A stretch of DNA of 64,000 nucleotides from Candidatus Sericytochromatia bacterium. GTDB lineage: Bacteria; Cyanobacteriota; Sericytochromatia; S15B-MN24; VGJW01. The DNA lies in the NCBI GenBank assembly GCA_035285865.1, contig JAYKHS010000005.1, positions 1-64,000 on the forward strand, given 5' to 3'. The notes below the pieces were generated by a model. That model had not been told where the DNA came from. It ran no database searches and saw nothing but the letters and a program-made list of their open reading frames with translations. Below are positions 1-64,000 of this stretch, piece after piece. The position numbers and the translations under genes were made by a program. Positions within the stretch are counted from its first letter, which is position 1. Every line of letters starts with the position of its first letter.

Positions 1-2
1 AT

Positions 3-686
3 CATGAGCCCGAGGTTGTGTTCGCGTCGCCCCCGCCGCCTGCGCCTGAGCCCGAGGTGGTGTTCGCGCCTCCCCCCGCGCCGGAGCCCGAGGTGGTGTT
101 CGCGCCTCCCCCCCCGCCCGCGCCGGAGCCCGAGGTGGTGTTTGCGCCTCCCCCTCCGCCCGCGCCTGAGCCCGAGGTGGTGTTCGCGCCTCCCCCTCCG
201 CCCGCGCCGGAACCCGAGGTTGTGTTTGCACCTCCCCCTCCGCCGCCGCCACCTGCTATCCCGGCTCCCGTCGTCATCGATGCCGAACCAGTTCCTCCGG
301 AACCCGTGCCCGCTGCGCCGGTTGCCTCGGTGGTGCCTTCAACTGCGGTCCGGTCGGCAGCGGCGATGTTCTCGGCCTCCGATCTCGGCTTTCCTGCGCT
401 CGATCTGGCTACGCCTGAGGCGCGCGAGGCGGCGGCCCGGGAGGTCGGCCAGGTCGCCTCGAGCCTGGCCTCAGGCGTCGAGGGGATGCGTGCCCACCTG
501 GATGGGCTCTATGCCCAGCTGGCCGCCGCTGCATCGGGTCGTGCCCCCGTGGCCGAGATCATGGCCCTTGGTTCGGCCCTGAACGACGCGAAACAGCAGG
601 TGGGTGTCGCGTCGCCCCTGTACCAGCAGGCGCTCATGCTCAAGGCCATGGGCGAGGCCTACATGAGGTTGCTCGAGGAGCTCTAG
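3..686 (+). CDS. Pro-rich repeat protein, 5'-truncated, with a C-terminal helical domain
   Basis: Frame is open from the window edge; six EPEVVFA(S)P(n)A units followed by an amphipathic helical C-terminus; TAG ends at 686. Confidence 0.8.
   Translation, partial: HEPEVVFASPPPPAPEPEVVFAPPPAPEPEVVFAPPPPPAPEPEVVFAPPPPPAPEPEVVFAPPPPPAPEPEVVFAPPPPPPPPAIPAPVVIDAEPVPPEPVPAAPVASVVPSTAVRSAAAMFSASDLGFPALDLATPEAREAAAREVGQVASSLASGVEGMRAHLDGLYAQLAAAASGRAPVAEIMALGSALNDAKQQVGVASPLYQQALMLKAMGEAYMRLLEEL
6..257 (+). repeat. Coding tandem repeat, ~36-42 bp unit x6 (EPEVVFAPPPPPAP)
   Basis: gagcccgaggtggtgttcgcgcctcccc-like units with synonymous variation and variable Pro count. Confidence 0.9.
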
Positions 687-713
687 GCTTGTTGCCTCTC
701 CGGCGGCAGGGCT

Positions 714-1316
714 TCAGGCCTTGTCCTTGGGGGGGCGGCGGCGGCCTTGCCGTACACGCCCGCCGCGGGCGTCCTTGGGCTGCACCTTGCGGCTCAGGTC
801 CACACCCGTGGCCTTGGCGACCATCGTGGCGTAGGAACGCCGCTCCATCTGCTCCGGACCCAGTCCCAGGCTTCTGGCTATGGCGGCCATCTTTGTCGAG
901 TCGGCTCCCTTGCTTTCCAACTCGAGGAAGTCGGGGCGCTCCAGCGAAGCGATGCGATCGAGGCAGATAATATGGTCGGTCCGCTCGAACTCGAGGCGTT
1001 CCTTGCGCACCTCGAGGCGGAAGCCGTGGCCCAGCCACTGGATGAGGTCTTCCAAGACGGATTCCATTCCTGCGGGAAGACCGAGTTCGACTTCGTGGCG
1101 CGACTTGTAGCCCTGAGCGTCGATGGTGGTGGGATCCTTGCGCGTCAGAAGCCACGCGCCATTTTCATTGCGCAGGCGCAGCACGCGTCCGGGCACCTCG
1201 AAGTAGCGGTCGATCTGGTCGAGTCGCCGGGTCGGAATGCCCAGCATCTCGACGAGTCGCTCCCGGTCGCCGGGTCGCAGGCGGTACTTCGCCTCGATCT
1301 CGGCTCCATCCTTCAT
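714..1316 (-). CDS. CYTH domain protein (class IV adenylate cyclase / triphosphate tunnel family)
   Basis: N-terminal EIEAK (ExExK), DRYF, LRLR, RHEVE, KER, CLD, FLELE. Confidence 0.85.
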   Translation of the reverse strand: MKDGAEIEAKYRLRPGDRERLVEMLGIPTRRLDQIDRYFEVPGRVLRLRNENGAWLLTRKDPTTIDAQGYKSRHEVELGLPAGMESVLEDLIQWLGHGFRLEVRKERLEFERTDHIICLDRIASLERPDFLELESKGADSTKMAAIARSLGLGPEQMERRSYATMVAKATGVDLSRKVQPKDARGGRVRQGRRRPPKDKA

Positions 1317-1371
1317 GGGTTCAGTCTAATGCGTCACTTCCCGGACCGTCCAGTTATGGGAGCATGGCCAC

Positions 1372-3324
1372 ATGACTGGCTTGCCCGCGCCGCGCGGTGT
1401 CGAGGGAGACCTCGGCATCCTTGCCGATCTGGCCTCGGGCCTCAGGGATATCCTGCCGGAAGATGTTGCCGCGGATGGTCGCCACGAGGAGGCGGCCATC
1501 TTCCTGGTGGCCTGTGCGCTCGACGGCGTGCTCCGGGATGGTGCCGGCGGGCGTTTGCGAGGGTTGGTACGCGGCATCCGGGAGGCCTCCATGTTGACGG
1601 CCCCCCTGCTGACGGATGAGGTTTCCCGGCGTCGTCAGGCCATCGCGGCCGAACGCATGGATGGCAGAGTGGCGCGCGTCCTCGCACCGGGGTCCTGGAC
1701 GCCAGAGCGTGCCGATGTGCTGGGCCACCTCCTCGAGGCAGGGTTGGGGGGTACGCGCAAGGCGCTTGGTCAGTTTTATACGCCCGACATGATCATCCAC
1801 TGGCTGCTCGACCATGGCCTCGCCGACTTCGATCCGCGGCAGCGTGCGCCTTTCCGGATTCTCGACCCTTCTTGCGGGGCCGGGCATTTCTTGGTGGCAG
1901 CCGCCGAGCGCTTGATGGAACGCTATCAGATGCACCGGCAGGAGCTTGTGCAGGCCAATCCCGGTGAGCCTTGGGATGACGAGGCGTTGGTCGGCATCAT
2001 CTTCCGAGACCACCTGATGGGCGTGGACATCGACCCGTGGGCGCTCAGGGTGGCCCGTATCCGACTCGGCCTCAAGGCCCTGGCCTTGGGGGCCCGACAC
2101 GCTCCTCTGCCGCGCCTGGGTCACGGGGATGCCTTGCGTCGAGACGAGGCACGACGCCACCGCATGCTGGTCGATGCCGTTCACCTTGTCATCGGCAATC
2201 CTCCCTACGGAGCAGCATTGGAGGAGGAGCAGAAGAGCTACGTTTCCTCGGCTTATCAACTCGGGCGGGGACGTTACGATTCGACGGCGCTCTTCATCGA
2301 GCGCTCCGTCGATCTGCTGGCTCCGGGCGGACGCGTGGCTCTGGTGGTGCCGCATGGTGTCACCCGTACCGGTGCTTATGCCCCTTGTCGGGATTTGCTG
2401 CGCAGCCGCACGGATTTGCTCGCACTGCTGGACGCAGGTGCCGTCTTCCCTGGCGTCAATCTCGAGACGATGGCCTTCGTGGCGCGCACACGCCCGGCAT
2501 CCGAGTGCGAGGGTGCTCCGTCTGTCGTTCTCGCGTCGATGCGGGGTGGTGCCCTGCGGGAACTCGGGACTCAGGAAGCTGCCTTCTTCGCCGATCGCAG
2601 GGGGCTGCCCATCTATGTAGCGGGTACACGAGGTCCGCTCGTCAGCCGCATCGAGGGTGCGGCGAGACCGCTGGCGTCGCTGGCGCGCATCCAGCGGGGA
2701 GCAGCCATCTCCGCTCGGGATCCCCGCCTGGTCCTTGCCGCAGAAGGCCTGCCCGTGGTGCGGGGCCGGGATCTCTCTCGCTATGGTGCTGTCGATCCGC
2801 AGGCCCTGCTTGCGTGGACCGAGCACCACCCCTTGTCCGGACGGACGTGGGAAGGCCTCTCGAAACCGACGCTGGCTTTCCAGAACGTGGCTTCCGACGT
2901 GGTCGCGACGATGCTGCCGCCCGGCGTCCTGCCGCTGGATACGGTGAATATCCTGGCTTGGGACGACGAGGCGCCTGACGGCGAGGAGGGGTGGGCCCTG
3001 CTTGGCTGGCTCAACTCCCGTCTTTCATCCTGGCTGTTCCGGACCCTGCTGTCGAACCACGCCGCGCTCACGGTCCACATGGATACGCCCACCCTCGGAC
3101 CCTTGCCTGTCCTCTTGCAGGACCCGGCGAACGTGGCGCGTCAGGCCCGCGTGCTCTTCGCGGCTCGCAAGGATGGTGCCAATCCCGAACAACTGCAGGA
3201 GTTGGCCCGGCAACTCGACAGGATCGTGTTGCGCCAGGCAGGCTTGTCGCCCGAGGAGATGGCGCTCGTGCTCAACGAGACGCGGCCCATCGTCTGGACG
3301 GGGCGGCGTCGCAAGGGGAGCTGA
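1372..3324 (+). CDS. N6-adenine DNA methyltransferase, gamma class (Eco57I/TaqI-like) with C-terminal TRD
   Basis: GQFYTP, ILDPSCGAGHF (motif I), GVDIDP, IGNPPY (motif IV); TaqI_C-like C-terminus (LGWLNSRL). Confidence 0.9.
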   Translation: MTGLPAPRGVEGDLGILADLASGLRDILPEDVAADGRHEEAAIFLVACALDGVLRDGAGGRLRGLVRGIREASMLTAPLLTDEVSRRRQAIAAERMDGRVARVLAPGSWTPERADVLGHLLEAGLGGTRKALGQFYTPDMIIHWLLDHGLADFDPRQRAPFRILDPSCGAGHFLVAAAERLMERYQMHRQELVQANPGEPWDDEALVGIIFRDHLMGVDIDPWALRVARIRLGLKALALGARHAPLPRLGHGDALRRDEARRHRMLVDAVHLVIGNPPYGAALEEEQKSYVSSAYQLGRGRYDSTALFIERSVDLLAPGGRVALVVPHGVTRTGAYAPCRDLLRSRTDLLALLDAGAVFPGVNLETMAFVARTRPASECEGAPSVVLASMRGGALRELGTQEAAFFADRRGLPIYVAGTRGPLVSRIEGAARPLASLARIQRGAAISARDPRLVLAAEGLPVVRGRDLSRYGAVDPQALLAWTEHHPLSGRTWEGLSKPTLAFQNVASDVVATMLPPGVLPLDTVNILAWDDEAPDGEEGWALLGWLNSRLSSWLFRTLLSNHAALTVHMDTPTLGPLPVLLQDPANVARQARVLFAARKDGANPEQLQELARQLDRIVLRQAGLSPEEMALVLNETRPIVWTGRRRKGS

Positions 3325-3325
3325 C

Positions 3326-3715
3326 ATGACGGTGCAGGGCCTGCTGCGGATCGCAGCACTTCTGGGCGCCACGGGTGTCATGGCCGGGGCCTTCGGGGCG
3401 CACGCGATCAAGGGACATGTTCCTGCCGCACGCCTCGAGACCTGGGCCACGGCGGCCCACTACCAACAGGTCCACGCCGTGGCCTTGTTGGTGCTTGCGG
3501 TGTGGTCCGCGGTTCGCGGTCGGGTGATGGCTCCCCGCGCCGCCTGGGCCCTGTTCGCAGGCACGGCCGTATTCTCGGGGTCGCTTTATGCCCTTGTCCT
3601 GACGGACATCCGATGGCTGGGGGCCATCACGCCCGTGGGCGGTCTGCTGCTGATCCTGGGCTGGTTTGCCTTGGCCACGCTGGAGCGCAAAGGTTCCGAC
3701 GGTTCGGTCAGCTGA
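3326..3715 (+). CDS. DUF423 family membrane protein
   Basis: GAFGAH, TAAHYQQVH, FSGSLY, GAITPVGG; ATG 1 nt after the MTase stop. Confidence 0.9.
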   Translation: MTVQGLLRIAALLGATGVMAGAFGAHAIKGHVPAARLETWATAAHYQQVHAVALLVLAVWSAVRGRVMAPRAAWALFAGTAVFSGSLYALVLTDIRWLGAITPVGGLLLILGWFALATLERKGSDGSVS

Positions 3716-4493
3716 ACCACCCCGCGACCTTGGCGACAAGGCTCTTGCCACCGTTGACGGCATTGCGGAAGCGGTCTCGGACGGCATCGATGCCGTTGAA
3801 CAGATTCGAGAGCCCCCGGGACACGAGGAGGCCGGGGGCTGCCCCGTCGGTCCGTCCCGGTGGCAATTGCGTCCCGCGGGGACCGACGGCGATGAAGAGG
3901 TTGTCGAGGCCGGTCGGCAGGTTTGCCAGCTTAAGGTCGTCCCACACCTTCTGGAAGTCCTCTGCGGCCATCCGGCGCGGGCCGCGCGCCGGGTCCTGGA
4001 TCAGCAGCGTGACCTTGCCCGTGGCCGGATCCTTTTCGTAGCCGTTCACGACGACCCAGTGCAGGTTCATGTCGCTGGTCTTGCCGGGTTCGATCAGGAC
4101 CTGGCAGGGTATCCCCTTGTCCAGGAAGCCCATCAGTTCCTCGACCGTTCCCTTGTTGTAGAGCTCGGCGGGGAAGCCCTTGGATCGGGCGTAATCCCGC
4201 AGCGCCGTCGGGGCCGTGAAGAGATCCAGCCTGCGGATCTTCTCGTCGATCTGCTTGCGATCCGTCAGGTGGCCAAGGCCGCTCAGGATCATGGCCAGCG
4301 AAGTCGTGCCGCAAGCGTTGCTGGCACCCTGGCGGTGGTCCGGCAGGGGGACGTGCGCTGCGTTCCTGACGACCCTGTCGCCTTCTGGCGAAGCCTGACG
4401 GGTGGCCGCGGCCGATGGCGCCGGCTGCGGCTGTCCGACCGGCCCCGTGCGCGCCGCACTGCTTGCGTTGCCGACTCTGCCCGTGGTGCTCAT
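3708..4493 (-). CDS. C39-like cysteine peptidase with a disordered N-terminus
   Basis: Q-x4-ACGTTSLAM (Cys), HWVVVNGY (His), IQDPA (Asp); start chosen at MSTTG behind GGAG. Confidence 0.8.
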   Translation of the reverse strand: MSTTGRVGNASSAARTGPVGQPQPAPSAAATRQASPEGDRVVRNAAHVPLPDHRQGASNACGTTSLAMILSGLGHLTDRKQIDEKIRRLDLFTAPTALRDYARSKGFPAELYNKGTVEELMGFLDKGIPCQVLIEPGKTSDMNLHWVVVNGYEKDPATGKVTLLIQDPARGPRRMAAEDFQKVWDDLKLANLPTGLDNLFIAVGPRGTQLPPGRTDGAAPGLLVSRGLSNLFNGIDAVRDRFRNAVNGGKSLVAKVAGWFS

Positions 4494-4548
4494 GGACGCA
4501 TTGCTCCCTGCCCTCCAGATACCCGCAAGGGCTGGCTGCGGAACGTCC

Positions 4549-6516
4549 TCAGCTTTCGGCAAGCCCCGTGGCACGACTTTCGGACTCGTGGGCCAATTTC
4601 TGGACCGCTTCCTCCAGAGCCATCACCATCTGCTTGCCTGCGCGGGTGCGCAGCGCCACCGTTCCGGCCTCGGCCTCGCGCTTGCCCACCACCAGCATGT
4701 AAGGGGTCTTGAGGCGCTGGGCCTCCTTGATGCGGTTGTTCAGATGTTCTGAGGCGTCCTGGTAGCCGACCCGCAAGCCCGCTGCCTCGAGGCGCGCGGC
4801 GACGTCGCGGGCATAGTCCTCGACCTCGGCATTCAGGGGGAACACCTCGGCCTGCACCGGCGCGAGCCAGAGTGGAAAAGCGCCAGAGTAGTGCTCGACC
4901 AGGCATCCGAAGAACCGCTCGATCGAGCCCAGCAGGGCGCGATGAAGCATGACGGGCCGATGTTCCTTGCCGTCCGACCCCTTGTAGGTCAGGTCAAAGC
5001 GCTCGGGCAGGTTGAAGTCGACCTGTACGGTCGAGCACTGCCATTGGCGACCGAGCGAGTCCTCGAGCTTGAGATCGATCTTGGGACCATAGAAGGCCCC
5101 GCCACCCTCGTCGACCTCGTAGGGCAGGCCATGCTTCTCGAGCGCCGCGCGAAGAGCCGTCGTCGCCTCGTCCCACAGGGCCGTTTCGCCGACGTACTTC
5201 TCCGGGCGCGTGGCGAGGTAGGCCTGGAAGCGGGTGAACCCGAAGGTCCGCAGCATCTCCAGCACGAAGGTGACGACCCGTTCGAGCTCCTCACCCAGTT
5301 GGTCCACCCGACAGAACAGGTGCGCATCGTCCTGCGTGAATCCGCGGACGCGCAACAGGCCATGAAGGACGCCTGAACGCTCGTAGCGATAGACCGTGCC
5401 CAACTCTGCCCAGCGCAGCGGCAGATCCCGGTAGGATCGCCCCCGACCCTTGTACATCGTGACGTGGAAAGGGCAGTTCATGGGCTTGGCCAGATACTCT
5501 TGGCCTTCGACGTCCATGCCGCTGAACATGTTGTCCTTGTAATGGGACGTGTGGCCGGATCGGTCCCAGAGCGTCACCTTGGCAATGTGGGGACTGTAGA
5601 CCAGGTCATAGCCGCCATCGTAGTGGGCCTGCCGCCAGAAGGTCTCCATCTCGTGGCGGACCCGGGATCCCCGCGGGTGCCAGAGGATCAGGCCCGGGCC
5701 GATGTCGTCGTAGATGCCGAAGAGATCCAGCTCGCGACCCAGTTTGCGATGATCGCGCTTCTGGGCTTCCTCGAGCTTGTTCAGGTGGTCGTCCAGGTCG
5801 GCCTGCCGGAAGAATGCCGTACCGTAGATGCGTTGGAGCATCTTGTTCTTCTCGTTGCCTCGCCAGTAGGCCCCGGCTACCGAAAGTAGCTTGAAGTGCT
5901 TGAGAAAGCCGGTATCCGGGACATGCGGGCCTTCGCACAGATCCGTGAAGGCCCCTTGGCTGTAGAAGCTGACGACACTGTCGGATTCGGCCAGAATGCC
6001 TTCCAGGATTTCGGCCTTGTAGACTTCGCCTTCGGCGCGGAAACGCTCGACCGCCTGTTCGGCTTCCGGGCGGGGCATCTCGGATCGCAGGATAGGCTCG
6101 GCCGCGGCGGCGTGGCGGCGCATCGTCTCCTCGATGCGCACCAGATCTTCCGGAGTGAAGGGCTCGCCTCTGTCGAAGTCATAATAGAAGCCGTCCGCGA
6201 TGACCGGCCCGATGGCAACTTTGGTGCCCGGCCACAGCTCCGTCACGGCCTCGGCCATCAGGTGGGCCATCGAGTGACGCAGGAAGTGCAGGGCGTCGCT
6301 GTCATCCGTCGTGACGATGGTGACGCTGCAGGGACCCAGCAGGGACGTGGCGAGATCACGCAACGTCCCGTCGATGCGCGCACCTACGGCCTTCTTGGCG
6401 AGGCCCCGGGAGATCGAGGCGGCGAGGTCCATGCACGTCGCGCCACGGGGCACCTCGCGGACGCTGCCATCCGGCATCGTCACGGGAATCGCCGGTACCT
6501 GGCTGGCAAGGGTCAT
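4549..6516 (-). CDS. thrS: Threonine--tRNA ligase
   Basis: TGS domain, RHSMAH, DLCEGPH, GAYWRG, RDHRKLG, KPMNCPFH, RVRGFTQDDAH, FYGPKID, HRALLGSIERF. Confidence 0.99.
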   Translation of the reverse strand: MTLASQVPAIPVTMPDGSVREVPRGATCMDLAASISRGLAKKAVGARIDGTLRDLATSLLGPCSVTIVTTDDSDALHFLRHSMAHLMAEAVTELWPGTKVAIGPVIADGFYYDFDRGEPFTPEDLVRIEETMRRHAAAAEPILRSEMPRPEAEQAVERFRAEGEVYKAEILEGILAESDSVVSFYSQGAFTDLCEGPHVPDTGFLKHFKLLSVAGAYWRGNEKNKMLQRIYGTAFFRQADLDDHLNKLEEAQKRDHRKLGRELDLFGIYDDIGPGLILWHPRGSRVRHEMETFWRQAHYDGGYDLVYSPHIAKVTLWDRSGHTSHYKDNMFSGMDVEGQEYLAKPMNCPFHVTMYKGRGRSYRDLPLRWAELGTVYRYERSGVLHGLLRVRGFTQDDAHLFCRVDQLGEELERVVTFVLEMLRTFGFTRFQAYLATRPEKYVGETALWDEATTALRAALEKHGLPYEVDEGGGAFYGPKIDLKLEDSLGRQWQCSTVQVDFNLPERFDLTYKGSDGKEHRPVMLHRALLGSIERFFGCLVEHYSGAFPLWLAPVQAEVFPLNAEVEDYARDVAARLEAAGLRVGYQDASEHLNNRIKEAQRLKTPYMLVVGKREAEAGTVALRTRAGKQMVMALEEAVQKLAHESESRATGLAES

Positions 6517-6589
6517 GGAACAGTCCTCCGGAGCGCTCCATGATAGCGCGCCGGACCCAAGGCCTTGCAGCCCTTCGGGTGGTGTTTCC

Positions 6590-8896
6590 CTAACGAGAGG
6601 CAGTCTTGATTCTCAGCAGCGAGGACTGCCCCGCCTCATTGCTGTGGTTTTGCCTGAGGACGGCCTGCACGGCATACGTCGTGCCCTTCTTGAGGCCGGA
6701 TAGGGTCACGCTGTGTGCCGTGCCGCTGTTGGCCGAGTAGCTGTACGTGAAGGTCCTGGGCTTGGTGCCCGGACCGTACTTCATTCCGCCGAAGCCGACG
6801 TCTGGGCTGGTGAAGTTGAGGGTTATGGACGAGGTCGTGACCGTGGCCGAGGTGACGGTGAGCGCCATCGGCTTGGTGGTCAAGGGGAATACCGCCGACT
6901 TCTTCGTGGTGTTCGTGACACCCTCCGTGGCTTCCACCTGGGCGTAATAGGTCCTGTTCGGCAGCAGGTTGCTCAGCATGAAGGTCCCGGTGTCATCCGC
7001 CAGAGCCTCTGTCGTTGCGTCACCCGGCACGGTCGTTGTCCACGCCGTGGGCCCGTAGGTCACGGAGACCCCCGTGATGTTGCCGACGTTGCGCGTCAGG
7101 CTGGCTTGCAGCGAGGTATCGCTCGCTTGGGCGACTGCAAGCTGCAAGATGATGGGTTGGGTCCTGAACGTGGTCACCTCAGAGACGGTCTGTTGTGCAG
7201 CGGTATCTTCCGCCTCGAGTTGATAGGCGTAGGTGGTGTCGGGCCGCAGGCCTGTCATGACGGCTTGGCCGCTGGTGGTGTAGGGGTTGTCGTGATACCA
7301 GGCACCGGCATTGGGTGCGATGCCACCGGGCACCAATCGGGCACCACCCTGCTGGGTCCAGAGGCGGACCTTGACGATTTCGTTGGCCGAAAACGGCAGC
7401 GTCGCGGCATTGGCCGTGACGATCGGTTTGCCGAGCGAGACGGCGGCAGGCTTGTCGATTGGTGTGACGTTGCTCAGGATCTGCTGCACGGCCGTACCCA
7501 GGTCGAGGCGAGGCACGGAAGCCGTCGTTCCGTAGAAGCGCGGCAGGACCTGACCGGTGGTGAGCAGCAGTTCAGACACCTGGGCAGGGCGCAGGGTAAC
7601 GCCTTGGATGGCTGCGGCACGGAGCACGACGGCTGCGGCTCCTGCGACATGGGGACAGGCCATGCTGGTGCCTTGCATCGATCCATAGGCGTGCGTGGGG
7701 ACCGTGCTCTGGATGCTGGTCCCCGGCGCGGCGATCAGGCACCACGGCCCGAAGTTCGAGAACGATGCCCTGGTATCCGTGGGTGTCGAGGCCATGACCG
7801 AAAGCACCCCGGGATAGGCTGCAGGGTAGCTTTTGGCGGACGTGTTCGCGTTGCCGGCAGCAGCAACCACCATCACGCCGTTGGTCAGGGCATGGTCGAC
7901 GGCGGCCCGTTCGGCTTCTGAATAAGATGTTGACCCAAGGCTCATGTTGAGGACCTTGGCTCCGCGGCTGACGGCCTGCATGATGCCGCTCGACACCCAG
8001 GTCGAGTAGCCTTGGCCCTGGTTTCCGAGGACCTTGATGTCCAGGATGTTGGCCTCCGGGGCGATTCCTGCGATGCCCAGGGCGTTGTCGCGCACGGCGG
8101 CAATCGTGCCGGAGACGTGGGTGCCGTGAGGGTGGACGCCTCCGGGGGCGTCGGTGGTGCGGTTGTCGTTCGGGTCACGGGCAATCATGTTGGCCGCCAG
8201 ATCCTGGTGGTCGATCTGAACCCCCGTGTCCAGGACGGCCACGGGCACGGGGCTTCCCGGATTGCCGCCCCCGCCGATTGCGGCCTCGATCAGGTCGTGG
8301 GCCAGATCCGCCCGAACCTTGGGCCAGGCCCACATGCTTCCGTACATCGGGTCGCCGGGTACGGCCGCCGTCTTGCGGACGGATTCCTCTTCGACATTGG
8401 CGAGGTCGGGCAAGGCCAGCGTCGTCGCGAGCAGCGTCTGCAGGGCAGACGGTGTGACCGGCGCGGCCACGACGGCGTTGAGCAACGGCTGGGTGGCGAT
8501 GATGCGCCAGCCGGGCAGGGCAGGCATGGCCTTTCCGCGTCGGGCCTGAATCAGGAAACGGCGCTCCCCCGTGTTCTGCACCGTGCGCCCCAGTTCGGGG
8601 TGCTGACTGCGATTCCGCAGCCATGTGGCCATCGCGGAGCCTGCCAGTTGGTTCTGGCTGGCGAGTGCGTCGAATCCGGCACGCAGCGCCTCCGGAACGG
8701 CCAGCGTATCTTCGCCGATCTCAGCCAATCGTCCCTCCACCGTGCCTACCGGGATGGCCGACAGATCGTTCGTGTCCTCCCCGAGGAGCGAGACACTGCC
8801 GAGGTCTTCGGGGGGCTGGGGCAGGATCGTGGCCGGAGCGCTGCAGGCCACGGTCGCGGCAAGGGGCAGGACGGCAAGCGGGAGACGATGCTTCAT
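6590..8896 (-). CDS. S8 subtilase lipoprotein with C-terminal FN3-like domains
   Basis: Lipobox TVAC; catalytic VLDTGV, HGTHVSG, GTSMACPHVAG; three FN3-like repeats (GLRPDTTY, NLLPNRTY, GLKKGTTY). Confidence 0.92.
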   Translation of the reverse strand: MKHRLPLAVLPLAATVACSAPATILPQPPEDLGSVSLLGEDTNDLSAIPVGTVEGRLAEIGEDTLAVPEALRAGFDALASQNQLAGSAMATWLRNRSQHPELGRTVQNTGERRFLIQARRGKAMPALPGWRIIATQPLLNAVVAAPVTPSALQTLLATTLALPDLANVEEESVRKTAAVPGDPMYGSMWAWPKVRADLAHDLIEAAIGGGGNPGSPVPVAVLDTGVQIDHQDLAANMIARDPNDNRTTDAPGGVHPHGTHVSGTIAAVRDNALGIAGIAPEANILDIKVLGNQGQGYSTWVSSGIMQAVSRGAKVLNMSLGSTSYSEAERAAVDHALTNGVMVVAAAGNANTSAKSYPAAYPGVLSVMASTPTDTRASFSNFGPWCLIAAPGTSIQSTVPTHAYGSMQGTSMACPHVAGAAAVVLRAAAIQGVTLRPAQVSELLLTTGQVLPRFYGTTASVPRLDLGTAVQQILSNVTPIDKPAAVSLGKPIVTANAATLPFSANEIVKVRLWTQQGGARLVPGGIAPNAGAWYHDNPYTTSGQAVMTGLRPDTTYAYQLEAEDTAAQQTVSEVTTFRTQPIILQLAVAQASDTSLQASLTRNVGNITGVSVTYGPTAWTTTVPGDATTEALADDTGTFMLSNLLPNRTYYAQVEATEGVTNTTKKSAVFPLTTKPMALTVTSATVTTSSITLNFTSPDVGFGGMKYGPGTKPRTFTYSYSANSGTAHSVTLSGLKKGTTYAVQAVLRQNHSNEAGQSSLLRIKTASR

Positions 8897-9018
8897 GACG
8901 GTTGCATTCCCGCCACGGCCGGCAAGTTGGCTGCTTATGTCGGCCCCCTTGAGGGATTGCAGGAATTCTTCACGAACGAGGGGGCGCGTGGCCTTCCGGG
9001 TACGAAGATGGGCAGCCC

Positions 9019-12000
9019 ATGGCTCCACCGTCTCTCATCAGGCTCGACCTCGATCGCCAGGTCGCGGGGGAGGCGCGTTCCCGTCCGTGGGGGGTTCATG
9101 TGCATCCCGACGTGTTCGGAACGCTGCAGGACCCTGGTCGGAGTTTCCTGGCCCGCAGGGTGAGCCTGGTGCTCGGGCACCTCGCGCTCAGGGGCACCAG
9201 CCCGAGCACCAAGACGACGGCGGGAGCCAATGAGGGCTGGTGCCGGACGGGCTTGCGGGGCACGGGCGGCGCTCATTTCTACCTGTGGTGGGCCAAGGCC
9301 GGAACGAAGGCACTGCGCCATCTTGACCTGCCGAGCGGCACGATCTGGGTCCGGACCATCCGTCACCACGACGACCATGCGCCTCTCGACGTGGAGGACG
9401 CTTCCTCTTGGTCACAGCTGGAGCTCGACTGGGAGGGGGGGGTGCCCGGCCTCGAGGCTCCATGGACAGAGGCACAGTTGGCTTTCGCGCGAGCCGAGGA
9501 CCCGGTTCGGGTCATGGTTGGCCAGGCCGGCGGAGGCAAGACACAAGCGCTCTGGCAAGCGATGGCCACCCGCGGTGGCGAGCATGTCCTGCTCGTCACG
9601 TGGTCCGGGCCGCTGGCGGACGAGACGCGTCTGCAACTGGGTGGCGAGCCGGGGATTCCCGGTTTCCTGCCGGCCGATACGACGCTCGCGGTGCTGCCTT
9701 ACCGTCAGCTTCTGGGCCAGTTGCTCGGGCGGGACGTGCCGCACCGCAGTCTGTCCGTCATGCGCCGACAGTTTCTGGATGAGTTGGCTGCCCTCAAGTG
9801 GTCGCGAACGCGCTTGTCCGAATGGCATGGCCGGTTGGAGGCCTTGTTTGCCGAGCTGCGCGCCCATCACGCCGGCTACGTGCCTGACAACTACTGGGAG
9901 CTATCCGGCAGCGATCGGGGCTTGCGTCGGCTTGTCGACCGGCGCGCGGAGACCGGCAAGGCGGGCGAGGAAGCCGAAGGAGTCTGGCAGCGCCTCAGGC
10001 TGGCCGACGAGGCCCGGCGGGCGGAGCTCTTCCCCGAGTTGGAGGCTGCCCACGAGGCACTGGCCTGTCTGCTCGACCCCGGTTATTTCCTGCCGCCTTC
10101 GTTGCGTGATCTGGATCGTCTGGTCCTCGACGAGGTCCAGGATCTGACCAGGGTGGAGCTGGCCGTTCTTGTCGAGCTGGCCCGGCGTACCGGAGAGCAT
10201 CGCCAGCGCTGGCCCTTCCTGCTGGTGGCCGGGGACGAAGGACAGTCGGTGCGTCCGACGGGATTCATGTTCAAGTGGCTGGGCGGCTTGCTCGGCAGGC
10301 GCTACGCGCACGTCAAGCGTTTTGAGGCAGCGCGCAACCTTCGTTCCCCGGCGGCCATCGTGGAGGTCATCGACAGGGCCACGGACCTCTACACGCGCCA
10401 GCTGGCCCGGGGCAATCGCCCGCGAAAGAACCAGCGCCTCGAAGCCGATTCTGTGGCGCAGGCGCGCCTTTTGCACCTGCGGACAAATCCCGAGAGCGCC
10501 TGCGCTTGTGTCCGCGCGCTTGCGGATGCACCGGGCACGGCGGTCGTCATGCTTGGCGATGCCCCCCCCGATTGGCTGTCCGACGTGGACAGGACTGCCT
10601 GGATCCGGACACCGGAGGACATCAAGGGGCTCGAATTCGACAAGGTGGTCCTACTTGACCCCGGTCAGGAACTTGCGGTCCTCGAGGATGTGACGGACCG
10701 TGCCGGGGAGCAGCTGGATGCCCGGGTCCGCATCGACAGGCTCCGTGTTGCCTTGAGCCGTGCGACCGATCTTTTGGCCTTCGTGGATGTCGGCACTCCG
10801 GAGCAGGCGGACCTTGCCGCGGCCCTGTTGTTCGGCGAGGAGCGCACCCGTTGGCGGACCGTGAGCCCGGAGGTCTTTGCCCTCGCTTTTCGCGCCACTG
10901 ACGCCTGGGACCCGTTGGCGCGGGTCGAGCAGTTGCTGCGCCAGGGGCTGGCTGATTGCGACGAGAACCCGGAGGCCGCCGAGCATGCCTTCTCCGGGGC
11001 CATCGAGACCTTTCTGCATCTGGTCGACAGTCGGGAGTGGGATGGCCATCGCCAGCAGGATTCCTTGGAACTGGCGATCAGGCTCGGTGTCCTCCTGCTT
11101 GCGGGTGGGCAGCAGGCCGGGGGAGAGGCTGGACATCGGGCCTTGGCGAATCTGCTGGCTCCCTCGGGGCGAGAGGATCTCGGCCCGGTCCTGAAGGCTC
11201 TTGTCGCGGAGGGTGCGATCGGTGCGATGGATGCCCGGGGTGTCGCGCGTTTGCTCAGGGCACTCTCGGGTTTGCCCCGCGATCGTTGGACCGTCGGACT
11301 GGACAGGACGCTCGCCGACCACGCCCACTACTTGCTCGTGCGGATGCGCGAGGTCGCGGCAAATCCCGAGATTGCCGTCCAGGTCGCGTCGTGGGACCGG
11401 GAGTCTGTCTCCGCTCTGAGGCTTCCCGATGACGCGCGCGTCCTCCGGGACCTACAGGAACGGGCCATGGCTTCTCTTGCGGAGGCCGGAGCGTGGGCCG
11501 ATGTCGAGCAGATGTTGGCGCGCATGGAGCAGCCCCCGGATCACTGGGTGGTGCAATTGGCGGCGCGGCGCGGTGACTGGCGCATGGTGCGCGATGTTCT
11601 CGTGAGGGAGGGGCGGGTGGCCGAGGCCGCTGCCGAGGTTCGCAAGGCCGGGCAGCCCAGGGAGGCGCTGGCACTGCTTGAGGATGGCGGTGAATCCGTG
11701 CCCCTCGAGCTGCGACAGCTCGTTGCCATGCTTGATTGGCTCGAGGCCGAGGGAAGTCGGTTGTCGGCAGAGGATCGGATCCTGTTGAGGGAGTGCCTCG
11801 GGGGCGAGGATGCCGCACGGCAGGAGCGGGAAGCAGCGCTTGGCGGAATCGCCGACGTGCGGAACAGTTACCGTCGAAGTCTCGAACGTGCTGAGGCAGA
11901 AGCGGCGAAGGCAAGGCGTTTGCAGGACAAGGTGCGCAAGGATCAGGACCTGCTGGCGGCGCGTGCCGCACGTCTGGACAGGCTCGTCGGGGAGATCGAG

Positions 12001-12942
12001 GAGGAACGGCGACAGATCGAGCAACGCCGCGTGGCCCTTGGCCAGATCCCGGCGGATGGTGGTCCCGGTTGGCGGCAGCAGTTGGAGGATGCCGAGTCGA
12101 GACTGTTGGACATGATGGCGCGTGAGACGAACCTGCGCTTGGACTGCGAGCGCCTGGCTGCCCGACTCGCCGAGCGCGAAGATGAGATGACCCAGCTCCG
12201 CCAGGAGCTGCAGGACCTGCAACTCAGGGAAGCGGACGGCCGGGCACAGGCTCAGGTCCGTCAGGCCGAGCTGGAGGGGCGAGTCCATCATCTGGAGCAG
12301 GAGCTGGCAAGGCAACGTGCCCCCCAGGCTGCGGTTCCCCCCACGGCGCCGGACCCGGTGCCCGCGGCTGCCGCTCCGATTCCCGCGGTTCTCGAGCGTA
12401 AAGTTCCGGCCTTGCGGCCGTCTGCCATCCCCTCGGCCAACATGACGTCACAGCCGGGGGCGAGCGAGCCGCCTTCCCGTGCTTTGAATGCAAGGCTGGT
12501 GGCCGGTGTGCCCGTGACGCTCGCCGAAGCTGCGGTCCTCGCGGGGTTCGATCCGGATGACCTGCTCGAGCAGCTTTATGACAAGGTCGATCCCTTGCCC
12601 GCGAAGCATCGTCCCCTCACCGTGCAGCAGGCGAAGCTGGTGGCCATCCATCTGGATATGCTCTGGAAGCCCTTGGCTGCCTTCGTGGGGCAGCGTCCCC
12701 TGAGTCCGCTCGCGCTGGCCGAAATCGAGCCTCGGCTCGGCCGTTCCCGCCGTCTTGCGGACATCGCCGTCGCGCTCGGGTTGACGGAAAAGCGGGCCAT
12801 GCCCGTCGTGCAGCGCGTGCTCGCGAAGACGCCGAAGTCAGGGCGCGAGCTGTCTCTTGCGGACTGCGTCAAGGTCGTGGCGGCCCTTACGGGCCTCCTG
12901 GACGTGCCATCCCGGCAGGCGATTCGGCGTTGCTGGGAGTAG
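9019..12942 (+). CDS. Multidomain SF1 (UvrD-like) helicase with RelE-like N-terminus, helical/coiled-coil region and C-terminal HTH-like pair
   Basis: GQAGGGKT, LDEVQDL, AGDEGQS, NLRS, KGLEFDKVVL, RVALSRA; flanking domains inferred from pattern only. Confidence 0.85.
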   Translation: MAPPSLIRLDLDRQVAGEARSRPWGVHVHPDVFGTLQDPGRSFLARRVSLVLGHLALRGTSPSTKTTAGANEGWCRTGLRGTGGAHFYLWWAKAGTKALRHLDLPSGTIWVRTIRHHDDHAPLDVEDASSWSQLELDWEGGVPGLEAPWTEAQLAFARAEDPVRVMVGQAGGGKTQALWQAMATRGGEHVLLVTWSGPLADETRLQLGGEPGIPGFLPADTTLAVLPYRQLLGQLLGRDVPHRSLSVMRRQFLDELAALKWSRTRLSEWHGRLEALFAELRAHHAGYVPDNYWELSGSDRGLRRLVDRRAETGKAGEEAEGVWQRLRLADEARRAELFPELEAAHEALACLLDPGYFLPPSLRDLDRLVLDEVQDLTRVELAVLVELARRTGEHRQRWPFLLVAGDEGQSVRPTGFMFKWLGGLLGRRYAHVKRFEAARNLRSPAAIVEVIDRATDLYTRQLARGNRPRKNQRLEADSVAQARLLHLRTNPESACACVRALADAPGTAVVMLGDAPPDWLSDVDRTAWIRTPEDIKGLEFDKVVLLDPGQELAVLEDVTDRAGEQLDARVRIDRLRVALSRATDLLAFVDVGTPEQADLAAALLFGEERTRWRTVSPEVFALAFRATDAWDPLARVEQLLRQGLADCDENPEAAEHAFSGAIETFLHLVDSREWDGHRQQDSLELAIRLGVLLLAGGQQAGGEAGHRALANLLAPSGREDLGPVLKALVAEGAIGAMDARGVARLLRALSGLPRDRWTVGLDRTLADHAHYLLVRMREVAANPEIAVQVASWDRESVSALRLPDDARVLRDLQERAMASLAEAGAWADVEQMLARMEQPPDHWVVQLAARRGDWRMVRDVLVREGRVAEAAAEVRKAGQPREALALLEDGGESVPLELRQLVAMLDWLEAEGSRLSAEDRILLRECLGGEDAARQEREAALGGIADVRNSYRRSLERAEAEAAKARRLQDKVRKDQDLLAARAARLDRLVGEIEEERRQIEQRRVALGQIPADGGPGWRQQLEDAESRLLDMMARETNLRLDCERLAARLAEREDEMTQLRQELQDLQLREADGRAQAQVRQAELEGRVHHLEQELARQRAPQAAVPPTAPDPVPAAAAPIPAVLERKVPALRPSAIPSANMTSQPGASEPPSRALNARLVAGVPVTLAEAAVLAGFDPDDLLEQLYDKVDPLPAKHRPLTVQQAKLVAIHLDMLWKPLAAFVGQRPLSPLALAEIEPRLGRSRRLADIAVALGLTEKRAMPVVQRVLAKTPKSGRELSLADCVKVVAALTGLLDVPSRQAIRRCWE

Positions 12943-12952
12943 CATGCCAGCC

Positions 12953-13276
12953 ATGCTACGGACTCCGATGTCGCGTCTACGCCTGCTGAACGCTCTTGAG
13001 GGCCTTTCCTTCCACCTGCTGCTGCTGGTGGCCATGCCACTCAAATACATTTACGGTCACCCGGAGTTCGTCCGCTTTCTCGGGATGGCGCACGGCGTCC
13101 TGTTCGTGGCGCTTGGTGCAGCTGCGGTCGATGCGGCCGCGGCCCGTCGATGGCCCCTATGGCGCGTGCCGCTCCTGCTGTTCGTGGCCTCCCTTCCGCT
13201 GGGTTCATTCTGGCTGGATCGCCGCTGGTTGAGGGATCGTTCCGGCGCGGATGGTGCTCGCGCCTCCGAGGCCTGA
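12953..13276 (+). CDS. DUF3817 family small membrane protein
   Basis: LEGLSF..LVAMPLKY, GMAHGVLF, PLGSF. Confidence 0.85.
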   Translation: MLRTPMSRLRLLNALEGLSFHLLLLVAMPLKYIYGHPEFVRFLGMAHGVLFVALGAAAVDAAAARRWPLWRVPLLLFVASLPLGSFWLDRRWLRDRSGADGARASEA

Positions 13277-15136
13277 GCGGGCCAGCCACCACGCAGCCAG
13301 TCCGCGGTCCGCTTCGAGGCCCCACGCCTTGTCGAGGAGTTCGGCGAGGGTTCCCCAGGCCTCCGGTCCCGCCTGCTCGGTTGCGCACGCCAGGCCTTCG
13401 GCCATTCTTGCAGCCGTTTGCCAAGCCGAATCATCCGAGGGGAGGGGCAGGCTGGCGAGCTTTGCCGCAGGCAGGCGAATGGCCCCCGAGGAAAGGCCCG
13501 AGCCCGCCGATTCCCGCAGGGACCAGGCCGTTGCAGCCGGCGCAAGGATGGCCGTAGCCGCAAGCCAGAGCTTCTTGTCCGCGTTCGGCATCACGCTGAT
13601 GAGCGGAACGCCCGGGACCCAGGAGCCGCTGGTGTCGACGAAGGCCTCCAGAATGCGCGTCTGGCTGCTGACCAGCACTTTGGGGCGAAGGCGTGCTTGG
13701 AGCCAGACGGCAAGCGGTCCGCCGGCACGTTCGAGGCCGATGCGATCCACGACCGGGGCGTTCCAAGTCTGGCGGGCAAATCGCACGGTTTTTCGGCCCC
13801 AGTGGCAAGCCAGCGGATCGACGAGGCCGGTCGTGGCAAGCGGCAGGACCTCGTCGCTGTCGCGGTCATCGGGCCTATGTTCGCGGACGTGCGGGACGAG
13901 GCCGTAGTACTGGTCCCGGAAGTCGGCGGTGACCTGCGCGATCGAAGCCAGCACGGTCCGATCCGTGACCTGCACGTGGGGCACGCGGTCGGCGTCGGCC
14001 AGCCAGTTCGACCAATGACCTTCCCTCGCTTGCCAAGGGATGCCCTCGCCGGGGGCGGCCATCGGCCCGTGCCACGTTTCGAGGGTCTGCGGCGCGCTTG
14101 CCTTCCGGGCCAGGAGGGCCACGATGCGCACCTGTGCCTTGAAGATGCCCTTGCCCGCAAGCCAGAGCCCCACGGGCGCGGCCAGGCTTTCGAAAGCCCT
14201 TCGGGCCTCCGTGGCATCCCGAGTGGCCAAGGCGGTCTCGGGAAGGAGGATGCCGAGGCGGCCCCCCGGGCCAAGGGCCTTGGCAGACGCGACGGCGAAC
14301 AGCATGGCTTCGTCCACGTGGCCGCTCGCCGCATCGCCCCACCGTGCACGCAAGCGGGCCTGCCTCGTTCTGTCCCGTGCCGTATCCCGATGCATCTGGC
14401 TCATGAACGGGGGGTTGGCGAGCACTGCGGCGAAGGGTACCTCTCCCGCACCGGGCCACGGCTCGAGGAGGCTGTCCCGAAGCAGGATTCGCGCCCGGCC
14501 GCCCAGGCTCAGCCGTGCCAGCCGAACGGCCCACGGGTCGATGTCCCCCCCTGACAGTTGGCCTGAAGCCTGTTCGCGTGCTGCGTTCGGTGACATGTCG
14601 GTCAAGGCCTCCCACGCCTCGGCGAGGACGTCCCGCGCTGCCAGGAGCAGCGCCCCGTGTCCGCACGCCGGATCCAGCACCTGCAAGGCTTGCAGGTGCT
14701 CGGCGGCGTCCGGTCGCTGCCTGATTTCCTCCAGCAGCGGAGACAGGACGAGCCTCGCGAGTCGCGTCGCGGTGTCCGGTGGGGTGGCCCATGAGCCCGC
14801 CGCGTGCTTGCCCTTGCCTCGGGCGCCTTGTACCCGGCCGTCGACCAACCGCAGGCCCAGGGCTCCCTCTCGCCAACGGGCGATGGTGACGGCATCGGGG
14901 GCGTGTGGCAGTGCCGCTCGGATTTGCGTCCGGATTGTCTGGGGCAGGTCGGCAAGCCAGCCCGGTCCCAGGGGTGCTTCATCCGGCTGCGGAAGGGCGG
15001 CCACCAGGCAGTCGAGCAGGTCGGCCAGGGCGCCCTCAAGACATCCGGACGCATCCCGTGTCGTCACGTCCAATGCTTCGATCAGCGCCTCGAGCGCAGG
15101 CGCGAGGGGCGAGTGGCGGGACAGGATGGATGCCAT
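13205..15136 (-). CDS. N6-adenine DNA methyltransferase, gamma class
   Basis: GSWATP, VLDPACGHG, GGDIDP, LANPPF; long C-terminal TRD-like region. Confidence 0.85.
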   Translation of the reverse strand: MASILSRHSPLAPALEALIEALDVTTRDASGCLEGALADLLDCLVAALPQPDEAPLGPGWLADLPQTIRTQIRAALPHAPDAVTIARWREGALGLRLVDGRVQGARGKGKHAAGSWATPPDTATRLARLVLSPLLEEIRQRPDAAEHLQALQVLDPACGHGALLLAARDVLAEAWEALTDMSPNAAREQASGQLSGGDIDPWAVRLARLSLGGRARILLRDSLLEPWPGAGEVPFAAVLANPPFMSQMHRDTARDRTRQARLRARWGDAASGHVDEAMLFAVASAKALGPGGRLGILLPETALATRDATEARRAFESLAAPVGLWLAGKGIFKAQVRIVALLARKASAPQTLETWHGPMAAPGEGIPWQAREGHWSNWLADADRVPHVQVTDRTVLASIAQVTADFRDQYYGLVPHVREHRPDDRDSDEVLPLATTGLVDPLACHWGRKTVRFARQTWNAPVVDRIGLERAGGPLAVWLQARLRPKVLVSSQTRILEAFVDTSGSWVPGVPLISVMPNADKKLWLAATAILAPAATAWSLRESAGSGLSSGAIRLPAAKLASLPLPSDDSAWQTAARMAEGLACATEQAGPEAWGTLAELLDKAWGLEADRGLAAWWLARSGLGGASTIRAGTIPQPAAIQPE

Positions 15137-15170
15137 GGCAGGGTCGCCCTACACCATATAGGATGCAGCC

Positions 15171-16571
15171 ATGCGCAGGCAGGAGACGGAGGGGCGCGAG
15201 GCGTCCGGCCTCGCCTTGCACTGGCCCGGTCGTCGGGACCCGTGGAGTCTGCCGGAGCGCATCGAGGCGCCTCCGCTCGTTCGTCGCGAGGTCTGGCCCG
15301 GCCGGACGCTTGTCTCGCCCGGCTTGCTCTTCCACGGGCAAAACGTTGATCTGCTCACCTGGCTTGCGGCCGAGCGACCGGGCACCGTGGACCTTGTCTA
15401 CATGGACCCGCCGTATGCCGTGGGACAGGTGTTCTCCTATGCGCCGCCCGGACAAGCGGAGCGCCGTGTTCGGGCTTACGACGATCGATGGCGCGGGGGC
15501 CGGGCGGCCTATGTGGCCGGAATGGCGCCATTGCTCCCGTTGGTGGCACGGGTGCTGGCACCGGGAGGATTCGTGGTGGTCCATTGCGACTGGCGCACGG
15601 ATGCCCTGTGGCGGTTGATGCTGGACGAGGTGTTTGGCGAGGCCAGCTTTCGCAACGCCATCATGTGGCGACGCGCCCCCAATCTCGGGCGGCAGGCCGC
15701 CAGTCGCCAACTGGGGCGGGTGCTGGACACGCTGCTCGTTCACGCCCGGAGCCCGGACGCGCCATTTCCCGGACCCCATCCGGTCCGTTTTGCGCCGATA
15801 CCCGTCGATCGCGAGGGGCGGCCGAGAGGTGCGCAGTGGGATGAGGTCCGGGGCGCCTGGTTCGTCACGGCACCCCGTGGTGACTACACCGACGAGAGCC
15901 TTCGTCGCCTCGAGGCCGAGGGACGCGTGCATCGAACGCGCACGGGCACCGTCGGCATCAAGTACTTCCTGGAGTCGGACGGCGCGGGCGGCTGGGGGCG
16001 TACCCAACGCCTCGACACGTTGTGGGACGATTCTGGAGTTCGCCCCCTGCGGCACGCACCCCGCAGCGAGGTCTCGGGATACGAGACGCAGAAGCCCGAG
16101 GCCTTGCTGGAGCGCATCCTCGGTTGGATGGTGCCGGAGGGAGGCACCGTGCTGGATCCGTTCGCGGGTTCCGGGACGACGCTGGCCGTCGCCCAGCGCC
16201 TGAAGATGCGCTGGATCGGGGCGGATGCCAGTCCTGTAGCCCTGCACGTGATGTTGCGGCGCTTGCGCCGTCAGGAGGCTGCGGTCGAGGTGTGGGCGCG
16301 TCCGGAGGCCACGTCGGACCAGCCGGCTTCTCCATCGCTTGCGTGGACGCCCGAAGGTGCCGTGCTGTGCGGGTCGGACGCCGAGGTCGCAGGCTGGGGC
16401 GTCGGCCGTCTGGATGAGGTTGGTGCCTTCCAGGTCGAGCAGATCCTCGAGCGGGAAAGCGTCTCAGGGTGTCTCAAGAGCCGACTGACGCTGTCGGCGG
16501 AGGGACGGGGGCGGAGGGCCGCGCTCGTCTGGCATTGGGATGGTCGACGTCAGGTGATTCCCGAGCCCTGA
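15171..16571 (+). CDS. Site-specific DNA methyltransferase, N6/N4 beta class (Mod-like)
   Basis: YMDPPY precedes YETQKPEALL and VLDPFAGSGTT. Confidence 0.9.
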   Translation: MRRQETEGREASGLALHWPGRRDPWSLPERIEAPPLVRREVWPGRTLVSPGLLFHGQNVDLLTWLAAERPGTVDLVYMDPPYAVGQVFSYAPPGQAERRVRAYDDRWRGGRAAYVAGMAPLLPLVARVLAPGGFVVVHCDWRTDALWRLMLDEVFGEASFRNAIMWRRAPNLGRQAASRQLGRVLDTLLVHARSPDAPFPGPHPVRFAPIPVDREGRPRGAQWDEVRGAWFVTAPRGDYTDESLRRLEAEGRVHRTRTGTVGIKYFLESDGAGGWGRTQRLDTLWDDSGVRPLRHAPRSEVSGYETQKPEALLERILGWMVPEGGTVLDPFAGSGTTLAVAQRLKMRWIGADASPVALHVMLRRLRRQEAAVEVWARPEATSDQPASPSLAWTPEGAVLCGSDAEVAGWGVGRLDEVGAFQVEQILERESVSGCLKSRLTLSAEGRGRRAALVWHWDGRRQVIPEP

Positions 16572-16651
16572 AGGGCCGGCTGCGACAACTTTTGCCGGGG
16601 TGGGTATGGGAAGCGGGGAAACGTCTCCGACCACCCCCCCGTGGAGGCCTT

Positions 16652-19600
16652 GTGCAGCAGTCATCGACCCGGCGCCGCTGGATTCTTGCCGCGCTCTCCA
16701 CATCCCTGGCCGTCGGGTGTTCCGCCGATGACTCGGTGAGCGGAACGGGCAGCAGGCCGACGGCAAGGACTGGCGGCACGACGACCAAGGCCACCGCAAC
16801 TCCGGCGGCCGGGCCGACGGCCACGCCTGCTGGTGCCGTCCCCGCCGCATTGCTGCCGCGTTTGGTCCAGCCGGCTTCTGCCTCGTCCTTCGGGGCTGCG
16901 GATGCCCAGAAGCTTTACGATGCCTTGCTTGCCGGCAGCTTCTACAGCTTCATCGAGACGGCCGAGAGTGGTCTGCAGTTTGTCGGGCGGGTGGCCACCA
17001 AGCAGGGGGCCGCAACCAACATCAATGTCAGCTATCAGGATGCCTCCGGACGCAAAGCTGTTGCGGACGGGCAGGTCCTGACCCGTTCCGGTATCGCCTA
17101 TCTGCAGGTCGAGCTGACGGCGGAATCCGGCGAGAAGGCCATCTACCGCATGGCGCGCATCGGCGCGGACTATCGGGGCACCCTCGAGACCAAGACCGCG
17201 AATGGTACCAAGGTGGTGCTCGGGGCCGTGTGGCGTACGACACCGCCTGCAGCCTCCGAGTCCCGCTATGCCCCTGCCGTGGGTTCGACGGGCAATGGCA
17301 CGGGTTCGGGTGCCTTCGGCTTCGGCGCCGGTTCCATCGTTCAGTCCGGGGCGGCGGGCCTTCCTTCCGTGGCCCTGCTCCCGGGTGTCAATGCCGGAAT
17401 CCAGATCGATGCACAGACTCCCTCATCGGGCGTGGCCGGCTTCACGCCCGGCACTGGCGATGGCGGGGCCGTCGCCGACGCCCCTGGAACGGGTGGTGTC
17501 GTGACGGTGCCCACGCCGACTGCTGCTCCGACCGCGCCGCCCCTGCCGGCCAATCTGGCCGATGAGGTCATCTCGAAGGAGGTCGCGAAGACCTTGATCG
17601 AGCAGAGCGAGGAAGAGGTCAAGAAGGCACTCGGGCTCTTCGGGAACATCGCCGTGATGTATGCCTACGCCGAAACGGCAAACAACGGCCTGCAGTACTT
17701 CGCGGACATCAAGACCCAGGTCCAGCAGGACACCGGGAAACTTGCCGTCATGACGACCGATGCCAGTGGCCGACAAGGGCTCGGATTCGGTGAGATCAAG
17801 GTGGAGGACGGGTTCACCTATGTCGAGTTCGTGGTCTACAGCGCAAAGACCGACGAAACGGCGACCTTCCGTCTGGCCAAGTTCGGCAGCGAGTTCCGCG
17901 GCACCATGCAGACCAAGGACGCACAGGGCCGGGATGTCGTCGTGGGTGTCGTCTGGAAGCTCGAGGCGCCTCTGGACAGCCAGAAGCTGTTCCTTCCGGC
18001 TGCCGGGACCAGCGGTACCCCCAATCTGCCGCCCGGGGCCACACCCGATCCGGATACCTCGCCGGACCCCGGGGCGTATGGCTTCGGTGCCGGAAACATC
18101 ATCAACAACACCCAGGTCGATATCCCCAGCACGGTGCTGATTCCCGGCGTGAATTCGGGGGTGCAGGTCGACAGCAACACGTCGGGCGAGGGAACGGGTG
18201 GCTTCATTCCTACCGATGGAGACGGTGGTCTCGATACCGGCCTTCCCATTTCAGGCGGAGCCTATGTGGCCAATCCCGACAGCGGGACCGATTCCGGCGG
18301 GATTGCCGGCAGCGAGAGCAGCACGAGCCTGCCGGGTACCGTCACGCCTGCACCAGGCCAGCTCACGCCTGTCCCGGTGCTGACGCCCAGTCCGTTGCCA
18401 CTCCCCAGTCTGCCGCCGTCGTTGGAAGCCAGCGATCCGGATATCCTGACGCCTGCGGAGATCCAGCAGCAGGTTGATCCGTCACCTCAGGATGTTGCGT
18501 CTGGACTTGGCTCGCTTGGTACCCCCGCGCGCTACTATGTTTTCGTCGAGACTCAGGCGAACGGTCTGCAGTACATCGGTGACATGGACACGGCCTTCGT
18601 GGGCGACGGGGTCGCGCTGGGCTGGACAGACCCCAGCGGCCGCAAGGCCTCCGGGTCCGGCCGGATTGTCAGCGGAGTCGTGGCGTATCTTGAGGCCGTG
18701 ATGGGGTCCTCTCTCGGGGACGGTGCGGTGTTCCGTCTCGCTCGGTTCGGGGACGAGTACCGCGGCACGATGGAGACCACCAACGCCAAGGGCGAACGGG
18801 TCCTTGCGGGTGTCGTGTGGCGCACTCAGGCACCGACCGCGACCGAACAGGTCTTCGCTCCTGATGCGGGTACGGGCGGCAACACGCCCGGGGATGGATA
18901 CGGCTTCGGTGCCGGAGAGGTGTTGGACGCAGGTCAGGTGGATGTTCCGACCACGGTGCTGATTCCTGGCGTGAATGGCGGCCTTGACGCGGGTTCGACC
19001 GAAGTCACGGGTGGAACCGGTGGTACGGATGGCCTTCAGCCACCCGCCGGCGCGACGCCGCCCCCGGACTTCCCGCCCTACGTGCCGGAGGATGCACCTC
19101 CCGGAACGCCGGCATCGGATACCCCGACATCGGGTCCTGAGCCGACCCCATTGCCCATTCAGACCGTTCCGCCTAACCTCGCCTCCTCTACGGTCATTCC
19201 GGTCAACTCTGCCGGAATCGTCAGTGATCTTGCCGCGTTCCAGGCCGCTCTCGGCACACCTCAGAACCCGGCATCGTTCTACACCTACGTCGAGTCGTTC
19301 CCGAACGTGTTCCTCGGCACGATCCGGACGCAGTTCTTCAACGACGTGGTGACTTTGGGTTACGTGGACACGGCAAATCGCCAAGCCACGGGTACCGGGC
19401 GCATCCGCAAGAATCGCCAAGGCATCTATGTCTTGCGCACCCGCCTGGCCTCCAACTTCGGGGATTACGGCATCTTCCGGATGGTGCGCTACAACAACGA
19501 GTTCAGAGGCACGCTCGAAGTTCTGGCCAAGGACGGCACGCGCGTCGTGGTCGGTTGCGTGTGGCTCGGAACTGCAGCTTCGAATGCCGCTCCCGACACA

Positions 19601-20767
19601 CCGAACATGGTCTACTCGCCCGTCTACGGCAAGGATGGCAATGATGACCCGACCGACTGGGGTTTCGGGGCCGGCACGGTCATTCTGAGTCGTCAGGTCG
19701 CGGTGCCGTCGACGGCCCTCATCGAAGGGGCGAACGGCGGTATCCAGATTGACGGGACGACGTCTACCGCGCCTTCCAATGGTTTTGTCGCAACGGATAC
19801 GGCTGGCGGTACCACGGCGGATGCACCAGGCAATGGCGGGGTCTACGTGCCGGGTGCGCCGGAACCGACGCCCACGCCTGATCCTTTCTACGCGACCGTG
19901 ACGCCCGAGCCACTGCCCAGCTATTCGCCCGTCCCGGGTCTGCAGCCGACGCCCTTCCCGACGGCCGCACCGGAGGCGACGCCGACACCTGGAGGCGGAC
20001 TGCCAACTCCGACGCCGGGGCCCTCGGTAGCGCCGACGCCAGGTGGTGGTTTTGCGACTCCGACGGCGGGACCGAGCGGCGGCTTTGCTACCCCGACGGC
20101 GGGACCCTCGTTCGCACCCACCCCGACCCCTTCGCCCGTCTCGACGAAGATTCCTGGTCCTGGCGAATCAGGCTTCGTGACGCCGACGCCTTTCGCCCCG
20201 CCCTCTCCGACCCCTTCGCCCGTCTCGACGAAGATCCCGGGTCCCGGTGAATCCGGCTTCGTGACGCCGACGCCGTTCGCGCCGGCCACGCCGACGCCGA
20301 TGCCGAGTTCGACCAAGATCCCGGCTCCAGGCGAGTCCGGCTTCGTGCCGGCGACCTCGCCGCCCACCCCGACGCCCAGCCCGAGTCCGTCCGGATTCGT
20401 GGCGGTGCCACCCGGGGAGGGCGGTCCGACCCCCTCCCCGCTGCCCACGGGTGGTGGAGGCGGTTCGACGCCAGCACCCTCCGGGGGGCTGTTGCCGGGA
20501 CATGACGGAGGCATGGGCACGCCCGCACCCACGCCCACGGCGCCTGATGCGTCGATGGATCCGTCCATGGGTGGCGGTGGCATGGGAGGCAGCTCGCCGG
20601 CTCCGACTGCTTCGCCCGTACCCACGCCCGACATGTCGGCGCCGCCGGCCGGTGGCGGTGGCTCGGCTTCGCCCAGCCCAACCCCACCACCGGCCCATGG
20701 TGGCCCTGGAAGCATGTCCGCCCCGCGTCCGGACTGGCGCTTCGTGCGTCCGCCCAAGGTCTGGTAG
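16652..20767 (+). CDS. Large Pro/Thr/Gly-rich surface lipoprotein with four internal repeat domains
   Basis: GTG behind GGAGG; STRRRWIL...LAVGC signal (twin-Arg-like, lipobox); four homologous domains; PT-rich tail. Confidence 0.85.
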   Translation: MQQSSTRRRWILAALSTSLAVGCSADDSVSGTGSRPTARTGGTTTKATATPAAGPTATPAGAVPAALLPRLVQPASASSFGAADAQKLYDALLAGSFYSFIETAESGLQFVGRVATKQGAATNINVSYQDASGRKAVADGQVLTRSGIAYLQVELTAESGEKAIYRMARIGADYRGTLETKTANGTKVVLGAVWRTTPPAASESRYAPAVGSTGNGTGSGAFGFGAGSIVQSGAAGLPSVALLPGVNAGIQIDAQTPSSGVAGFTPGTGDGGAVADAPGTGGVVTVPTPTAAPTAPPLPANLADEVISKEVAKTLIEQSEEEVKKALGLFGNIAVMYAYAETANNGLQYFADIKTQVQQDTGKLAVMTTDASGRQGLGFGEIKVEDGFTYVEFVVYSAKTDETATFRLAKFGSEFRGTMQTKDAQGRDVVVGVVWKLEAPLDSQKLFLPAAGTSGTPNLPPGATPDPDTSPDPGAYGFGAGNIINNTQVDIPSTVLIPGVNSGVQVDSNTSGEGTGGFIPTDGDGGLDTGLPISGGAYVANPDSGTDSGGIAGSESSTSLPGTVTPAPGQLTPVPVLTPSPLPLPSLPPSLEASDPDILTPAEIQQQVDPSPQDVASGLGSLGTPARYYVFVETQANGLQYIGDMDTAFVGDGVALGWTDPSGRKASGSGRIVSGVVAYLEAVMGSSLGDGAVFRLARFGDEYRGTMETTNAKGERVLAGVVWRTQAPTATEQVFAPDAGTGGNTPGDGYGFGAGEVLDAGQVDVPTTVLIPGVNGGLDAGSTEVTGGTGGTDGLQPPAGATPPPDFPPYVPEDAPPGTPASDTPTSGPEPTPLPIQTVPPNLASSTVIPVNSAGIVSDLAAFQAALGTPQNPASFYTYVESFPNVFLGTIRTQFFNDVVTLGYVDTANRQATGTGRIRKNRQGIYVLRTRLASNFGDYGIFRMVRYNNEFRGTLEVLAKDGTRVVVGCVWLGTAASNAAPDTPNMVYSPVYGKDGNDDPTDWGFGAGTVILSRQVAVPSTALIEGANGGIQIDGTTSTAPSNGFVATDTAGGTTADAPGNGGVYVPGAPEPTPTPDPFYATVTPEPLPSYSPVPGLQPTPFPTAAPEATPTPGGGLPTPTPGPSVAPTPGGGFATPTAGPSGGFATPTAGPSFAPTPTPSPVSTKIPGPGESGFVTPTPFAPPSPTPSPVSTKIPGPGESGFVTPTPFAPATPTPMPSSTKIPAPGESGFVPATSPPTPTPSPSPSGFVAVPPGEGGPTPSPLPTGGGGGSTPAPSGGLLPGHDGGMGTPAPTPTAPDASMDPSMGGGGMGGSSPAPTASPVPTPDMSAPPAGGGGSASPSPTPPPAHGGPGSMSAPRPDWRFVRPPKVW
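20141..20350 (+). repeat. Coding tandem repeat, 84-bp period x3 (STKIPGPGESGFV...)
   Basis: tcgacgaagat/tcgaccaagat starts at 20141, 20225 and 20309. Confidence 0.85.
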
Positions 20768-20843
20768 CCCCGTTCTCGAGAAGCGCCCCCGAGGCCTCTG
20801 CACGGCGCAGGAGCCCGGGGGCCTTTATCTTGGCGAACCGGTT

Positions 20844-22490
20844 TCAGCCGGCGGCGGCAGATTGGGAGCGTTCAGCCCCTGAGGCAACCGATGTCTTCCT
20901 CGTCTCGTGGTACTCGGCTTCCGTATTGACTGCCCAGAGGGCCGAGCGATCGAGGCTGCCTGCGACCAGTTGATCCACCAGGGTCATCGCGCACAGCATC
21001 GAGTGATCCTGGTTGTTGTACTTGTGCATCCCGTTGCGGCCGATGACGAAGAGGTTGTCCAGGCCATCAAGCCACCCGCGCAGGACGTCGATGCGGTCGT
21101 AGCTGCCGAAGTAGGCAGGATAGGCCTTGGGGGCGCGCAGCACTGTCCGGTCGATAATGTCGTCCTCGGATACGATGCCCATCTGGACCAACTCGCGCAG
21201 GCCGAGGTCGGCAAGCTGTTCATCGGACTGGCTCCAGAGGTCGTCACCCTCGTTGGCGAAGTATTCCATGCCGAGCCAGACGGTATCGGGGTCCGCCACC
21301 ATGTAGGGGGACCAGTTGTTGAAAACCTGCAGGCGACCCACCCGAACGTCGGGCTCCTGAATGTAGATCCAGTTGTCCGGCACGATGTCGTTCACCGTCG
21401 GAATTCTTCCGTCGTGGCGCAGGGCCAGCTTGCGCACGAGGACGCCCACGGTGAAGAAATCACGGTATCTGAGGCCTTCGGCGACCTCCCGTGCCTCTGC
21501 CGGAACCGCATCACCCGCAGCCCGGGCGAGATCCTGCAAGGGCATCGTGCTGATGACGAGATCGGCCTCGAGGAACCGGGGACCGTCGGGCCCTTCGACC
21601 TCGACTCCCGTGACGCGGTTGCCACTGAAGCGGAGGCCTCGGCAGGCGACACCGAAGTTGATGGTGCCGCCCAGCCGCTCGATGTCATCGGCGACGACCT
21701 CCCACATCTGCCCGGGGCCCAGCCGCGGATACATGAAGCGGTCGATGAGGCTGGTTTCGACATCCTTCTGCGCGAGCGTGGCCTTGGGCTTCGGCAGCAT
21801 CTGCCGGACGGCGTGGGCGAGGACCGCCCGGATCGACAGGCCCTTGATGCGCTGGGCGCCCCATTCGGGTTTGATCTCGCGGCAGGGCACGCCCCAGACC
21901 TTCTCGGTGTAGTCCCGGAAGAACGTCTGGTACAGCTCCACGCCGAACCGGTTGATGAAGAAGTCTTCCAGCGACCGCTCGTGGCGGGGAGGCAAGGCGC
22001 GCATCCACAGGTAACTGAAGCCGATCCGCACCATGCGCACCAGACCAAGGTTCCTGATGGTGTCGAGAGACAGCGAGACAGGGTAGTTGAAGAACTTGCG
22101 CAGGTAGTAGATGCGGGACAGGCGACGCCGGACAAGCATTACGGCATCGTCCCGCTCGGGGTCTGCGGGGCGCGACGGATCGGCGGGAGTGTCGTCCATG
22201 GTGTCCACGGGGCGGCCCAGCGTGATGTCGTCGCGGGCGGGTGCCGTCTGGACGGGCATGCGGGCACGCCACCAGGCCATGACGCGATCGTCCTTCGAGA
22301 AGAAGCGATGGCCGCCGATGTCGATCCGATTGCCTTTGTAGACGACGGTGCGGCTGATGCCACCCACCATCTCCGAGGCCTCGAGGATGGTCACGGACTC
22401 GGCCTGGCCCCGGCTAAGCAGCTCGTGTGCGAAGGTCAGCCCTGCCGGACCCGCCCCGATGACGATGACGCGTCCCGGCCCCGTCGTCAC
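20844..22490 (-). CDS. FAD-dependent oxidoreductase (HemY/UDP-galactopyranose-mutase-related family)
   Basis: [48 protein letters not shown] overlaps the upstream TGA. Confidence 0.88.
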
Positions 22491-23740
22491 ATGCCCGTCA
22501 GGCGCCATGCCGTGATCCCCCAGACCTGGATGAAGATGCCGAACCCGAGCACGGCGCGGTGCAAGCGCCCGAAGGCTTCCTTGCCGGGGACCATCGCGAC
22601 GCCCGCCAGCGCGAGCGGCATCCAGTCCGTGGCGTAGCGCATGCCGAACTGCGCGGCACCGGTGCCGATGAAAGAAAGGTAGAACGCTTGCGTGACAAGG
22701 ATGCCGAGCATGGCGAAGCGGTAGCGCCAGGACCGCCACGGACCGAGGGCCAGCAGCACGAGGAAGGGCATCGTGATGAACAGGGACAGGCCGTTGTGGC
22801 CAGGAGACCACCACGGAAAGTCCGGGATCTCGACGGGGCCGGACAAGAAGTACAGCGGCAGGTGGTTCCAGAAGTGCTCCCAGCTGTGCGTGGGGATCTT
22901 GCCGAAGCCGCTTATGGGATCCTTCAGGATGATGGCGCGATAGCCGTTGTCCAACACGTCGCCGAAGCGGTCCCAATTTGCCCAGGCTTGTATGGCCAGC
23001 ATCAGGCCGAGCCCCACGGCAAACCAGGCGTAGGCAGGCCACTTGCGGCGGTCCAGCACGCTGGCCAGCCAAGTGCCGAGCGAGCCCGTGTCGGCAACTG
23101 GTTGCGGCTGGGCGCTCTCCATCCAGGCCGGCACGGGTCGGCTGGCCTCGGCCACCAACAGGAAGACGACAGGCAGCGCCGCGAGGGTGGTGGGTCGGCA
23201 CAGCGAGGCAAGGCCCAGGGCCAGCCCTGCCCATCCGGCTCGGCCCGTACGGGCCAGCCAGAAGGAGCACAGCACGGCGCTTACGGCGCAGGTGTGGGTC
23301 AGCAGCCAATTGTCGCCCCTGTAGGCCGCATTGAAGAAGTGGGGGGAGGCGAAGGCGAGCATGGCCGTCAGGCCGTGGCGCCGCCAACCTTGGACGCCGG
23401 ACGCGCCCAGGAACAGGAACCACGAGGCCACGCCCACTGCACCCATCAGTGCACAGAAGGTCGACTGGGGAGCGCCCGGGCCCAGAAGAGCGACCCAAGG
23501 CAGCATCAGCAGGCTGGGGCCGATGCCGTAGGCCACCAACTTGCGGCCGTCCGCCAAGGTGATGAGTTCCGTCGTCCCGTAGGGGGGCGCCAGATCCCAG
23601 CGCCCGTGGAGAATCGCGTCCGCCATCAGCGTGTGCGCGTTCCACGCGGTCTGTCCGCCGACCGTCAAGGCGGCATAGATGACGAAGGCCACGACAGCCC
23701 ACGCCAAGGTGGGGCGCCTGTCGGGAAAATCGGGCAGCAC
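22487..23740 (-). CDS. Polytopic membrane protein, probable GT-C glycosyltransferase
   Basis: About 10 hydrophobic segments, [22 protein letters not shown]; start uncertain. Confidence 0.6.
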
Positions 23741-23809
23741 GCCCCATGCTAGCAGACCCGCTCCTGTCGGGTGGTACCCTTGTAGGTCCCCTGAACAGGA
23801 GGTTCGCCC

Positions 23810-24907
23810 GTGCTTCGTGCCGGCATCGTCGGACTGCCCAATGTCGGCAAGTCCTCGCTCTTCAACGCCTTGACGCGTGCGGGTGCGCAGGCGGCCAACT
23901 ACCCCTTCTGCACCATCGAGCCCAATGTCGGGATCGTGACGGTCCCCGACGACAGGCTCGGGACGCTCGCCGGCATTTCCCGGACCCAGACCATCATCCC
24001 CACGGCCTTCGAGTTCGTGGACATCGCCGGTCTGGTTCGTGGCGCATCCAAGGGGGAGGGCCTCGGCAACCAGTTTCTGGCCCACATTCGTGAGGTGGAT
24101 GCGATCGTTCATGTCGTGCGCTGCTTCGAAGACGACAATGTCACGCATGTCGACGGCAGCGTGGACCCGGTTCGCGATCTGCAGACCATCGGTCTCGAAT
24201 TGGCGCTCGCCGACCTTGGCACCGTCGAGAAGGTGCTCGAGCGGCATCGCAAGCCGGCGAAGTCGGGCCAGAAGGAGAGCGTCGCCATGGTCGAGGCCCT
24301 CGAGCCGGTCCGCGAGGCCCTCGATGCCGGCCAGTGGGCGCGGACCGTAAGCCTGCCCGACGAGGCGCGTCAGACGTTGCGCCACCTCTCGCTGCTGACG
24401 ATGAAGCCGGTCATCTATGCGTGCAACGTGGCCGAGGAGCATCTGGCAAACGCCATGGAGCATCCCCTCGTTCGTCGGGTAGCCGAGGTCGCTCGCGAGG
24501 AAGGGGCCGATCTGGTCCCCGTCTCTGCGGCGATCGAGGCCGAGCTGTCCCAGTTGGATCCTGCTGAAGCGGCCGAATACCTGGCGTCGCTCGGCGTGAC
24601 GGGATCCGGTCTCGACAAGCTCATCCAGGCGACCTACAGGACACTCGATCTCATCACCTACTTCACGGCCGGCGAGAAGGAGGTCCGGGCCTGGACCATC
24701 CGTCGCGGCACTCTGGCTCCGGGCGCTGCCGGTGTCATCCACTCGGATTTCGAGCGGGGCTTCATCCGGGCCGAGGTAATCGGCTACGACGATCTGGTGC
24801 GGGTCGGATCGGAGTCGGCCGCCAAGGACACGGGGGTCATGCGCCTCGAAGGCAAGGCCTACGAGGTTCGCGACGGCGACGTCATGCACTTCCGCTTCAA
24901 CGTCTGA
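23810..24907 (+). CDS. ychF: Redox-regulated ATPase YchF
   Basis: [54 protein letters not shown]. Confidence 0.98.
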
Positions 24908-24923
24908 GGCCGTTCCCGGAACA

Positions 24924-24951
24924 TTAGGGAAATCTTAGGGTGGCCTTGGGG
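24924..24951 (+). promoter_or_regulatory. Three 11-bp-phased direct repeats (TTAGGG, TTAGGG, TTGGGG), candidate winged-helix regulator site
   Basis: Hexamers at 24924, 24935 and 24946 in the intergenic gap. Confidence 0.4.
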
Positions 24952-24999
24952 GAGACTGACTGCCTCCCGGGCGATGCATGTCTGGGGGAATCTCTGCGC

Positions 25000-25908
25000 A
25001 TGATGCCTGCTCCACCGAAGCTGCCTGCCGTGCATCGGCCCGTGACGTCACCGTCCTCCGGGCCGGTGGTCGACAGGCCCGTCTCGCCGGTGCGCCTGCA
25101 GCGTAACCTGCCGCGGACGTTCGTCGACAAGGCGGAGTCGTTTCTGGGCGTGGATCGCTTCAACAAGGTCATGACCCTGCCGACCAAGCGCGATTTCGCG
25201 ATTGACCATCCCGAGGCAGTCATCCATCCCCGAATTACGGTGGATTCGGCCGAGTTCAAGGCCCTCAAGGCCGCACTGAAGCCCGGGGATGTCATCCTGT
25301 GCGGCAATGACGACAGCTTCGTGCACGCGATTGTCCATCTGGGCAACGGCGAGATCGTCCATGCCTTGGCCCAGGAGCACTGGACGCGCCAATCCACGTG
25401 GGTAGATCGTGCCGTCGATGGTGCTGCCGATGCCCTCGCGCGTCTGCCGATCGGTGTCGAACGCAGTGCCCGATGGGCCGCTGCCGTCCGCGTGACGCCT
25501 CGTTCGATGAGCGGGGGCATCGGGGTGATCCGCGAGACGCTTGACAGTTACTTCTCGCGTGCGTCCCGCGATAACGTCGTTGTCTTGAGAAATCCTGGAC
25601 TGACGCCATCCCAGCTTGCTGCCATGCGAGGCGATGCCTTGTCCCATGTCGGCAAGGCCTACGACTATGCCTTTGCGACCTTCGATGGCAAGCGGATGTA
25701 CTGCACCGAGGTCGTGGCCAACGTGCTCTCGGCTGCCGGCGTGAAGGTGCCCACGATGATGGGCCAGTCCGGCGGATTCAGTCGGGAGGTGGTGCTCAAC
25801 GAAACCTTGATCCGGACGCCCGGCTTCGTGCCTGTCTGGCACTCCCGCAGCTACCCCACGACGCCTTTCGGCAAGGCGAATCCCTTGTCCGTCGCAGTGG
25901 TCCGATAG
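25000..25908 (+). CDS. YiiX/YebB-like permuted papain-like (C92) enzyme
   Basis: LKPGDVIL, FVHAIVHLG (His), GKAYDYAF, RMYCTEVV (Cys C-terminal to His). Confidence 0.85.
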   Translation: MMPAPPKLPAVHRPVTSPSSGPVVDRPVSPVRLQRNLPRTFVDKAESFLGVDRFNKVMTLPTKRDFAIDHPEAVIHPRITVDSAEFKALKAALKPGDVILCGNDDSFVHAIVHLGNGEIVHALAQEHWTRQSTWVDRAVDGAADALARLPIGVERSARWAAAVRVTPRSMSGGIGVIRETLDSYFSRASRDNVVVLRNPGLTPSQLAAMRGDALSHVGKAYDYAFATFDGKRMYCTEVVANVLSAAGVKVPTMMGQSGGFSREVVLNETLIRTPGFVPVWHSRSYPTTPFGKANPLSVAVVR

Positions 25909-25937
25909 CCTCGTTTCCCGAGGGTACAAGGGAGGGC

Positions 25938-26714
25938 GTGGAGCCTTGGGATGCCCTTGTTCGTGCCCTTGCCTCGCCGGGCCACCGAGAGGCTGCCTAT
26001 CGGGCCTTGGTCCAGTCGGGGGCGGCCGCGGTTCCCGCACTCGCCAGGGCGGCGGCGGTCGAATCGGACCAGAGCGATCCCACGTACTCGGCAAGGGGTG
26101 TGCTCTCGGTCCTGGGGAGCCTTGCCATGCCGTCGCTGGTGGCCGGATTGGCTGTTCGCGAGCGGGGACAGTGCCAGGCCTCCGCGGTCCTTCGGGCGAT
26201 GGGCACGGCTGCCGTGCCTCACCTGCGGGTGGCCCTGGAACACATGGACCCGCTTGTCCGTGAGCAGGCTGCCGTAACCCTGGGGCTGATTCCCGACGTG
26301 GGTCCTCAGGCCTTGGGTGAACTCGCCGAACGGCTGGGTGACCCAGATGCGCGCGTCTGTGTCGCCGTTGCCGAGGCCCTCGAGTTACATGCGGACCTCG
26401 GTTTCGTGCCCGATTGGCAACGTCTGATGCCCTTGATCGTGCGCACCTACGCCAAGGCAGACAGCAGGTTGAGGGCCGCCCTGCTGCGCTTGCTGCCCTC
26501 TGCGGAGGTGCGCGCGGCGGCCTTGTTGCCTCACCTGCTTGCGACCGTCGAGGAGGGACGAGAGGAGCTCAGGTTGCCGGCGGTGCGCGTCCTCGCGGCC
26601 ATCGGTCCGCACGCGGAATCCGCCCTGCCGATGCTGGAGCGCCTCAATCGCCACAGCACGGGCCCGTTGCGGATGGCCGTCGAGGACGCCATCTCCGCCT
26701 TGAGCGGCCGCTAG
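25938..26714 (+). CDS. HEAT/PBS-lyase repeat protein
   Basis: Repeated G.AAVP.L...L...D..VR..AA..LG.I units. Confidence 0.8.
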   Translation: MEPWDALVRALASPGHREAAYRALVQSGAAAVPALARAAAVESDQSDPTYSARGVLSVLGSLAMPSLVAGLAVRERGQCQASAVLRAMGTAAVPHLRVALEHMDPLVREQAAVTLGLIPDVGPQALGELAERLGDPDARVCVAVAEALELHADLGFVPDWQRLMPLIVRTYAKADSRLRAALLRLLPSAEVRAAALLPHLLATVEEGREELRLPAVRVLAAIGPHAESALPMLERLNRHSTGPLRMAVEDAISALSGR

Positions 26715-26719
26715 TAGCC

Positions 26720-27364
26720 TCAGGGACGCTTGAAGACCTTGTTGACCTGGCCCAGCACGTCCTTGGAGAGCAGGTAATACGTGCTCACCAAGCCGAAGTT
26801 GCCGCTCTTCACGTCCACCTCGATGCCGTCCTTGTCCACCTTCTTGTAGGTTCCCGACAGATCCAGATTTCCGGATTGGAACCGGCAGGTGCCGTTGGCT
26901 CCGACCTCAAGCCGTTCCGTGACCTCCTGGGCTTGCCCGTTGTTGACGACCCGCTTGATTTTCATGGTCCAGTTGCCCACGAAACCATCGACCGTGCCGT
27001 CCGGCGAGAACACCTCCCAAGCCATGATCGCGGTCGTCAGGTGGATGGGGACGTCCGCCGAGTTGCTCGCGGCGGTGCCGGCCGCATCCTGCATGAGCAG
27101 GCGGTTTCCGCTCAGGGACCAGTATCCGCCTGCCTCGGGCAGGGGGTAGCTCAGGTAGCCCTTGTAGGTGCCATCCTGTTTGAAGGTCTTGCTGTCCCAG
27201 CTCATCGCCTTCTGGTAGTCGCCGTGGGTTGTCCAGTCGCCGAGCAGCGACGGAGTTGCCGCGGGAGCGGGCGCAGGGCTCGCGGTCGAGGAGCTTCCCG
27301 TAGTCGCGGCGGGGCAGGCAGACAGCGGGAGCATCAACGTGCCACAGAGGGCAAGGCCAAGCAC
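26720..27364 (-). CDS. Hypothetical lipoprotein with two LxGxW beta-barrel-like halves
   Basis: PLSAC lipobox, S/A/P linker, LLGDW and FVGNW; the start may lie a few codons upstream (in-frame LNRRN, AAGGAG). Confidence 0.7.
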   Translation of the reverse strand: MLGLALCGTLMLPLSACPAATTGSSSTASPAPAPAATPSLLGDWTTHGDYQKAMSWDSKTFKQDGTYKGYLSYPLPEAGGYWSLSGNRLLMQDAAGTAASNSADVPIHLTTAIMAWEVFSPDGTVDGFVGNWTMKIKRVVNNGQAQEVTERLEVGANGTCRFQSGNLDLSGTYKKVDKDGIEVDVKSGNFGLVSTYYLLSKDVLGQVNKVFKRP

Positions 27365-27408
27365 ATTGCGACGGTTCAGGGGAATGGGGCGGACTCTCCT
27401 TGGGGGGG

Positions 27409-28794
27409 TTACAGTTGTGCCGTAGGTTCAGGACCGGTCCGGGCAAGTCGGACGCCTTCCATGAATACGAGGAACGCCTCTCGGAAGCGCCCACGCATTG
27501 CAATGGCCAACGAGAGCCGGAACTGCGCCTGCAGATTCTGACCATCCACGACAAGCGCCTTTCGGAACCAGTCCTCGGCCTGGGCCCAGTTCCCGCGATC
27601 CGCCTCGAGCCTGCCTCGCCAGACGAGGGAGGGCACGTGGGCGGGGTCCAGGGCCAGGACCTTGTCGAGCGTGGGCAGGGCCTCGTCCAGGTTGCCTTGG
27701 CGGGCCAGAGCTTCTCCCAGCCCGAACACGGCGAACATCTCGGCCGGATGCTCGGCCACGACGGGACGGAAGGCGTGCACGGCCTCGTCGATCCGACCCA
27801 GGCGCAGCAGGGTCCAGCCCAGTCCGGTACGTGCCCCGAAGTCCGACGGGGCATGCTCGATGGCCTTCCTGAAGGCCTTGAGCGCCTCAGCCGGTTTGTC
27901 GGCGCGCAGGGACCAGCCAAGCGAAACCCAGGCGTCGGCATAGGCGGGAGCGATTGCCAGCGCGGCGTGATACTGGCGCACGGCAGCTTCCTGATCGCCA
28001 CGAGCCTCGTGGACCCTTCCGAGCCCCAGCAAGATCTCCGGGTGATCGGGGTTTTCGGCCGCCAGCGCCTCGAAGGCCTTGAGCGCCTGATCCAGCTCGC
28101 CGCGTTCGGCAAGGATGCTGGCAAGCCCGATCCGGGCCTCGGATTGGCCGGGTTCGTAGAGCAGGGCCTTGCGGTACTGGGTCGCTGCCGCGTCCAACTG
28201 ACCCGTATGGTGCAGGACGCGTCCCAGATCTCGTGCCGTCCCGGCTTGGCCCGGTTCGAGCATCGAGGCCTGCTTGAGCTGGGTCAGTGCGGCATCTTGC
28301 CGGCCGCGTTCGAATTGGACCAGACCCAGGGCGTGACGGCCTTCGGCGCACTCGGGGTCCAGCTTCAGGGCTTTCTTGAGTTCCCAGTTGGCCTGATCCA
28401 GATCGCCCCGGTCGTACAGCAACGTGCCGAGCTTGCAGTGTGCACAGGCATAGTCCGGGTCACGCCCGATTGCTTCCTTGAAGCAGGTCTCGGCCTCGTC
28501 CAGCATGCGGGTCGCCATCAGGGCGCAGCCCAGGTTCAGCCACGCCTCCGGGTCCCCGTCGTCGAGCCGCAGGGCCTCACGGTACGAGGCGATTGCCAGA
28601 TCCGTCCGACCCTGATCATGCAGGGCGAGGCCCAGGTTGTAGTGGGCATTCGCATAGCCGGCATCAAGGGCGATGGCTTCGCGGTAGGCCGCGACCGCGC
28701 CGTCGAGGTCTCCCTCCTCGTGCAGACGCACGCCCTTGTCGTTGAGTGCGACGGCTTCCTGTCGTGGCTGGGGCGAGAAGGGAACGATCGTCAC
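27409..28794 (-). CDS. Tetratricopeptide repeat protein
   Basis: About 12-13 consecutive 34-aa TPR units (AHYNLG...A...Y..AL). Confidence 0.93.
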   Translation of the reverse strand: MTIVPFSPQPRQEAVALNDKGVRLHEEGDLDGAVAAYREAIALDAGYANAHYNLGLALHDQGRTDLAIASYREALRLDDGDPEAWLNLGCALMATRMLDEAETCFKEAIGRDPDYACAHCKLGTLLYDRGDLDQANWELKKALKLDPECAEGRHALGLVQFERGRQDAALTQLKQASMLEPGQAGTARDLGRVLHHTGQLDAAATQYRKALLYEPGQSEARIGLASILAERGELDQALKAFEALAAENPDHPEILLGLGRVHEARGDQEAAVRQYHAALAIAPAYADAWVSLGWSLRADKPAEALKAFRKAIEHAPSDFGARTGLGWTLLRLGRIDEAVHAFRPVVAEHPAEMFAVFGLGEALARQGNLDEALPTLDKVLALDPAHVPSLVWRGRLEADRGNWAQAEDWFRKALVVDGQNLQAQFRLSLAIAMRGRFREAFLVFMEGVRLARTGPEPTAQL

Positions 28795-29588
28795 GACGGT
28801 CCCCCGCCCGAGATGGCCGGGTCATCCAGGCAGGCCACGTGCTGGGCGTAATAGGCAAGGCCGCGCTCGTGGGCGGGCGTCGGCTCCACGACGAAGCGAC
28901 GCAGGTAGCCATCCAGCAGTTCCGGCTGCAATCGGGGCGCATGCTCGGCGAGTGTCGCCGTCTGGACGGGGTGCGTCCGCCGAAGGGTGCCCCACGCCTC
29001 GGCCAGGGCATCGATCCGATCGGGCGGTGTGTCGCCGCGCATCGCCCACTGCAGATAGGTCAGCGGTGTCTGCGTCAGCTGCCACCAGGCCTCGCCCAGA
29101 TCCCAGACGTGGACCCCTTCACCCGCACGCGCCTGGGCCTCGAGGGCGAAGTCCTGGAAGAACAAGACGCCGTCGGCCTGATCGAGGCTGTCCTCGAGAT
29201 CCCCGGTCCGGACGATAAGACGGGGCGACAGGCCATACCAGGCGGAGAGCAGATAGCGGAGCAGCAGCACGGCCTCGGGTTGGCCTTCGGGCACGGCGAT
29301 GCGGCCTTCGCCAAGGGCATAGGCCGGCTGTCGGGAGAACAGCAGGATGCAGCCGGAACGGCCCATCGAGGACAATACGGGAGAAGGCAGAAGGGTGAAC
29401 CGATCCGGGTGACGCAGCAGTTGCAGCGGCGTCACCGGGGCAAGATCGAGCTCGCCACGCAGCAGCATCGGCACCATGTCCGGCATGGCGGCAGGCACGA
29501 GCTTGAAGCGTCCTTCCGGGTCATGCCGGAGCGGGTCGCACAGGGACAGCGTGCTCAGGTAGGGAGGCTGGCCGACGAGACAGGTCAC
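28791..29588 (-). CDS. MqnA/MqnD-family (chorismate dehydratase-like) protein, divergent
   Basis: GQPPYLS, LRGELDLAP, WDLGEAWWQLT..P; GTG start chosen by family length. Confidence 0.7.
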   Translation of the reverse strand: MTCLVGQPPYLSTLSLCDPLRHDPEGRFKLVPAAMPDMVPMLLRGELDLAPVTPLQLLRHPDRFTLLPSPVLSSMGRSGCILLFSRQPAYALGEGRIAVPEGQPEAVLLLRYLLSAWYGLSPRLIVRTGDLEDSLDQADGVLFFQDFALEAQARAGEGVHVWDLGEAWWQLTQTPLTYLQWAMRGDTPPDRIDALAEAWGTLRRTHPVQTATLAEHAPRLQPELLDGYLRRFVVEPTPAHERGLAYYAQHVACLDDPAISGGGPS

Positions 29589-29659
29589 TTCCGGATCGTA
29601 AGCCTTCACGCCAGCTATAATCAAGAGTTTCGGGCCGTTTGGCTGGGATGTTCGCAAGG

Positions 29660-30226
29660 ATGGGGGCCATCGACGTGATCCGGGGAACCAAGGCGACGCT
29701 CAGGGCCCTCGAAGAGGGCGACCTGCCCCACCTCCAGACCTGGTTCAACGATGACGAGCTGAGCCTTGCCCGCGGCAGTCGCCGCACGGCGCGGGGCTCG
29801 GCCATGATGCTCGAATGGCTGGATGCCGTGATCGAACGCGCGGGGGAGCCCGCCGAGGGCGTCTGTCTGGGCATCATCGACGTGCGCGGTCGGCTCGTCG
29901 GCCTGGCCGAGTCCGGGCCGGTGGATCCCATCGACCGTCAGGCCGAGGTCAGCCTGCTCATCGGACGCAGCGAGGATCGCGGCAAGGGCCTGGGGCGCGA
30001 GGCGATGTTCCTGCTGCAGCGTCACCTGTTCGATGACCTGGGCGTGCACAAGCTCCGCACCCTGGTGGTGGCCGATGATGCGCGCGCAGTTGCCTACAAC
30101 AGGGCGGTCGGCTTCGTCGAGGAAGGTCGCTTGCGCCAGCATCGCTTCCTACAAGGAGCCTGGCGGGACATGCTGTCCATGGGACTGCTGGCCGAGGAGT
30201 TCCGCTCCCGGGTCGTGGGCGCTTGA
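29660..30226 (+). CDS. RimJ/RimL-type GNAT N-acetyltransferase
   Basis: LRALEEGDL, RGKGLGRE, GFVEEGRLRQ. Confidence 0.88.
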   Translation: MGAIDVIRGTKATLRALEEGDLPHLQTWFNDDELSLARGSRRTARGSAMMLEWLDAVIERAGEPAEGVCLGIIDVRGRLVGLAESGPVDPIDRQAEVSLLIGRSEDRGKGLGREAMFLLQRHLFDDLGVHKLRTLVVADDARAVAYNRAVGFVEEGRLRQHRFLQGAWRDMLSMGLLAEEFRSRVVGA

Positions 30227-31368
30227 ACACGTTCCGGCCGATGCCCGATGGCACGGGCCTGTATGTGCACGTGCCATTCTGCCGGATCAAGTGCCACTAC
30301 TGCGACTTCGCGTGCTATCCGGGCCTTGAGGATCGCATCGACGCCTATATCGAGGCACTCGGCCGGGAGTGGACCTGCTACCCCGATGACATGCGCATCG
30401 CTTCGCTCTACCTCGGCGGAGGGACGCCTTCGCTGCTGGGCCCGGAACAGGTGCGGCGGCTGGTCACTCTGCTGCGGTCGCGCGGGGATTGGTCGGGGCT
30501 TGCCGAGGCCACCTTCGAGGTCAATCCCGGTACGGGTGGCCCCGACCTTTGGCAGGCGCTGCGGGAGGCGGGCTTCCGGCGCATCTCGATGGGTGTGCAG
30601 GTCATGGATGACGCCCGACTGCGCGCCATCGGGCGCGATCACGGCGTCGCGGACGTGCATCGGACTCTGGCGGAACTGCGCGCGGCCGGCCTGCAGGACG
30701 TTTCGATGGACCTGATTTACGGATTGCCTGGCCAGGAGCCCGAATCCTGGGCGGAGACGCTGGAACAGGTGGCCGGTCTGGCCCCGCCGCATCTCTCGCT
30801 GTATGCCTTGCAGGTCGAAGAACGGACGCTCTTCGGCGTGCGTGCGGCCCAAGGCAGACTTGAGGTCCCGGACGAGGATCGCGTGCGCATCATGCATGAC
30901 CACGCGGTCGCAAGGCTTGCTGCGGCAGGATTGCGGCGGTATGAGATCGCCAGTTGGTGCACCCCGGGACATGAGTCGGTGCACAACCGCATCTACTGGA
31001 TGCATCGGCCCTTCGTGGGCCTTGGGGTCGGGGCCCACTCGTGGGATGGAACGCGGCGCTATGGCCACGATCGTTCCTTCCGCGGCTACATGGCCGATCC
31101 GAGTCCGCGTCGGAACGTGGAGCCCGAGGCTCCCGCCCTGTCCTATGACACCGCGCTCATCATGGGCCTGCGGTTAGTCGAGGAGGGCGTGGATATTCCG
31201 TCCTTCACCGAACGTTTCGGCGAGGACCCCTTTGTGGTCCACGGGGCCGTACTCGAGGGGTTTCTGTCCGAAGGCCTCCTGGAGCGCCAGGGGACGCGTC
31301 TGCGGCTGGCGTCGGACGCCATTCCGGTTGCAAACGGAGTCTTCGCGGCGCTGCTCCGGGACGCCTAG
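30223..31368 (+). CDS. hemW: Radical SAM heme chaperone HemW
   Basis: LYVHVPFCRIKCHYCDF, GGGTPS, DLIYGLPGQ, YEIASW, HNRIYW. Confidence 0.93.
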   Translation: MNTFRPMPDGTGLYVHVPFCRIKCHYCDFACYPGLEDRIDAYIEALGREWTCYPDDMRIASLYLGGGTPSLLGPEQVRRLVTLLRSRGDWSGLAEATFEVNPGTGGPDLWQALREAGFRRISMGVQVMDDARLRAIGRDHGVADVHRTLAELRAAGLQDVSMDLIYGLPGQEPESWAETLEQVAGLAPPHLSLYALQVEERTLFGVRAAQGRLEVPDEDRVRIMHDHAVARLAAAGLRRYEIASWCTPGHESVHNRIYWMHRPFVGLGVGAHSWDGTRRYGHDRSFRGYMADPSPRRNVEPEAPALSYDTALIMGLRLVEEGVDIPSFTERFGEDPFVVHGAVLEGFLSEGLLERQGTRLRLASDAIPVANGVFAALLRDA

Positions 31369-31778
31369 CGCTCATCCGGCCAGGGGGTGGCTGGCCTGCG
31401 GTTGCCCAGCTTCTCCGGTGGGCGGCTCTCGATGCGGAATCGCCAGCGCAGGATGCGACGGCCGAGGCCTGCCCGGACATCGGCGAGGCGAGCGGCCCGC
31501 CCTGCCGGTCCCAGTGTCGCTGCATCACGCAAGGCGATCGCCCAGCGCGCCAACTGTTCGTCGTCGATCGGATCTCGGGTCAGTTTGCGGGCTTCGTCGA
31601 GTGCCGCCGCCGTCGTGTCCAAGTCCGGACGAGTCACGCTGTCCCGTTCCAGCGCGGCTTGCATGGCGGTGGTCAGGGCCTGCATCCGGGATGCCAGCAG
31701 CGCAGGAGTCGAAGGCGGCAGGTCTCCGGTCGCGCCCAGCGACCAGATGACGGCAAGCACGCCCGGGATGGTATGCAT
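31365..31778 (-). CDS. Hypothetical protein, possibly exported
   Basis: Fills the gap between hemW and nadC; hydrophobic N-terminus, helical body. Confidence 0.55.
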   Translation of the reverse strand: MHTIPGVLAVIWSLGATGDLPPSTPALLASRMQALTTAMQAALERDSVTRPDLDTTAAALDEARKLTRDPIDDEQLARWAIALRDAATLGPAGRAARLADVRAGLGRRILRWRFRIESRPPEKLGNRRPATPWPDER

Positions 31779-31819
31779 GGGGCACCATGCAACCCGAAAC
31801 CCCGCTTTCCGTCGATGCC

Positions 31820-32656
31820 ATGCATCCGCTGCTTCTCGACCCGGTCCTCTCGGGCTTCTTGAGAGAAGACTTGGGCTGGGGGGATCTGACCTCTTCGCTG
31901 GTGTTGCCTGCGGACGTCCCGTGTCGTGCTGATGCGGTGTTCCGGGAAGCTGGCGTCGTGGCAGGGCTCGCCGTCTTCCGGCGTGTCTTCCATCTGGTCG
32001 ATCCGGGGATTCGGGTCGAGGACCGCGTCGCCGAAGGGGACGAGGTTCCTGCGGGCACGGCCGTCGTGCGCCTGGAGGGACCCGCGCGGAGCGTCCTTGC
32101 CGGCGAGCGTGTCGCGCTGAACCTGATGCAGCGGATGGCTGCCGTGGCGACTTTGACGCGGGCCTATGTGCGGCGCCTCGAAGGTTCACGGACCCGTCTG
32201 CTGGACACCCGCAAGACCACGCCCGGCCTGCGTGCGCTCGAGCGTCATGCCGTGCGGGTCGGCGGTGGCCGGAACCATCGCTTCTGCCTGTCGGATGCCG
32301 TGTTGATCAAGGACAACCACATCGCCGTGTGCGGCTCGATTGCCGAGGCCGTGCGTCGGGCCAAGGCCGGCCTGCCTCTGGCGGCTCCGATCGAGGTCGA
32401 GGTGGAGACTTTGCCACAGCTTGAGGAGGCCGTGGCCGCAGGTGCGGACATGGTCATGCTGGACAACATGTCCGATGAACTGGTGGCTCAGGCCGTGGCG
32501 CTTGCCGGCGGGCGGGTTCTGCTCGAGGCGTCGGGCGGCATCACGCTCGAGCGCCTCGCCGCATTGGGTCGGACCGGGGTGGACCACGTCTCGACTGGCG
32601 CCATCACCCGCCAGGCAGGATTCCTCGACATCGCCCTGGATGTCGTGACTGGATGA
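31820..32656 (+). CDS. nadC: Nicotinate-nucleotide diphosphorylase (carboxylating)
   Basis: EDLGWGDLT, ERVALN, DTRKTTPG, NHRF, LIKDNH, EVEVE, MLDN, EASGG. Confidence 0.97.
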   Translation: MHPLLLDPVLSGFLREDLGWGDLTSSLVLPADVPCRADAVFREAGVVAGLAVFRRVFHLVDPGIRVEDRVAEGDEVPAGTAVVRLEGPARSVLAGERVALNLMQRMAAVATLTRAYVRRLEGSRTRLLDTRKTTPGLRALERHAVRVGGGRNHRFCLSDAVLIKDNHIAVCGSIAEAVRRAKAGLPLAAPIEVEVETLPQLEEAVAAGADMVMLDNMSDELVAQAVALAGGRVLLEASGGITLERLAALGRTGVDHVSTGAITRQAGFLDIALDVVTG

Positions 32657-32721
32657 CAAGGCTTGGTGCCTTCTCCCGCGGCGTGGTATATGTAGCCTAG
32701 CTTGTACTCCGGGAGGCATTC

Positions 32722-32886
32722 ATGCTTTTCACTGTCGTCGCCATCATCGGCTGGATCATTCCTCTGCTGCTGCTCATCGTATCCACCGGGGCCCTGACCG
32801 TGGTGCTCAGTGGCGTCATCAGCGTCGCGGATCAGGTCTTCAATCCCGGTTCTTCCCCCATCAAGGACGAGCCGGCGCACATTTAG
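32722..32886 (+). CDS. 54-aa small membrane protein (absent from the ORF track)
   Basis: GGAGG at 32712-32716, ATG at 32722, MLFTVVAIIGWIIPLLLLIVSTGALTVVLSGVISVADQVFNPGSSPIKDEPAHI, TAG ending 32886. Confidence 0.75.
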   Translation: MLFTVVAIIGWIIPLLLLIVSTGALTVVLSGVISVADQVFNPGSSPIKDEPAHI

Positions 32887-32903
32887 CGCTTCGCGATTTT
32901 CCT

Positions 32904-32928
32904 GGCCTCGCCCAACTAGGGCGGGGCC
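32904..32928 (+). terminator. Hairpin after the small ORF, possible terminator
   Basis: ggcctcgccc-aacta-gggcggggcc with a weak T tail. Confidence 0.45.
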
Positions 32929-32980
32929 GATTGCTTTGGGACAAGTGGGCGATGTAGCCTTGGCTGTCGTATGCCCCTTC

Positions 32981-33017
32981 AAGAAAATAACCCCTCTTCC
33001 GTCTTGGGAAGAGGGGT
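32981..33017 (-). terminator. Intrinsic terminator of tRNA-fMet
   Basis: acccctcttcc/ggaagaggggt stem followed on the minus strand by TATTTTCTT. Confidence 0.85.
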
Positions 33018-33026
33018 CGGTAACAG

Positions 33027-33101
<75 letters not shown>

Positions 33102-33105
33102 ACTT

Positions 33106-33134
33106 AGTCTAGCACCGGCCCTCTCCGAGCGCAA
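33106..33134 (-). promoter_or_regulatory. Sigma70-type promoter of tRNA-fMet
   Basis: TTGCGC-17 nt-TAGACT with TGn extension; the -10 ends 5 nt before the tRNA. Confidence 0.65.
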
Positions 33135-33164
33135 GATGATCGGAGAATCAAGGGAAGATTTATT

Positions 33165-33821
33165 TCATGTTTCTCGCCAGGCATAGCCGCGACCAGGCAC
33201 ATTGCAGATGGTGCCCCCGAGCTCGCCCAGCCGCCTGCGCAGACGACTGACGTAGCGCTTGAGCAGGTCAGGAACGTGACAGTCCCGGTCTGCCCAGACG
33301 CGCCACGCCAGCTGTTCGTGGCTCATCACGCTTCCGCGACCGGAGAGGAGCGCTGCGGCGAGGCGTGCCTCGGTGGGCGTCAGCCGGACCAAGGGGCCAT
33401 TCGCGTGGGATAGCGTGCCCTCCCGAATGTCGAGACGCCAGGGACCCTGTGTCTGTGGCGCGTCACCGCAAGGCAGGCCTGTGACGGCTGATCGGGTCCC
33501 GCCTGCCCCGAAGCAGCGTCGCAGACGGACGCGGCATTCGTCCGGAGCCGCGTGAACCCTGTCCTCCATCATGCCGTCGAGGGCGCCTGCCTCAAGAAAT
33601 GTCGCCAGGCTCGTGAAGCCGGATGCGACGACGAAACGGGGGACGTGGATGCCCTTCTCCCTTTCACCGGCCCTGCAGACGTGGAGAACGGGCATCTCTG
33701 CCGATGGCTGGCCTGGGCCCGTGTCGGGCGTTAGCCAACGAAGGCCTTCTTCCTTCAGCAGCGCCTCGAGCAGGTTGCGTGTCGGCCCGGGTCGGGCGAT
33801 GAGCAGGACGGGCTGTTCCAT
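33165..33821 (-). CDS. OmpR/PhoB-type winged-helix regulator with a degenerate receiver domain
   Basis: LTPTEARL, LAWRVW, YVSRLRRRL, NVPGRGY; the N-terminus lacks the acidic pocket. Confidence 0.8.
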   Translation of the reverse strand: MEQPVLLIARPGPTRNLLEALLKEEGLRWLTPDTGPGQPSAEMPVLHVCRAGEREKGIHVPRFVVASGFTSLATFLEAGALDGMMEDRVHAAPDECRVRLRRCFGAGGTRSAVTGLPCGDAPQTQGPWRLDIREGTLSHANGPLVRLTPTEARLAAALLSGRGSVMSHEQLAWRVWADRDCHVPDLLKRYVSRLRRRLGELGGTICNVPGRGYAWRET

Positions 33822-34426
33822 CAGCCGGCACTGTGGATGATGTGCAGGAGCTCCGACCGCACGCTCCCGTTCTCGCCTTCCTCGATTCTCAGCAGACCGA
33901 TGGCAGGATGGACCCAGCCCGTGAAGAGTGTCAGAGATTCCGCGCCCTCGGCATGGAAGGAGACCTTTCGGTACCGCAGGGGCTGGCCATCGATGACCTG
34001 CTCGCCTTCTCCCTGTTCGAGACGGCCCAGGATTCGAGGGCCCCGGTCCGAACCGGCGGGTTTTCGCGCGACCCATCGCTCCGATGTGCGTGCCGGCAGG
34101 TAGTCGAGCACGAGGGGGTTCCAATGGCCCGGTTGTGCCGGATTCTGCCAAGCCAGCGCAATGCCGTCCCGCGTGTGCACCATGCGCAGGACATCCTCGT
34201 GCGTGCCGGTCTGGACCGAGAACTCCGCGACCCTGCCGGTTCCGGTCGTGTGGTGACCTTTGCAGGTCCAGCGGCTGGTCCGGCCGTCCGCAAGGCGGTA
34301 GATCAGCATGGTGCCTGCCCTGGGCTCCATCGTGGGCACCGACACTTCGGCAGCGGCGGCTTGCGTCGGCGACCCGAGGAACAGACCGAGCATCACGACG
34401 GACCAGCGGAAGTAAGGACGAAGCAT
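33821..34426 (-). CDS. Hypothetical secreted protein
   Basis: Sec-like signal ending TQAAAA; its stop overlaps the next start (TGATG). Confidence 0.7.
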   Translation of the reverse strand: MLRPYFRWSVVMLGLFLGSPTQAAAAEVSVPTMEPRAGTMLIYRLADGRTSRWTCKGHHTTGTGRVAEFSVQTGTHEDVLRMVHTRDGIALAWQNPAQPGHWNPLVLDYLPARTSERWVARKPAGSDRGPRILGRLEQGEGEQVIDGQPLRYRKVSFHAEGAESLTLFTGWVHPAIGLLRIEEGENGSVRSELLHIIHSAG

Positions 34427-34534
34427 GGCCCGAGGATGCCCCGGTCGACGGGCGTGGCCGTCGTGCGGCTTGGACAGGAATGCGCGGCAGTGGAAGACAC
34501 GCCCGGGCAACGACGGCCCTGCTACCATGGGTTC

Positions 34535-35950
34535 ATGCGCCCACCTCGCCTACGCTTTGCGCCTTCCCCTACCGGCTATCTCCATGTCGGTGGGGCGAGG
34601 ACCGCCCTGTTCAACTGGGCGCTTGCCCGCCGTCTTGGCGGCGTATTCGTCCTGCGCATCGAGGACACGGATCGCCAACGTTCCGAGCAGGCCTACGTGG
34701 ATGCCATTCTCGATGCCATGCGCTGGCTGGGTCTCGACTGGGATGAGGGGCCGCTCGTGGGCGGGCCACATGGTCCTTACTTCCAGATGGAGCGCCTGGA
34801 GCGCTATCAGGTGGCCGCCGAGCGCCTGCTGCAGACGGGGGCTGCCTACCGTTGCACCTGTCCTGCGCGGGAAGACGCCGAGACGACGGCGCCCGTGGCT
34901 TGTCCGTGCGTCGGCCTTGCCCTGCCGCCGGAGGCCGGAGGAGCCCTGCGTTTCCGCACGCCGGACGAGGGTCAGGTGACCTTCGGGGACATGATTCATG
35001 GAGACATGTCATTCCCGTGTGCCGACATCGAGGACTTCGTCCTTCTGAAGGCGGATGGGGTACCTACCTACAACTTCGCGGCCGTCGTGGACGATGCGTC
35101 CATGGACATCACCCACGTGGTCCGTGGAGACGACCATCTCTCCAACACGCCCAAGCAGGTGCTCGTCTACCGGGCACTGGGGCTCGGAGTGCCGGCATTT
35201 GCGCACATTCCCATGATCCTCGGGCCGGATCGCAAGCGTCTGTCCAAGCGGCACGGGGCTGTTTCGATCCAGCAGTTCCGCGAGGACGGCTATCTGCCCG
35301 AGGCCCTGACCAACTATCTGGCCCGCCTCGGCTGGGCGCACGGCGACATGGAGCTCTTCGATCTCGCCGAACTGGTGGCCGTCTTCGATCTGGAGGGCGT
35401 GGGCAAGGCACCGGCGGTCTTCGACTACGACAAGCTATCCTGGGTCCAGGCCTCGTGGCTGAAGCGGCTCGCTCCGGAAACGCTCACGCAGCGGGTCCTG
35501 CCTCTGATGAGGGATGCAGGACTGCCGGTCGATGGCGACGCGCCCGAACGGCTTGATGCCCTGATTCAGACCCTGGTTCCTCGTAGCGTCACCTTGCCCG
35601 ACCTGGTGAGCCAGGCGCGATTCTACTTCGATGTGCCCCTCGCGTGGGATGAAGCTTCCGTGGCCAAGGTCCTGGTTCCCGGAGTGGAGCCTGTGCTTCA
35701 GGCCCTGCGCGACCGGCTTTCCGGTCTGCACGACTGGGGACAGGCTGCTTTGGAGGAAGCCTTCCGCGGGCTTGCCCAGGACCTGGGCCTGAAGGCAGGA
35801 GCGGTCATTCAGCCGGCACGTGTGGCCCTCACGGGTCGGACAGCCTCTCCCGGGATGTTCGAACTTGCTGCCCTGATGGGCAAGGAGCTGGTTCTCCGCC
35901 GTCTTGAGGAGGCGCTGACTCGGGTTCCCGGGGTCGCGTTGCCCGGCTGA
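34535..35950 (+). CDS. gltX: Glutamate--tRNA ligase
   Basis: RFAPSPTGYLHVGGARTA, LRIEDTD, RGDDHLSNT, RLSKRHG, anticodon-binding C-terminus. Confidence 0.98.
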   Translation: MRPPRLRFAPSPTGYLHVGGARTALFNWALARRLGGVFVLRIEDTDRQRSEQAYVDAILDAMRWLGLDWDEGPLVGGPHGPYFQMERLERYQVAAERLLQTGAAYRCTCPAREDAETTAPVACPCVGLALPPEAGGALRFRTPDEGQVTFGDMIHGDMSFPCADIEDFVLLKADGVPTYNFAAVVDDASMDITHVVRGDDHLSNTPKQVLVYRALGLGVPAFAHIPMILGPDRKRLSKRHGAVSIQQFREDGYLPEALTNYLARLGWAHGDMELFDLAELVAVFDLEGVGKAPAVFDYDKLSWVQASWLKRLAPETLTQRVLPLMRDAGLPVDGDAPERLDALIQTLVPRSVTLPDLVSQARFYFDVPLAWDEASVAKVLVPGVEPVLQALRDRLSGLHDWGQAALEEAFRGLAQDLGLKAGAVIQPARVALTGRTASPGMFELAALMGKELVLRRLEEALTRVPGVALPG

Positions 35951-35953
35951 GGC

Positions 35954-36023
35954 TGCACCAGTAGCGCCAGGTTGCGCGTCGGGGCCCCTGCCAGTCTGGC
36001 GGGGGCCCTGGGGTTTGGGCGGG
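35954..36023 (+). repeat. 70-bp exact direct repeat, copy 1 (contains a GC hairpin)
   Basis: tgcaccagtagcgccaggttgcgcgtcggggcccctgccagtctggcgggggccctggggtttgggcggg, identical to 36442-36511. Confidence 0.95.
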
Positions 36024-36112
36024 TGTGGATTGTAACTTGATGTGAAGTTTGATGCTTTCTTGATGGTGGGCTGTGGTCGGGCCAAGGTCATGTTTTTTCT
36101 GTGTTGGTTCTT

Positions 36113-36140
36113 GAAAGCCTGGTACGTCCGTTGCGGATAA
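36113..36140 (+). promoter_or_regulatory. Sigma28 (FliA/SigD)-like promoter
   Basis: GAAA-N16-GCGGATAA; same spacing as the promoters before flgF and flgM. Confidence 0.55.
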
Positions 36141-36206
36141 GGGGAGTGTGGGGCAGGCGTGGCGCGGGTGGCGCCCGGTGCTCGTGGATTCGTAAGGAGA
36201 ACGACG

Positions 36207-36452
36207 ATGGCAACGCTCGGTTCGATTCATTCTCAGGGTGTGGCGACGACGCTGGCTGTATCGAGCTCGGTTCAGGACATCCTTGCCGAGATCGAGGCGA
36301 AGGCGAAGCAGGTCGGTCAGAAGAACGCCGACGGCAAGGAGTACACCCCTCAGGAGTTCCAGGCTTGGATCCTGTCGAAGCAGACTCAGCTGGACATGCT
36401 CTCGAAGCTGCTGAAGGCGGTCGAGGACGGCGTCCGGAAGATGCACCAGTAG
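36207..36452 (+). CDS. 81-aa helical-hairpin protein, resembling a type III needle/secreted subunit
   Basis: AAGGAG RBS; MATLGSIHSQG...QEFQAWILSKQTQLDMLSKLLKAVEDGVRKMHQ; no Sec signal. Confidence 0.8.
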   Translation: MATLGSIHSQGVATTLAVSSSVQDILAEIEAKAKQVGQKNADGKEYTPQEFQAWILSKQTQLDMLSKLLKAVEDGVRKMHQ

Positions 36453-36511
36453 CGCCAGGTTGCGCGTCGGGGCCCCTGCCAGTCTGGCGGGGGCCCTGGG
36501 GTTTGGGCGGG
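36442..36511 (+). repeat. 70-bp exact direct repeat, copy 2 (last codons, stop and hairpin of the 81-aa gene)
   Basis: Identical to 35954-36023. Confidence 0.95.
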
Positions 36512-36512
36512 G

Positions 36513-37310
36513 TCAGGAGTGGGCGGCGGAAAGGAAGCTGTCGAGGGCGGCCTCGAGGATCCGGCTGCGGGTGCTCGCGGCTTGTGCCGGCTTAGTCCAG
36601 AAGGCGGCCTCTACCACGTAGTGGGTGGTGTCCACGGAGACGATCCGGACTTCGGGAGCGGCTTCTTCGCTGGGGTCGATCTCCCGGATGATGGAGAGGA
36701 GACGGTCTTGGACCGTGCTGCTTGGGCGTGCGTGGGGGACGGGGATCGTCAGCACTTCGCGGCGCCGCTCCCGGGCGCCCGAGTTGACGATGGGGTTGGC
36801 AAGCAGTCGGGCATTGGGGACGAGGATGGAGGTGCCGTCCGCAGCCTGCAGCGTGGTGCTGCGGGTGGCGATGCGGGTCACGACACCCTCGATGTCACCG
36901 CTGCGGATACGCTGCCCGAGGCGGAAAGGTTGTCCCAGCATCAGCATGAGACCGGCGAGGTAGTTCTCGAGGATATCCTTGAGGGCAAAGCCGATGACGA
37001 CACCCGAGACGCCCAGACCCGTCATCACGTTGCTGAGTCCGAAGCCCCAGATGGTTGCCGTCACGGCCACGGCCAAGACAAGGCTTCCGGCATGAACCAC
37101 TTGGCCGAGGGGCAAGGCGGCTTCGGATCCCGGCAGAGCCCTGTTGACCGCATCCACAGTCAGTCGCCGCAGACGTCGCGCCAACCAGATGCCGGACAGC
37201 AGGACCAGGATGCCTGCCAGCAGACGGGGGGCAGCCTGCCACGAATGGGCGAACTGCTGATCCAGGGCCTGCCAGGCACTGCGAAACCAGATGGGCCAGG
37301 TGATGATCAC
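36513..37310 (-). CDS. mscS: Small-conductance mechanosensitive channel
   Basis: Three TM segments, IGFALKDILENYLAG, PFRLGQRI, EGVV..I..RST, VPN. Confidence 0.9.
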   Translation of the reverse strand: MIITWPIWFRSAWQALDQQFAHSWQAAPRLLAGILVLLSGIWLARRLRRLTVDAVNRALPGSEAALPLGQVVHAGSLVLAVAVTATIWGFGLSNVMTGLGVSGVVIGFALKDILENYLAGLMLMLGQPFRLGQRIRSGDIEGVVTRIATRSTTLQAADGTSILVPNARLLANPIVNSGARERRREVLTIPVPHARPSSTVQDRLLSIIREIDPSEEAAPEVRIVSVDTTHYVVEAAFWTKPAQAASTRSRILEAALDSFLSAAHS

Positions 37311-37352
37311 GGCGAAGCGTCGAACCTCGGAGAAGTAAGGTGCAGGGCACCC

Positions 37353-37382
37353 AAGAAGAAGAGGGGCCCCGAAGGGCCCCTC
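37353..37382 (-). terminator. Intrinsic terminator with a cUUCGg loop
   Basis: Minus strand gaggggccc-TTCG-gggcccctc-TTCTTCTT. Confidence 0.85.
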
Positions 37383-37493
37383 CGAACCTGGAGTCGACGA
37401 AAAGACGGCGTACGGCTTGACGTTTGCGGCGAAGAGACTGCGATGTGTACTGCTTCCAGGTCGAACCCACTTGCGCGGGGGTGGTCAAAGACC
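37353..37493 (-). ncRNA. Candidate ~140-nt structured RNA or mscS leader
   Basis: Putative TTGCCC-18-TACCCT promoter (37500-37529), 5' hairpins, long-range stem 37386-37393/37453-37461, own terminator; no family recognised. Confidence 0.45.
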
Positions 37494-37545
37494 GGCTTCA
37501 GGGTAGCCCGGCCTCGCAGGACCGGGCAAGAAGCTGTAACAAAGC

Positions 37546-39015
37546 TTAATCGCTCCAGGTTGCCGTGGCAGGACCCCACTGGCCATCCGCCCCCTGGGCC
37601 TGAATGTAGGCCAGTTGGCGCGGACCCCGACCGGTGGCGACGAGGCTGCCTTCCGAAAGGATCTGCCCGGTGCCGGGGGTACCCTTCTGACCGCGGAAGA
37701 TCTCGATGCGTCGCGCGCCGGGTGCACTGACGCGGCCCCCGTCGACAACGACTTCGGGGCCGTTGATGGCTGCCGGCCGATCCGCCAGTTGCAGCAGGAG
37801 GCGTGCCCCGGGTTCGTTCTCGCGCCAGAATCGGGCAACCTCGCGATACGGCGGGTCGAAGCCATCGCCCCAGCTGCCGATCTCGGTCGTGTAGGACAGG
37901 ATGCCACGCGCACCGAAAGCCCAATCCGTCAGGTCTCCGCTGGTCCGGTACAGGTCCTTGGACTGCTGGGGCTTGTAGCCGCTGAGCTTGCCCAGCTTCT
38001 GGCCGACGGCGATCATTTCCTTGCTTGGGGGAGCTTCGTCGGTGTAGCCCCAAGGCCACAGAATCAGGTTGCTGAAGCTGTGGTAGGTCATCAGGAACGT
38101 GAATGGCCGAGAAGAGGCCAGCTTCATGACGGCTTGCGTCTCAGGTTCGCTGCCGGGCCCGGCGCCCCGGAAGGTGGGATCCTGAGGACGCGTGGAGGCG
38201 CCACCTTCACCCCAGTGGTGGGCGTAGTTCCGGTTCAAGTCGACGCCGGCACCATAGGGCCCCACGTCGAAGAACAGGTTCGTCGCGTTGGTGTTCTTGC
38301 GCCAGTCGTTGCCCAGGGCCGCCAGGGCGTGACCATCCGGATTGACCATGGGCACGATCCAGATGTCCAGGTTCTGGACTGCCGCTGTCATGGCCGGATC
38401 CTTGCCCTCCTGGTCCACGATCATGTGCGCGACGTTCAGGGAGATTTCGGGGGTGACGATTTCGCGGGCATGGTGGTTGCCCAAGTAGATGACACCGGGC
38501 TTGGCCGAGGCGTCGCCGCGCGAGACATGGAGGCCCCATATCCGGCGGTTGGCCTTGCCCTTGGTGGTCTCCCACGTCGGGCCAAGGTCGACGAGCTTGC
38601 AGATGTCGGGGCGAGATGCGGCCATCTTCCCGAGGTCCTCGAGCATGGTGTCGTAGGTGTGGTAGCCGGCGCCGAAGCTGTTATAGATTTGGGGACCGGT
38701 CTCGACTTGCACGGCGTCCGGGCGACGCCGCAGTTCGGTCAGCTGTGCCGGGGAGACCTGGCCGTAGGCGATGCCCCGCGCGCTGTCCACTCCCCAGACG
38801 TCCATGCCGGCGTCCACGAGGCGCGTCAGGTCGGCAGCGTTCTGATAACGATAGGAGACGATGGCCTCACGGCTGCCCGTGGAAAAGGCCTTCTCCAGAA
38901 CCTGAACGCCCCGTCCGCCCAGCGATGGGCCGCTGGCTCCGCCGAGGGCGCAACCAGCCAGAGTGGCTGCCACGCCCAAGGTTGCTGCGAGGCGCGTGAA
39001 CTTGTTCTGTCTCAA
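37546..39015 (-). CDS. M14 zinc carboxypeptidase (carboxypeptidase T-like) lipoprotein
   Basis: LAGC lipobox, HHARE, VNPDG, WRKN, GVDLNRNY, YHSF, YTTEIG; TTG start behind GGAG. Confidence 0.92.
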   Translation of the reverse strand: MRQNKFTRLAATLGVAATLAGCALGGASGPSLGGRGVQVLEKAFSTGSREAIVSYRYQNAADLTRLVDAGMDVWGVDSARGIAYGQVSPAQLTELRRRPDAVQVETGPQIYNSFGAGYHTYDTMLEDLGKMAASRPDICKLVDLGPTWETTKGKANRRIWGLHVSRGDASAKPGVIYLGNHHAREIVTPEISLNVAHMIVDQEGKDPAMTAAVQNLDIWIVPMVNPDGHALAALGNDWRKNTNATNLFFDVGPYGAGVDLNRNYAHHWGEGGASTRPQDPTFRGAGPGSEPETQAVMKLASSRPFTFLMTYHSFSNLILWPWGYTDEAPPSKEMIAVGQKLGKLSGYKPQQSKDLYRTSGDLTDWAFGARGILSYTTEIGSWGDGFDPPYREVARFWRENEPGARLLLQLADRPAAINGPEVVVDGGRVSAPGARRIEIFRGQKGTPGTGQILSEGSLVATGRGPRQLAYIQAQGADGQWGPATATWSD

Positions 39016-39170
39016 GTCGAATCTCCGGATTGAACGGTTCTCCAAGATTAATCCCGAGATTGGTATTTGTAAATAGCCTGTTAAATTGGGTGCTCCGGAA
39101 TCCCATGCCCGGGCTATGGGTAGAATGGCGTGGATCCCCGTACTGCCGCGCCGGAGCCCGCGACCCGCCC

Positions 39171-40156
<986 letters not shown>

Positions 40157-40160
<4 letters not shown>

Positions 40161-41065
40161 CGCCCCGCGTCGAGGAAGGTTTGGCGCTGGCCCGCCGGAT
40201 CCGCAAGCTCAGCATCCGGACGGCTCGGCTCGTGCGGTCCCGTTATGGTGGTGCTTGGCACAGCGTCTTCAAGGGCCAGGGCATGACCTTCGACGAGGTG
40301 CGCGAGTATCAGGAGGGTGACGATCCCCGGCAAATCGACTGGAATGTCACGGCGCGCATGGATCGCCTGTACGTCAAGCGTTTCGTCGAGGAGCGCGAGC
40401 GGGCCGTGATTCTCATGGTCGATGTGTCCGCCAGCCTGGATTTCGGCTCCACGCCTGCTGGCACCAAGCGAGACCTTGCGGCACGGTTCGCGATGGCCAT
40501 CGCCCTTTCGGCCTCGGCCAGCCACGACAGGGTCGGTCTGCTGCTGTTCGCGGAGGATGTCGAGGCCTGGGTGCCGCCGCGTCGCGGCAGGGAGCACGCG
40601 ATGCGGGTGGTGCGGGTCCTGCTGGGGTGTCGACCCGTCACGCGGGGAACGGATCTCGCCGCTGCCATGCGCAGCCTCGGCCATGTCCTGCGCCAGCGCG
40701 CGACCATCTTCCTCGTTTCGGACTTCCTCAATCTGGACCTGGAGGCTGTCCGGCATCTCGGCCTGCGCCACGATCTCGTTGCCGTGAGCTTGTCCGACCC
40801 TGCAGAGTCCGAGTTGCCGCGCTCAGGTCCCGTGCGGGTGCGGGATCCCGAGACGGGTGATGCCCGTATCCTCGATCCCCGCAAGGCTGAGGTGCGCAAG
40901 CGCTACGCGGCTGCTGCGGCTGCGCGACGCATCCGACTCGAACAGGCCATCGCGCGTCTGCGGGTCGATGCCATCGACCTGAGTACCCAGGAGTCCGTGG
41001 TGCGTCCCCTGATGCGATTTTTCAGCCGGCGGGCAGGGCGCCGGATCCGGCGGAGGGGGGCATGA
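40157..41065 (+). CDS. DUF58 (vWA-like) protein
   Basis: FDEVREYQEGDD.RQIDWNVTAR, DVSASL, LVSDF. Confidence 0.93.
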
Positions 41066-42771
41066 TTCCGGAGCCTCTCCCGCCTCCTCCTTGCGGATGC
41101 CTGGTGGCCAGCAGTCTGCTGCCCTCATTGGCAACTTCCTCCTTTCAGCCGGCAGCCCCCACGCTGCAGCCCTTCGGCAGTGCGCGCCCCGGCCTCTCAG
41201 CCCTGCTCGAGGATCCGCACGCGCCTCCAGCCCGCCAGCGCGAGCCAATCGTGGCCCCGACCTGGACCGTGGCCTCGGATTCGGCCGAACTTCAGTTCGA
41301 GGGGGGGCAGATCCTGAAGGTGACGGCTGCGGAGGTCGTTTCGGACGAGGCGGCCGGGCAAATTGCAGCAAAGGGCCGCGTGCGGGCGGAGGCAGGTCCC
41401 TATGTCCTTGAGGCCGAAGCCCTCGAGGTCGCGACCGAGACCGGCGCAGGTCGCGCCACCGGGCATGTGCGTTTTTACGTCCGGGGTTATGTGTTGCTTG
41501 CGGATGAGGTGGCGTTCGACGTGCCGCATGAACGAGTCCGCATCATCGGTTGGCGAGGGCGCCTGCAGGACCGGCTTGCGCTCGAGGGCCGCGAACTGCA
41601 GCTTTCGCCGGATCGGGTGGATGGCTACGGGACTCGATTCACTCCGTGTCTGGCCGACAAGCCCAGCTACTTTGCCTCTGCGGAACATCTATCGTGGTTC
41701 CCGCGTTCGCGCGAACAGAACGTGGCCCTCGAGGGTCTCGGTCTTTGGCTGTCCGGGTTTCAGGTCTTCCACTGGCCATCCCTCCGCGCGAACTGGGAGG
41801 AAAAGCCGGCCGAGGTGCGCAAGAAGAATGAAGACGGAGCCGTGGACACCCAGATAGGCTTCAATGCCTTCGAGGGTGCCTTTGCCTCCGGCCGCGCCGA
41901 CTTCCGGCCTTCTGAACGCTATGCATTCTCGGTCCTGCCTCGCCTGACGCAGGGGCGAGGCCTCTATGTCGGGACCCTCCAGCGCTACGACTGGCAGGGG
42001 GGGCACATGACCGGGGACGTCAGCTATCAGACGGCATTCTCGGGCGGTACATCCGGTCTGCGCGGCAACGGAACAGCGTACATGGGCCTGGGCAGCCTGG
42101 GGGCTCTCGCGATGGGCATGGGCTTTCGATCCGATCTGGCGGGGCAGGCCGTCGATCGTCTGCCGGAGGTCACGTGGCAGATGCCGGACCAACCCATCGG
42201 TCCGTTCTTCCTGGGGGCGTCGGCGCGCTGGGGCATCTTTCGGGAGCGCCTGTCCGTGCTGGATCAGGAGATTGTCCGCGCCGAAGCACGGACCAGTCAG
42301 ATCCAGGGGGTGCTGCGGGCACCGAGGCTCTCGTGGGCCGAGGGGTGGGCCGTCCAGCCCGGACTCGTTCTTCAGGCCACCCGTTACGATACCTACCTGC
42401 CCGGGCCCGCGGACTTGCGCGACGTCCGCCTCGGTGCCCTTACACTGCAGTCGGAACAACGCTGGACCCCCTCGCTCAGGACCGGCATTTCTCTGGATGT
42501 CCGGGATGCCGCAGGTCAGTCCCCGTTCTTCTTCGATCAGGTGAACGGCAACAGCCAGGTGGTCGTGAGCACACGTTACGATCTCGCGTCCGAGTGGTTC
42601 CTCGGAGGATACGTCACCGGAACGCGCCTGCCCGCCGTGCCCGATCGGGCCCTGATCCTCACGGACGCCGGCATCAGTCTGAACTTCGAGGGGCCCTGCC
42701 TTGCCTGGACGTTGGGCCTGAGACCGCTGACACTGGGCGTGGATCTCAACTATCGTTGGGCACTTCAGTGA
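41062..42771 (+). CDS. LptD/OstA-like outer-membrane protein
   Basis: Jellyroll-like N-terminus (A.G.V repeats), FTPC motif, alternating aromatic beta-strands; signal peptide and start unclear. Confidence 0.6.
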   Translation: MIPEPLPPPPCGCLVASSLLPSLATSSFQPAAPTLQPFGSARPGLSALLEDPHAPPARQREPIVAPTWTVASDSAELQFEGGQILKVTAAEVVSDEAAGQIAAKGRVRAEAGPYVLEAEALEVATETGAGRATGHVRFYVRGYVLLADEVAFDVPHERVRIIGWRGRLQDRLALEGRELQLSPDRVDGYGTRFTPCLADKPSYFASAEHLSWFPRSREQNVALEGLGLWLSGFQVFHWPSLRANWEEKPAEVRKKNEDGAVDTQIGFNAFEGAFASGRADFRPSERYAFSVLPRLTQGRGLYVGTLQRYDWQGGHMTGDVSYQTAFSGGTSGLRGNGTAYMGLGSLGALAMGMGFRSDLAGQAVDRLPEVTWQMPDQPIGPFFLGASARWGIFRERLSVLDQEIVRAEARTSQIQGVLRAPRLSWAEGWAVQPGLVLQATRYDTYLPGPADLRDVRLGALTLQSEQRWTPSLRTGISLDVRDAAGQSPFFFDQVNGNSQVVVSTRYDLASEWFLGGYVTGTRLPAVPDRALILTDAGISLNFEGPCLAWTLGLRPLTLGVDLNYRWALQ

Positions 42772-42816
42772 GCGCTGGCGCGGGAGAGCCGCCGCTTCGC
42801 GGGGTATGACAACAGC

Positions 42817-44214
42817 ATGGCCCTGATCAAGGGGAACAAGGTCAACCCCCGGGGTACGGTGGTCCTTCAGGGGGATCAGTTGCTGCCTGACGAGGCGGCC
42901 GATGAGTCCGGTTCCGTCCCAGCCCCACCCGCCACGCGAGGTTCCGCTCCGGTACCTGTCGCCGACCCTGCGGCGCCGTCTTCGGCGACTGCCCGTGAAC
43001 CTTCGGCTGTTCCGTACGTCGGACCGGAATCGGACACGGCAGACGACGCCCTTGTGGTCGAGACACCGGAAGAGCCCGCCGTTCCTCGGTACCCGGTGGA
43101 GCCGGACGCGACCGGACAGGGCGAGGCCGCCGAGAAGTCTGCTGCCGTGAAGGTCGGACTCGAGGCTGCCGTGGAGCGGCTCGAGGCCTGGGATGTCGCG
43201 CGCGATGCGTTGCGGGAGGAGGCCACGGCCCTCGCGGCTTCCTCGGAAGCGGACGCTCTGGCAGACATCGATCCTTCGGGCCTGTTCCGCGAGCGCCATG
43301 CCGAGCTGGCCTCGCACCTCGAGGAGGTCGTGGCCGCGCAGGCCATCGAGAGTGCGCTGGAGGCCGCGACGCCCGGTCTCGAGGCACTGGTCGAGTCCGA
43401 GGTGAGGGCGGCCCACGCTCGAGCCCGGGATATGGCCCGCTGGCGCACGATGGGCGAGGCTGAAGAGCAGATTGCGGCCCTGCTGGAGAATTACAGTTGG
43501 CCGGAGGAGCACGCCAAGGCCCTGCTCGGAGAGCGTGAGCAGGTTCTGGCTGCGGCTCGCCTCGAGGCCGAACGGATCCTGATGCACGCGCGCGCGGATG
43601 CCGAGGCCCTTATCGTCGAGGCGAGGACCTCGGCCATGCAGGACATGGCCACGCTCGAGTCCCAGCGTCAGGCACTCTTCGAAGAAACGCGCCAGCGCGC
43701 CTATGCCGAAGGCTATACCGAGGGTCGCGCGCAGGCTGACGAGGAGGGGGCACGGCTCCTCGAGGAGGCGACGGACAGCCTGAATCGCATTCGTCTGGCG
43801 TTGCCGCGTGCCGTCCGCGAGAGCCAGGACCAGTTGTTGCAATTGGCACTCGAGGTGGCCGAGCGTCTGGTCCATGCCGAGATTGCCGTCCGACCCGAGA
43901 TCGTATTGGACACGCTCGATGCCGCGCTGGCCCGCGTCACGGACATGGAGTCCGTCATCCTCCGGGTTCATCCCGAGGACCTGCCCACGGTGCAAGGGAA
44001 GGAGGAGCAGATCCGGGACCTGCTGGCCCAGGTCAAGAAGCTCGAGTTCCAGTCCTCCGTCAAGATCGCTCGGGGCGGAGTCTTCATCGAGACCGGGTCC
44101 GGCACCGTCGATGCGACCATCCGGACACAGATTTCGGTGCTCTCCGAAGTCTTCCGCAACACGCAGGCCGAGTTGTCCGAGATGATTGCGCCCGACCCTG
44201 AGGCTGGCTCGTGA
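42817..44214 (+). CDS. fliH: FliH/SctL-family export stator with a long N-terminal extension
   Basis: AYAEGYTEG, LRVHPEDL, GGVFIETGSGTVDATI; overlaps the fliI start. Confidence 0.85.
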   Translation: MALIKGNKVNPRGTVVLQGDQLLPDEAADESGSVPAPPATRGSAPVPVADPAAPSSATAREPSAVPYVGPESDTADDALVVETPEEPAVPRYPVEPDATGQGEAAEKSAAVKVGLEAAVERLEAWDVARDALREEATALAASSEADALADIDPSGLFRERHAELASHLEEVVAAQAIESALEAATPGLEALVESEVRAAHARARDMARWRTMGEAEEQIAALLENYSWPEEHAKALLGEREQVLAAARLEAERILMHARADAEALIVEARTSAMQDMATLESQRQALFEETRQRAYAEGYTEGRAQADEEGARLLEEATDSLNRIRLALPRAVRESQDQLLQLALEVAERLVHAEIAVRPEIVLDTLDAALARVTDMESVILRVHPEDLPTVQGKEEQIRDLLAQVKKLEFQSSVKIARGGVFIETGSGTVDATIRTQISVLSEVFRNTQAELSEMIAPDPEAGS

Positions 44215-45548
44215 CGCTGCCGATCGAGCCCTTCGCCCTGGCGCTCCGGGATACCGAGGCCATTAGGGCACGCGGCCAGGTCACCCAGCTCGTGGGGTTG
44301 GTTATCGAGGCCCTGCTGCAGGGTGTCCGGATGGGTGAGCTCTGCCTGATCTATGCTCAGGATCGCAAGACGGTCTTTCCATGTGAGGTCGTCGGCTTCA
44401 AGCCTCGTCGCGTCATGCTGATGCCGCTTTCCGAGGTCGAGGGCATCGGTGCCGGTTGCGAGGTGGTGGCCACGGGACGGATGGTCAGCGTCAAGGTGGG
44501 GCCGAAGTTGCTCGGCCGGGTCCTCGATGGGTTGGGCAATCCCATCGATGGCAAGGGGCCGCTCATCTATGAGACGACCTATCCACAGATGAACCAGCCG
44601 CCGAACTCGATGCGCCGCAAGCTCATCGACACCGTTCTCCCCACGGGCGTCAGGGTCATGGACGGGTTCCTGACCATGGGAGAAGGCCAGCGCATCGGGA
44701 TCTTTGCCGGTTCGGGCGTCGGCAAGAGTACCTTGCTGGGTCAGATCGCACGACAGACCGAAGCCGACCTGTCGGTGCTCTGCCTGGTCGGTGAGCGCGG
44801 CCGCGAGGTGCGTGAGTTCCTCGAATACTCCCTGGGTGAGGATGGTCTCGCGCGTTCCGTTGTGGTCGTGGCGACCTCGGACACGTCCAGCCTGATGCGC
44901 TTCAAGGCGCCTCTGGTTGCGACATCCATCGCCGAGTACTTCCGCGACCAGGGCAGCAAGGTCTTCATGATGATGGACTCGATGACCCGCTTTGCGATGG
45001 CGATGCGCGAGATCGGACTTGCCATCGGTGAGCCACCGGCACAAAAGGGCTACACGCCGTCCGTCTTCGCACTGATTCCCAAGCTGCTCGAGCGCGCGGG
45101 GACCAGCGACAAGGGCTCCATCACCGCCATCTACACGGTGCTGGTCGACGGGGGCGACATGGACGAACCCATCGCGGACTGTGTTCGGGGCGTGCTGGAC
45201 GGCCACATCGTCATGCTGCGCAACATCGCGGCCCAAGGCATTTTCCCGGCCGTGGACGTTCTGCAAAGTGTCTCGCGACTGCTCGACGTGCTCGCGACCA
45301 AGGAGCACAAGGCTGCGAGGCAGGCGGTCTTCCAGATGATTGCCGACTTCAAGGAGGTGCAGGACCTGCTGAACGTCGGTGCCTACGTGCGTGGTTCCAA
45401 CCCTGCCTATGACCGGGCCATCTCGATGTGGGACCAGATCAAGGGCTTCCTCAAGCAGGATATCCGGGACAACACGCCTTTCGACGAGACGGTTCGGCTG
45501 ATTCGGATGCTGGGTTCGAACACCTCGGCTGCCTCGATGTTTAACTGA
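44211..45548 (+). CDS. fliI: FliI/SctN-family export ATPase
   Basis: GIFAGSGVGKS, GERGREV, DSMTRFAMA.REIGL, GEPP..KGYTPS, LDGHI. Confidence 0.95.
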   Translation: MTLPIEPFALALRDTEAIRARGQVTQLVGLVIEALLQGVRMGELCLIYAQDRKTVFPCEVVGFKPRRVMLMPLSEVEGIGAGCEVVATGRMVSVKVGPKLLGRVLDGLGNPIDGKGPLIYETTYPQMNQPPNSMRRKLIDTVLPTGVRVMDGFLTMGEGQRIGIFAGSGVGKSTLLGQIARQTEADLSVLCLVGERGREVREFLEYSLGEDGLARSVVVVATSDTSSLMRFKAPLVATSIAEYFRDQGSKVFMMMDSMTRFAMAMREIGLAIGEPPAQKGYTPSVFALIPKLLERAGTSDKGSITAIYTVLVDGGDMDEPIADCVRGVLDGHIVMLRNIAAQGIFPAVDVLQSVSRLLDVLATKEHKAARQAVFQMIADFKEVQDLLNVGAYVRGSNPAYDRAISMWDQIKGFLKQDIRDNTPFDETVRLIRMLGSNTSAASMFN

Positions 45549-45774
45549 CGCCTCCAGGCTGGTAGATCCCGAAGAAGCCCGTTCTGCCTGTGTTCGGGGC
45601 GCTTCACCCAATCCGGATCGCTTCTGGTGGATTGTTAAGCGCGTGTTTGGACTGTTAAGTCTCCGGCAATTCTCCGTCAACTTGCCGTCAGGGGGCTTTT
45701 CATGGAGTGTTTGCTGTCCTATGCTTGCAGCGTAAAGGTTGAGTTAACTCTTCCTATGGAGAAAGGTTAAAGCA

Positions 45775-47127
45775 ATGATTCGTTTTGCGAAGGCGACGAC
45801 GGCGGCGGCCCTTGCGACCAGTCTGGTGGGTTGTGGCACGAGCATGGGTCTGATGGGTGCCAACGGTGGCGTCCTCGGCGCCAAGGCCCGCAACCAGGCC
45901 GAGTGGACGTTCATGCTGCACCTGGGTGCGGCGAACAACCTCGAGCCCTTCGCCGGCATCAACCTGAACGAGATCGAAGCCGCCATCGACGACAAGAACG
46001 TCAACTTCATCGTCCTGTTCGACGGCCAGAAGAAGGGCGACTCCAAGATCTACCGGATGGTTCGCGACGCCAACGGTAACAACAAGACCTTGGTCTCGAG
46101 CGTAGTCGACGACAAGGGTGCCGTCATTCCGAGCGACACCAAGGAAATCGATTCCGGCGACGTCAAGACGGCTTCGAGGTTCACCCAGTGGGCCATCCAG
46201 AACTTCCCCGCCAAGAAGTATGGCTACCTGATGTGGGACCACGGCTCGGGCATCTTCACCCCGCAAGGTCAGCGCGTGAACCTCGGCCCCAGCGTCGATC
46301 GCTCGGCCGTCAAGCGTGCACTCGCCGGCAACGGCATGTCGGCCAACGGCATCTGCTGGGATGACGAGACCGGCAACCACATGACGACCGCCCAGTTCGG
46401 CGACGTCGTCGCCGCCGGTGCCCAGGCTGCCGGCAAGCCCCTCGACTTGGTCGGCTTCGATGCCTGCCTGATGGCGCACGTCGAGCTGGTCTACCAGATG
46501 AAGGGCAACGGCCTGAACATGGTCGCTTCCGAAGAGCTCGAGCCGGGCCTCGGTTGGGACTACATGGGCTGGATGAAGCGCCTCACCGCCAACCCCGCCG
46601 CTGATGGCGCCCTCGCTTCCAAGTACCTCGTCCAAGCCTACGGCGAGTCCTACAAGCCCGGTGGCAACCACGCCAAGGATGGTCGCGAGCAGGAGATCAC
46701 CCTGTCCGCCGCCAACTATGCGGCACTCAAGAACAATCTGGTTCCTGCGCTGAACAACCTCGCCAGCGAGATGGTCGCCGCGATGGGTTCCGAGAAGGCC
46801 GCCTTCCAGGCCGCTCGCAAGGCTACCCAGGAGTTCTACAACAGCGACTGCGGTGATGTCGGCAGTTTCCTCGGCCAGCTGGGTGCCAACACCCGGAGTG
46901 CTCGCGTCAAGCAGGCTGTCGCCAGCACCCAGCAGGCGCTCGCCAGCACCGTGATCGCCGAGGTGCACAACGGCAAGTGGACCACCGAGGGTACCGCCGG
47001 TGCCACCGGCCTGGTCATCTTCTTCCCCGAGACGAAGTACCAGTGGAAGGAAGCCTACAACAACCCTGCCCAGATCGCTTTCGCGGCCGAAGGCTGGCGG
47101 AACTTCCTCGTCAACTTCATCAAGTAG
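45775..47127 (+). CDS. Clostripain-family (C11) cysteine peptidase lipoprotein
   Basis: LVGC lipobox, EWTFML, WDHGSG (His), GFDACLM (Cys), ASEELEPG.GW. Confidence 0.92.
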   Translation: MIRFAKATTAAALATSLVGCGTSMGLMGANGGVLGAKARNQAEWTFMLHLGAANNLEPFAGINLNEIEAAIDDKNVNFIVLFDGQKKGDSKIYRMVRDANGNNKTLVSSVVDDKGAVIPSDTKEIDSGDVKTASRFTQWAIQNFPAKKYGYLMWDHGSGIFTPQGQRVNLGPSVDRSAVKRALAGNGMSANGICWDDETGNHMTTAQFGDVVAAGAQAAGKPLDLVGFDACLMAHVELVYQMKGNGLNMVASEELEPGLGWDYMGWMKRLTANPAADGALASKYLVQAYGESYKPGGNHAKDGREQEITLSAANYAALKNNLVPALNNLASEMVAAMGSEKAAFQAARKATQEFYNSDCGDVGSFLGQLGANTRSARVKQAVASTQQALASTVIAEVHNGKWTTEGTAGATGLVIFFPETKYQWKEAYNNPAQIAFAAEGWRNFLVNFIK

Positions 47128-47144
47128 GCGACGGCGGGTTCCCC

Positions 47145-47172
47145 GAGGGGCGGTGCGCAAGCGCCGCCCCTC
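47145..47172 (+). terminator. GC-rich hairpin after the clostripain gene
   Basis: gaggggcggtgc-GCAA-gcgccgcccctc. Confidence 0.6.
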
Positions 47173-47269
47173 TTGGCGCGCCTCGGGACCATCCGAGGGC
47201 CCCGGTTCCCGAGGGCGAGGCCTGCGATGCGCAGGCCTGAGTGGCGCCTGGGAAAGCGTGCGTGTTCCG

Positions 47270-48502
47270 TCAGGGATCCATCGGGTCCAGGACCTTGCGG
47301 ACCTGGGCAGCGATGACACTCTTCTGGACTTCTACGGCGGACAGGCGTTGCTTCGGGGTCGCATCGGCAAGGCTGGGGTGGTCCAGTGCCGCATTGCGGC
47401 TTTCGCGTTCGGCGACCATCTGCGCCAATTTGTCGACGACCTCGGGGTTGGCGCGGACCACGGTGCGGAAAGCCGGCTTGTCGACTTCCAGCAACTCGGC
47501 CCCGCTGCCCGGGGCAATCACGGCAGTAGCCCCACGGGGTTCCCCTTTGAGCAGGGGAATCTCGCCGAAGGCCTCGCCAGGGCCGAGCCTCGCGACAGGT
47601 TCCGAGTCCTCGGGCGAGCCGAGGTAAATGTCGATGTGACCCTTGGTCACGACGAACATGGCGTCGCCGGGTTCACCCTTCCGGAAGAGAACCTCTCCGG
47701 CCTCTGCCCGACGCGAACTCGTGTGCGCTGCGAGCAGACCGAGGCTGACGTCGTCCATCGGTTCCAGCAGTGGAACATGGTGCAGTACGTCGTCCACCTT
47801 CTGGACTTGCCGCAGGTCATAGAGACGATCTCTGGTCGCCTTCTGGATCTTGTCGGGCGTCTCGCGATCGGCGAGCACCACTCCGAACCAGCGCTCTGCT
47901 TGCTCGAATCGACCGAGGCGAAGGCCCAGTTCTCCAATCATGAACGGAATGGCGGCCTCGTCATCGTCCTCGTCACCACCTTGGCCGGGTTTGGCGCCAC
48001 CTTGGCTGAAGGCCAGTTCGAGCAACTCGCTGGCTCGCGCCAAGTGAGCCAGCTCGCGGCCCAGGTTGCCCGTCATCCGGCAGATCCAGCCCGCACGAAG
48101 TGCCATCGAGGCAAGCACTTTGGGCTGCGCCTTCCGTGCTTCGTAGGTGACTGCCGCGAGTTTGAAGGCAACCAGCGCAGCGAAAGGCGAACGGTCGGGC
48201 TGTCGAAAGTCCACCGTGCGCACCAGGCCGGAGTCCTTCAGGGCTTTGGCAACGGCATCGTGATGCCGATCCTCGAGGCTGGCGAAGTCCTTCTTGAGGG
48301 CGGCATAGCCACATCCCGGACAGACCCAGATTTGGTAATAAAGCGGATTAACCCCGGAGTAATGAGGGCAGTTGTCCGAATCGCGACGGACCAGCGAGTA
48401 GGTGCCGCTGCGGGGGGTGTGCAGCTTGAAGACCTGCAGGCATACAGGGCAGGAGACATCCCGTTGGGTCAGGGCTCCGAGCGAGCGTGTGGGTGTCGGC
48501 AT
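47270..48502 (-). CDS. DUF2225 zinc-ribbon/TPR protein fused to a C-terminal cNMP-binding domain
   Basis: CPVC...NPLYY.IWVCPGCGYA, LRAGWICR; LFRKGEPGD, FGEIPLL..EPRGATA. Confidence 0.85.
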   Translation of the reverse strand: MPTPTRSLGALTQRDVSCPVCLQVFKLHTPRSGTYSLVRRDSDNCPHYSGVNPLYYQIWVCPGCGYAALKKDFASLEDRHHDAVAKALKDSGLVRTVDFRQPDRSPFAALVAFKLAAVTYEARKAQPKVLASMALRAGWICRMTGNLGRELAHLARASELLELAFSQGGAKPGQGGDEDDDEAAIPFMIGELGLRLGRFEQAERWFGVVLADRETPDKIQKATRDRLYDLRQVQKVDDVLHHVPLLEPMDDVSLGLLAAHTSSRRAEAGEVLFRKGEPGDAMFVVTKGHIDIYLGSPEDSEPVARLGPGEAFGEIPLLKGEPRGATAVIAPGSGAELLEVDKPAFRTVVRANPEVVDKLAQMVAERESRNAALDHPSLADATPKQRLSAVEVQKSVIAAQVRKVLDPMDP

Positions 48503-48527
48503 GCGTCTGGTCCTTACCTACCCGAGA

Positions 48528-51164
48528 TCAGGAGTTCTTGGGCTTGGTCGGACCCTTGCGCGAAGCCTCGCCCTTGATGTGGACCACCTGGACCGGGACC
48601 CGCGTCTCGGCGTTCTCCCAGCGACGGGTGCCCTCGAAGGCGATGTCGTACTTGTTGCTCGCATTCCACAGCAGCCAGCCGACGGCCTTTCCGTCGCGAC
48701 CGCCCTGCAATTGCTTGTACACGTAATCGGCGTTGTAGTTGGACACCATGTAGCCGAAGGCCTGGAGCCAAGGGCGAATGACGGTCCCCTCGCCGATGTG
48801 GTTGCGCACCCGGGCCACACCCTGGCTGATGAAGTAATACGGCTGGTCCGCCGGTCGCGCGAAGCCGTCGAACGGCGGATAGAAGTGCGAGGGGTAGACC
48901 ATTGGACAGATGACATCCACTTCCTTGGCCATGTCCGCGATCTTCTGGCCGGTGACGGCCATGTCGACGTCCTTGCCCCACGCCATGACGCCGTAGACGT
49001 CAATGCCGACGCGGGCGTTGAGCGGCGCAAGGGCTGCACGGGCTTTGCGGAGGAAACTCGTGATGATGGCGTGCTTGGGTGTGACCTTCTCGTCGAAGCC
49101 GTACTTGCAGTCCCGCGTATTGCCCTGCGCCGGGAAGCGGACGTAATCGAACTGGATCTCGTCCACGCCGGATTGGGCCAACTCCACCGCGAGGCGGATG
49201 TTCATGTCCTGAACTTCGGGGTTGCTGGGATCGACCCAGCGCAAGTGTCCGTGTTCCAGCCACGGCTTGCCCGTGGCCTTGCTGCGAATTGCGAGATCGG
49301 GGCGCCGCTTGGCCAGCACGGGGTCATTGAACAACACTTGTCGTGCGATCACGTAGATGCCCATGCCGTGCAGGCGATCGACCAGCTTGGGCAGGTCGGT
49401 CACCGTATGGTCCCACTGGGTCATCGCACGCACCTTGGGGTCCTTCGCCAGGATGGACACCGGACCGTCCTTGATGTCGAAGACCACGGCGTTGCCGCCG
49501 GCGGCCTTCATGGCTGTCGCCAGCGTGAAGATGCGATCCATCCCTGCCGTGGTCGAGGTGCAGTAGATGCCCTTGACCGGGGCGTCTACTTTCCAGCCCA
49601 GCGGCTTGGGATCGGGCCGGCGTGCGAGGACGTCCGGGATGGTCAGGGTCTCGCCGGGTTTGACCCAGGCCCGCTTGAGGCCGTTGACCTCGGTGATTCG
49701 ACGGCGCAACTCGCGAGAGGTGTAGGCCTTGGTGAACCGCAGGTAGTTCATCGAAAGGCCCTCGAAGGTCTGCCCGGGCTGGACATTGTGGTTGATGCGC
49801 CCGTTCTGCCACGTGCCGCCGTTGGGCAGGGGCGCGCCGAACGCAGGGTGGATACGGCTGGGATCTGAAGCCACTGCAGCGTCCGGTGTCGCCGCGTCCA
49901 GAGCAGGAATGGATTCTGTTGCGTCGACTGCAGCAGCAGAACTTCCCGAGGCGGATGGAGCGGACTCGACCCGAGCCAGGTGCTCGGGCCCCGTCGACGA
50001 CGTGCCGACGCTCGCGGCGACGGGGGCGGTTTCCGCGACCCCTTCCTTGGCCAGTTCCGCTACGGTGCGGGCATCCAGCCGGCGTGCCCGGGCCTTGCCC
50101 AGGCGAGCAGGATCGAGTCGGTCGGCCGCACCAGCGGGGAAGCTGACGAAGTTCGGATCGCCATCCGAGACGTAGGGCGCGAAGCCTTCGGCGACCTTGC
50201 CCGTCTCCTGGCCCTTGCGACGGAACCAGTGGGCGAACTCGCTGTCCAGCGCCTGGATCCGGGCCACGCGCGCCGGATTGAAGCCCTTGGCGAAGGGAGA
50301 GGTCGCCGGATTGGCACCGACGAGGAGCAGCGCACCGTGGTGGATCTCCTGACCCGGCCCGCCCATCGCGGCGGCCTGCTGGTCCGGGCGCTTGGGGATA
50401 CCCCCCATGGGCAAGGCCACCGTCGTCGTCCTGAAGTCGGGCCCGACGACCTTGCGGACGGCGGCCTGCAGCTTCACCAGCTCCGAGCGGATCTGGGTCG
50501 GCGTGGCCTTGCTCATCAAGAGATGGGTCCAGGTGTGATTGCCCAGTTCGAAGCCGTTGGCGGCGAGGAATTTCAGCTTCGCCGCGGCAGTGCGGTCGTC
50601 CTCGAAAAAGGATGGCAGCAGGTAGAAGCTGGCGCGGTGGCCGAAGCCCGGGTGGCGCTTGGCCACGTCCAGCATGATGCCCACGCCGCAGTCGGGCGTC
50701 GGGATCGCCAGACCCTTGGCGTCGATGCCCGAGGCCACGAACTGATCGGCCCGCGCGTCATCAAAGGTCAGCACGACCGGCTTTTTGCCGGCGGGCACAC
50801 GCGGGAAGCCGTCGAGCATGTCCTGGGTGGTGGCCGTGACATAACCATTGTTGGCAAGAAACTCAAGGTCGGTACGGAAGCGGTCCGCACGGCGGACCCA
50901 GCGGCTCTCTTCCTTGCCGATGCCGTGGTATTCGAGGACCGGCACGAGACCCAACTCATGGGCCTTGGCGACAGCGGCAGCCGAGGCCACCTGCACCGGA
51001 ACGCCTTCAGTCGCCTGAACGGGATCTGTCTCCGGGGAACCGGCACCCGGGGCGGGATTCAGCCGTCCGGTCTGCTCAGGACCCTTGCTGGATTGACATC
51101 CGAGCGAAAGCGCGAGCACGGCCGATGACAGCCAAGGTAGCCAGGAACGTCGCGAATGCGTCAA
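48528..51164 (-). CDS. Lipoprotein: polysaccharide deacetylase + LysM + DUF4015-like glycoside hydrolase
   Basis: SLGC lipobox; LEYH, LTFDD, GNHTWTH; HNVQPGQT..NGL..KPGETLTIP; FDIKD, DEIQFDYVRFP, PMVYPSHF, RPWLQAF. Confidence 0.88.
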   Translation of the reverse strand: MTHSRRSWLPWLSSAVLALSLGCQSSKGPEQTGRLNPAPGAGSPETDPVQATEGVPVQVASAAAVAKAHELGLVPVLEYHGIGKEESRWVRRADRFRTDLEFLANNGYVTATTQDMLDGFPRVPAGKKPVVLTFDDARADQFVASGIDAKGLAIPTPDCGVGIMLDVAKRHPGFGHRASFYLLPSFFEDDRTAAAKLKFLAANGFELGNHTWTHLLMSKATPTQIRSELVKLQAAVRKVVGPDFRTTTVALPMGGIPKRPDQQAAAMGGPGQEIHHGALLLVGANPATSPFAKGFNPARVARIQALDSEFAHWFRRKGQETGKVAEGFAPYVSDGDPNFVSFPAGAADRLDPARLGKARARRLDARTVAELAKEGVAETAPVAASVGTSSTGPEHLARVESAPSASGSSAAAVDATESIPALDAATPDAAVASDPSRIHPAFGAPLPNGGTWQNGRINHNVQPGQTFEGLSMNYLRFTKAYTSRELRRRITEVNGLKRAWVKPGETLTIPDVLARRPDPKPLGWKVDAPVKGIYCTSTTAGMDRIFTLATAMKAAGGNAVVFDIKDGPVSILAKDPKVRAMTQWDHTVTDLPKLVDRLHGMGIYVIARQVLFNDPVLAKRRPDLAIRSKATGKPWLEHGHLRWVDPSNPEVQDMNIRLAVELAQSGVDEIQFDYVRFPAQGNTRDCKYGFDEKVTPKHAIITSFLRKARAALAPLNARVGIDVYGVMAWGKDVDMAVTGQKIADMAKEVDVICPMVYPSHFYPPFDGFARPADQPYYFISQGVARVRNHIGEGTVIRPWLQAFGYMVSNYNADYVYKQLQGGRDGKAVGWLLWNASNKYDIAFEGTRRWENAETRVPVQVVHIKGEASRKGPTKPKNS

Positions 51165-51215
51165 CGAGGGGGTCCTCCGGGCGCCCATCCTACCACGGGC
51201 CCCCCGGCCGTCCCA

Positions 51216-52553
51216 TTACCAGAAACGGATGAGGCCCTTCTCCTCCTGGATGCCTCGGATGGCTTGGTCGCTCTTGGAGACCATGACGGCATCGTGGATC
51301 CGGACAGTTGTCCCGGTTCGGACGAGGTTGCCGACCTCGACCTTGGGCTCGGGCAGGTTTTCGAGGTGGGCGCGGACCTGCATGATGCGCTTGGCCGTAT
51401 TCGCCATCTCGAGCTTGATGACCTCGGCCGTCTGCTCCAGCTTTTCCTTCATGGCGGCCTGCTCGGGCGAGAGGCGCTTGAGGCGGGCCAAGATGACCTG
51501 CAACGATTGCAGGCTTTCGTCGATCCGCTCCAAGTTGGCCTTGAAGGTCTTGACTTGTTCCGTCAGTTCGGTCAGTTGGCTGACCCATTTGTCGCGGGGG
51601 GTCAGCAGCACGGTTGTCGGCGTGCCCATTTTGCTGCCGATGGTCTTGACGTTCAGCAGGACATCGACCCGCGTCTCGCCACCGACGAGCGAGCCGGTGA
51701 TGCGGCATTCCCCCCCGACCTCGACATCGCTGAAGAGCAGGTCCTCCTGAACGGTGAGATTGCCTTTGACTCGAGCCTGCGAGCTCTCCATGAAGCTTAT
51801 GAGCATGTCGCCGCCGGACTCCATGACGGCGTTCTGCCGCACGCCCCCGGCCACGATGATGTCCCGCCCGGCCATCACGGTGCCTCCGTCCACGGCGCCC
51901 TTGATCAGGATGTTGCCCGTGGCCTTGACGACGAACTTGTTCTTGACGTCGCCGCGGACCTCGACGTCGCCTTCGAAGTCGATGTTGCCTACGCTGAAGT
52001 CCACGTCGCCGTCCACGACGAAGTTCGTGATGACGTGGATCGCACCGCGCTCCAGCCTCGGCTCACCCTTGCCTGTCGCGACGATCATCAGTTCGTCATC
52101 GGTGAGCATCGTGTTCTTGCCGGCCTTGAGACGGGCTTCGCGAGGCACGCGGGGCGAGAGGTCCTCGCCCGTGACGGCCTTGCCCATCTTGCCGGGTACC
52201 GGGGGAATCTTGCGCGCCAGCACCGTTCCGGCCGGCACGTTGGCCACGACATCCATGTTGAAGTAGTCCACCCGGCCGTCCTCGAGCAGCTTGGGCTTGA
52301 GTTCAGGACGACCGACGCGGAAGAAGTACTCGATTTTGGCGTCTGAACCGTTCACGGGGCCGAATCCACGGGCGACCTCATAGGATCCGGCTGGCGCGAC
52401 CTTGCCCAGACGAGCGATGACGTCCTCGAGCAGACCGAACCGGACGGTGGCGTCGCCAAGCGCCTGGCGGATCTGCTGCTCGGTGGGCTGGATGCCCTGC
52501 GGGATCTGCAGGTAGGCCGTGAGCTTGTCCTTGGAGAGGCGAACCTGAAGCAT
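51216..52553 (-). CDS. FapA/DUF342 family flagellar assembly protein
   Basis: SKDKLTAYL, DGRVDY, GDVDFSVGNIDFEGDVEVRG beta-helix, IGSKMGTPT, coiled coil. Confidence 0.9.
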   Translation of the reverse strand: MLQVRLSKDKLTAYLQIPQGIQPTEQQIRQALGDATVRFGLLEDVIARLGKVAPAGSYEVARGFGPVNGSDAKIEYFFRVGRPELKPKLLEDGRVDYFNMDVVANVPAGTVLARKIPPVPGKMGKAVTGEDLSPRVPREARLKAGKNTMLTDDELMIVATGKGEPRLERGAIHVITNFVVDGDVDFSVGNIDFEGDVEVRGDVKNKFVVKATGNILIKGAVDGGTVMAGRDIIVAGGVRQNAVMESGGDMLISFMESSQARVKGNLTVQEDLLFSDVEVGGECRITGSLVGGETRVDVLLNVKTIGSKMGTPTTVLLTPRDKWVSQLTELTEQVKTFKANLERIDESLQSLQVILARLKRLSPEQAAMKEKLEQTAEVIKLEMANTAKRIMQVRAHLENLPEPKVEVGNLVRTGTTVRIHDAVMVSKSDQAIRGIQEEKGLIRFW

Positions 52554-52557
52554 CGGG

Positions 52558-53295
52558 TTATCCGACCAGCCTGCGATAAAGACGGGCCACGGCGTTGACG
52601 GCATCGTCGCGGTCCGGTCCGTCCAGTTCCTCGATCATCCGCGAAAGATCCGCGATGACCCGGTCCCAGGGTGCCTCGACACGTTCCGCACGCGTCGAAC
52701 CCCAGGGGCTGTGCGGCATTGCGTCATGCTCGATGACATCCTGATCCATGGCCACGGTCTGGTCGTCCGCGAAGCGATCCGGTCCCTCCCAAGGCATGCC
52801 ACCGCCGTCATAGGTCTCCGAGAGGCTGCGCACCCGGGGTTCCCGTCCCAGGCGTTCATCGACCATGCGGGATAACTCCCGGACCGGAATATCTGTCAGC
52901 GGCCGTTCACCCTCCCCGGTTGGAAAGAGGCCCTTCTCTAGAATGTCCCGCTGCATCTCGGGGTCGTCGAGGCGCGCGACCTGGACAAGCTTGGAGATTT
53001 CCGTGTCGCCAGGTGGCAGCAGATCGGGCGTCATCCCGACGCGGTCGAACATCCGCCCGACCTTGGCCAGCTGGAAGATGAATGAACGACTGAACTGCAG
53101 CCGCTTGCTGCCGACCCAGGCCTCGAAGGTTTCATGACCGAGGGCCTGATAGACCTTGTCCTCGCGGATCCGGTGGATCAGGCTCGCAAGACGTGTCAGC
53201 GGCTGCTGGACGACGGCAACCAGCGCATCGACCTCGCGGTCGAGGCGCTCTGCCTCGTCGCGGGTGGCCAAGGCCGCGGCGCTCGTGTCCTCCAT
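52558..53295 (-). CDS. Hypothetical protein with a partition-protein-like HTH region
   Basis: RIREDKVYQALGHETFEAW...FSRSFIFQL resembles PF49/pGP6-like partition proteins. Confidence 0.6.
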   Translation of the reverse strand: MEDTSAAALATRDEAERLDREVDALVAVVQQPLTRLASLIHRIREDKVYQALGHETFEAWVGSKRLQFSRSFIFQLAKVGRMFDRVGMTPDLLPPGDTEISKLVQVARLDDPEMQRDILEKGLFPTGEGERPLTDIPVRELSRMVDERLGREPRVRSLSETYDGGGMPWEGPDRFADDQTVAMDQDVIEHDAMPHSPWGSTRAERVEAPWDRVIADLSRMIEELDGPDRDDAVNAVARLYRRLVG

Positions 53296-53325
53296 CAGTC
53301 CCGATCGTACTCCATGGGGCCGGCT

Positions 53326-54717
53326 TCAGGAGCGCTTGCCGAGGTAGCGTGCCGCCAGATCGGCAGGTACGCCGTTGGCGCGTGTCATGGTTCGGAAGAC
53401 ATCCACGGCCGGCGTCGGATGTCGGACCAAGGCCGGATCGTTGCCGTCAAGACGGTAGAGTCCGAACGTGGGTGCCCAGGTCCCGATCTCCCAGTTGTCC
53501 GACAGGGTCCAGTAGCAGTATCCGATCACCTTGGCCCCGTCGCGAACCGCCCGGGCCAGGGCGTGCACATGGTTGACGAGATAGGCCTCGCGACTCCACC
53601 CATCCGGTCGGGGTTGGCCCCGGTGAGTGGCCATGCCGTTCTCGGCAACGAGAAGGGGCAGGCCGTAGCGGCGGTGCAGCAGCATCGTGGCGTCGTACAT
53701 GCCTTCCGGGTGGACGGGCCACCGCCATTGGGTCGTGACCGTGCCCAGCTCATCGATGGCCGCCGCGTAGTAGTAGTCGAAGGCGATGTAGTCCATGGTG
53801 CGTCGCGGAGCGGCCTCGGGGTCGTCTTTCCAGGCCATCAGGGCATCCGCGAACTTGTCGGTGGGATCGTCGATGGGGACCATCCGGGTCGTGGCCTTGC
53901 CGCTGCGGCGCATGAACATGAAGAGGTTGGTCGAGACCCGCGCCGCGGCATCCTCGGCGTGCAGCGCGTCATAGGCGGCGGCGTGCGCCGCGGCCATGTG
54001 GTTGAGTGCGCGGGCGAAGGACACCGGATTCACCTGACCCGGTGGGATGATGCCCACGAGGTAGCCATTGAGGGCTTCCATGTTTGCTTCGTTGATCGTG
54101 AGCCAGATGATGCCCCGGCCCTTGAGTGCCTTGGCAACCACTCCGGCATAGCGCGCGAAGGCCTGCACCACGCCGGGACGTTCCCACCCCTTGCCACCGT
54201 CGCCATCGGGCAACAGGGACAGCGGCGGATCGTAGAAGGGCGCCCTCCCCTTGCGCGCGGTGTAGGGCAGGCTGGTCGAGTCGACCCACGCCGGATAGGA
54301 GAAGTGATACAGCGTGACGATCGGCTGCAGGCCTTTCTGCCGACAGTGGTCAAGAACCTTGGCATATCGCGCAAGGGCTGCATGGTCGAAGACGCCCGGA
54401 CGGGGCTCGATGCGCGACCACTCGAGGCTCATTCTGAATGCGTTGGCACCGGATGCAGCGGCCAGATTGACGTCTTCCTCGTAGCGCTCCCACGAGGCCG
54501 TGGCCCTTCCTGCCGGTTCCTTGGCGCGGCCGGCACGTTCGAAGTTCCGCCAGGCCGAACTCTCGAGGCCGTCCTCATTCTGGATGGCTGCCATGGCCAC
54601 GCCCCAGAGAAAGCCCTTCTGGAAGCCGATTTCCCCGGGCTGGGCGTCGGCAGGCCCCGCCGCCACGAGGCCCGTTGTCACGAGGCATGGCAGGATTCGG
54701 CGCAAGAATGATGGCAT
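53326..54717 (-). CDS. Glycoside hydrolase family 1 with a Sec signal
   Basis: FLWGVA, FRMSLEWSRIEP, TLYHF, TINEA, AENG, DNWE; ADA cleavage motif. Confidence 0.93.
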   Translation of the reverse strand: MPSFLRRILPCLVTTGLVAAGPADAQPGEIGFQKGFLWGVAMAAIQNEDGLESSAWRNFERAGRAKEPAGRATASWERYEEDVNLAAASGANAFRMSLEWSRIEPRPGVFDHAALARYAKVLDHCRQKGLQPIVTLYHFSYPAWVDSTSLPYTARKGRAPFYDPPLSLLPDGDGGKGWERPGVVQAFARYAGVVAKALKGRGIIWLTINEANMEALNGYLVGIIPPGQVNPVSFARALNHMAAAHAAAYDALHAEDAAARVSTNLFMFMRRSGKATTRMVPIDDPTDKFADALMAWKDDPEAAPRRTMDYIAFDYYYAAAIDELGTVTTQWRWPVHPEGMYDATMLLHRRYGLPLLVAENGMATHRGQPRPDGWSREAYLVNHVHALARAVRDGAKVIGYCYWTLSDNWEIGTWAPTFGLYRLDGNDPALVRHPTPAVDVFRTMTRANGVPADLAARYLGKRS

Positions 54718-56144
54718 CAGGGGCGTGTGGATGGGCGTGGGTGCTGCTCGAGCAAGGCGGGGGGCACGTCGTTGGCGGTAGCGATGGCCTTGTAGGCTTC
54801 CACAGCCGCGGTGGCTTTGCGTCTCAGGAGCGGATCCCGTGGATCCACTTCGTAGAGGCCGAACCTTGGACGATAGCTGCCCCATTCATAGTTGTCGAGC
54901 AGCGACCAGTGGATGTAGCCGAGGCAGGGGACGCCTTCAGCGATGGCCCGGCGAACTTGGTCGACGTGGTGGACGAGAAACGCTTCGCGCGTCCAGCCGT
55001 CGGCCCGCGGCTTGCCATCGTCGGTGGCCATGCCGTTTTCGGCGATGAGCAGCGGCAGGCCCGTCCGGCTTGCGTGGACCTTCATGGCGGACAGCAGGCC
55101 TTCCGGACGCAGGGCCCACTCCCATTGGCGGGCCATGCGCTGCACTTCGGTCCAGCGCCAGGCGTAGTAGTAGTCGAAGGCCATGTAGTCCAGTTTTCGG
55201 CTGCCCCTGCCCAGCACGGCCCCCCCCAACATCAGGTCCAGGCCTTGCCAGCTCAGCAACTGCCCCAGCATCTCCCGACTCGAATCTCCGGGGAAGACCG
55301 CAGCAGGATCCGACACGTGCGTCAGATCGAAGAAGTTCGTCGACACGAGGGCGTCGGGGTCCTCCTCGTGAATGGCGTCATAGGCCAGAACATGGCCGAG
55401 TGTCAGGTGGCGGGTGACGGCAGCCGCAGCACCGGGGTTCACCTTGCCGGGCGGGAAGACTCCGGTCAGGTAGCCGAGGATGACCTGGGTGTTCGGCTCG
55501 TTCAGGGTGATCCAGTAGCGGACATCCCTACCGAACTCCCGAGCGGCGAAGCGGGCGAATTGCTCGAAGGCCGCCGCGGTGTGCAGGTCCTCCCAGCCAG
55601 GGTAGCCCCCGGTGCCCTGCTTGTAGGTGTCCAGCCAGGCGGGGTAGGCGAAGTGGTGCAGCGTCACGACGGGTTCGAGACCCTTGGCCTTTGCCGCGCG
55701 GATCATCGCGCGGTAGCGCTCGATGGCTGCGCCGTCGAGGACGCCCGGCCGCGGTTCGATTCGGGCCCATTCGAGCGAGAAGCGAAATGCATTGAGACCC
55801 ATGCCCCGTGCCAGGTCGAAGTCTTCGGCGTACCGGTTCCACGAGTCCGTCGCGCGACCGGGGAGCGCCGTCGTCCGACCGGCCTCGGCCCAGGCCGCCC
55901 AGTTGGAGACCTTGTCGTGACCTTCTACCTGATGGCCCGCCGTCGCGACCCCCCAAAGGAAGCCTTGCGGGAAGCGACCCCGGGAGATGCCGGGCTGCTC
56001 CTGCTTCGGTTCACCCGGCTGGACAGGCTGTTGCTGCCCCGGCAGGAGCCCCGAGGGCCGCTGGGTACAGGCTTGGGACAGCAACAGGAAGCAAGCCTGT
56101 GCGGCCAGGGCCACCAGGCATCGCGTACGGAGCCGGTCAGTCAT
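54717..56144 (-). CDS. Glycoside hydrolase family 1, probable lipoprotein
   Basis: LSQAC, FLWGVATAGHQVEG, TLNEP, AENG, WSLLDNYEW; start approximate. Confidence 0.93.
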   Translation of the reverse strand: MTDRLRTRCLVALAAQACFLLLSQACTQRPSGLLPGQQQPVQPGEPKQEQPGISRGRFPQGFLWGVATAGHQVEGHDKVSNWAAWAEAGRTTALPGRATDSWNRYAEDFDLARGMGLNAFRFSLEWARIEPRPGVLDGAAIERYRAMIRAAKAKGLEPVVTLHHFAYPAWLDTYKQGTGGYPGWEDLHTAAAFEQFARFAAREFGRDVRYWITLNEPNTQVILGYLTGVFPPGKVNPGAAAAVTRHLTLGHVLAYDAIHEEDPDALVSTNFFDLTHVSDPAAVFPGDSSREMLGQLLSWQGLDLMLGGAVLGRGSRKLDYMAFDYYYAWRWTEVQRMARQWEWALRPEGLLSAMKVHASRTGLPLLIAENGMATDDGKPRADGWTREAFLVHHVDQVRRAIAEGVPCLGYIHWSLLDNYEWGSYRPRFGLYEVDPRDPLLRRKATAAVEAYKAIATANDVPPALLEQHPRPSTRP

Positions 56145-56191
56145 GGAGGGACTTTCCATGGGCATCGCCTGCTGAGTCATGCAGCTTGCGT

Positions 56192-57118
56192 TCAGGGCAG
56201 GACAGCCCGCATGTGGACCGTGCGCGTTGCCGTGGCCAGCCAGATTCCTCCCGTTCCATCCGGACACAGGGCTGTCGCCGGCTCCTCGAGTTCGAGCAGG
56301 ACGCGGCTTCCGGCGCCCCGCCACCCGAGCAGTGTCTTGCCGCGAGCGGCCAGGAGGGTGCCGTCGGAAAGCCAGGCGAGACCCGAGATCCGGGTTTCCC
56401 GCCAGAGGGCAATCGTGTCGCCTGGGCCGCTGACGACCACGCCGTGCACGTCGTCGGCAACGGCCACACGTTCGCCGGGGCCGGCTGCGACGGCGCCAGG
56501 CGCAGGCAGGGGCAGGCGAAGTGGCGAGGGGGCGTCCGGCCAGATTCCCTTGAGACCCGACCCCAGCACCGTATCGATACGTCCTTCCGAGTCCACCCGG
56601 CGTACGCGCCGGAACCCGGGATCCGCGATCCACGTTTCCCGGCCGGCCACGGCAAGGGCTGCAGGGCGCGAGAGTTGTGCGCCGACGGCCCGAGCGCGGT
56701 CCCCGATCGGCTGGAAGTCCGTGCCTGAACCGGCGAAGGCCGTGGCCTCCCCCGTGCTCCCGGGGGCCACGCGCCATACACGGTGGTGTTCGGGATCGGC
56801 GACAAGCATGGCGCCGTCGGTCGTCAAGGCGAGTCCGCTCGGCTTGCCCACGCGGCCAGGCAGGCTCCACGGTCGCGTGGCCGGTTCCCGGACATCCTGC
56901 CTCAGATCGGCCAGCCATAGACCTTTCGCGTCATCCAGGCCAACGACCCGGGAGGTGTCCGCAGCCAGCAGGGAGGCTCCTGCAGCCACGCTGTGCGCCG
57001 CGATCAGCCCGGGCCACGCCGGTTCGCCCGAGCGGCATCCGGCGAGCACCAGCAGCGTCGACGTCACGACGGACGCTTGCAGACCGACGGTGCACTTGGC
57101 GGCGCGGAAAGATGTCAT
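56192..57118 (-). CDS. NHL-repeat beta-propeller lipoprotein
   Basis: LAGC lipobox; PSGLAL..DG..LVAD..HHRV, P..LAV...WIAD..RRVRRV. Confidence 0.8.
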   Translation of the reverse strand: MTSFRAAKCTVGLQASVVTSTLLVLAGCRSGEPAWPGLIAAHSVAAGASLLAADTSRVVGLDDAKGLWLADLRQDVREPATRPWSLPGRVGKPSGLALTTDGAMLVADPEHHRVWRVAPGSTGEATAFAGSGTDFQPIGDRARAVGAQLSRPAALAVAGRETWIADPGFRRVRRVDSEGRIDTVLGSGLKGIWPDAPSPLRLPLPAPGAVAAGPGERVAVADDVHGVVVSGPGDTIALWRETRISGLAWLSDGTLLAARGKTLLGWRGAGSRVLLELEEPATALCPDGTGGIWLATATRTVHMRAVLP

Positions 57119-57222
57119 GCGCCCGATCCTAACAGGCTCCTCCCGCATGGTGGCCCTTCACGCCCATCACGGGCTATATTGGACAAGACACTTGGTCTTT
57201 TCGGGGGAGGTCTTACGGTCGC

Positions 57223-58257
57223 ATGGAGCCCGTCACGCTTGGCGTCGACCTCGGTCGCAGCGAGATCCGCCTCTTCGACGGAGAGACGACGCTTCGTCAT
57301 CCGGCACTTGCCGGCGGTCCGGTGCGCTCCATGGCGCGGGGTTCTGCACGGATCCTCGAGGAACAACCCGAAGATCACATGACGGTGCGCATCGGGCGCC
57401 TGACCCACACGCTCGGGCGCATGGCCCTTGAGCAGCCGATGGTTTTCCCCGCCTCGGGTGTCGATCTCTTCGAGGACGGCCTTGCATGGGTGCATCTGCT
57501 CGGGGCCCTGGGGCTGTTGGCCCGTCACCACCGGACACAGGGCACGTTCCGGGTCCGTCTCGGACTTGCCGTGCCGCAACTGAACGCGCGTCGCGACGAA
57601 GCCTTGCACGCGGCCATCGACACGTGGCGTGGCGTTCATCGGTATGAGTTCTGCGGGCAGCCCATGGCGGTGGCCATCGAGCAGATCGACGTATTGCCAC
57701 GCACGCTCGCTTCGGTCTACGCCGCCACCATGGACGGCGTGATCGATCCCGGTCCTGACACCACGCTGGGCGTCATCGATGCAGGCCACGTCGCCACGGA
57801 CTGGATGGTGGCACGCCTGCCGCGCGAGCTGCCTCGCTTCGGTGGTTTCACGCAGGCGGTCGCAGGCATTCGCCTCGTCGAGGCCGTCGAGGAGGCCCTG
57901 CTGGATGCCGGCATCGTGCGCATCAATCCGCTGGCTGCCCTCGGGGCCGCCCTCGAGGGAGCCTATGTCGATGGCCGGGTCCGCGTCGATCTGCCCGAAG
58001 GCCTCCTTGACGAGATGCTCGAGCTGATGGCGCAGCAGTTGGCCTTGACCCTGCGCCAGGCTTGGCGTGACCTTTCGGTGGATCAGGTGTTGTTGACGGG
58101 CGGCCTCGGTGCTCGCCTCGCGCCCTGGCTCGAGGGTCACAAGGCCTTGCCCGATGTGCTGCTTGCGGCCGAGCCCCGCCATGGCGTCGCCCAAGGGGCT
58201 TACCACTTCGAGTTCCGGCAGCCTGGTTCGGAATCGGCTGCTCCGGTCGAGGCCTGA
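57223..58257 (+). CDS. ParM/StbA-family actin-like protein
   Basis: GVDLG, GLAVP, GVIDAG..TD, LLTGG, AQG actin-fold motifs; GGGAGG upstream. Confidence 0.8.
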   Translation: MEPVTLGVDLGRSEIRLFDGETTLRHPALAGGPVRSMARGSARILEEQPEDHMTVRIGRLTHTLGRMALEQPMVFPASGVDLFEDGLAWVHLLGALGLLARHHRTQGTFRVRLGLAVPQLNARRDEALHAAIDTWRGVHRYEFCGQPMAVAIEQIDVLPRTLASVYAATMDGVIDPGPDTTLGVIDAGHVATDWMVARLPRELPRFGGFTQAVAGIRLVEAVEEALLDAGIVRINPLAALGAALEGAYVDGRVRVDLPEGLLDEMLELMAQQLALTLRQAWRDLSVDQVLLTGGLGARLAPWLEGHKALPDVLLAAEPRHGVAQGAYHFEFRQPGSESAAPVEA

Positions 58258-58263
58258 TCCCGC

Positions 58264-59412
58264 GTGTTCCGGGACCTGCAGCGCCAGCTGGGGGAAATCC
58301 TGGGGCGAACGCCCGACCCGCTGGGTGCCATCACGCCCGAGCAGCTCAAGGTCGTGCTCCGGAACATCGAGACGCGTTACCACGACTTGCGCGAGGAGAA
58401 CGGCCGATTGCGGCGTCAGGCCGAGGAATCGCGGGCCGTGGCCGAGCGGCTCGAGACCGAGCGTGATGTCGCTCGCCGCGAGGCCGAGCGGGGTCCCGAG
58501 GCGATGTTGTCCCGCATGGCCGAGATGCAGCGGGAACTGGTCGCCGCAAGGGACGGTCAGGAACAGCTGGCGCTCGAGGTTGCCCAGTTCCGCCAGTTGC
58601 TGGTCGATGCCGATGCACTGAAGGATCAGGCGCTTGCCGATGCGCGCGGCATGGAGGATCGGGTCCGGGCTCTCGAGGCGGAGCGGGACCGGCTCCTCGT
58701 GGCGCTGGAACGAGCCGAGGAGGCGCGCGACGAATCACAGGGGGCGAGCGTGGCGATGCGCGAGGACCTCGAAGGAGCGCGGGAGGAGACCGTTCGTCTT
58801 GGCGTACGCGTCAGAGACCTCGAGGCTGCGCTCGAGGCTTGCGAGGAGGCCGTGGCGACAGAGCGGGAGGGTCGCGACGCAGCCCTTCGCCTGTTGGCTG
58901 CCGATCCCGAGAAAGAGGCACTCAAGGAACAGGTGCGCGAGCTTGAAGCGCGGGTGCTGTCGCTCGAGTCCGAGCAGATCGAACGAGAGACGGCACTGGC
59001 CGAGGCACTGAGCGCACGGGACGAGGTTCGTGAGGCCGAGGACCCGGGTGCGAGCCGGGAGCTCGAGGAGCGGCTGGCCGTGGCCGAGGGGGAACGGGAT
59101 GCCTTGGGCCGCATCGTCGAGACCTTGCGTGGCGAGCAGGAGCGTCTGACGGCCGAGATGCGTCGCCTGGGCGAGGACCATGGAGACATCCAGGCGCGGA
59201 TGTCCGACCTGTCCTTGCGGACGCGCCGCGTGCCCGATCCGTCTGTTCCGCCGGGCGACGTGGGTGAACTGCGTCGGCAGATGGAGGATTTGGGGCACAA
59301 ACTGGATAGGATGGTTCAGCAGCGTGGCCCCGAGCGTGGCCGTCAGCGGGCTTCGCGCCCTGAGGCGGGCGCGGATCCCGCACGCAAATTGGACTGGTTG
59401 ATGGGGCGCTGA
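58264..59412 (+). CDS. Long coiled-coil protein
   Basis: Near-continuous E/R/A/L heptads over ~300 aa; short amphipathic ends (KLDWLMGR). Confidence 0.8.
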
Positions 59413-59414
59413 GC

Positions 59415-59960
59415 GTGCGTCCCGAGGGGCTCGACCACGTCCTTGGTCGCATTCGCGATCTGGAGGATCGACTGGGGCTGGGACAGCGGCCCGAGGCCCG
59501 TGCAGGTGCGACCTTGGCCCCGTCCGGCAGGGCTCCGGCCCCTGGCACCTTGCCTCCGATGCAGGGTGCGGGTGCCTTCCGGGATGCGATTGCTGCGGCG
59601 GCACGCCACCAGGGCGTGGACCCGCGGTTGCTCGAAGCCGTGGTCGAGGCCGAGTCCGGGGGCAATCCCTCGGCCGTCTCCTCCAAGGGTGCGATGGGCC
59701 TCATGCAGCTCATGCCGAGTACTGCCCGGGCGCTGGGAGTCTCCCGTCCCCTCGATCCCGTCCAGAATCTGGAGGGTGGGGCTCGCTATCTCGCGGAACA
59801 ACTGCGCAACTTCGGGTCCGTCGAGCAGGCGCTAGCTGCCTACAACGCCGGCCCTCAGGCCGTGCGTCGCCACGGGGGCGTTCCGCCCTACCCCGAGACG
59901 AACAACTATGTGACGAAGATCATGGAGCGGATGCGCGCAACAGAGCCTGATTCCCGCTAA
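59415..59960 (+). CDS. Lytic transglycosylase (SLT domain)
   Basis: [40 protein letters not shown]. Confidence 0.95.
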
Positions 59961-59985
59961 AGTCCCCCTGCAGGTCTGCCGAACA
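59958..59985 (+). promoter_or_regulatory. Sigma28-like promoter for flgF
   Basis: TAAA-N16-GCCGAACA. Confidence 0.7.
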
Positions 59986-60021
59986 TAAAACCGTTCGCAC
60001 GACTTATGTCAGGGAGGTCCG

Positions 60022-60786
60022 ATGATCCGGGGCATCTACACGGCAGCATCCGCGATGCTGGTCCAGATGGGGCTCCAGGACGTCGTCGGCAACAACCTGG
60101 CCAACGCCAACACCACCGCCTACAAGCGGGACGAGGTGTCCTTCAAGGCGCGGATCGACAAGACGATGTACCGCGTGGGCATGGCTCCCGGCGGTCCGGT
60201 TGATGGGCGCAGCCTCATCGGCAAGCTCTCGACAGGCTCGCAGGTGGCCGAGATCCGGCCGAACTTGGCGCAAGGCGAGCTGCGGCCCACCGACAATCCG
60301 CTGGATCTGGGTATCCGGGGCAAGGGCTTCTTTCTCGTCGAGAACGACAACGGGGAGCAGTTCCTGACCAGGGCCGGAAACTTCCTGGTGGATCGGGAGC
60401 GCAATCTCGTGGACGCTACGGGAGCCCGCGTGGTGGGTGACGGAGGGCCGCTCGTGATGCCCGAGCGCGCGACGGTGCTCATCAGTCAGGAAGGCGTCAT
60501 CACCGCAGGTTCCAAGGTCGTCGGCAGGCTTGCCATCCGCGAGGTGGCGCGCCCTGCCGAGCAGCTCGAGAAGGTGGGCGTCGGGCGTTTTCGTCTGAAA
60601 GCCGGCGAGATGGTCGCCAGTCGCTCCGAAGTGCATCAGGGTTACCTGGAGGCGTCGGACGTCTCGCCGACGCATGAGATGGTCAAGATGGTCACGGCGA
60701 TGCGGTCCTACGAGAGTTCGTCCAAGGCGATGCAGACGCACGACGAACTGCTGGGCAAGGCCGTCAACGAGTTGGGCAGGGTCTAG
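60022..60786 (+). CDS. flgF: Flagellar basal-body rod protein FlgF (FlhO-like)
   Basis: NNLANANT..YK, TDNPLDLGIRG.GFF, TRAGNF, QGYLEAS. Confidence 0.88.
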   Translation: MIRGIYTAASAMLVQMGLQDVVGNNLANANTTAYKRDEVSFKARIDKTMYRVGMAPGGPVDGRSLIGKLSTGSQVAEIRPNLAQGELRPTDNPLDLGIRGKGFFLVENDNGEQFLTRAGNFLVDRERNLVDATGARVVGDGGPLVMPERATVLISQEGVITAGSKVVGRLAIREVARPAEQLEKVGVGRFRLKAGEMVASRSEVHQGYLEASDVSPTHEMVKMVTAMRSYESSSKAMQTHDELLGKAVNELGRV

Positions 60787-60814
60787 GACCCGAAGGTCAG
60801 GGAGAACCACCGCC

Positions 60815-61597
60815 ATGATGGGAGCACTCTACAGCGCGGCCTCGGGGATGAAGGCCCAGCAGCTGAATATCGACGTCATCTCCAACAATCTCGCGAACGT
60901 CAACACCGGGGGCTTCAAGAAGTCCCGGGCCGAGTTCCAGGACCTCCTCTACCGCACCATCGCCGAGGCCGGCGTCCCGGTCAGCGGGGGCTCCAACACG
61001 CCGGTCGGCACCCAGGTGGGTACCGGTACCCGCTCCATCGCCATCTCCAAGGTCTTCAGCCAGGGCGACTTCAACCAGACGGACAATCCCCTCGATCTGA
61101 CGATCGAGAACGACGGCTTCTTCGTCGTGCAGATGCCCGATGGCACCCAGGCCTTCACGCGTGATGGTGCCCTCAAGATCGATCGCACGGGCCAGATCGT
61201 GACGGCAGAGGGTTATCCCCTCGTCCCGAACATCACCATCCCCCCTGGCGTGGTGCGCCCCAATGTCAGCCCGGAAGGCATCATCACGGCGACCATCGCG
61301 GGCGTGAACACGACGCTCGGCCAGCTTCAACTGGCGCGCTTCCTGAACCCTTCGGGCCTCAGTGCCGTGGGCCACAACCTCTACCGCGTGACCAACGCGT
61401 CCGGTGATCCCATTCAGGGCCTGCCCGGCATCGATGGCATGGGCAGCGTGATGCAGGGTTACCTCGAGGGCTCGAACGTCCGTGTCGTCGACGAGATGGT
61501 CAACCTGATCGTCGCCCAGCGCGCTTACGAGGCCAACAGCAAGTCGATCCAGACCTCGGACGACATGCTCAGCCAGGCCAACACCCTGAAGCGGTAG
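60815..61597 (+). CDS. flgG: Flagellar basal-body rod protein FlgG
   Basis: AASGM.AQQ..IDVISNNLANVNT.GFK, FQDLLY, TRDG, LIVAQRAYEANSK. Confidence 0.96.
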   Translation: MMGALYSAASGMKAQQLNIDVISNNLANVNTGGFKKSRAEFQDLLYRTIAEAGVPVSGGSNTPVGTQVGTGTRSIAISKVFSQGDFNQTDNPLDLTIENDGFFVVQMPDGTQAFTRDGALKIDRTGQIVTAEGYPLVPNITIPPGVVRPNVSPEGIITATIAGVNTTLGQLQLARFLNPSGLSAVGHNLYRVTNASGDPIQGLPGIDGMGSVMQGYLEGSNVRVVDEMVNLIVAQRAYEANSKSIQTSDDMLSQANTLKR

Positions 61598-61610
61598 GAA
61601 CTGACTCGCG

Positions 61611-61958
61611 ATGAACTTGTCGATCGGACCCGCTGCCGGCCGTCTCGCCCCCGCCCCCGCCCTGGGGCCCGGTGCGGGCGGTGGGGTGGGTCGCGGTCGT
61701 GCAAGGGCCAAGGATGATCGGGGTCGCCTGGTTCAGGCGGCGCAGGAGTTCGAAGCCATCCTGGTCCAGCACATGCTGGAGACCATGCGGAAGGCCAAGC
61801 TGGCCGAGGATCCGCTCGACAAGGGCAACGCGGCGTCCATCATCCATTCGTTGCAGGACGAGGCCATGGCGCGTTCCATCTCGAAGGGCAAAGGCCTCGG
61901 GCTGGCCGATGCCATCGTGCGTGACCTCGATCTCCGGATGGCGAAGGCGCGGCACTAA
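61611..61958 (+). CDS. flgJ: Single-domain rod-binding protein FlgJ
   Basis: AAQEFEAILVQHMLETMR, GLGLAD. Confidence 0.85.
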   Translation: MNLSIGPAAGRLAPAPALGPGAGGGVGRGRARAKDDRGRLVQAAQEFEAILVQHMLETMRKAKLAEDPLDKGNAASIIHSLQDEAMARSISKGKGLGLADAIVRDLDLRMAKARH

Positions 61959-61983
61959 AGTTCTCCGGGACTCCTGTCGATGA
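61956..61983 (+). promoter_or_regulatory. Sigma28-like promoter for flgM
   Basis: TAAA-N16-GTCGATGA. Confidence 0.65.
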
Positions 61984-62023
61984 TGTTCATGGGATGGAGT
62001 TCCATCCCGAAGAGGAACGGAAG

Positions 62024-62335
62024 ATGAGGATCGACCCACGGCTGCTTTCGCAGCACAACGATGTGGCGGCGACCCAGCGCAAGCGGGAAGCCGACGCCCT
62101 GAAGCCTTCGGCACCGGTTTCCGGTCCGGCGGCCCAGGTCTCGCTGTCCGGTCCCGGTGAGGCGCTTCAGCGATTCGGCGCGGTGCTTGGCAAGTCCGAG
62201 GTCAACCGTTCCGAGCTGGTGGCGCGCCTCAAGGCGGAGGTCGAAGCTGGAACCTACCAGCCGAGCGGGGAATCCATCGCCAAGGCGATCCTCGATCGCG
62301 ACGCCGACGCCGTCGACGTCGACGCCCTCCGTTAG
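62024..62335 (+). CDS. flgM: Anti-sigma28 factor FlgM
   Basis: MRID, VSLS, R.ELVARLK..VEAGTY....IA..I; lies upstream of flgN-flgK. Confidence 0.88.
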   Translation: MRIDPRLLSQHNDVAATQRKREADALKPSAPVSGPAAQVSLSGPGEALQRFGAVLGKSEVNRSELVARLKAEVEAGTYQPSGESIAKAILDRDADAVDVDALR

Positions 62336-62344
62336 GGGTCGGCC

Positions 62345-62851
62345 ATGGAAGCCCTCGAAGTCTTTGTCTCTTGCCTGGAGCGGGAGGTCAAGGCTTACGA
62401 GGGTTTCTTGGCGCGCCTGCCGCTGAAGCTGGCGCTGATGCGCAAGAATCAGGTGGGTCCGCTCGCCGCTCTGGTGGCGAGAGAGGAAGACGACAGGCGG
62501 ACCCTGGTGGCCATCGAGGTCGAACGTCGTGGCGCTGCGCGTCCGGTCGCGGCTGCACTGGGCTTGTCCGAGGCAGCGTCCTTGAGAGAGATGGCGGATG
62601 CGCTTGGCGGCGAAGCGCGTGAGCGGGTCCTCGCGCTGCGTGAGCGGCTCGCCGAGGTGCTGGGGCGTTTGCGTGCCGGCCAGGAAACTGCGTCGCTGTT
62701 GGCTCAAGCCAGCCTCGATTACGTCGGATTCTCCCTCGGGCTTTTCAGCCGAGCCCTCAACCCCGAGGTCCAACTGGCCGACATGACTTATGGGGGAATG
62801 CCCGGCGGCGTCGGGCGCGCAGCCTCCAGCCTGCTCGACCGGACGGCCTGA
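62345..62851 (+). CDS. flgN: Export chaperone FlgN
   Basis: Helical ~168-aa protein ending TYG...LLDRTA, between flgM and flgK. Confidence 0.82.
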   Translation: MEALEVFVSCLEREVKAYEGFLARLPLKLALMRKNQVGPLAALVAREEDDRRTLVAIEVERRGAARPVAAALGLSEAASLREMADALGGEARERVLALRERLAEVLGRLRAGQETASLLAQASLDYVGFSLGLFSRALNPEVQLADMTYGGMPGGVGRAASSLLDRTA

Positions 62852-62882
62852 GCAGGCGGGGGCCCCGAGTGGGGAGGTCCGG

Positions 62883-64000
62883 ATGTCCGCAGGCGATCTG
62901 ACGCGGCTCGGCATCAATGCGGCGACCAGGGGGTTGTTCGCGGCCCAGGCCGCCCTGACCACTGCAGGTCATGACATCACGAATGCCAACACCGAGGGGT
63001 TCAGCCGCCAGCGGGTCGAGCAGAGTTCGCTGCACCAGCAATTCCCTTTGGGCACGAATTCGGATCGGGTATTCTCGTCGATCGGCAATGGCGTCGAGGT
63101 CACGCGCGTGACGCGGCTTCGCGAAGGCTTCCTCGACGATCGGTTCAGAGCCATCAACCTCTCGTATTCGGAGCAGGCAGCCGTCAACAACGCCATTCGC
63201 GAGATCGAGGGCGTCTTCAACGAGCCATCGGATTCGGGCCTGAACGCGACGCTCGCCAGCTTCTTCGATTCGTGGCACGAGCTCTCGACGCACCCGACCG
63301 AGTCGTCTGCACGGGCGGCAGTCCGTGAGGCCGGCAAGACCCTGGCCCGCGCGCTCAACGAGACGGCGGCAGGTCTGTCTGCCGTGCGTCGGCACCTGGA
63401 CTCCCAGGTGGCGGCCGCGACCGATGAAATCAACGCCCACGTGCGCGAAATCGCGGCACTGAACGCCCAGATCGTGGCGTCTCAGGGTTCGGGGCTGTCC
63501 CCCAACGACCTGCTCGATGCGCGGGATCTTGCGTTGGATCGTCTGTCGGGGTTGGTCAAGACGAACCTGTCCACCCATTCGGATGGTTCGATCTGGGTCT
63601 ACTGCTACGGCAAGGGGCTTGTGACCGGCATTCAGGCCAATGAACTCAAGACACTGCCCGGCACCGACATGGGCTTGTCCAACATCGCGTACAAGGGCGA
63701 GCTGCTGACGCCTGAGGTTCTCGGGGGGCGCCTCAAGGGTCTGCTCGAGGTCCGTGATCAGGTCATCGGTCGGTCTCTGGTACCGGATGGGTTCAACCTG
63801 CCCAATACGCCCAATGGCTTGGCCTATCAGCTGGATCAGGTCGCCTCCCAGCTTGCCGAGGCCGTCAACGCGCTGCATGCCGCCGGTACCAACCTGGCGG
63901 GAACACCGTCGATCGAGTTCTTCGCCGTAGATGCCGCCCGAGTGACGGAAGGCGCGAGCCTGAGCCGTACGACCATCACGGCGCATTCGATCGCGGTCAA
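62883..64000 (+). CDS. flgK: Hook-associated protein FlgK, 3'-truncated (absent from the ORF track)
   Basis: GGGGAGG RBS; GLFAAQAAL.TAGHDITNANTEGFSRQRV, IGNGV, FNEPSDSGL, PNDLLDARD. Confidence 0.93.
   Translation, partial: MSAGDLTRLGINAATRGLFAAQAALTTAGHDITNANTEGFSRQRVEQSSLHQQFPLGTNSDRVFSSIGNGVEVTRVTRLREGFLDDRFRAINLSYSEQAAVNNAIREIEGVFNEPSDSGLNATLASFFDSWHELSTHPTESSARAAVREAGKTLARALNETAAGLSAVRRHLDSQVAAATDEINAHVREIAALNAQIVASQGSGLSPNDLLDARDLALDRLSGLVKTNLSTHSDGSIWVYCYGKGLVTGIQANELKTLPGTDMGLSNIAYKGELLTPEVLGGRLKGLLEVRDQVIGRSLVPDGFNLPNTPNGLAYQLDQVASQLAEAVNALHAAGTNLAGTPSIEFFAVDAARVTEGASLSRTTITAHSIAV

Follow-up and report, generated by a model that had tools for sequence, protein, structure and literature searches.

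The window analysed in this study is a stretch of 64,000 nucleotides from a Candidatus Sericytochromatia bacterium (contig JAYKHS010000005.1, positions 1 to 64,000 of the forward strand). As the earlier note on this DNA had assumed, the open reading frame at 9019-12942 (+) is unbroken over 1307 aa and encodes a single intact protein. A RelE-fold domain is followed by an SF1 helicase, a helical solenoid, a coiled coil, a linker and two IF2_N/MerR-like modules. The features of the locus are the following.

9019..12942, + strand: whole gene, 1307 aa (open frame; full-length orthologues in 3/3 other genus genomes; synteny)
9031..9078, + strand: short N-terminal arm, aa ~5-20, preceding the RelE domain (pLDDT 69-93 in the model of aa 1-614)
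9082..9390, + strand: RelE/ParE-fold domain, aa 22-124 (AlphaFold2 model, structural matches, conservation)
9454..10857, + strand: SF1 (UvrD/Rep/HelD-like) helicase core, aa ~146-613 (model, structural matches, motifs)
9520-9543, + strand: Walker A (motif)
10129-10143, + strand: DEVQD motif (motif)
10861..11808, + strand: helical (TPR-like) solenoid, aa ~615-930 (family profile matches; Pfam TPR matches in relatives)
11812..12318, + strand: predicted coiled coil, aa ~932-1100 (composition; weak coiled-coil-model matches)
12319..12498, + strand: Pro/Ala-rich linker, aa ~1101-1160 (poor conservation)
12502..12666, + strand: C-terminal unit 1, IF2_N/MerR-like helical module, aa 1162-1216 (hhalign)
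12742..12897, + strand: C-terminal unit 2, IF2_N/MerR-like helical module, aa 1242-1293 (hhalign)
12944..13276, + strand: small hydrophobic protein, 1 nt past the stop of the helicase gene (sequence; alignment with L001)

Across three further genomes of the genus, the orthologue alignment supported conservation over the full length (50-61% identity), and the position of the gene is syntenic across all four genomes. Identity reached 84-86% at aa 51-100 in orthologues with 49-60% overall, and fell to 26-34% in the linker (aa 1101-1150) of two distant orthologues. An N-terminal arm with a comparable 'F/L-x-x-D' pattern was seen in many relatives when their N-termini were read by eye. One RNA library contained a single 536-nt contig with 95-99% identity, which does not show transcription. 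No adjacent antitoxin gene sharing an operon was found at the locus, where the upstream neighbor is a divergently oriented S8 peptidase gene and the downstream neighbor encodes the small hydrophobic protein, which we take to be DUF3817-like. The latter gene is syntenic in the genus and absent beside the relatives at the other 79 loci; it is probably not a functional partner of the RelE-helicase. Three genes for DNA methyltransferases lie in the flanks of the locus; beyond the genus, methyltransferases were not found as kept neighbors. A Pfam scan of the 1307-aa protein yielded no significant family and a PADLOC scan only weak matches, to GajB and coiled coils. Two further frames in the window, a 1432-aa ORF at 16469 and an ORF at 41062, matched the RelE domain at chance level only. 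The 1307-aa protein is not a one-off but represents one of the architectures within a large family, which is defined by the RelE plus SF1 helicase core and comprises 541 representatives at 50% identity from many phyla.

The N-terminal RelE/ParE fold proposed from the sequence was borne out by modeling. The AlphaFold2 model of aa 20-128 has a pLDDT of 93.5 and a strand-helix-helix-(strand)-three strands topology, and its best 25 VIA-align matches are all members of the RelE/ParE superfamily. The best of these has Z 9.8 (rmsd 2.3, 85 aligned residues), and the next unrelated match Z 5.2. Foldseek matches were concordant with RelE/ParE but had E values above 0.001, and the ESM Atlas pointed to ParE/YhaV-type clusters at 0.81-0.83, which serves as a lead only. 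Conserved residues are K65, W74, R76, Y88, W90, R112, R115, H116, H117 and D118. Among the family representatives K65, R76, Y88, R112, R115 and H117 are 92-99% conserved; K65 is kept in 151/153, R76 in 152/153, R115 in 154/159 and H117 in 155/159. Thus, with K65, R76, R115 and H117 nearly invariant, a catalytic-type surface appears to be kept. Presumably this K/R/Y/H set is equivalent to the catalytic residues of RelE, YoeB and YafQ. ParE gyrase toxins are described as being without such residues (PMC11980606). The domain shares its fold with the RelE/YoeB/YafQ/HigB mRNases (HP0894 Z 9.8, archaeal RelE 9.3, YoeB 9.1, E. coli RelE 8.0), which likewise have conserved basic and His residues. In contrast to these toxins, it shares a 1300-aa chain with a helicase and has no antitoxin gene. 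It also carries a motif of its own, GW.R..L...Y.WW...R..RHHDD, and at the sequence level it matches no toxin of solved structure; its profile had 0 matches among PDB sequences. Judged by the model, the N-terminal domain belongs to the RelE/ParE (BECR-fold) superfamily.

By its motifs and modeled fold, aa ~146-613 is an SF1 UvrD/Rep-like helicase. The complete set of UvrD-type motifs that had been read from the sequence was confirmed: motifs Q, I, Ia, II, III, IV, V and VI and tandem RecA folds were all found in sequence and model (Q153, GQAGGGKT 168-175, DEVQD 371-375, GDEGQ 405-409, NLRS 440-443, KGLE 536-539, RVALSR 576-581). Six key residues (K174, D371, E372, Q374, Q409, R442) are invariant in 160/160 family representatives, and the motif III aromatics F416/W418 are conserved. 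In the model (aa 1-614; pLDDT 93.0, pTM 0.93), a large 2B domain would hardly find space. HelD was the closest structural match (Z 24.2, 351/691 HelD residues aligned; Foldseek rank 1), followed by Rep (22.0), FBH1 (21.2) and SLFN11 (20.8), with Upf1 at 14, and was also among the top sequence-profile matches of the family in solved structures. Although HelD, UvrD, Rep and GajB share the SF1 fold and all motifs (GajB weakly in PADLOC, E 1.9e-5), they differ by the N-terminal RelE domain and C-terminal solenoid found here, and a GajA partner is missing; no match to a GajA nuclease gene was obtained among the scanned neighbors.

For the middle part of the protein, the solenoid suggested earlier is supported at the level of family profiles, which match IFT172, IFT140, clathrin and CTPR solenoids of the TPR/clathrin type. 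It is a candidate sensor or scaffold. The ~170-aa coiled coil is less firmly predicted, by a composition of 39-50% E/K/R/Q with few Pro/Gly, a modest heptad signal, and weak PADLOC matches at aa 933-1082 to the JetC and PbeC coiled coils. A coiled coil is typical of the subfamily that contains the 1307-aa protein.

The two C-terminal units were found where they had been located by eye; their identity as IF2_N domains was obtained by an indirect route and not by direct comparison. Both matched a ~55-aa module that lies directly ahead of RelE in many relatives (hhalign probability 92.9% over 51 columns for unit 1, 93.0% over 47 columns for unit 2), and this module in turn matches IF2_N (92.6% against IF2 N1 and 95.0% against N1+N2, over 48-51 columns). 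In a four-orthologue alignment, the units were the two best of 105 sliding windows against the family module, and each of the eight best-scoring windows overlaps a unit; unit 2 scored 11.5 bits against the module HMM and the best reversed decoy 3.6. By these sequence comparisons their resemblance to the module exceeds chance. In contrast, Pfam IF2_N did not match the units at E 0.1, nor did it match anything at this locus, at E <= 1, in any of the four genomes of the genus, and direct hhalign to the IF2s of the host's class gave no match. Unit 1 reached only 4.5% with IF2, 27.8% with MerR and 21.7% with Xis, unit 2 only 4.6% with IF2 N1, and their mutual similarity was undetectable (1.4%). The ESM Atlas returned no named match for the C-terminus (best 0.78), and a search for a stand-alone form of this region gave one 129-aa fragment of an orthologue. 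Compared with the IF2 N-terminal repeats (IF2_N, PF04760), to which the family module is alike at 92.6-95% and the C-terminal modules of group A at 96%, the units have diverged past direct detection. Sequence comparison makes them likely distant kin of the IF2 N-terminal domain; for the two units themselves, it does not distinguish IF2_N from MerR/Xis-type helix-turn-helix domains.

The family module itself scored 95.0% with IF2, 90.5% with MerR and 89.5% with Xis, and the C-terminal modules of group A (P0180/P0186/P0196) scored 96.4%, 33.8% and 76.2%, respectively. Pfam IF2_N matched 5/32 relatives with N-extensions, 1 of them (P0194) above the cut-off, and labels the N-terminal modules with a full-length match IF2_N rather than MerR. 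A 19-sequence module profile run against the PDB gave partial helix-turn-helix and repeat matches only, and no IF2 chain. The module was matched in 71/88 N-extensions, a count that is largely circular because 70 of them built the profile. The C-terminal modules of P0061/P0149/P0072 (79%, 58%) and P0078 (61%) were weak, and those seen by eye in P0146 and P0133 were unsupported by profile comparison and dropped. Among 160 tree representatives the module is N-terminal in 43; C-terminal positions occur in two distinct regions of the tree, and it was never found at both termini among the proteins examined. It is entirely missing from one large branch of the family.

Other C-termini in relatives are variable and include extra TPRs, LRR, FGE-sulfatase and Zn fingers. 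The spread is patchy (4/301 genomes of the host phylum), with 1-9 matches per genome, partial copies counted. The core was intact in 77/80 fetched copies, and synteny was stable in two other multi-genome groups as well. No stand-alone toxin form was found among the RelE-profile matches, of which 21 short ones all look like fragments of the RelE-helicase fusion. Viral contigs gave one weak partial match and GenBank phages none. There was no conserved partner gene across 80 loci in 56 independent contexts (ORFs of at least 90 aa), and as a rule the neighbors are not translation genes. The expected enrichment near defence genes was not found: clear matches occurred near relatives in 6/25 and in control windows of the same genomes in 4/25 cases (p 0.73; 10 and 9 with ambiguous matches included), in a small sample of defence-rich host genomes. 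One member lies on a CRISPR-bearing Rhodothermus plasmid and adjoins a CARF gene. CARF effectors adjoin members at L006 and L009, with CARF neighbors in only three contexts, and BREX, viperin, PDC-M28 and PDC-S37 genes lie beside L004, L026, L032 and L075. Variable C-termini, patchy spread, multiple copies and CARF/BREX/viperin neighbors are traits typical of conflict systems. Synteny and intact copies fit a housekeeping role as well as a conflict role.

The best reading of the protein, a prediction, is that of an NTP-gated, ribosome-targeted RNase. In its full form, to which we give slightly less than even confidence, it would be a single-chain, ribosome-tethered mRNase and self-gated translation toxin, triggered for example by phage infection. 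Since linkage to an antitoxin gene is absent, the RelE domain may be kept inactive by resting in cis against the helicase. Aberrant nucleic acid at the helicase, or a foreign protein at the solenoid, would start ATP turnover and free the nuclease. The IF2_N-like modules on the long coiled coil and linker would anchor the enzyme on the small subunit of the ribosome, in the way that the N2 sub-domain of IF2 binds 16S h16 (PMC9192638). Cleavage of A-site mRNA would then halt translation, and the infection would be aborted or dormancy induced. In favor of this reading are the predicted RelE fold with its kept K/R/H residues, the invariant ATPase motifs, the absence of a conserved partner gene among the contexts compared, the RelE-profile matches that all look like fusion fragments when short, the preference of the group A modules for IF2_N, and the conflict-type traits. 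A module at either terminus suits a position-independent tether. Against the reading as a whole count the lack of defence enrichment in the 25 paired genomes, the stable synteny and the largely intact copies. Against the tether count the large branch without a module, the mismatch of the units with IF2_N, the nearly equal MerR and Xis scores of the family module, the absence of an IF2 chain among its PDB matches, and N1, the first of the IF2_N repeats in E. coli, which is reported to bind NusA rather than ribosomes (PMC12297416).

The main rival is ribosome quality control, a possibility we regard as clearly less probable. Here the module would dock at the 30S shoulder, where h16 is bound by IF2 N2 (PMC9192638), the motor would engage the mRNA of ribosomes that have stalled or collided, and RelE would cut it. 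The protein would then parallel, in bacteria, Upf1/nuclease-type mRNA surveillance and not be a suicide system. The missing defence enrichment in 25 paired genomes, the stable synteny in the genus and two other groups, the mostly intact copies, and the lack of both a stand-alone toxin form and an antitoxin agree with such a role. The patchy spread with up to 9 matches per genome, the swapped sensor-like C-terminal domains, the neighbors, as a rule outside translation, and a helicase fold that resembles HelD/Rep/UvrD (Z 22-24) more closely than Upf1 (Z 14) argue against it.

A DNA-directed system is unlikely. In this case the modules would be DNA-binding MerR/Xis-type helix-turn-helix domains, a UvrD-like motor would track foreign DNA, and the RelE/ParE domain would act off the ribosome, on free RNA or, like ParE, on gyrase. 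The nearly equal scores of the family module with MerR, Xis and IF2_N, the preference of unit 1 for MerR over IF2 (both weak), the conserved motif III aromatics and the flanking methyltransferase genes point in this direction, as do Tiamat Type I-K loci, which pair a RelE-helicase with a methyltransferase. Yet the group A modules clearly favor IF2_N, as do the Pfam labels, the K/R/H set speaks against a ParE-type non-catalytic role, and methyltransferases are not conserved as neighbors beyond the genus.

Still less probable is a transcription-coupled RNase, whose module would bind NusA like IF2 N1 while a HelD-like motor engages RNA polymerase, with cuts in nascent RNA or in the mRNA of the leading ribosome. 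Structurally, HelD is the best match, and it is a top sequence-profile match among solved structures; the module aligns to IF2 N1 over 48 columns and to N2 over only 22 (in one comparison direction), and N1 binds NusA. However, the rank of HelD may reflect only a shared lack of the large 2B domain, Rep, FBH1 and SLFN11 lie within 4 Z units, and the NusA contact of E. coli also depends on further residues past N1 and the AR1 domain (PMC12297416). Least probable by our judgment is a fused antitoxin or autorepressor, unrelated to IF2 ligands, in which the module folds back on RelE or binds its own promoter: although it lies directly upstream of RelE in most module-bearing relatives, as in antitoxin-toxin fusions, a separate antitoxin gene is absent and fused toxin-antitoxin genes are known in the superfamily (PMC11980606), the module persists ~1100 residues away past the coiled coil, has IF2_N as its best match, and is missing from many intact members and therefore cannot be the sole brake.

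A reading that joins the ribosome-tethered RNase with surveillance is speculative and rather improbable. The family would have borrowed the ribosome anchor of IF2 and moved it between termini, parking motor and RelE at the 30S mRNA entry side as an antitoxin-free surveillance machine, analogous to Upf1 with a nuclease and also able to abort phage infection.

RelE-helicase fusions as such have already been reported. Of the earlier statement that no named system of this architecture was known to its author, the part that stands is that we found no name for the family. Anantharaman and Aravind reportedly described a 'Z5902' RelE-SF1 helicase family in 2003. Eukaryotic TRANK1 is a RelE-SF1 helicase fusion, and TRANK1-type proteins add TPRs. 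SLFN11 also joins an RNase to an SF1 helicase-like domain and serves as a working analogy for nucleic-acid-gated translation shutdown, but its nuclease is of the Schlafen type, whereas the bacterial protein has RelE and an extra solenoid and tether. The CRISPR type III effector Cami1 (CARF-RelE; PDB 8phb, Z 6.6) shares the RelE fold. Cami1 is a RelE fusion under signal control; it is reported to block translation and to be captured on the ribosome. An accessory helical domain mediates this capture. In contrast, Pfam and PADLOC found no CARF in the chain studied here, the model of aa 1-614 contains RelE and helicase folds only, and the proposed gate is an SF1 ATPase with solenoid and the proposed tether IF2_N-like. 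The Tiamat Type I-K helicase has an N-terminal RelE-like domain; a conserved Tiamat/restriction operon is absent here, and the passages on Tiamat covered here do not mention a mobile IF2_N-like module. Our literature search, which mostly covered papers outside subscription so that a prior listing is possible, found neither a description of the family nor one of IF2_N joined to a RelE-helicase. In the main text of Gerdes 2025 the terms helicase, UvrD, TPR and IF2 occur 0 times.

Hundreds of uncharacterised proteins appear to join an mRNase fold to an ATP-driven gate without an antitoxin. Anchoring of these proteins on ribosomes by the IF2_N-like module, if true, would represent a new means of directing a toxin to translation and would give IF2_N-like domains outside IF2 a function. 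A bacterial mRNA surveillance pathway of helicase plus RelE is an older idea. If our reading is true, it would become directly testable, with Rhodothermus marinus DSM 4252, which carries a module-less member on plasmid pRMAR01, as a cultured host.

An earlier note had proposed a RelE/ParE fold for the N-terminus of the protein encoded by the following gene, and structural modelling supported this.

9019-12942, + strand: RelE-helicase gene, a single open frame of 1307 aa

The AlphaFold2 model of aa 20-128, based on 42 sequences, reached a pLDDT of 93.5 and comprises a strand, two helices, a short strand and three strands. Among 48,161 solved chains, rows 1-25 of the matches all belonged to the RelE/ParE superfamily. 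The best was HP0894 (Z 9.8, rmsd 2.3, 85 aligned), with archaeal RelE at Z 9.3, YoeB at 9.1, E. coli RelE at 8.0 and the CARF-RelE type III CRISPR effector Cami1 at 6.6; the best unrelated row had a Z of 5.2. Foldseek resulted in the same ranking, but none of its matches had E <= 0.001. In 160 representatives of the family, i.e. proteins sharing the RelE-helicase core, K65 (151/153), W74 (153/153), R76 (152/153), Y88 (153/157), R115 (154/159) and H117 (155/159) were conserved. Which residues are catalytic was presumed from the established RelE, YoeB and YafQ motifs. The most conserved 50-aa stretch relative to two distant orthologues of the genus was aa 51-100 (84-86%). Judged from the conserved residues listed, an RNase is the likelier activity of this domain, because the catalytic residues of these RNases are missing from ParE gyrase toxins according to Gerdes 2025 (PMC11980606).

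The SF1 helicase motifs noticed earlier also stood: Walker A, DExQ and motifs III, IV and VI were invariant or nearly so in the 160 representatives. The helicase fold matched HelD (Z 24.2), Rep (22.0), FBH1 (21.2), SLFN11 (20.8) and Upf1 (14.0). A model of aa 1-614 had a pLDDT of 93.0 and a pTM of 0.93; thus, RelE domain and helicase are predicted to be in a defined mutual arrangement. A solenoid is predicted at aa ~615-930, where the family profile matches TPR/clathrin-type solenoids, and a coiled coil, fitted by composition, at aa ~932-1100. A Pfam scan of the complete protein found no significant family, and PADLOC gave no more than weak GajB and coiled-coil matches.

Searching with the first 700 residues identified 541 family representatives (50% identity, E <= 0.001; 150 of them listed), 264 of which remained at 1e-30. 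The loci analyzed were the best 80 of 350 confirmed genome stretches, and these derived from Acidobacteria, Myxococcota, Dehalococcoidia, Planctomycetota, Gemmatimonadota, Proteobacteria and others. In 30 genomes, 1-9 matches per genome were found, partial ones included, and 3 of the 80 fetched copies had broken cores. Three Vicinamibacterales genomes (G307, G326, G325) contained 5-9 matches each, with near-identical and broken copies often located near IS elements. The C-termini differ within the family and include extra TPRs, LRR, FGE-sulfatase, zinc fingers and coiled coils; the relative P0125 carries repeated phage-type zinc fingers (aa 1062-1260, Pfam PF24623). By eye, we take the swapped C-terminal domains of P0178, P0159 and P0132 to be OST-HTH/LOTUS-like, bifunctional-nuclease-like and YjbR-like, respectively. 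A stand-alone form of the family's RelE domain was not found, 21 short matches being read as fragments. GenBank phages yielded no member and viral contigs a single weak, partial match. Two Rhodothermus marinus plasmids carry members: the copy of strain SG0.5JP17-172 (locus L214:10046-13009) is annotated as two adjacent genes, and that of DSM 4252 is one frame which likely starts upstream of the annotated start.

Each of the 3 further genomes available for the genus had a full-length orthologue (50-61% identity); a named relative with 60% identity is from Candidatus Sericytochromatia. The other 43 genomes of the class searched contained no full-length orthologue and a single weak partial match. 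In the phylum, the N-terminal-domain profile matched 4 of 301 genomes, every one of this genus. To the contig limits, the genus shares the gene order methyltransferase, thrS, S8 peptidase, RelE-helicase gene, small hydrophobic gene, two methyltransferases and large repeat protein. In the window, the neighbors are:

1372-3324, + strand: DNA methyltransferase, TaqI-like N6, flanking the RelE-helicase locus
6590-9028, - strand: S8 subtilase carrying fibronectin type III repeats, transcribed divergently to the RelE-helicase gene
13205-15136, - strand: DNA methyltransferase, N6, flanking the locus
15171-16571, + strand: DNA methyltransferase, N6/N4, flanking the locus
16469-20767, + strand: protein of 1432 aa rich in Pro, Thr and Gly, with an apparent lipoprotein signal and a ~200-aa domain repeated about four times

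The methyltransferases (53-85% identity across the genus) are possibly orphan methylases; a Pfam scan of the window neighbors identified no restriction enzyme beside them. The predicted starts of the subtilase and the RelE-helicase gene overlap by ~10 nt, and the true starts may lie further inside. The 1432-aa protein is kept in the genus (59-72%) and matched neither Pfam nor PADLOC. Further downstream, a flavin oxidoreductase ORF and a long ORF of 800 aa that Pfam did not match overlap on the - strand (20844-23747 and 22487-24889), and one of the two is probably a shadow frame.

The expected enrichment of homologs near defence genes was not borne out. Neighbors (at least 140 aa within 3.5 kb, at least 230 aa beyond) were scanned with NCBIfam or PADLOC, one representative per cluster. 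By our own reading, 14 of 56 independent contexts contained a clear defence gene and 8 more an ambiguous one; crude ORF calls revealed no neighbor conserved among these contexts. The clear cases were BREX, CARF-RelE, CARF-HEPN, Ppl, type I RM, DarG, type I-G Cas, PD-T4-3/PDC-S33, viperin, MAD3-like, PDC-M28, HmaA, DISARM and PDC-S37, several directly adjoining the family gene. Compared with 25 control windows of 18.5 kb located 1 Mb off in the same genomes, clear genes were found in 6 of 25 test versus 4 of 25 control windows (p 0.73), and 10 versus 9 with ambiguous ones; hence, enrichment is not shown in this small sample from hosts rich in defence genes. CARF-domain genes (CARF-RelE, CARF-HEPN and TIGR02710 CARF at L006:7746-8837, L009:12764-13819 and L213:12213-13745) lie next to family genes, twice in Myxococcales and once on a Rhodothermus CRISPR plasmid, which makes a link to type III CRISPR signalling possible.

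RelE-helicase fusions as such are already known, and Anantharaman and Aravind reportedly described a RelE-SF1 helicase family in 2003. A preprint places such a fusion in Tiamat Type I-K loci (10.64898/2026.09.30.754977). By term search, helicase fusions are absent from the main text of Gerdes 2025 (PMC11980606) and from Makarova 2009 (PMC2701414); those covered in the available portion of a HEPN survey are HEPN-helicase only (PMC3710099). A literature search of the main texts of openly available papers found no account of the family or of IF2_N on a RelE-helicase.

The two C-terminal units (aa 1162-1216 and 1242-1293) had been read as IF2_N, which held in part. Pfam IF2_N at E <= 1 per genome matched the host's own IF2 but neither unit, and direct comparisons of the units with IF2, MerR and Xis gave none above 28%. 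Many relatives start with a ~55-aa module directly N-terminal to RelE, called IF2_N by Pfam in 5 of 32 scanned; P0194 matched with E 2.5e-6 (over the cut-off), P0052 with 5e-4, P0009 with 0.006, P0193 with 0.046 and P0117 with 0.078. The module profile (45 sequences) matched the first IF2_N repeat of host-class IF2s (92.6%, 48 columns). When 105 sliding windows along the four-orthologue alignment were each compared with this profile, the two units scored best (93.2% and 92.6%), and every one of the eight highest-ranking windows overlapped them. C-terminal modules of relatives matched the family module as well (P0084, 95%; P0180, P0186 and P0196, 96%, and 96% directly to IF2). In a FastTree tree built from 160 cores, 43 tips spread over the entire tree carried the N-terminal module and C-terminal modules fell into two separate regions, with low support near the window's clade. 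No protein examined carried the module at both termini, some absences perhaps reflecting mis-called starts. In control comparisons, the family module scored 95.0% with IF2, 90.5% with MerR and 89.5% with Xis, and a narrower profile retrieved no IF2 chain from PDB. Therefore, the units are only assigned to an IF2_N/MerR-fold module. Profile comparison indicates that they are homologues of this mobile module of predicted IF2_N/MerR fold, whose best-matching known family appears to be IF2_N.

By its anatomy, the protein combines RelE as effector and SF1 as NTPase with a candidate sensor of TPR-like repeats and, optionally, a tether. Our tentative reading, which may well be wrong, is a self-gated translation toxin. 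The enzyme would be inactive in cis, a trigger would induce ATP turnover and opening, the protein would be tethered to the small ribosomal subunit, and A-site mRNA would be cut. A role in ribosome quality control is a rather unlikely alternative. A DNA-directed system with MerR-like binding, to which the MerR control is relevant, is improbable. According to two studies, 16S helix 16, at the shoulder of the 30S subunit, is bound by the second IF2 repeat (PMC9192638), and the first repeat binds NusA and shows no noticeable ribosome binding (PMC12297416). By analogy, 30S helix 16 and NusA alike are possible partners of the module; transcription-coupled action via NusA/RNAP seems still less probable than DNA targeting. 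A fused antitoxin is the most doubtful reading; the protein belongs to neither Gabija nor type II toxin-antitoxin modules. It is also neither a Cami1 nor an SLFN11 (Schlafen RNase and SF1 helicase), although the proposed action would resemble theirs, a gated RNase stopping translation. A ribosome-targeted mRNase is common to the toxin and quality-control readings, which differ in trigger and outcome.

Follow-up and report, generated by a model that had tools for sequence, protein, structure and literature searches.

ParM-type actins are movers of plasmids. What, then, is the gene for such a protein doing at the head of a flagellar cluster in a Sericytochromatia bacterium? In the window, by which we mean the whole stretch of 64 kb that was analyzed, three open reading frames on the plus strand occupy positions 57223–59960. 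They encode ALP, an actin-like protein with the ParM fold (57223..58257, 344 aa); CC, a coiled-coil partner outside all known families (58264..59412, 382 aa); and SLT, a lytic transglycosylase (59415..59960, 181 aa). The gaps between the three genes are 6 nt and 2 nt, and 61 nt separate the end of the SLT gene from the start of flgF at 60022. These coordinates match exactly what a preliminary description of the locus had claimed, namely a trio of closely packed genes directly upstream of flgF.

The three genes and their products

The ALP gene is coding on the plus strand: its homologues extend down to 40% identity and its dN/dS is 0.105. An antisense ORF that overlaps it (57115–58383) matched no family. 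Across the ALP, CC and SLT genes dN/dS was 0.08–0.21, with 0.16–0.21 for the CC gene, and these values are comparable to that of flgF.

ALP had been called ParM-like from its translation, and this was borne out by a profile search, a structural model and a structure comparison. When ALP was used in a profile search of PDB sequences, it matched pCBH ParM (6.6e-11), CorM (1.1e-7) and Dh-cParM1 (5.8e-7). The AF2 model built from a 71-sequence alignment (A2) had a pLDDT of 90.4 and a pTM of 0.89. It replaced an earlier model from 5 sequences, in which the pLDDT was 59 and the N-terminus was unresolved. In Foldseek, CorM, pCBH ParM and Ta0583 ranked on top, and MreB and MamK ranked lower. The best match was CorM 9rmi (E 1e-18, TM 0.76); E-values to the ParM-type chains ranged from 1e-18 to 1e-12, and Dh-cParM1 was at rank 9. 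The ALP of the window itself matched no Pfam family. PF17989 (ALP_N) was matched by 68 of the 71 members of alignment A2, including orthologues that are 47–49% identical to the ALP of the window.

The alignments agree with the model. Residues D9, G11, D186, G188, G293 and G294 of the phosphate-1, phosphate-2 and adenosine motifs are kept in 25–26 of the 26 family members. ALP thus has a ParM-type actin fold that retains the Asp and Gly motifs for nucleotide binding. The possibility that ALP is the cell's MreB was rejected: it gave no MreB_Mbl match, and the true mreB is located at G000:C2:5631-6614 (508.6 bits).

All 26 members carry the phosphate-1 loop DLGRSE.R, where distant relatives have D.G[YF]G..K. 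Position 160, which we take to be the site of the catalytic Gln/Glu of ParM and actin, is Gln in 20 members, Arg in 5 and Thr in 1. The 5 with Arg make up the subclade of the window, so nucleotide hydrolysis may differ or be lost there.

A search of representative sequences returned 7 at E≤1e-30 (at least 293 bits), and the next full-length relatives scored at most 93 bits. In a quick tree, which contains no named ParM, Alp or MamK reference sequences, the ALP clade had an SH-aLRT of 100, its stem measured 1.62, and the branching inside the clade tracks the genome families. As judged by alignment and tree, the ALP family is a distinct clade with its own phosphate-loop signature. The nearest named relatives outside it carry ParM/StbA annotation. 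One family member, P0010, has the source label “Bacteroidota MAG”, which we take as a binning label.

For CC, family-model searches gave only weak SMC-like coiled-coil matches. Two parts of the protein are conserved, both encoded on the plus strand. The first is an N-terminal domain of about 55 aa (58264..58428) with the core ITPEQLK...IE.KY; its mean column identity is 52% (alignment A3, 28 sequences), and it is present in a single copy in the genome. The second is a short C-terminal motif (59380..59409; alignments A5 and A6) that follows a Pro/Ala-rich linker. It reads KLDWLMG in family f1 and is RRExLxxLIG-like in families f3 and f4. The hydrophobic moment of this motif was not above that of shuffled sequences in 21 of 22 cases at the 5% level, and we therefore dropped the label “amphipathic helix”. 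In the one sequence with a low shuffle count, the position lies elsewhere in the CC tail.

An EF-hand was considered for the N-terminal domain on account of weak calmodulin matches in the PDB profile search (best whole-sequence E 1.6e-4, with single stretches not significant). It was rejected, the metal-binding positions being lost. In the ESM Atlas, all matches of this domain were below 0.9 and consisted of generic coiled-coil rows, and a word-based search with CC residues 1–75 returned close relatives only. Complex prediction that paired ALP (A2) with the C-terminal 59 residues of CC (A6) scored 0.45, 0.27 and 0.24; with a median of 0.27 it stays below the mark of 0.32 and, for the CC tail, speaks neither for nor against binding.

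SLT carries the domain PF01464 at 2e-29 (residues 58–155 of 181). Its translation contains the ES, GLMQ and AYNAG signatures, presumably the family motifs of lytic transglycosylases, and the gene product is predicted to be a family-1 lytic transglycosylase. The top NCBIfam model was BB0259_flg_lyt at 4.2e-24, a match that is under the cut-off of the model and covers the SLT domain only. SLT orthologues measure 160–223 aa and share a conserved helix at the N-terminus and a Pro/Ala linker. No hydrophobic N-terminus, Sec signal peptide or lipobox was found in any of 17 SLT sequences, in all of which the maximum Kyte-Doolittle mean over 15 residues was ≤1.35. A longer N-terminus is precluded by an in-frame stop.

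Gene neighbourhood, distribution and transcription

Downstream of the trio and on the same strand lie flgF (rod, 60022..60786, family matches), flgG (distal rod, 60815..61597, TIGR02488 at 340.9 bits and over its cut-off), flgJ (61611..61958), flgM (61994..62335), flgN (62345..62851) and flgK (62790..64000). The assignments of flgM and flgN come from family matches, and flgK extends past the end of the window. FlgJ is a protein of 115 aa (PF10135 at 4e-11) that consists of the Rod-binding domain alone and has no hydrolase domain; the same is true in the loci L001, L003 and L004. Beyond flgK the cluster runs on through flgL, fliW, csrA, flhF and flhG. The whole cluster of ∼10.5 kb is ALP-CC-SLT-flgF-flgG-flgJ-flgM-flgN-flgK-flgL-fliW-csrA-flhF-flhG, and the neighbour upstream of ALP is a divergent NHL-repeat gene. 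The ALP-CC-SLT-flgF junctions are spanned by DNA contigs from two other studies, so this gene order is not an assembly artefact.

Within the order, 24 of the 26 genomes besides that of the window gave a strong ALP match, which in one case is a fragment of 54 aa at the edge of its contig. The two genomes without a match have contigs that end at this place, and one of them retains CC and the tail of ALP. Each genome has one copy. ALP was found in none of 20 genomes from other orders of the class Sericytochromatia, which are flagellated too, and elsewhere in the phylum, for which 401 genomes were searched in all, ALP matches reached 27–50 bits only. In comparison, flgG is present in every one of the 47 genomes from the class, which leaves no non-flagellated relatives to compare with. 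ALP is thus an addition peculiar to this order and no core component of the flagellum, and the trio is dispensable for flagella as such, since the other orders are flagellated without it. FlhF, encoded in the same cluster, has the same distribution as ALP: all 27 genomes of the order score above its cut-off, against 0 of 20 outside. Both distributions follow one split between orders and therefore count as one evolutionary event, not 27.

The preliminary description had named a lack of conserved linkage to flg genes as an argument against a flagellar role. The linkage is conserved. Of the 20 genomes in which the flank is 3 kb or longer, 19 have flgF 0.9–8 kb downstream of ALP on the same strand, and so do all 7 metagenome loci that include flanking sequence, some of which duplicate the genomes. 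A CC orthologue directly follows ALP in all 22 loci with downstream sequence. SLT lies between CC and flgF in 16 of the 19 flgF-linked genomes, and in families f3 and f4 its stop codon overlaps the flgF start. Three genomes of genus g14 have no SLT at this position, and in one locus 5.5 kb of unrelated genes separate CC from SLT. In G022, the one genome with flgF elsewhere, ALP-CC-SLT is intact. A metagenome scan recovered no gene contexts for the most basal ALP family members (P0006, P0010 and P0012).

As to transcription, the SLT-flgF gap contains a sigma-28-like motif, TAAAG-N16-GCCGAACA (59958..59985, plus strand). It is the sole match in 64 kb, where 0.05 would be expected; conservation extends through the genus, and families f2, f5 and f7 have the same motif ahead of flgF. 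The ALP leader contains a block of 14 nt with a TATATT box (57172..57185, plus strand), which is kept when the window is aligned with L019 and L020 and is a possible, genus-conserved promoter element. Neither a sigma-70 consensus promoter nor a terminator was scored in 56900–60100. With a sigma-28-like promoter between the trio and flgF in the genus, co-transcription is not assured, and together with the conserved leader block of the trio this motif indicates that the trio may be a separate transcription unit. In metatranscriptome X19, contigs covered flgF-flgG only and none covered the trio; one of 331 nt matches 60676–61004 without mismatch. The library may include DNA, and the missing cover over the trio carries no weight as evidence of silence.

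Proposed role and alternatives

We give a probability of about 0.5 to the reading that the trio is a vertically inherited chromosomal module of one order of Sericytochromatia that helps to place or assemble the flagellum. The evidence for a flagellar role is gene neighbourhood throughout, and it suggests, short of proof, a cytoskeletal aid in the construction or positioning of this organelle. The preliminary description had gone as far as a cytoskeletal module for flagella. Of that claim, the linkage, the ParM fold and the SLT enzyme stand, but the absence of the trio from other flagellated orders and the unassured co-transcription count against it.

In the proposed mechanism, ALP would form putative nucleotide-dependent filaments, and CC would couple them to a flagellar or polar target via its N-terminal domain and C-terminal motif. 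The odds that the ALP and CC pair is linked to flagella are about even. SLT is probably a peptidoglycan cutter for the rod, and would open the hole through which the rod passes, the part that SltF and BB0259 play where FlgJ has a single domain. Lacking a Sec signal, SLT probably exits via the flagellar export gate or by riding on FlgJ. Jointly, the three proteins may help the placement or assembly of a FlhF/FlhG-type flagellum. A bolder version is tentative: a ParM-derived filament would have been recruited as a dedicated flagellar cytoskeleton which, tethered by CC and acting with FlhF/FlhG, marks or stabilizes the assembly site and couples the signal-less SLT to the export gate. We consider this version rather doubtful.

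Alternatively, ALP-CC could be a membrane or cortex cytoskeleton of the CorMR type for cell shape or pole organization, with CC as the counterpart of CorR and the flagellar adjacency incidental. CorM is the top structural match of ALP, but the two proteins are only 18% identical. The partners of CorM-like proteins share a CC-like architecture; however, hhalign against cyanobacterial CorR-like proteins gave a probability of 2% for the CC N-terminal domain and 0.1% for the CC C-terminus, and the C-terminal motif of CC is not measurably amphipathic. The quick tree joins the ALP clade, the CorM-like clade and two unnamed proteins with an SH-aLRT of 93, which is below the 95 mark, and the stems are long. 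The repurposing of a chromosomal ParMR does have a precedent (bioRxiv 10.1101/2025.06.27.661541, in the part available), yet this alternative leaves the order-wide coupling to SLT and flgF, with its stop/start overlaps, unexplained. We regard it as unlikely.

ALP might also be an actin-fold ATPase that forms no filaments, and assist the flagellar export apparatus or SLT, whether as assembly factor or as chaperone-like scaffold, in the manner of PilM or FtsA. The remodelled phosphate-1 loop shared by all 26 members would fit such a role, as would the change of Gln160 to Arg in the subclade of the window; however, most ALP family members keep Gln160. PilN, the partner of PilM, has a conserved N-terminal domain, and so does CC. 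The best matches of ALP are nevertheless all filament-forming ParM-type proteins, and neither PilM nor FtsA is among the 46 Foldseek matches listed (ranks to 50). This explanation appears improbable to us.

The preliminary description had reported no ParR-like gene, no parC-like repeat array and no plasmid or phage gene at the locus, and these absences held up. In family-model searches CC showed no ribbon-helix-helix or other family. Region 56900–60100 has only short two-copy matches within coding sequence, and the 74-nt leader has none. No plasmid or phage gene was found among the 43 ORFs of at least 113 aa scanned in 30–64 kb. Nor did ALP group with plasmid ParMs that have a ParR partner: there is no ParR here, and tblastn with ALP matched 0 of 72,556 plasmids and 0 of 50,697 phages. 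That a ParMR-type DNA segregation cassette, relic or active, landed beside the flagellar cluster is therefore highly improbable: the ParM fold of ALP, a partner gene immediately downstream in the position of ParR and the annotation of the nearest named non-family relatives would suit it, but besides these absences the locus is on a 122-kb contig with the housekeeping genes gltX and nadC as well as flagellar genes, ALP is single-copy with a gene tree that tracks genome families, and the genes are under purifying selection.

Comparison with known systems

The locus pairs an actin from a ParM clade of its own with a partner of a new kind; the combination is fixed order-wide and heads a flagellar operon with FlhF/FlhG. 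If the flagellar link is functional, a cytomotive filament joins the few factors known for placing and assembling flagella. A literature search that covered few subscription journals found no actin-like protein tied to such a flagellar cluster, and a dedicated flagellar cytoskeleton, if true, would be the first known actin-like polymer serving flagellar biogenesis.

In Bacillus subtilis, mbl, a member of the actin superfamily, sits upstream of the rod genes flhO-flhP, and Mbl belongs to the MreB-family cell-wall cytoskeleton. The adjacency of mbl and flhO-flhP was not found in the available part of PMC5540618. Unlike Mbl, ALP is ParM-like, with MreB lower in the Foldseek ranking and a separate mreB elsewhere in the genome, so this parallel, which the preliminary description had drawn, is only a loose analogy.

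SLT resembles SltF of Rhodobacter and BB0259 of Borrelia in that an SLT domain goes together with a FlgJ that is rod-binding only (PMC8517470). According to the available part of that article, single-domain FlgJ cooperates with a separate SLT enzyme, and the known flagellar SLT enzymes carry a Sec signal. BB0259, at 717 aa, includes a signal peptide, whereas the SLT proteins have 160–223 aa and no Sec signal. They bear on how wall-cutting enzymes reach the rod tip when FlgJ lacks the hydrolase.

The ParMs of plasmid ParMRC systems (R1, pSK41, pCBH and B. thuringiensis ParM) and Ta0583 share with ALP the actin fold and the ParM-type subdomain layout, and in plasmid ParMRC, as in ALP-CC, the actin gene is followed by an adaptor gene. 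In contrast to plasmid ParMRC, the ALP locus has no ParR and no parC and is not on a plasmid. CC holds the place of ParR in the gene order, yet by its predicted domain content it is not a ParR. The genome-encoded cParMs (Dh-cParM1 and Cb-cParM) are, like ALP, chromosomal ParM homologues, and it is only of late that chromosomal cParMs were shown to polymerise (PMC12270681, in the part available). Their cassettes keep ribbon-helix-helix cParRs, one of them with cparC repeats, unlike the ALP locus; the word stem “flagell” is absent from the available part of the article (PMC12270681).

The ALP locus is a variant of the chromosomal ParM theme, comparable to CorMR of Anabaena sp. PCC 7120, a chromosomal ParMR that turned into a cortical, cell-shape cytoskeleton (bioRxiv 10.1101/2025.06.27.661541, in the part available). 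CorM is like ALP a chromosomal ParM fold from the same phylum, as well as its best structural match, and both pairs have a context without DNA segregation. The partners of cyanobacterial CorM-like proteins are like CC encoded directly downstream, and combine a coiled coil with a Pro-rich linker and, at the C-terminus, a short conserved peptide. CorR is characterized by an amphipathic helix at its N-terminus and a peptide at its C-terminus that binds CorM. However, ALP falls in a clade apart, which is marked by a phosphate-loop signature of its own. CC proteins are 248–822 aa long (822 in a metagenome locus) compared with 157–218 aa for CorR-like proteins, which makes them two to four times longer. 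Unlike CorMR, ALP-CC is located in a flagellar cluster of unicellular-type, non-photosynthetic lineages. If its flagellar link is functional, the ALP locus offers a second natural experiment on the repurposing of segregation machines; if a dedicated flagellar cytoskeleton is true, it would be a second, independent ParMR repurposing within the cyanobacterial phylum, next to CorMR.

Layout of the three-gene module

As the preliminary description stated, three genes separated by gaps of 6 and 2 nt lie directly 5′ of flgF. All three are on the forward strand and encode a ParM-fold actin-like protein (ALP; 57223-58257, 344 aa), a coiled-coil partner protein (CC; 58264-59412, 382 aa) and an SLT lytic transglycosylase (SLT; 59415-59960, 181 aa). 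After 61 nt they are followed by flgF (60022-60786, +) and flgG (60815-61597, +). The window, with a G+C content of about 67%, then carries a gene for a 115-aa protein with a FlgJ rod-binding domain only, flgM, flgN and flgK. Past its end the same contig continues with flgL, fliW, csrA, flhF and a MinD/ParA-type flhG. flgA, flgH and flgI are absent from this flagellar cluster. The G000 assembly, which holds the window, has 32 contigs totalling 2.8 Mb, with a completeness of 83%; the nearest proteins are labelled by their source as MAGs of Candidatus Sericytochromatia or Tanganyikabacteria. A second flgG-like gene scores over the family cut-off elsewhere in the genome (G000:C26:111702-112457); a pair of flgG-like genes is also found in most genomes of the class.

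fliH, fliI and a FapA gene are found 5-15 kb upstream. FliH (42817-44214) is unusually long (465 aa), and an ATP-synthase-B-like coiled region precedes its FliH domain. Between fliI and the FapA gene are two further genes, for a C11 peptidase of the clostripain type and for a DUF2225 protein that includes a cyclic-nucleotide-binding domain (45775-47127 and 47270-48502 (-)). Next to ALP on its upstream side is a divergently oriented NHL-repeat gene (56192-57148, -). Such genes recur beside the module (L023:7585-8553; L031:6261-8597): they are divergent from ALP in families f1 (that of the window) and f4, and lie within a 5.5-kb insertion in one f3 genome. Another comes after flhG in G000 (L055:6751-7947), and a RodZ-type HTH_25 gene is located just past flhG on the opposite strand (L055:5874-6647 (-), about G000:C5:68573-69346). 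Two tandem glycoside hydrolase family 1 ORFs (53326-54885 (-) and 54717-56918 (-)), the second overlapping the NHL ORF in another frame, may represent a frameshift or a fused gene.

Conservation, distribution and transcription signals

The proposed linkage to flg genes is conserved. flgF was found downstream on the same strand in 19 of the 20 genomes whose flank reaches 3 kb or more, and CC follows ALP in all 22 loci with downstream sequence. SLT sits between CC and flgF in 16 of those 19 genomes, one of which has NHL-type genes inserted over 5.5 kb; genus g14, with three genomes, has no SLT at this site and carries other SLT genes elsewhere. The exception is G022, from family f2: its ALP-CC-SLT trio, still together, is followed by a glycosyltransferase-like gene, and flgF is on a different contig, preceded by a gene for a Xer-type recombinase. 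The SLT stop codon overlaps the start of flgF in f3 and f4. The same gene order was seen in seven metagenome loci for which flank was available, some of them duplicating the genomes, and DNA contigs of two other studies bridge the span from ALP to flgF. In the class's other orders, unrelated genes precede flgF. Computed against two congeners, dN/dS was 0.105 for ALP, 0.16-0.21 for CC, 0.08-0.15 for SLT and 0.10-0.18 for flgF. Attachment of ALP to the flagellar cluster is conserved across one order.

We surveyed 401 genomes of the phylum; besides the window's own, 26 are from its order and 20 from the class's other families. Strong ALP matches, always single-copy, were obtained in 24 of the 26 (f1 7/7, f2 1/1, f3 8/8 and f4 8/10); one f1 match is only a fragment of 54 aa, at the edge of its contig. 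Both misses are assembly ends: one contig begins at the SLT gene (G112) and the other breaks off within the ALP gene but retains CC (G124). ALP was found in 0/20 genomes of the other families, and elsewhere in the phylum set only 27-50-bit matches appeared, mostly in one cyanobacterial genus. Since none of the class's 47 genomes lacks flgG, the module is clearly dispensable for flagella in general. FlhF (G000:C5:66312-67331 here) matches the ALP distribution, scoring over cut-off in 27/27 genomes of the order and 0/20 of the rest of the class. The two distributions are a single evolutionary split, not many independent events. Flagellar placement may differ between the FlhF-bearing order and the other 20 flagellated genomes.

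A sigma-28-like motif, TAAAG-N16-GCCGAA, has one match in 64 kb (0.05 expected), in the SLT-flgF gap directly upstream of flgF (59958-59985). It is kept within the window's genus, where the three genes also have their own conserved leader block. The scan of 56900-60100 revealed no terminator-like site between them and flgF. The motif also precedes flgF in f2 and in f5 and f7, families of other orders, with no trio upstream, a pattern consistent with an ancestral flgF operon driven by sigma-28, ahead of which the trio would later have been added. The junction would then have turned into a gene overlap in f3 and f4, and the putative promoter would persist behind the trio in the window's genus. 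The motif also occurs ahead of flgM in several relatives (L021, L022, L028, L029, L036).

The ParM-type actin

Gene 1 had been described as ParM-like, and profile and structure comparisons agree. In the Pfam scan the window ALP itself matches no family; orthologues at 47-49% identity match ALP_N and MreB-like_C, and ALP_N is matched by 68 of the 71 sequences of the ALP alignment. Against PDB chains, a 5-sequence profile matched pCBH ParM (6.6e-11), CorM (1.1e-7) and Dh-cParM1 (5.8e-7). The AF2 model from 71 sequences (pLDDT 90.4, pTM 0.89) gave as top Foldseek matches CorM, pCBH ParM, Ta0583, pSK41 ParM, Dh-cParM1, Bt ParM, Alp12 and R1 ParM, with MreB, Alp7A and MamK ranking below the ParM-type chains. 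The family keeps the nucleotide-binding Asp and Gly positions. Its phosphate-1 loop is DLGRSE.R in 26/26 members, compared with D.G[YF]G..K in distant relatives. The position that aligns with the Gln/Glu taken to be catalytic in actin and ParM is Gln in 20 of 26, Arg in 5 (the window's subclade) and Thr in 1. Orthologues of genus g8 are 504 aa long owing to a C-terminal extension of roughly 160 aa, and those of g14 have 374-401 aa (L036:3463-4974; L023-L025).

A search of 1.84 billion representatives returned 453 proteins at E≤1e-3, of which just 7 reach E≤1e-30. These 7 family members score at least 293 bits and the next full-length relatives at most 93. Outside the family, the nearest named proteins belong to Desulfitibacter and Symbiobacterium and are labelled 'ParM/StbA family', and tblastn against plasmid and phage collections gave no match. 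In a quick ML tree (80 rows, without named references, midpoint drawing only), the family has SH-aLRT 100 and a stem of 1.62, and its internal branching tracks genome families. Support for its grouping with two unnamed proteins and the CorM-like proteins of cyanobacteria is 93; because this is below 95 and the stems are long, we take the grouping as a hint only. ALP represents a real, separate and small clade among the ParM-type actins; the clade is new, and so is the type of its partner.

Transglycosylase and partner compared with known systems

Gene 3 carries an SLT domain (E 2e-29). In NCBIfam it scores best, though below cut-off, with the model for the Borrelia flagellar transglycosylase, and the match spans just the catalytic domain. 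According to excerpts of PMC8517470, Borrelia and Rhodobacter have a two-protein arrangement, FlgJ plus a separate flagellar transglycosylase. As the FlgJ next door is without a hydrolase domain, the natural reading, by analogy, is that SLT pairs with this rod-binding-only FlgJ. However, the enzymes in those excerpts have a hydrophobic N-terminus, which was found in 0/17 SLT sequences; their shared features are instead a short helix at the N-terminus and a Pro/Ala linker. SLT would leave the cell through the flagellar gate or by riding on FlgJ. Its predicted function is ordinary, its predicted delivery unusual.

In Pfam and NCBIfam scans CC matches no known family and shows only weak coiled-coil similarity. 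Orthologues are 248-681 aa long in genomes and 822 aa in one metagenome locus. They have in common a roughly 55-aa domain at the N-terminus (28 sequences, mean column identity 52%), present in one copy in the genome, followed by a coiled coil that varies, a stretch rich in Pro/Ala and a short C-terminal motif, which showed no measurable amphipathicity. Family f3 also has an extra small N-domain paralogue between ALP and CC (74-148 aa as ORFs; L031-L035, L038), without the C-terminal motif.

Of the cytoskeletal module for flagella proposed in the preliminary description, the ParM-type actin, the coiled-coil protein and the linkage to flagellar genes were confirmed. The cytoskeletal role of ALP and CC at the flagellum went no further than plausible, its basis being gene neighbourhood.

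Profile comparison of CC with CorR-like proteins did not support homology. The layout of CC nevertheless resembles ParR and CorR. In the excerpted text of bioRxiv 10.1101/2025.06.27.661541, CorR binds CorM through its C-terminal helix. In the cyanobacterial CorR-like genes examined here, the encoded coiled coil is likewise joined by a Pro-rich linker and a conserved C-terminal peptide.
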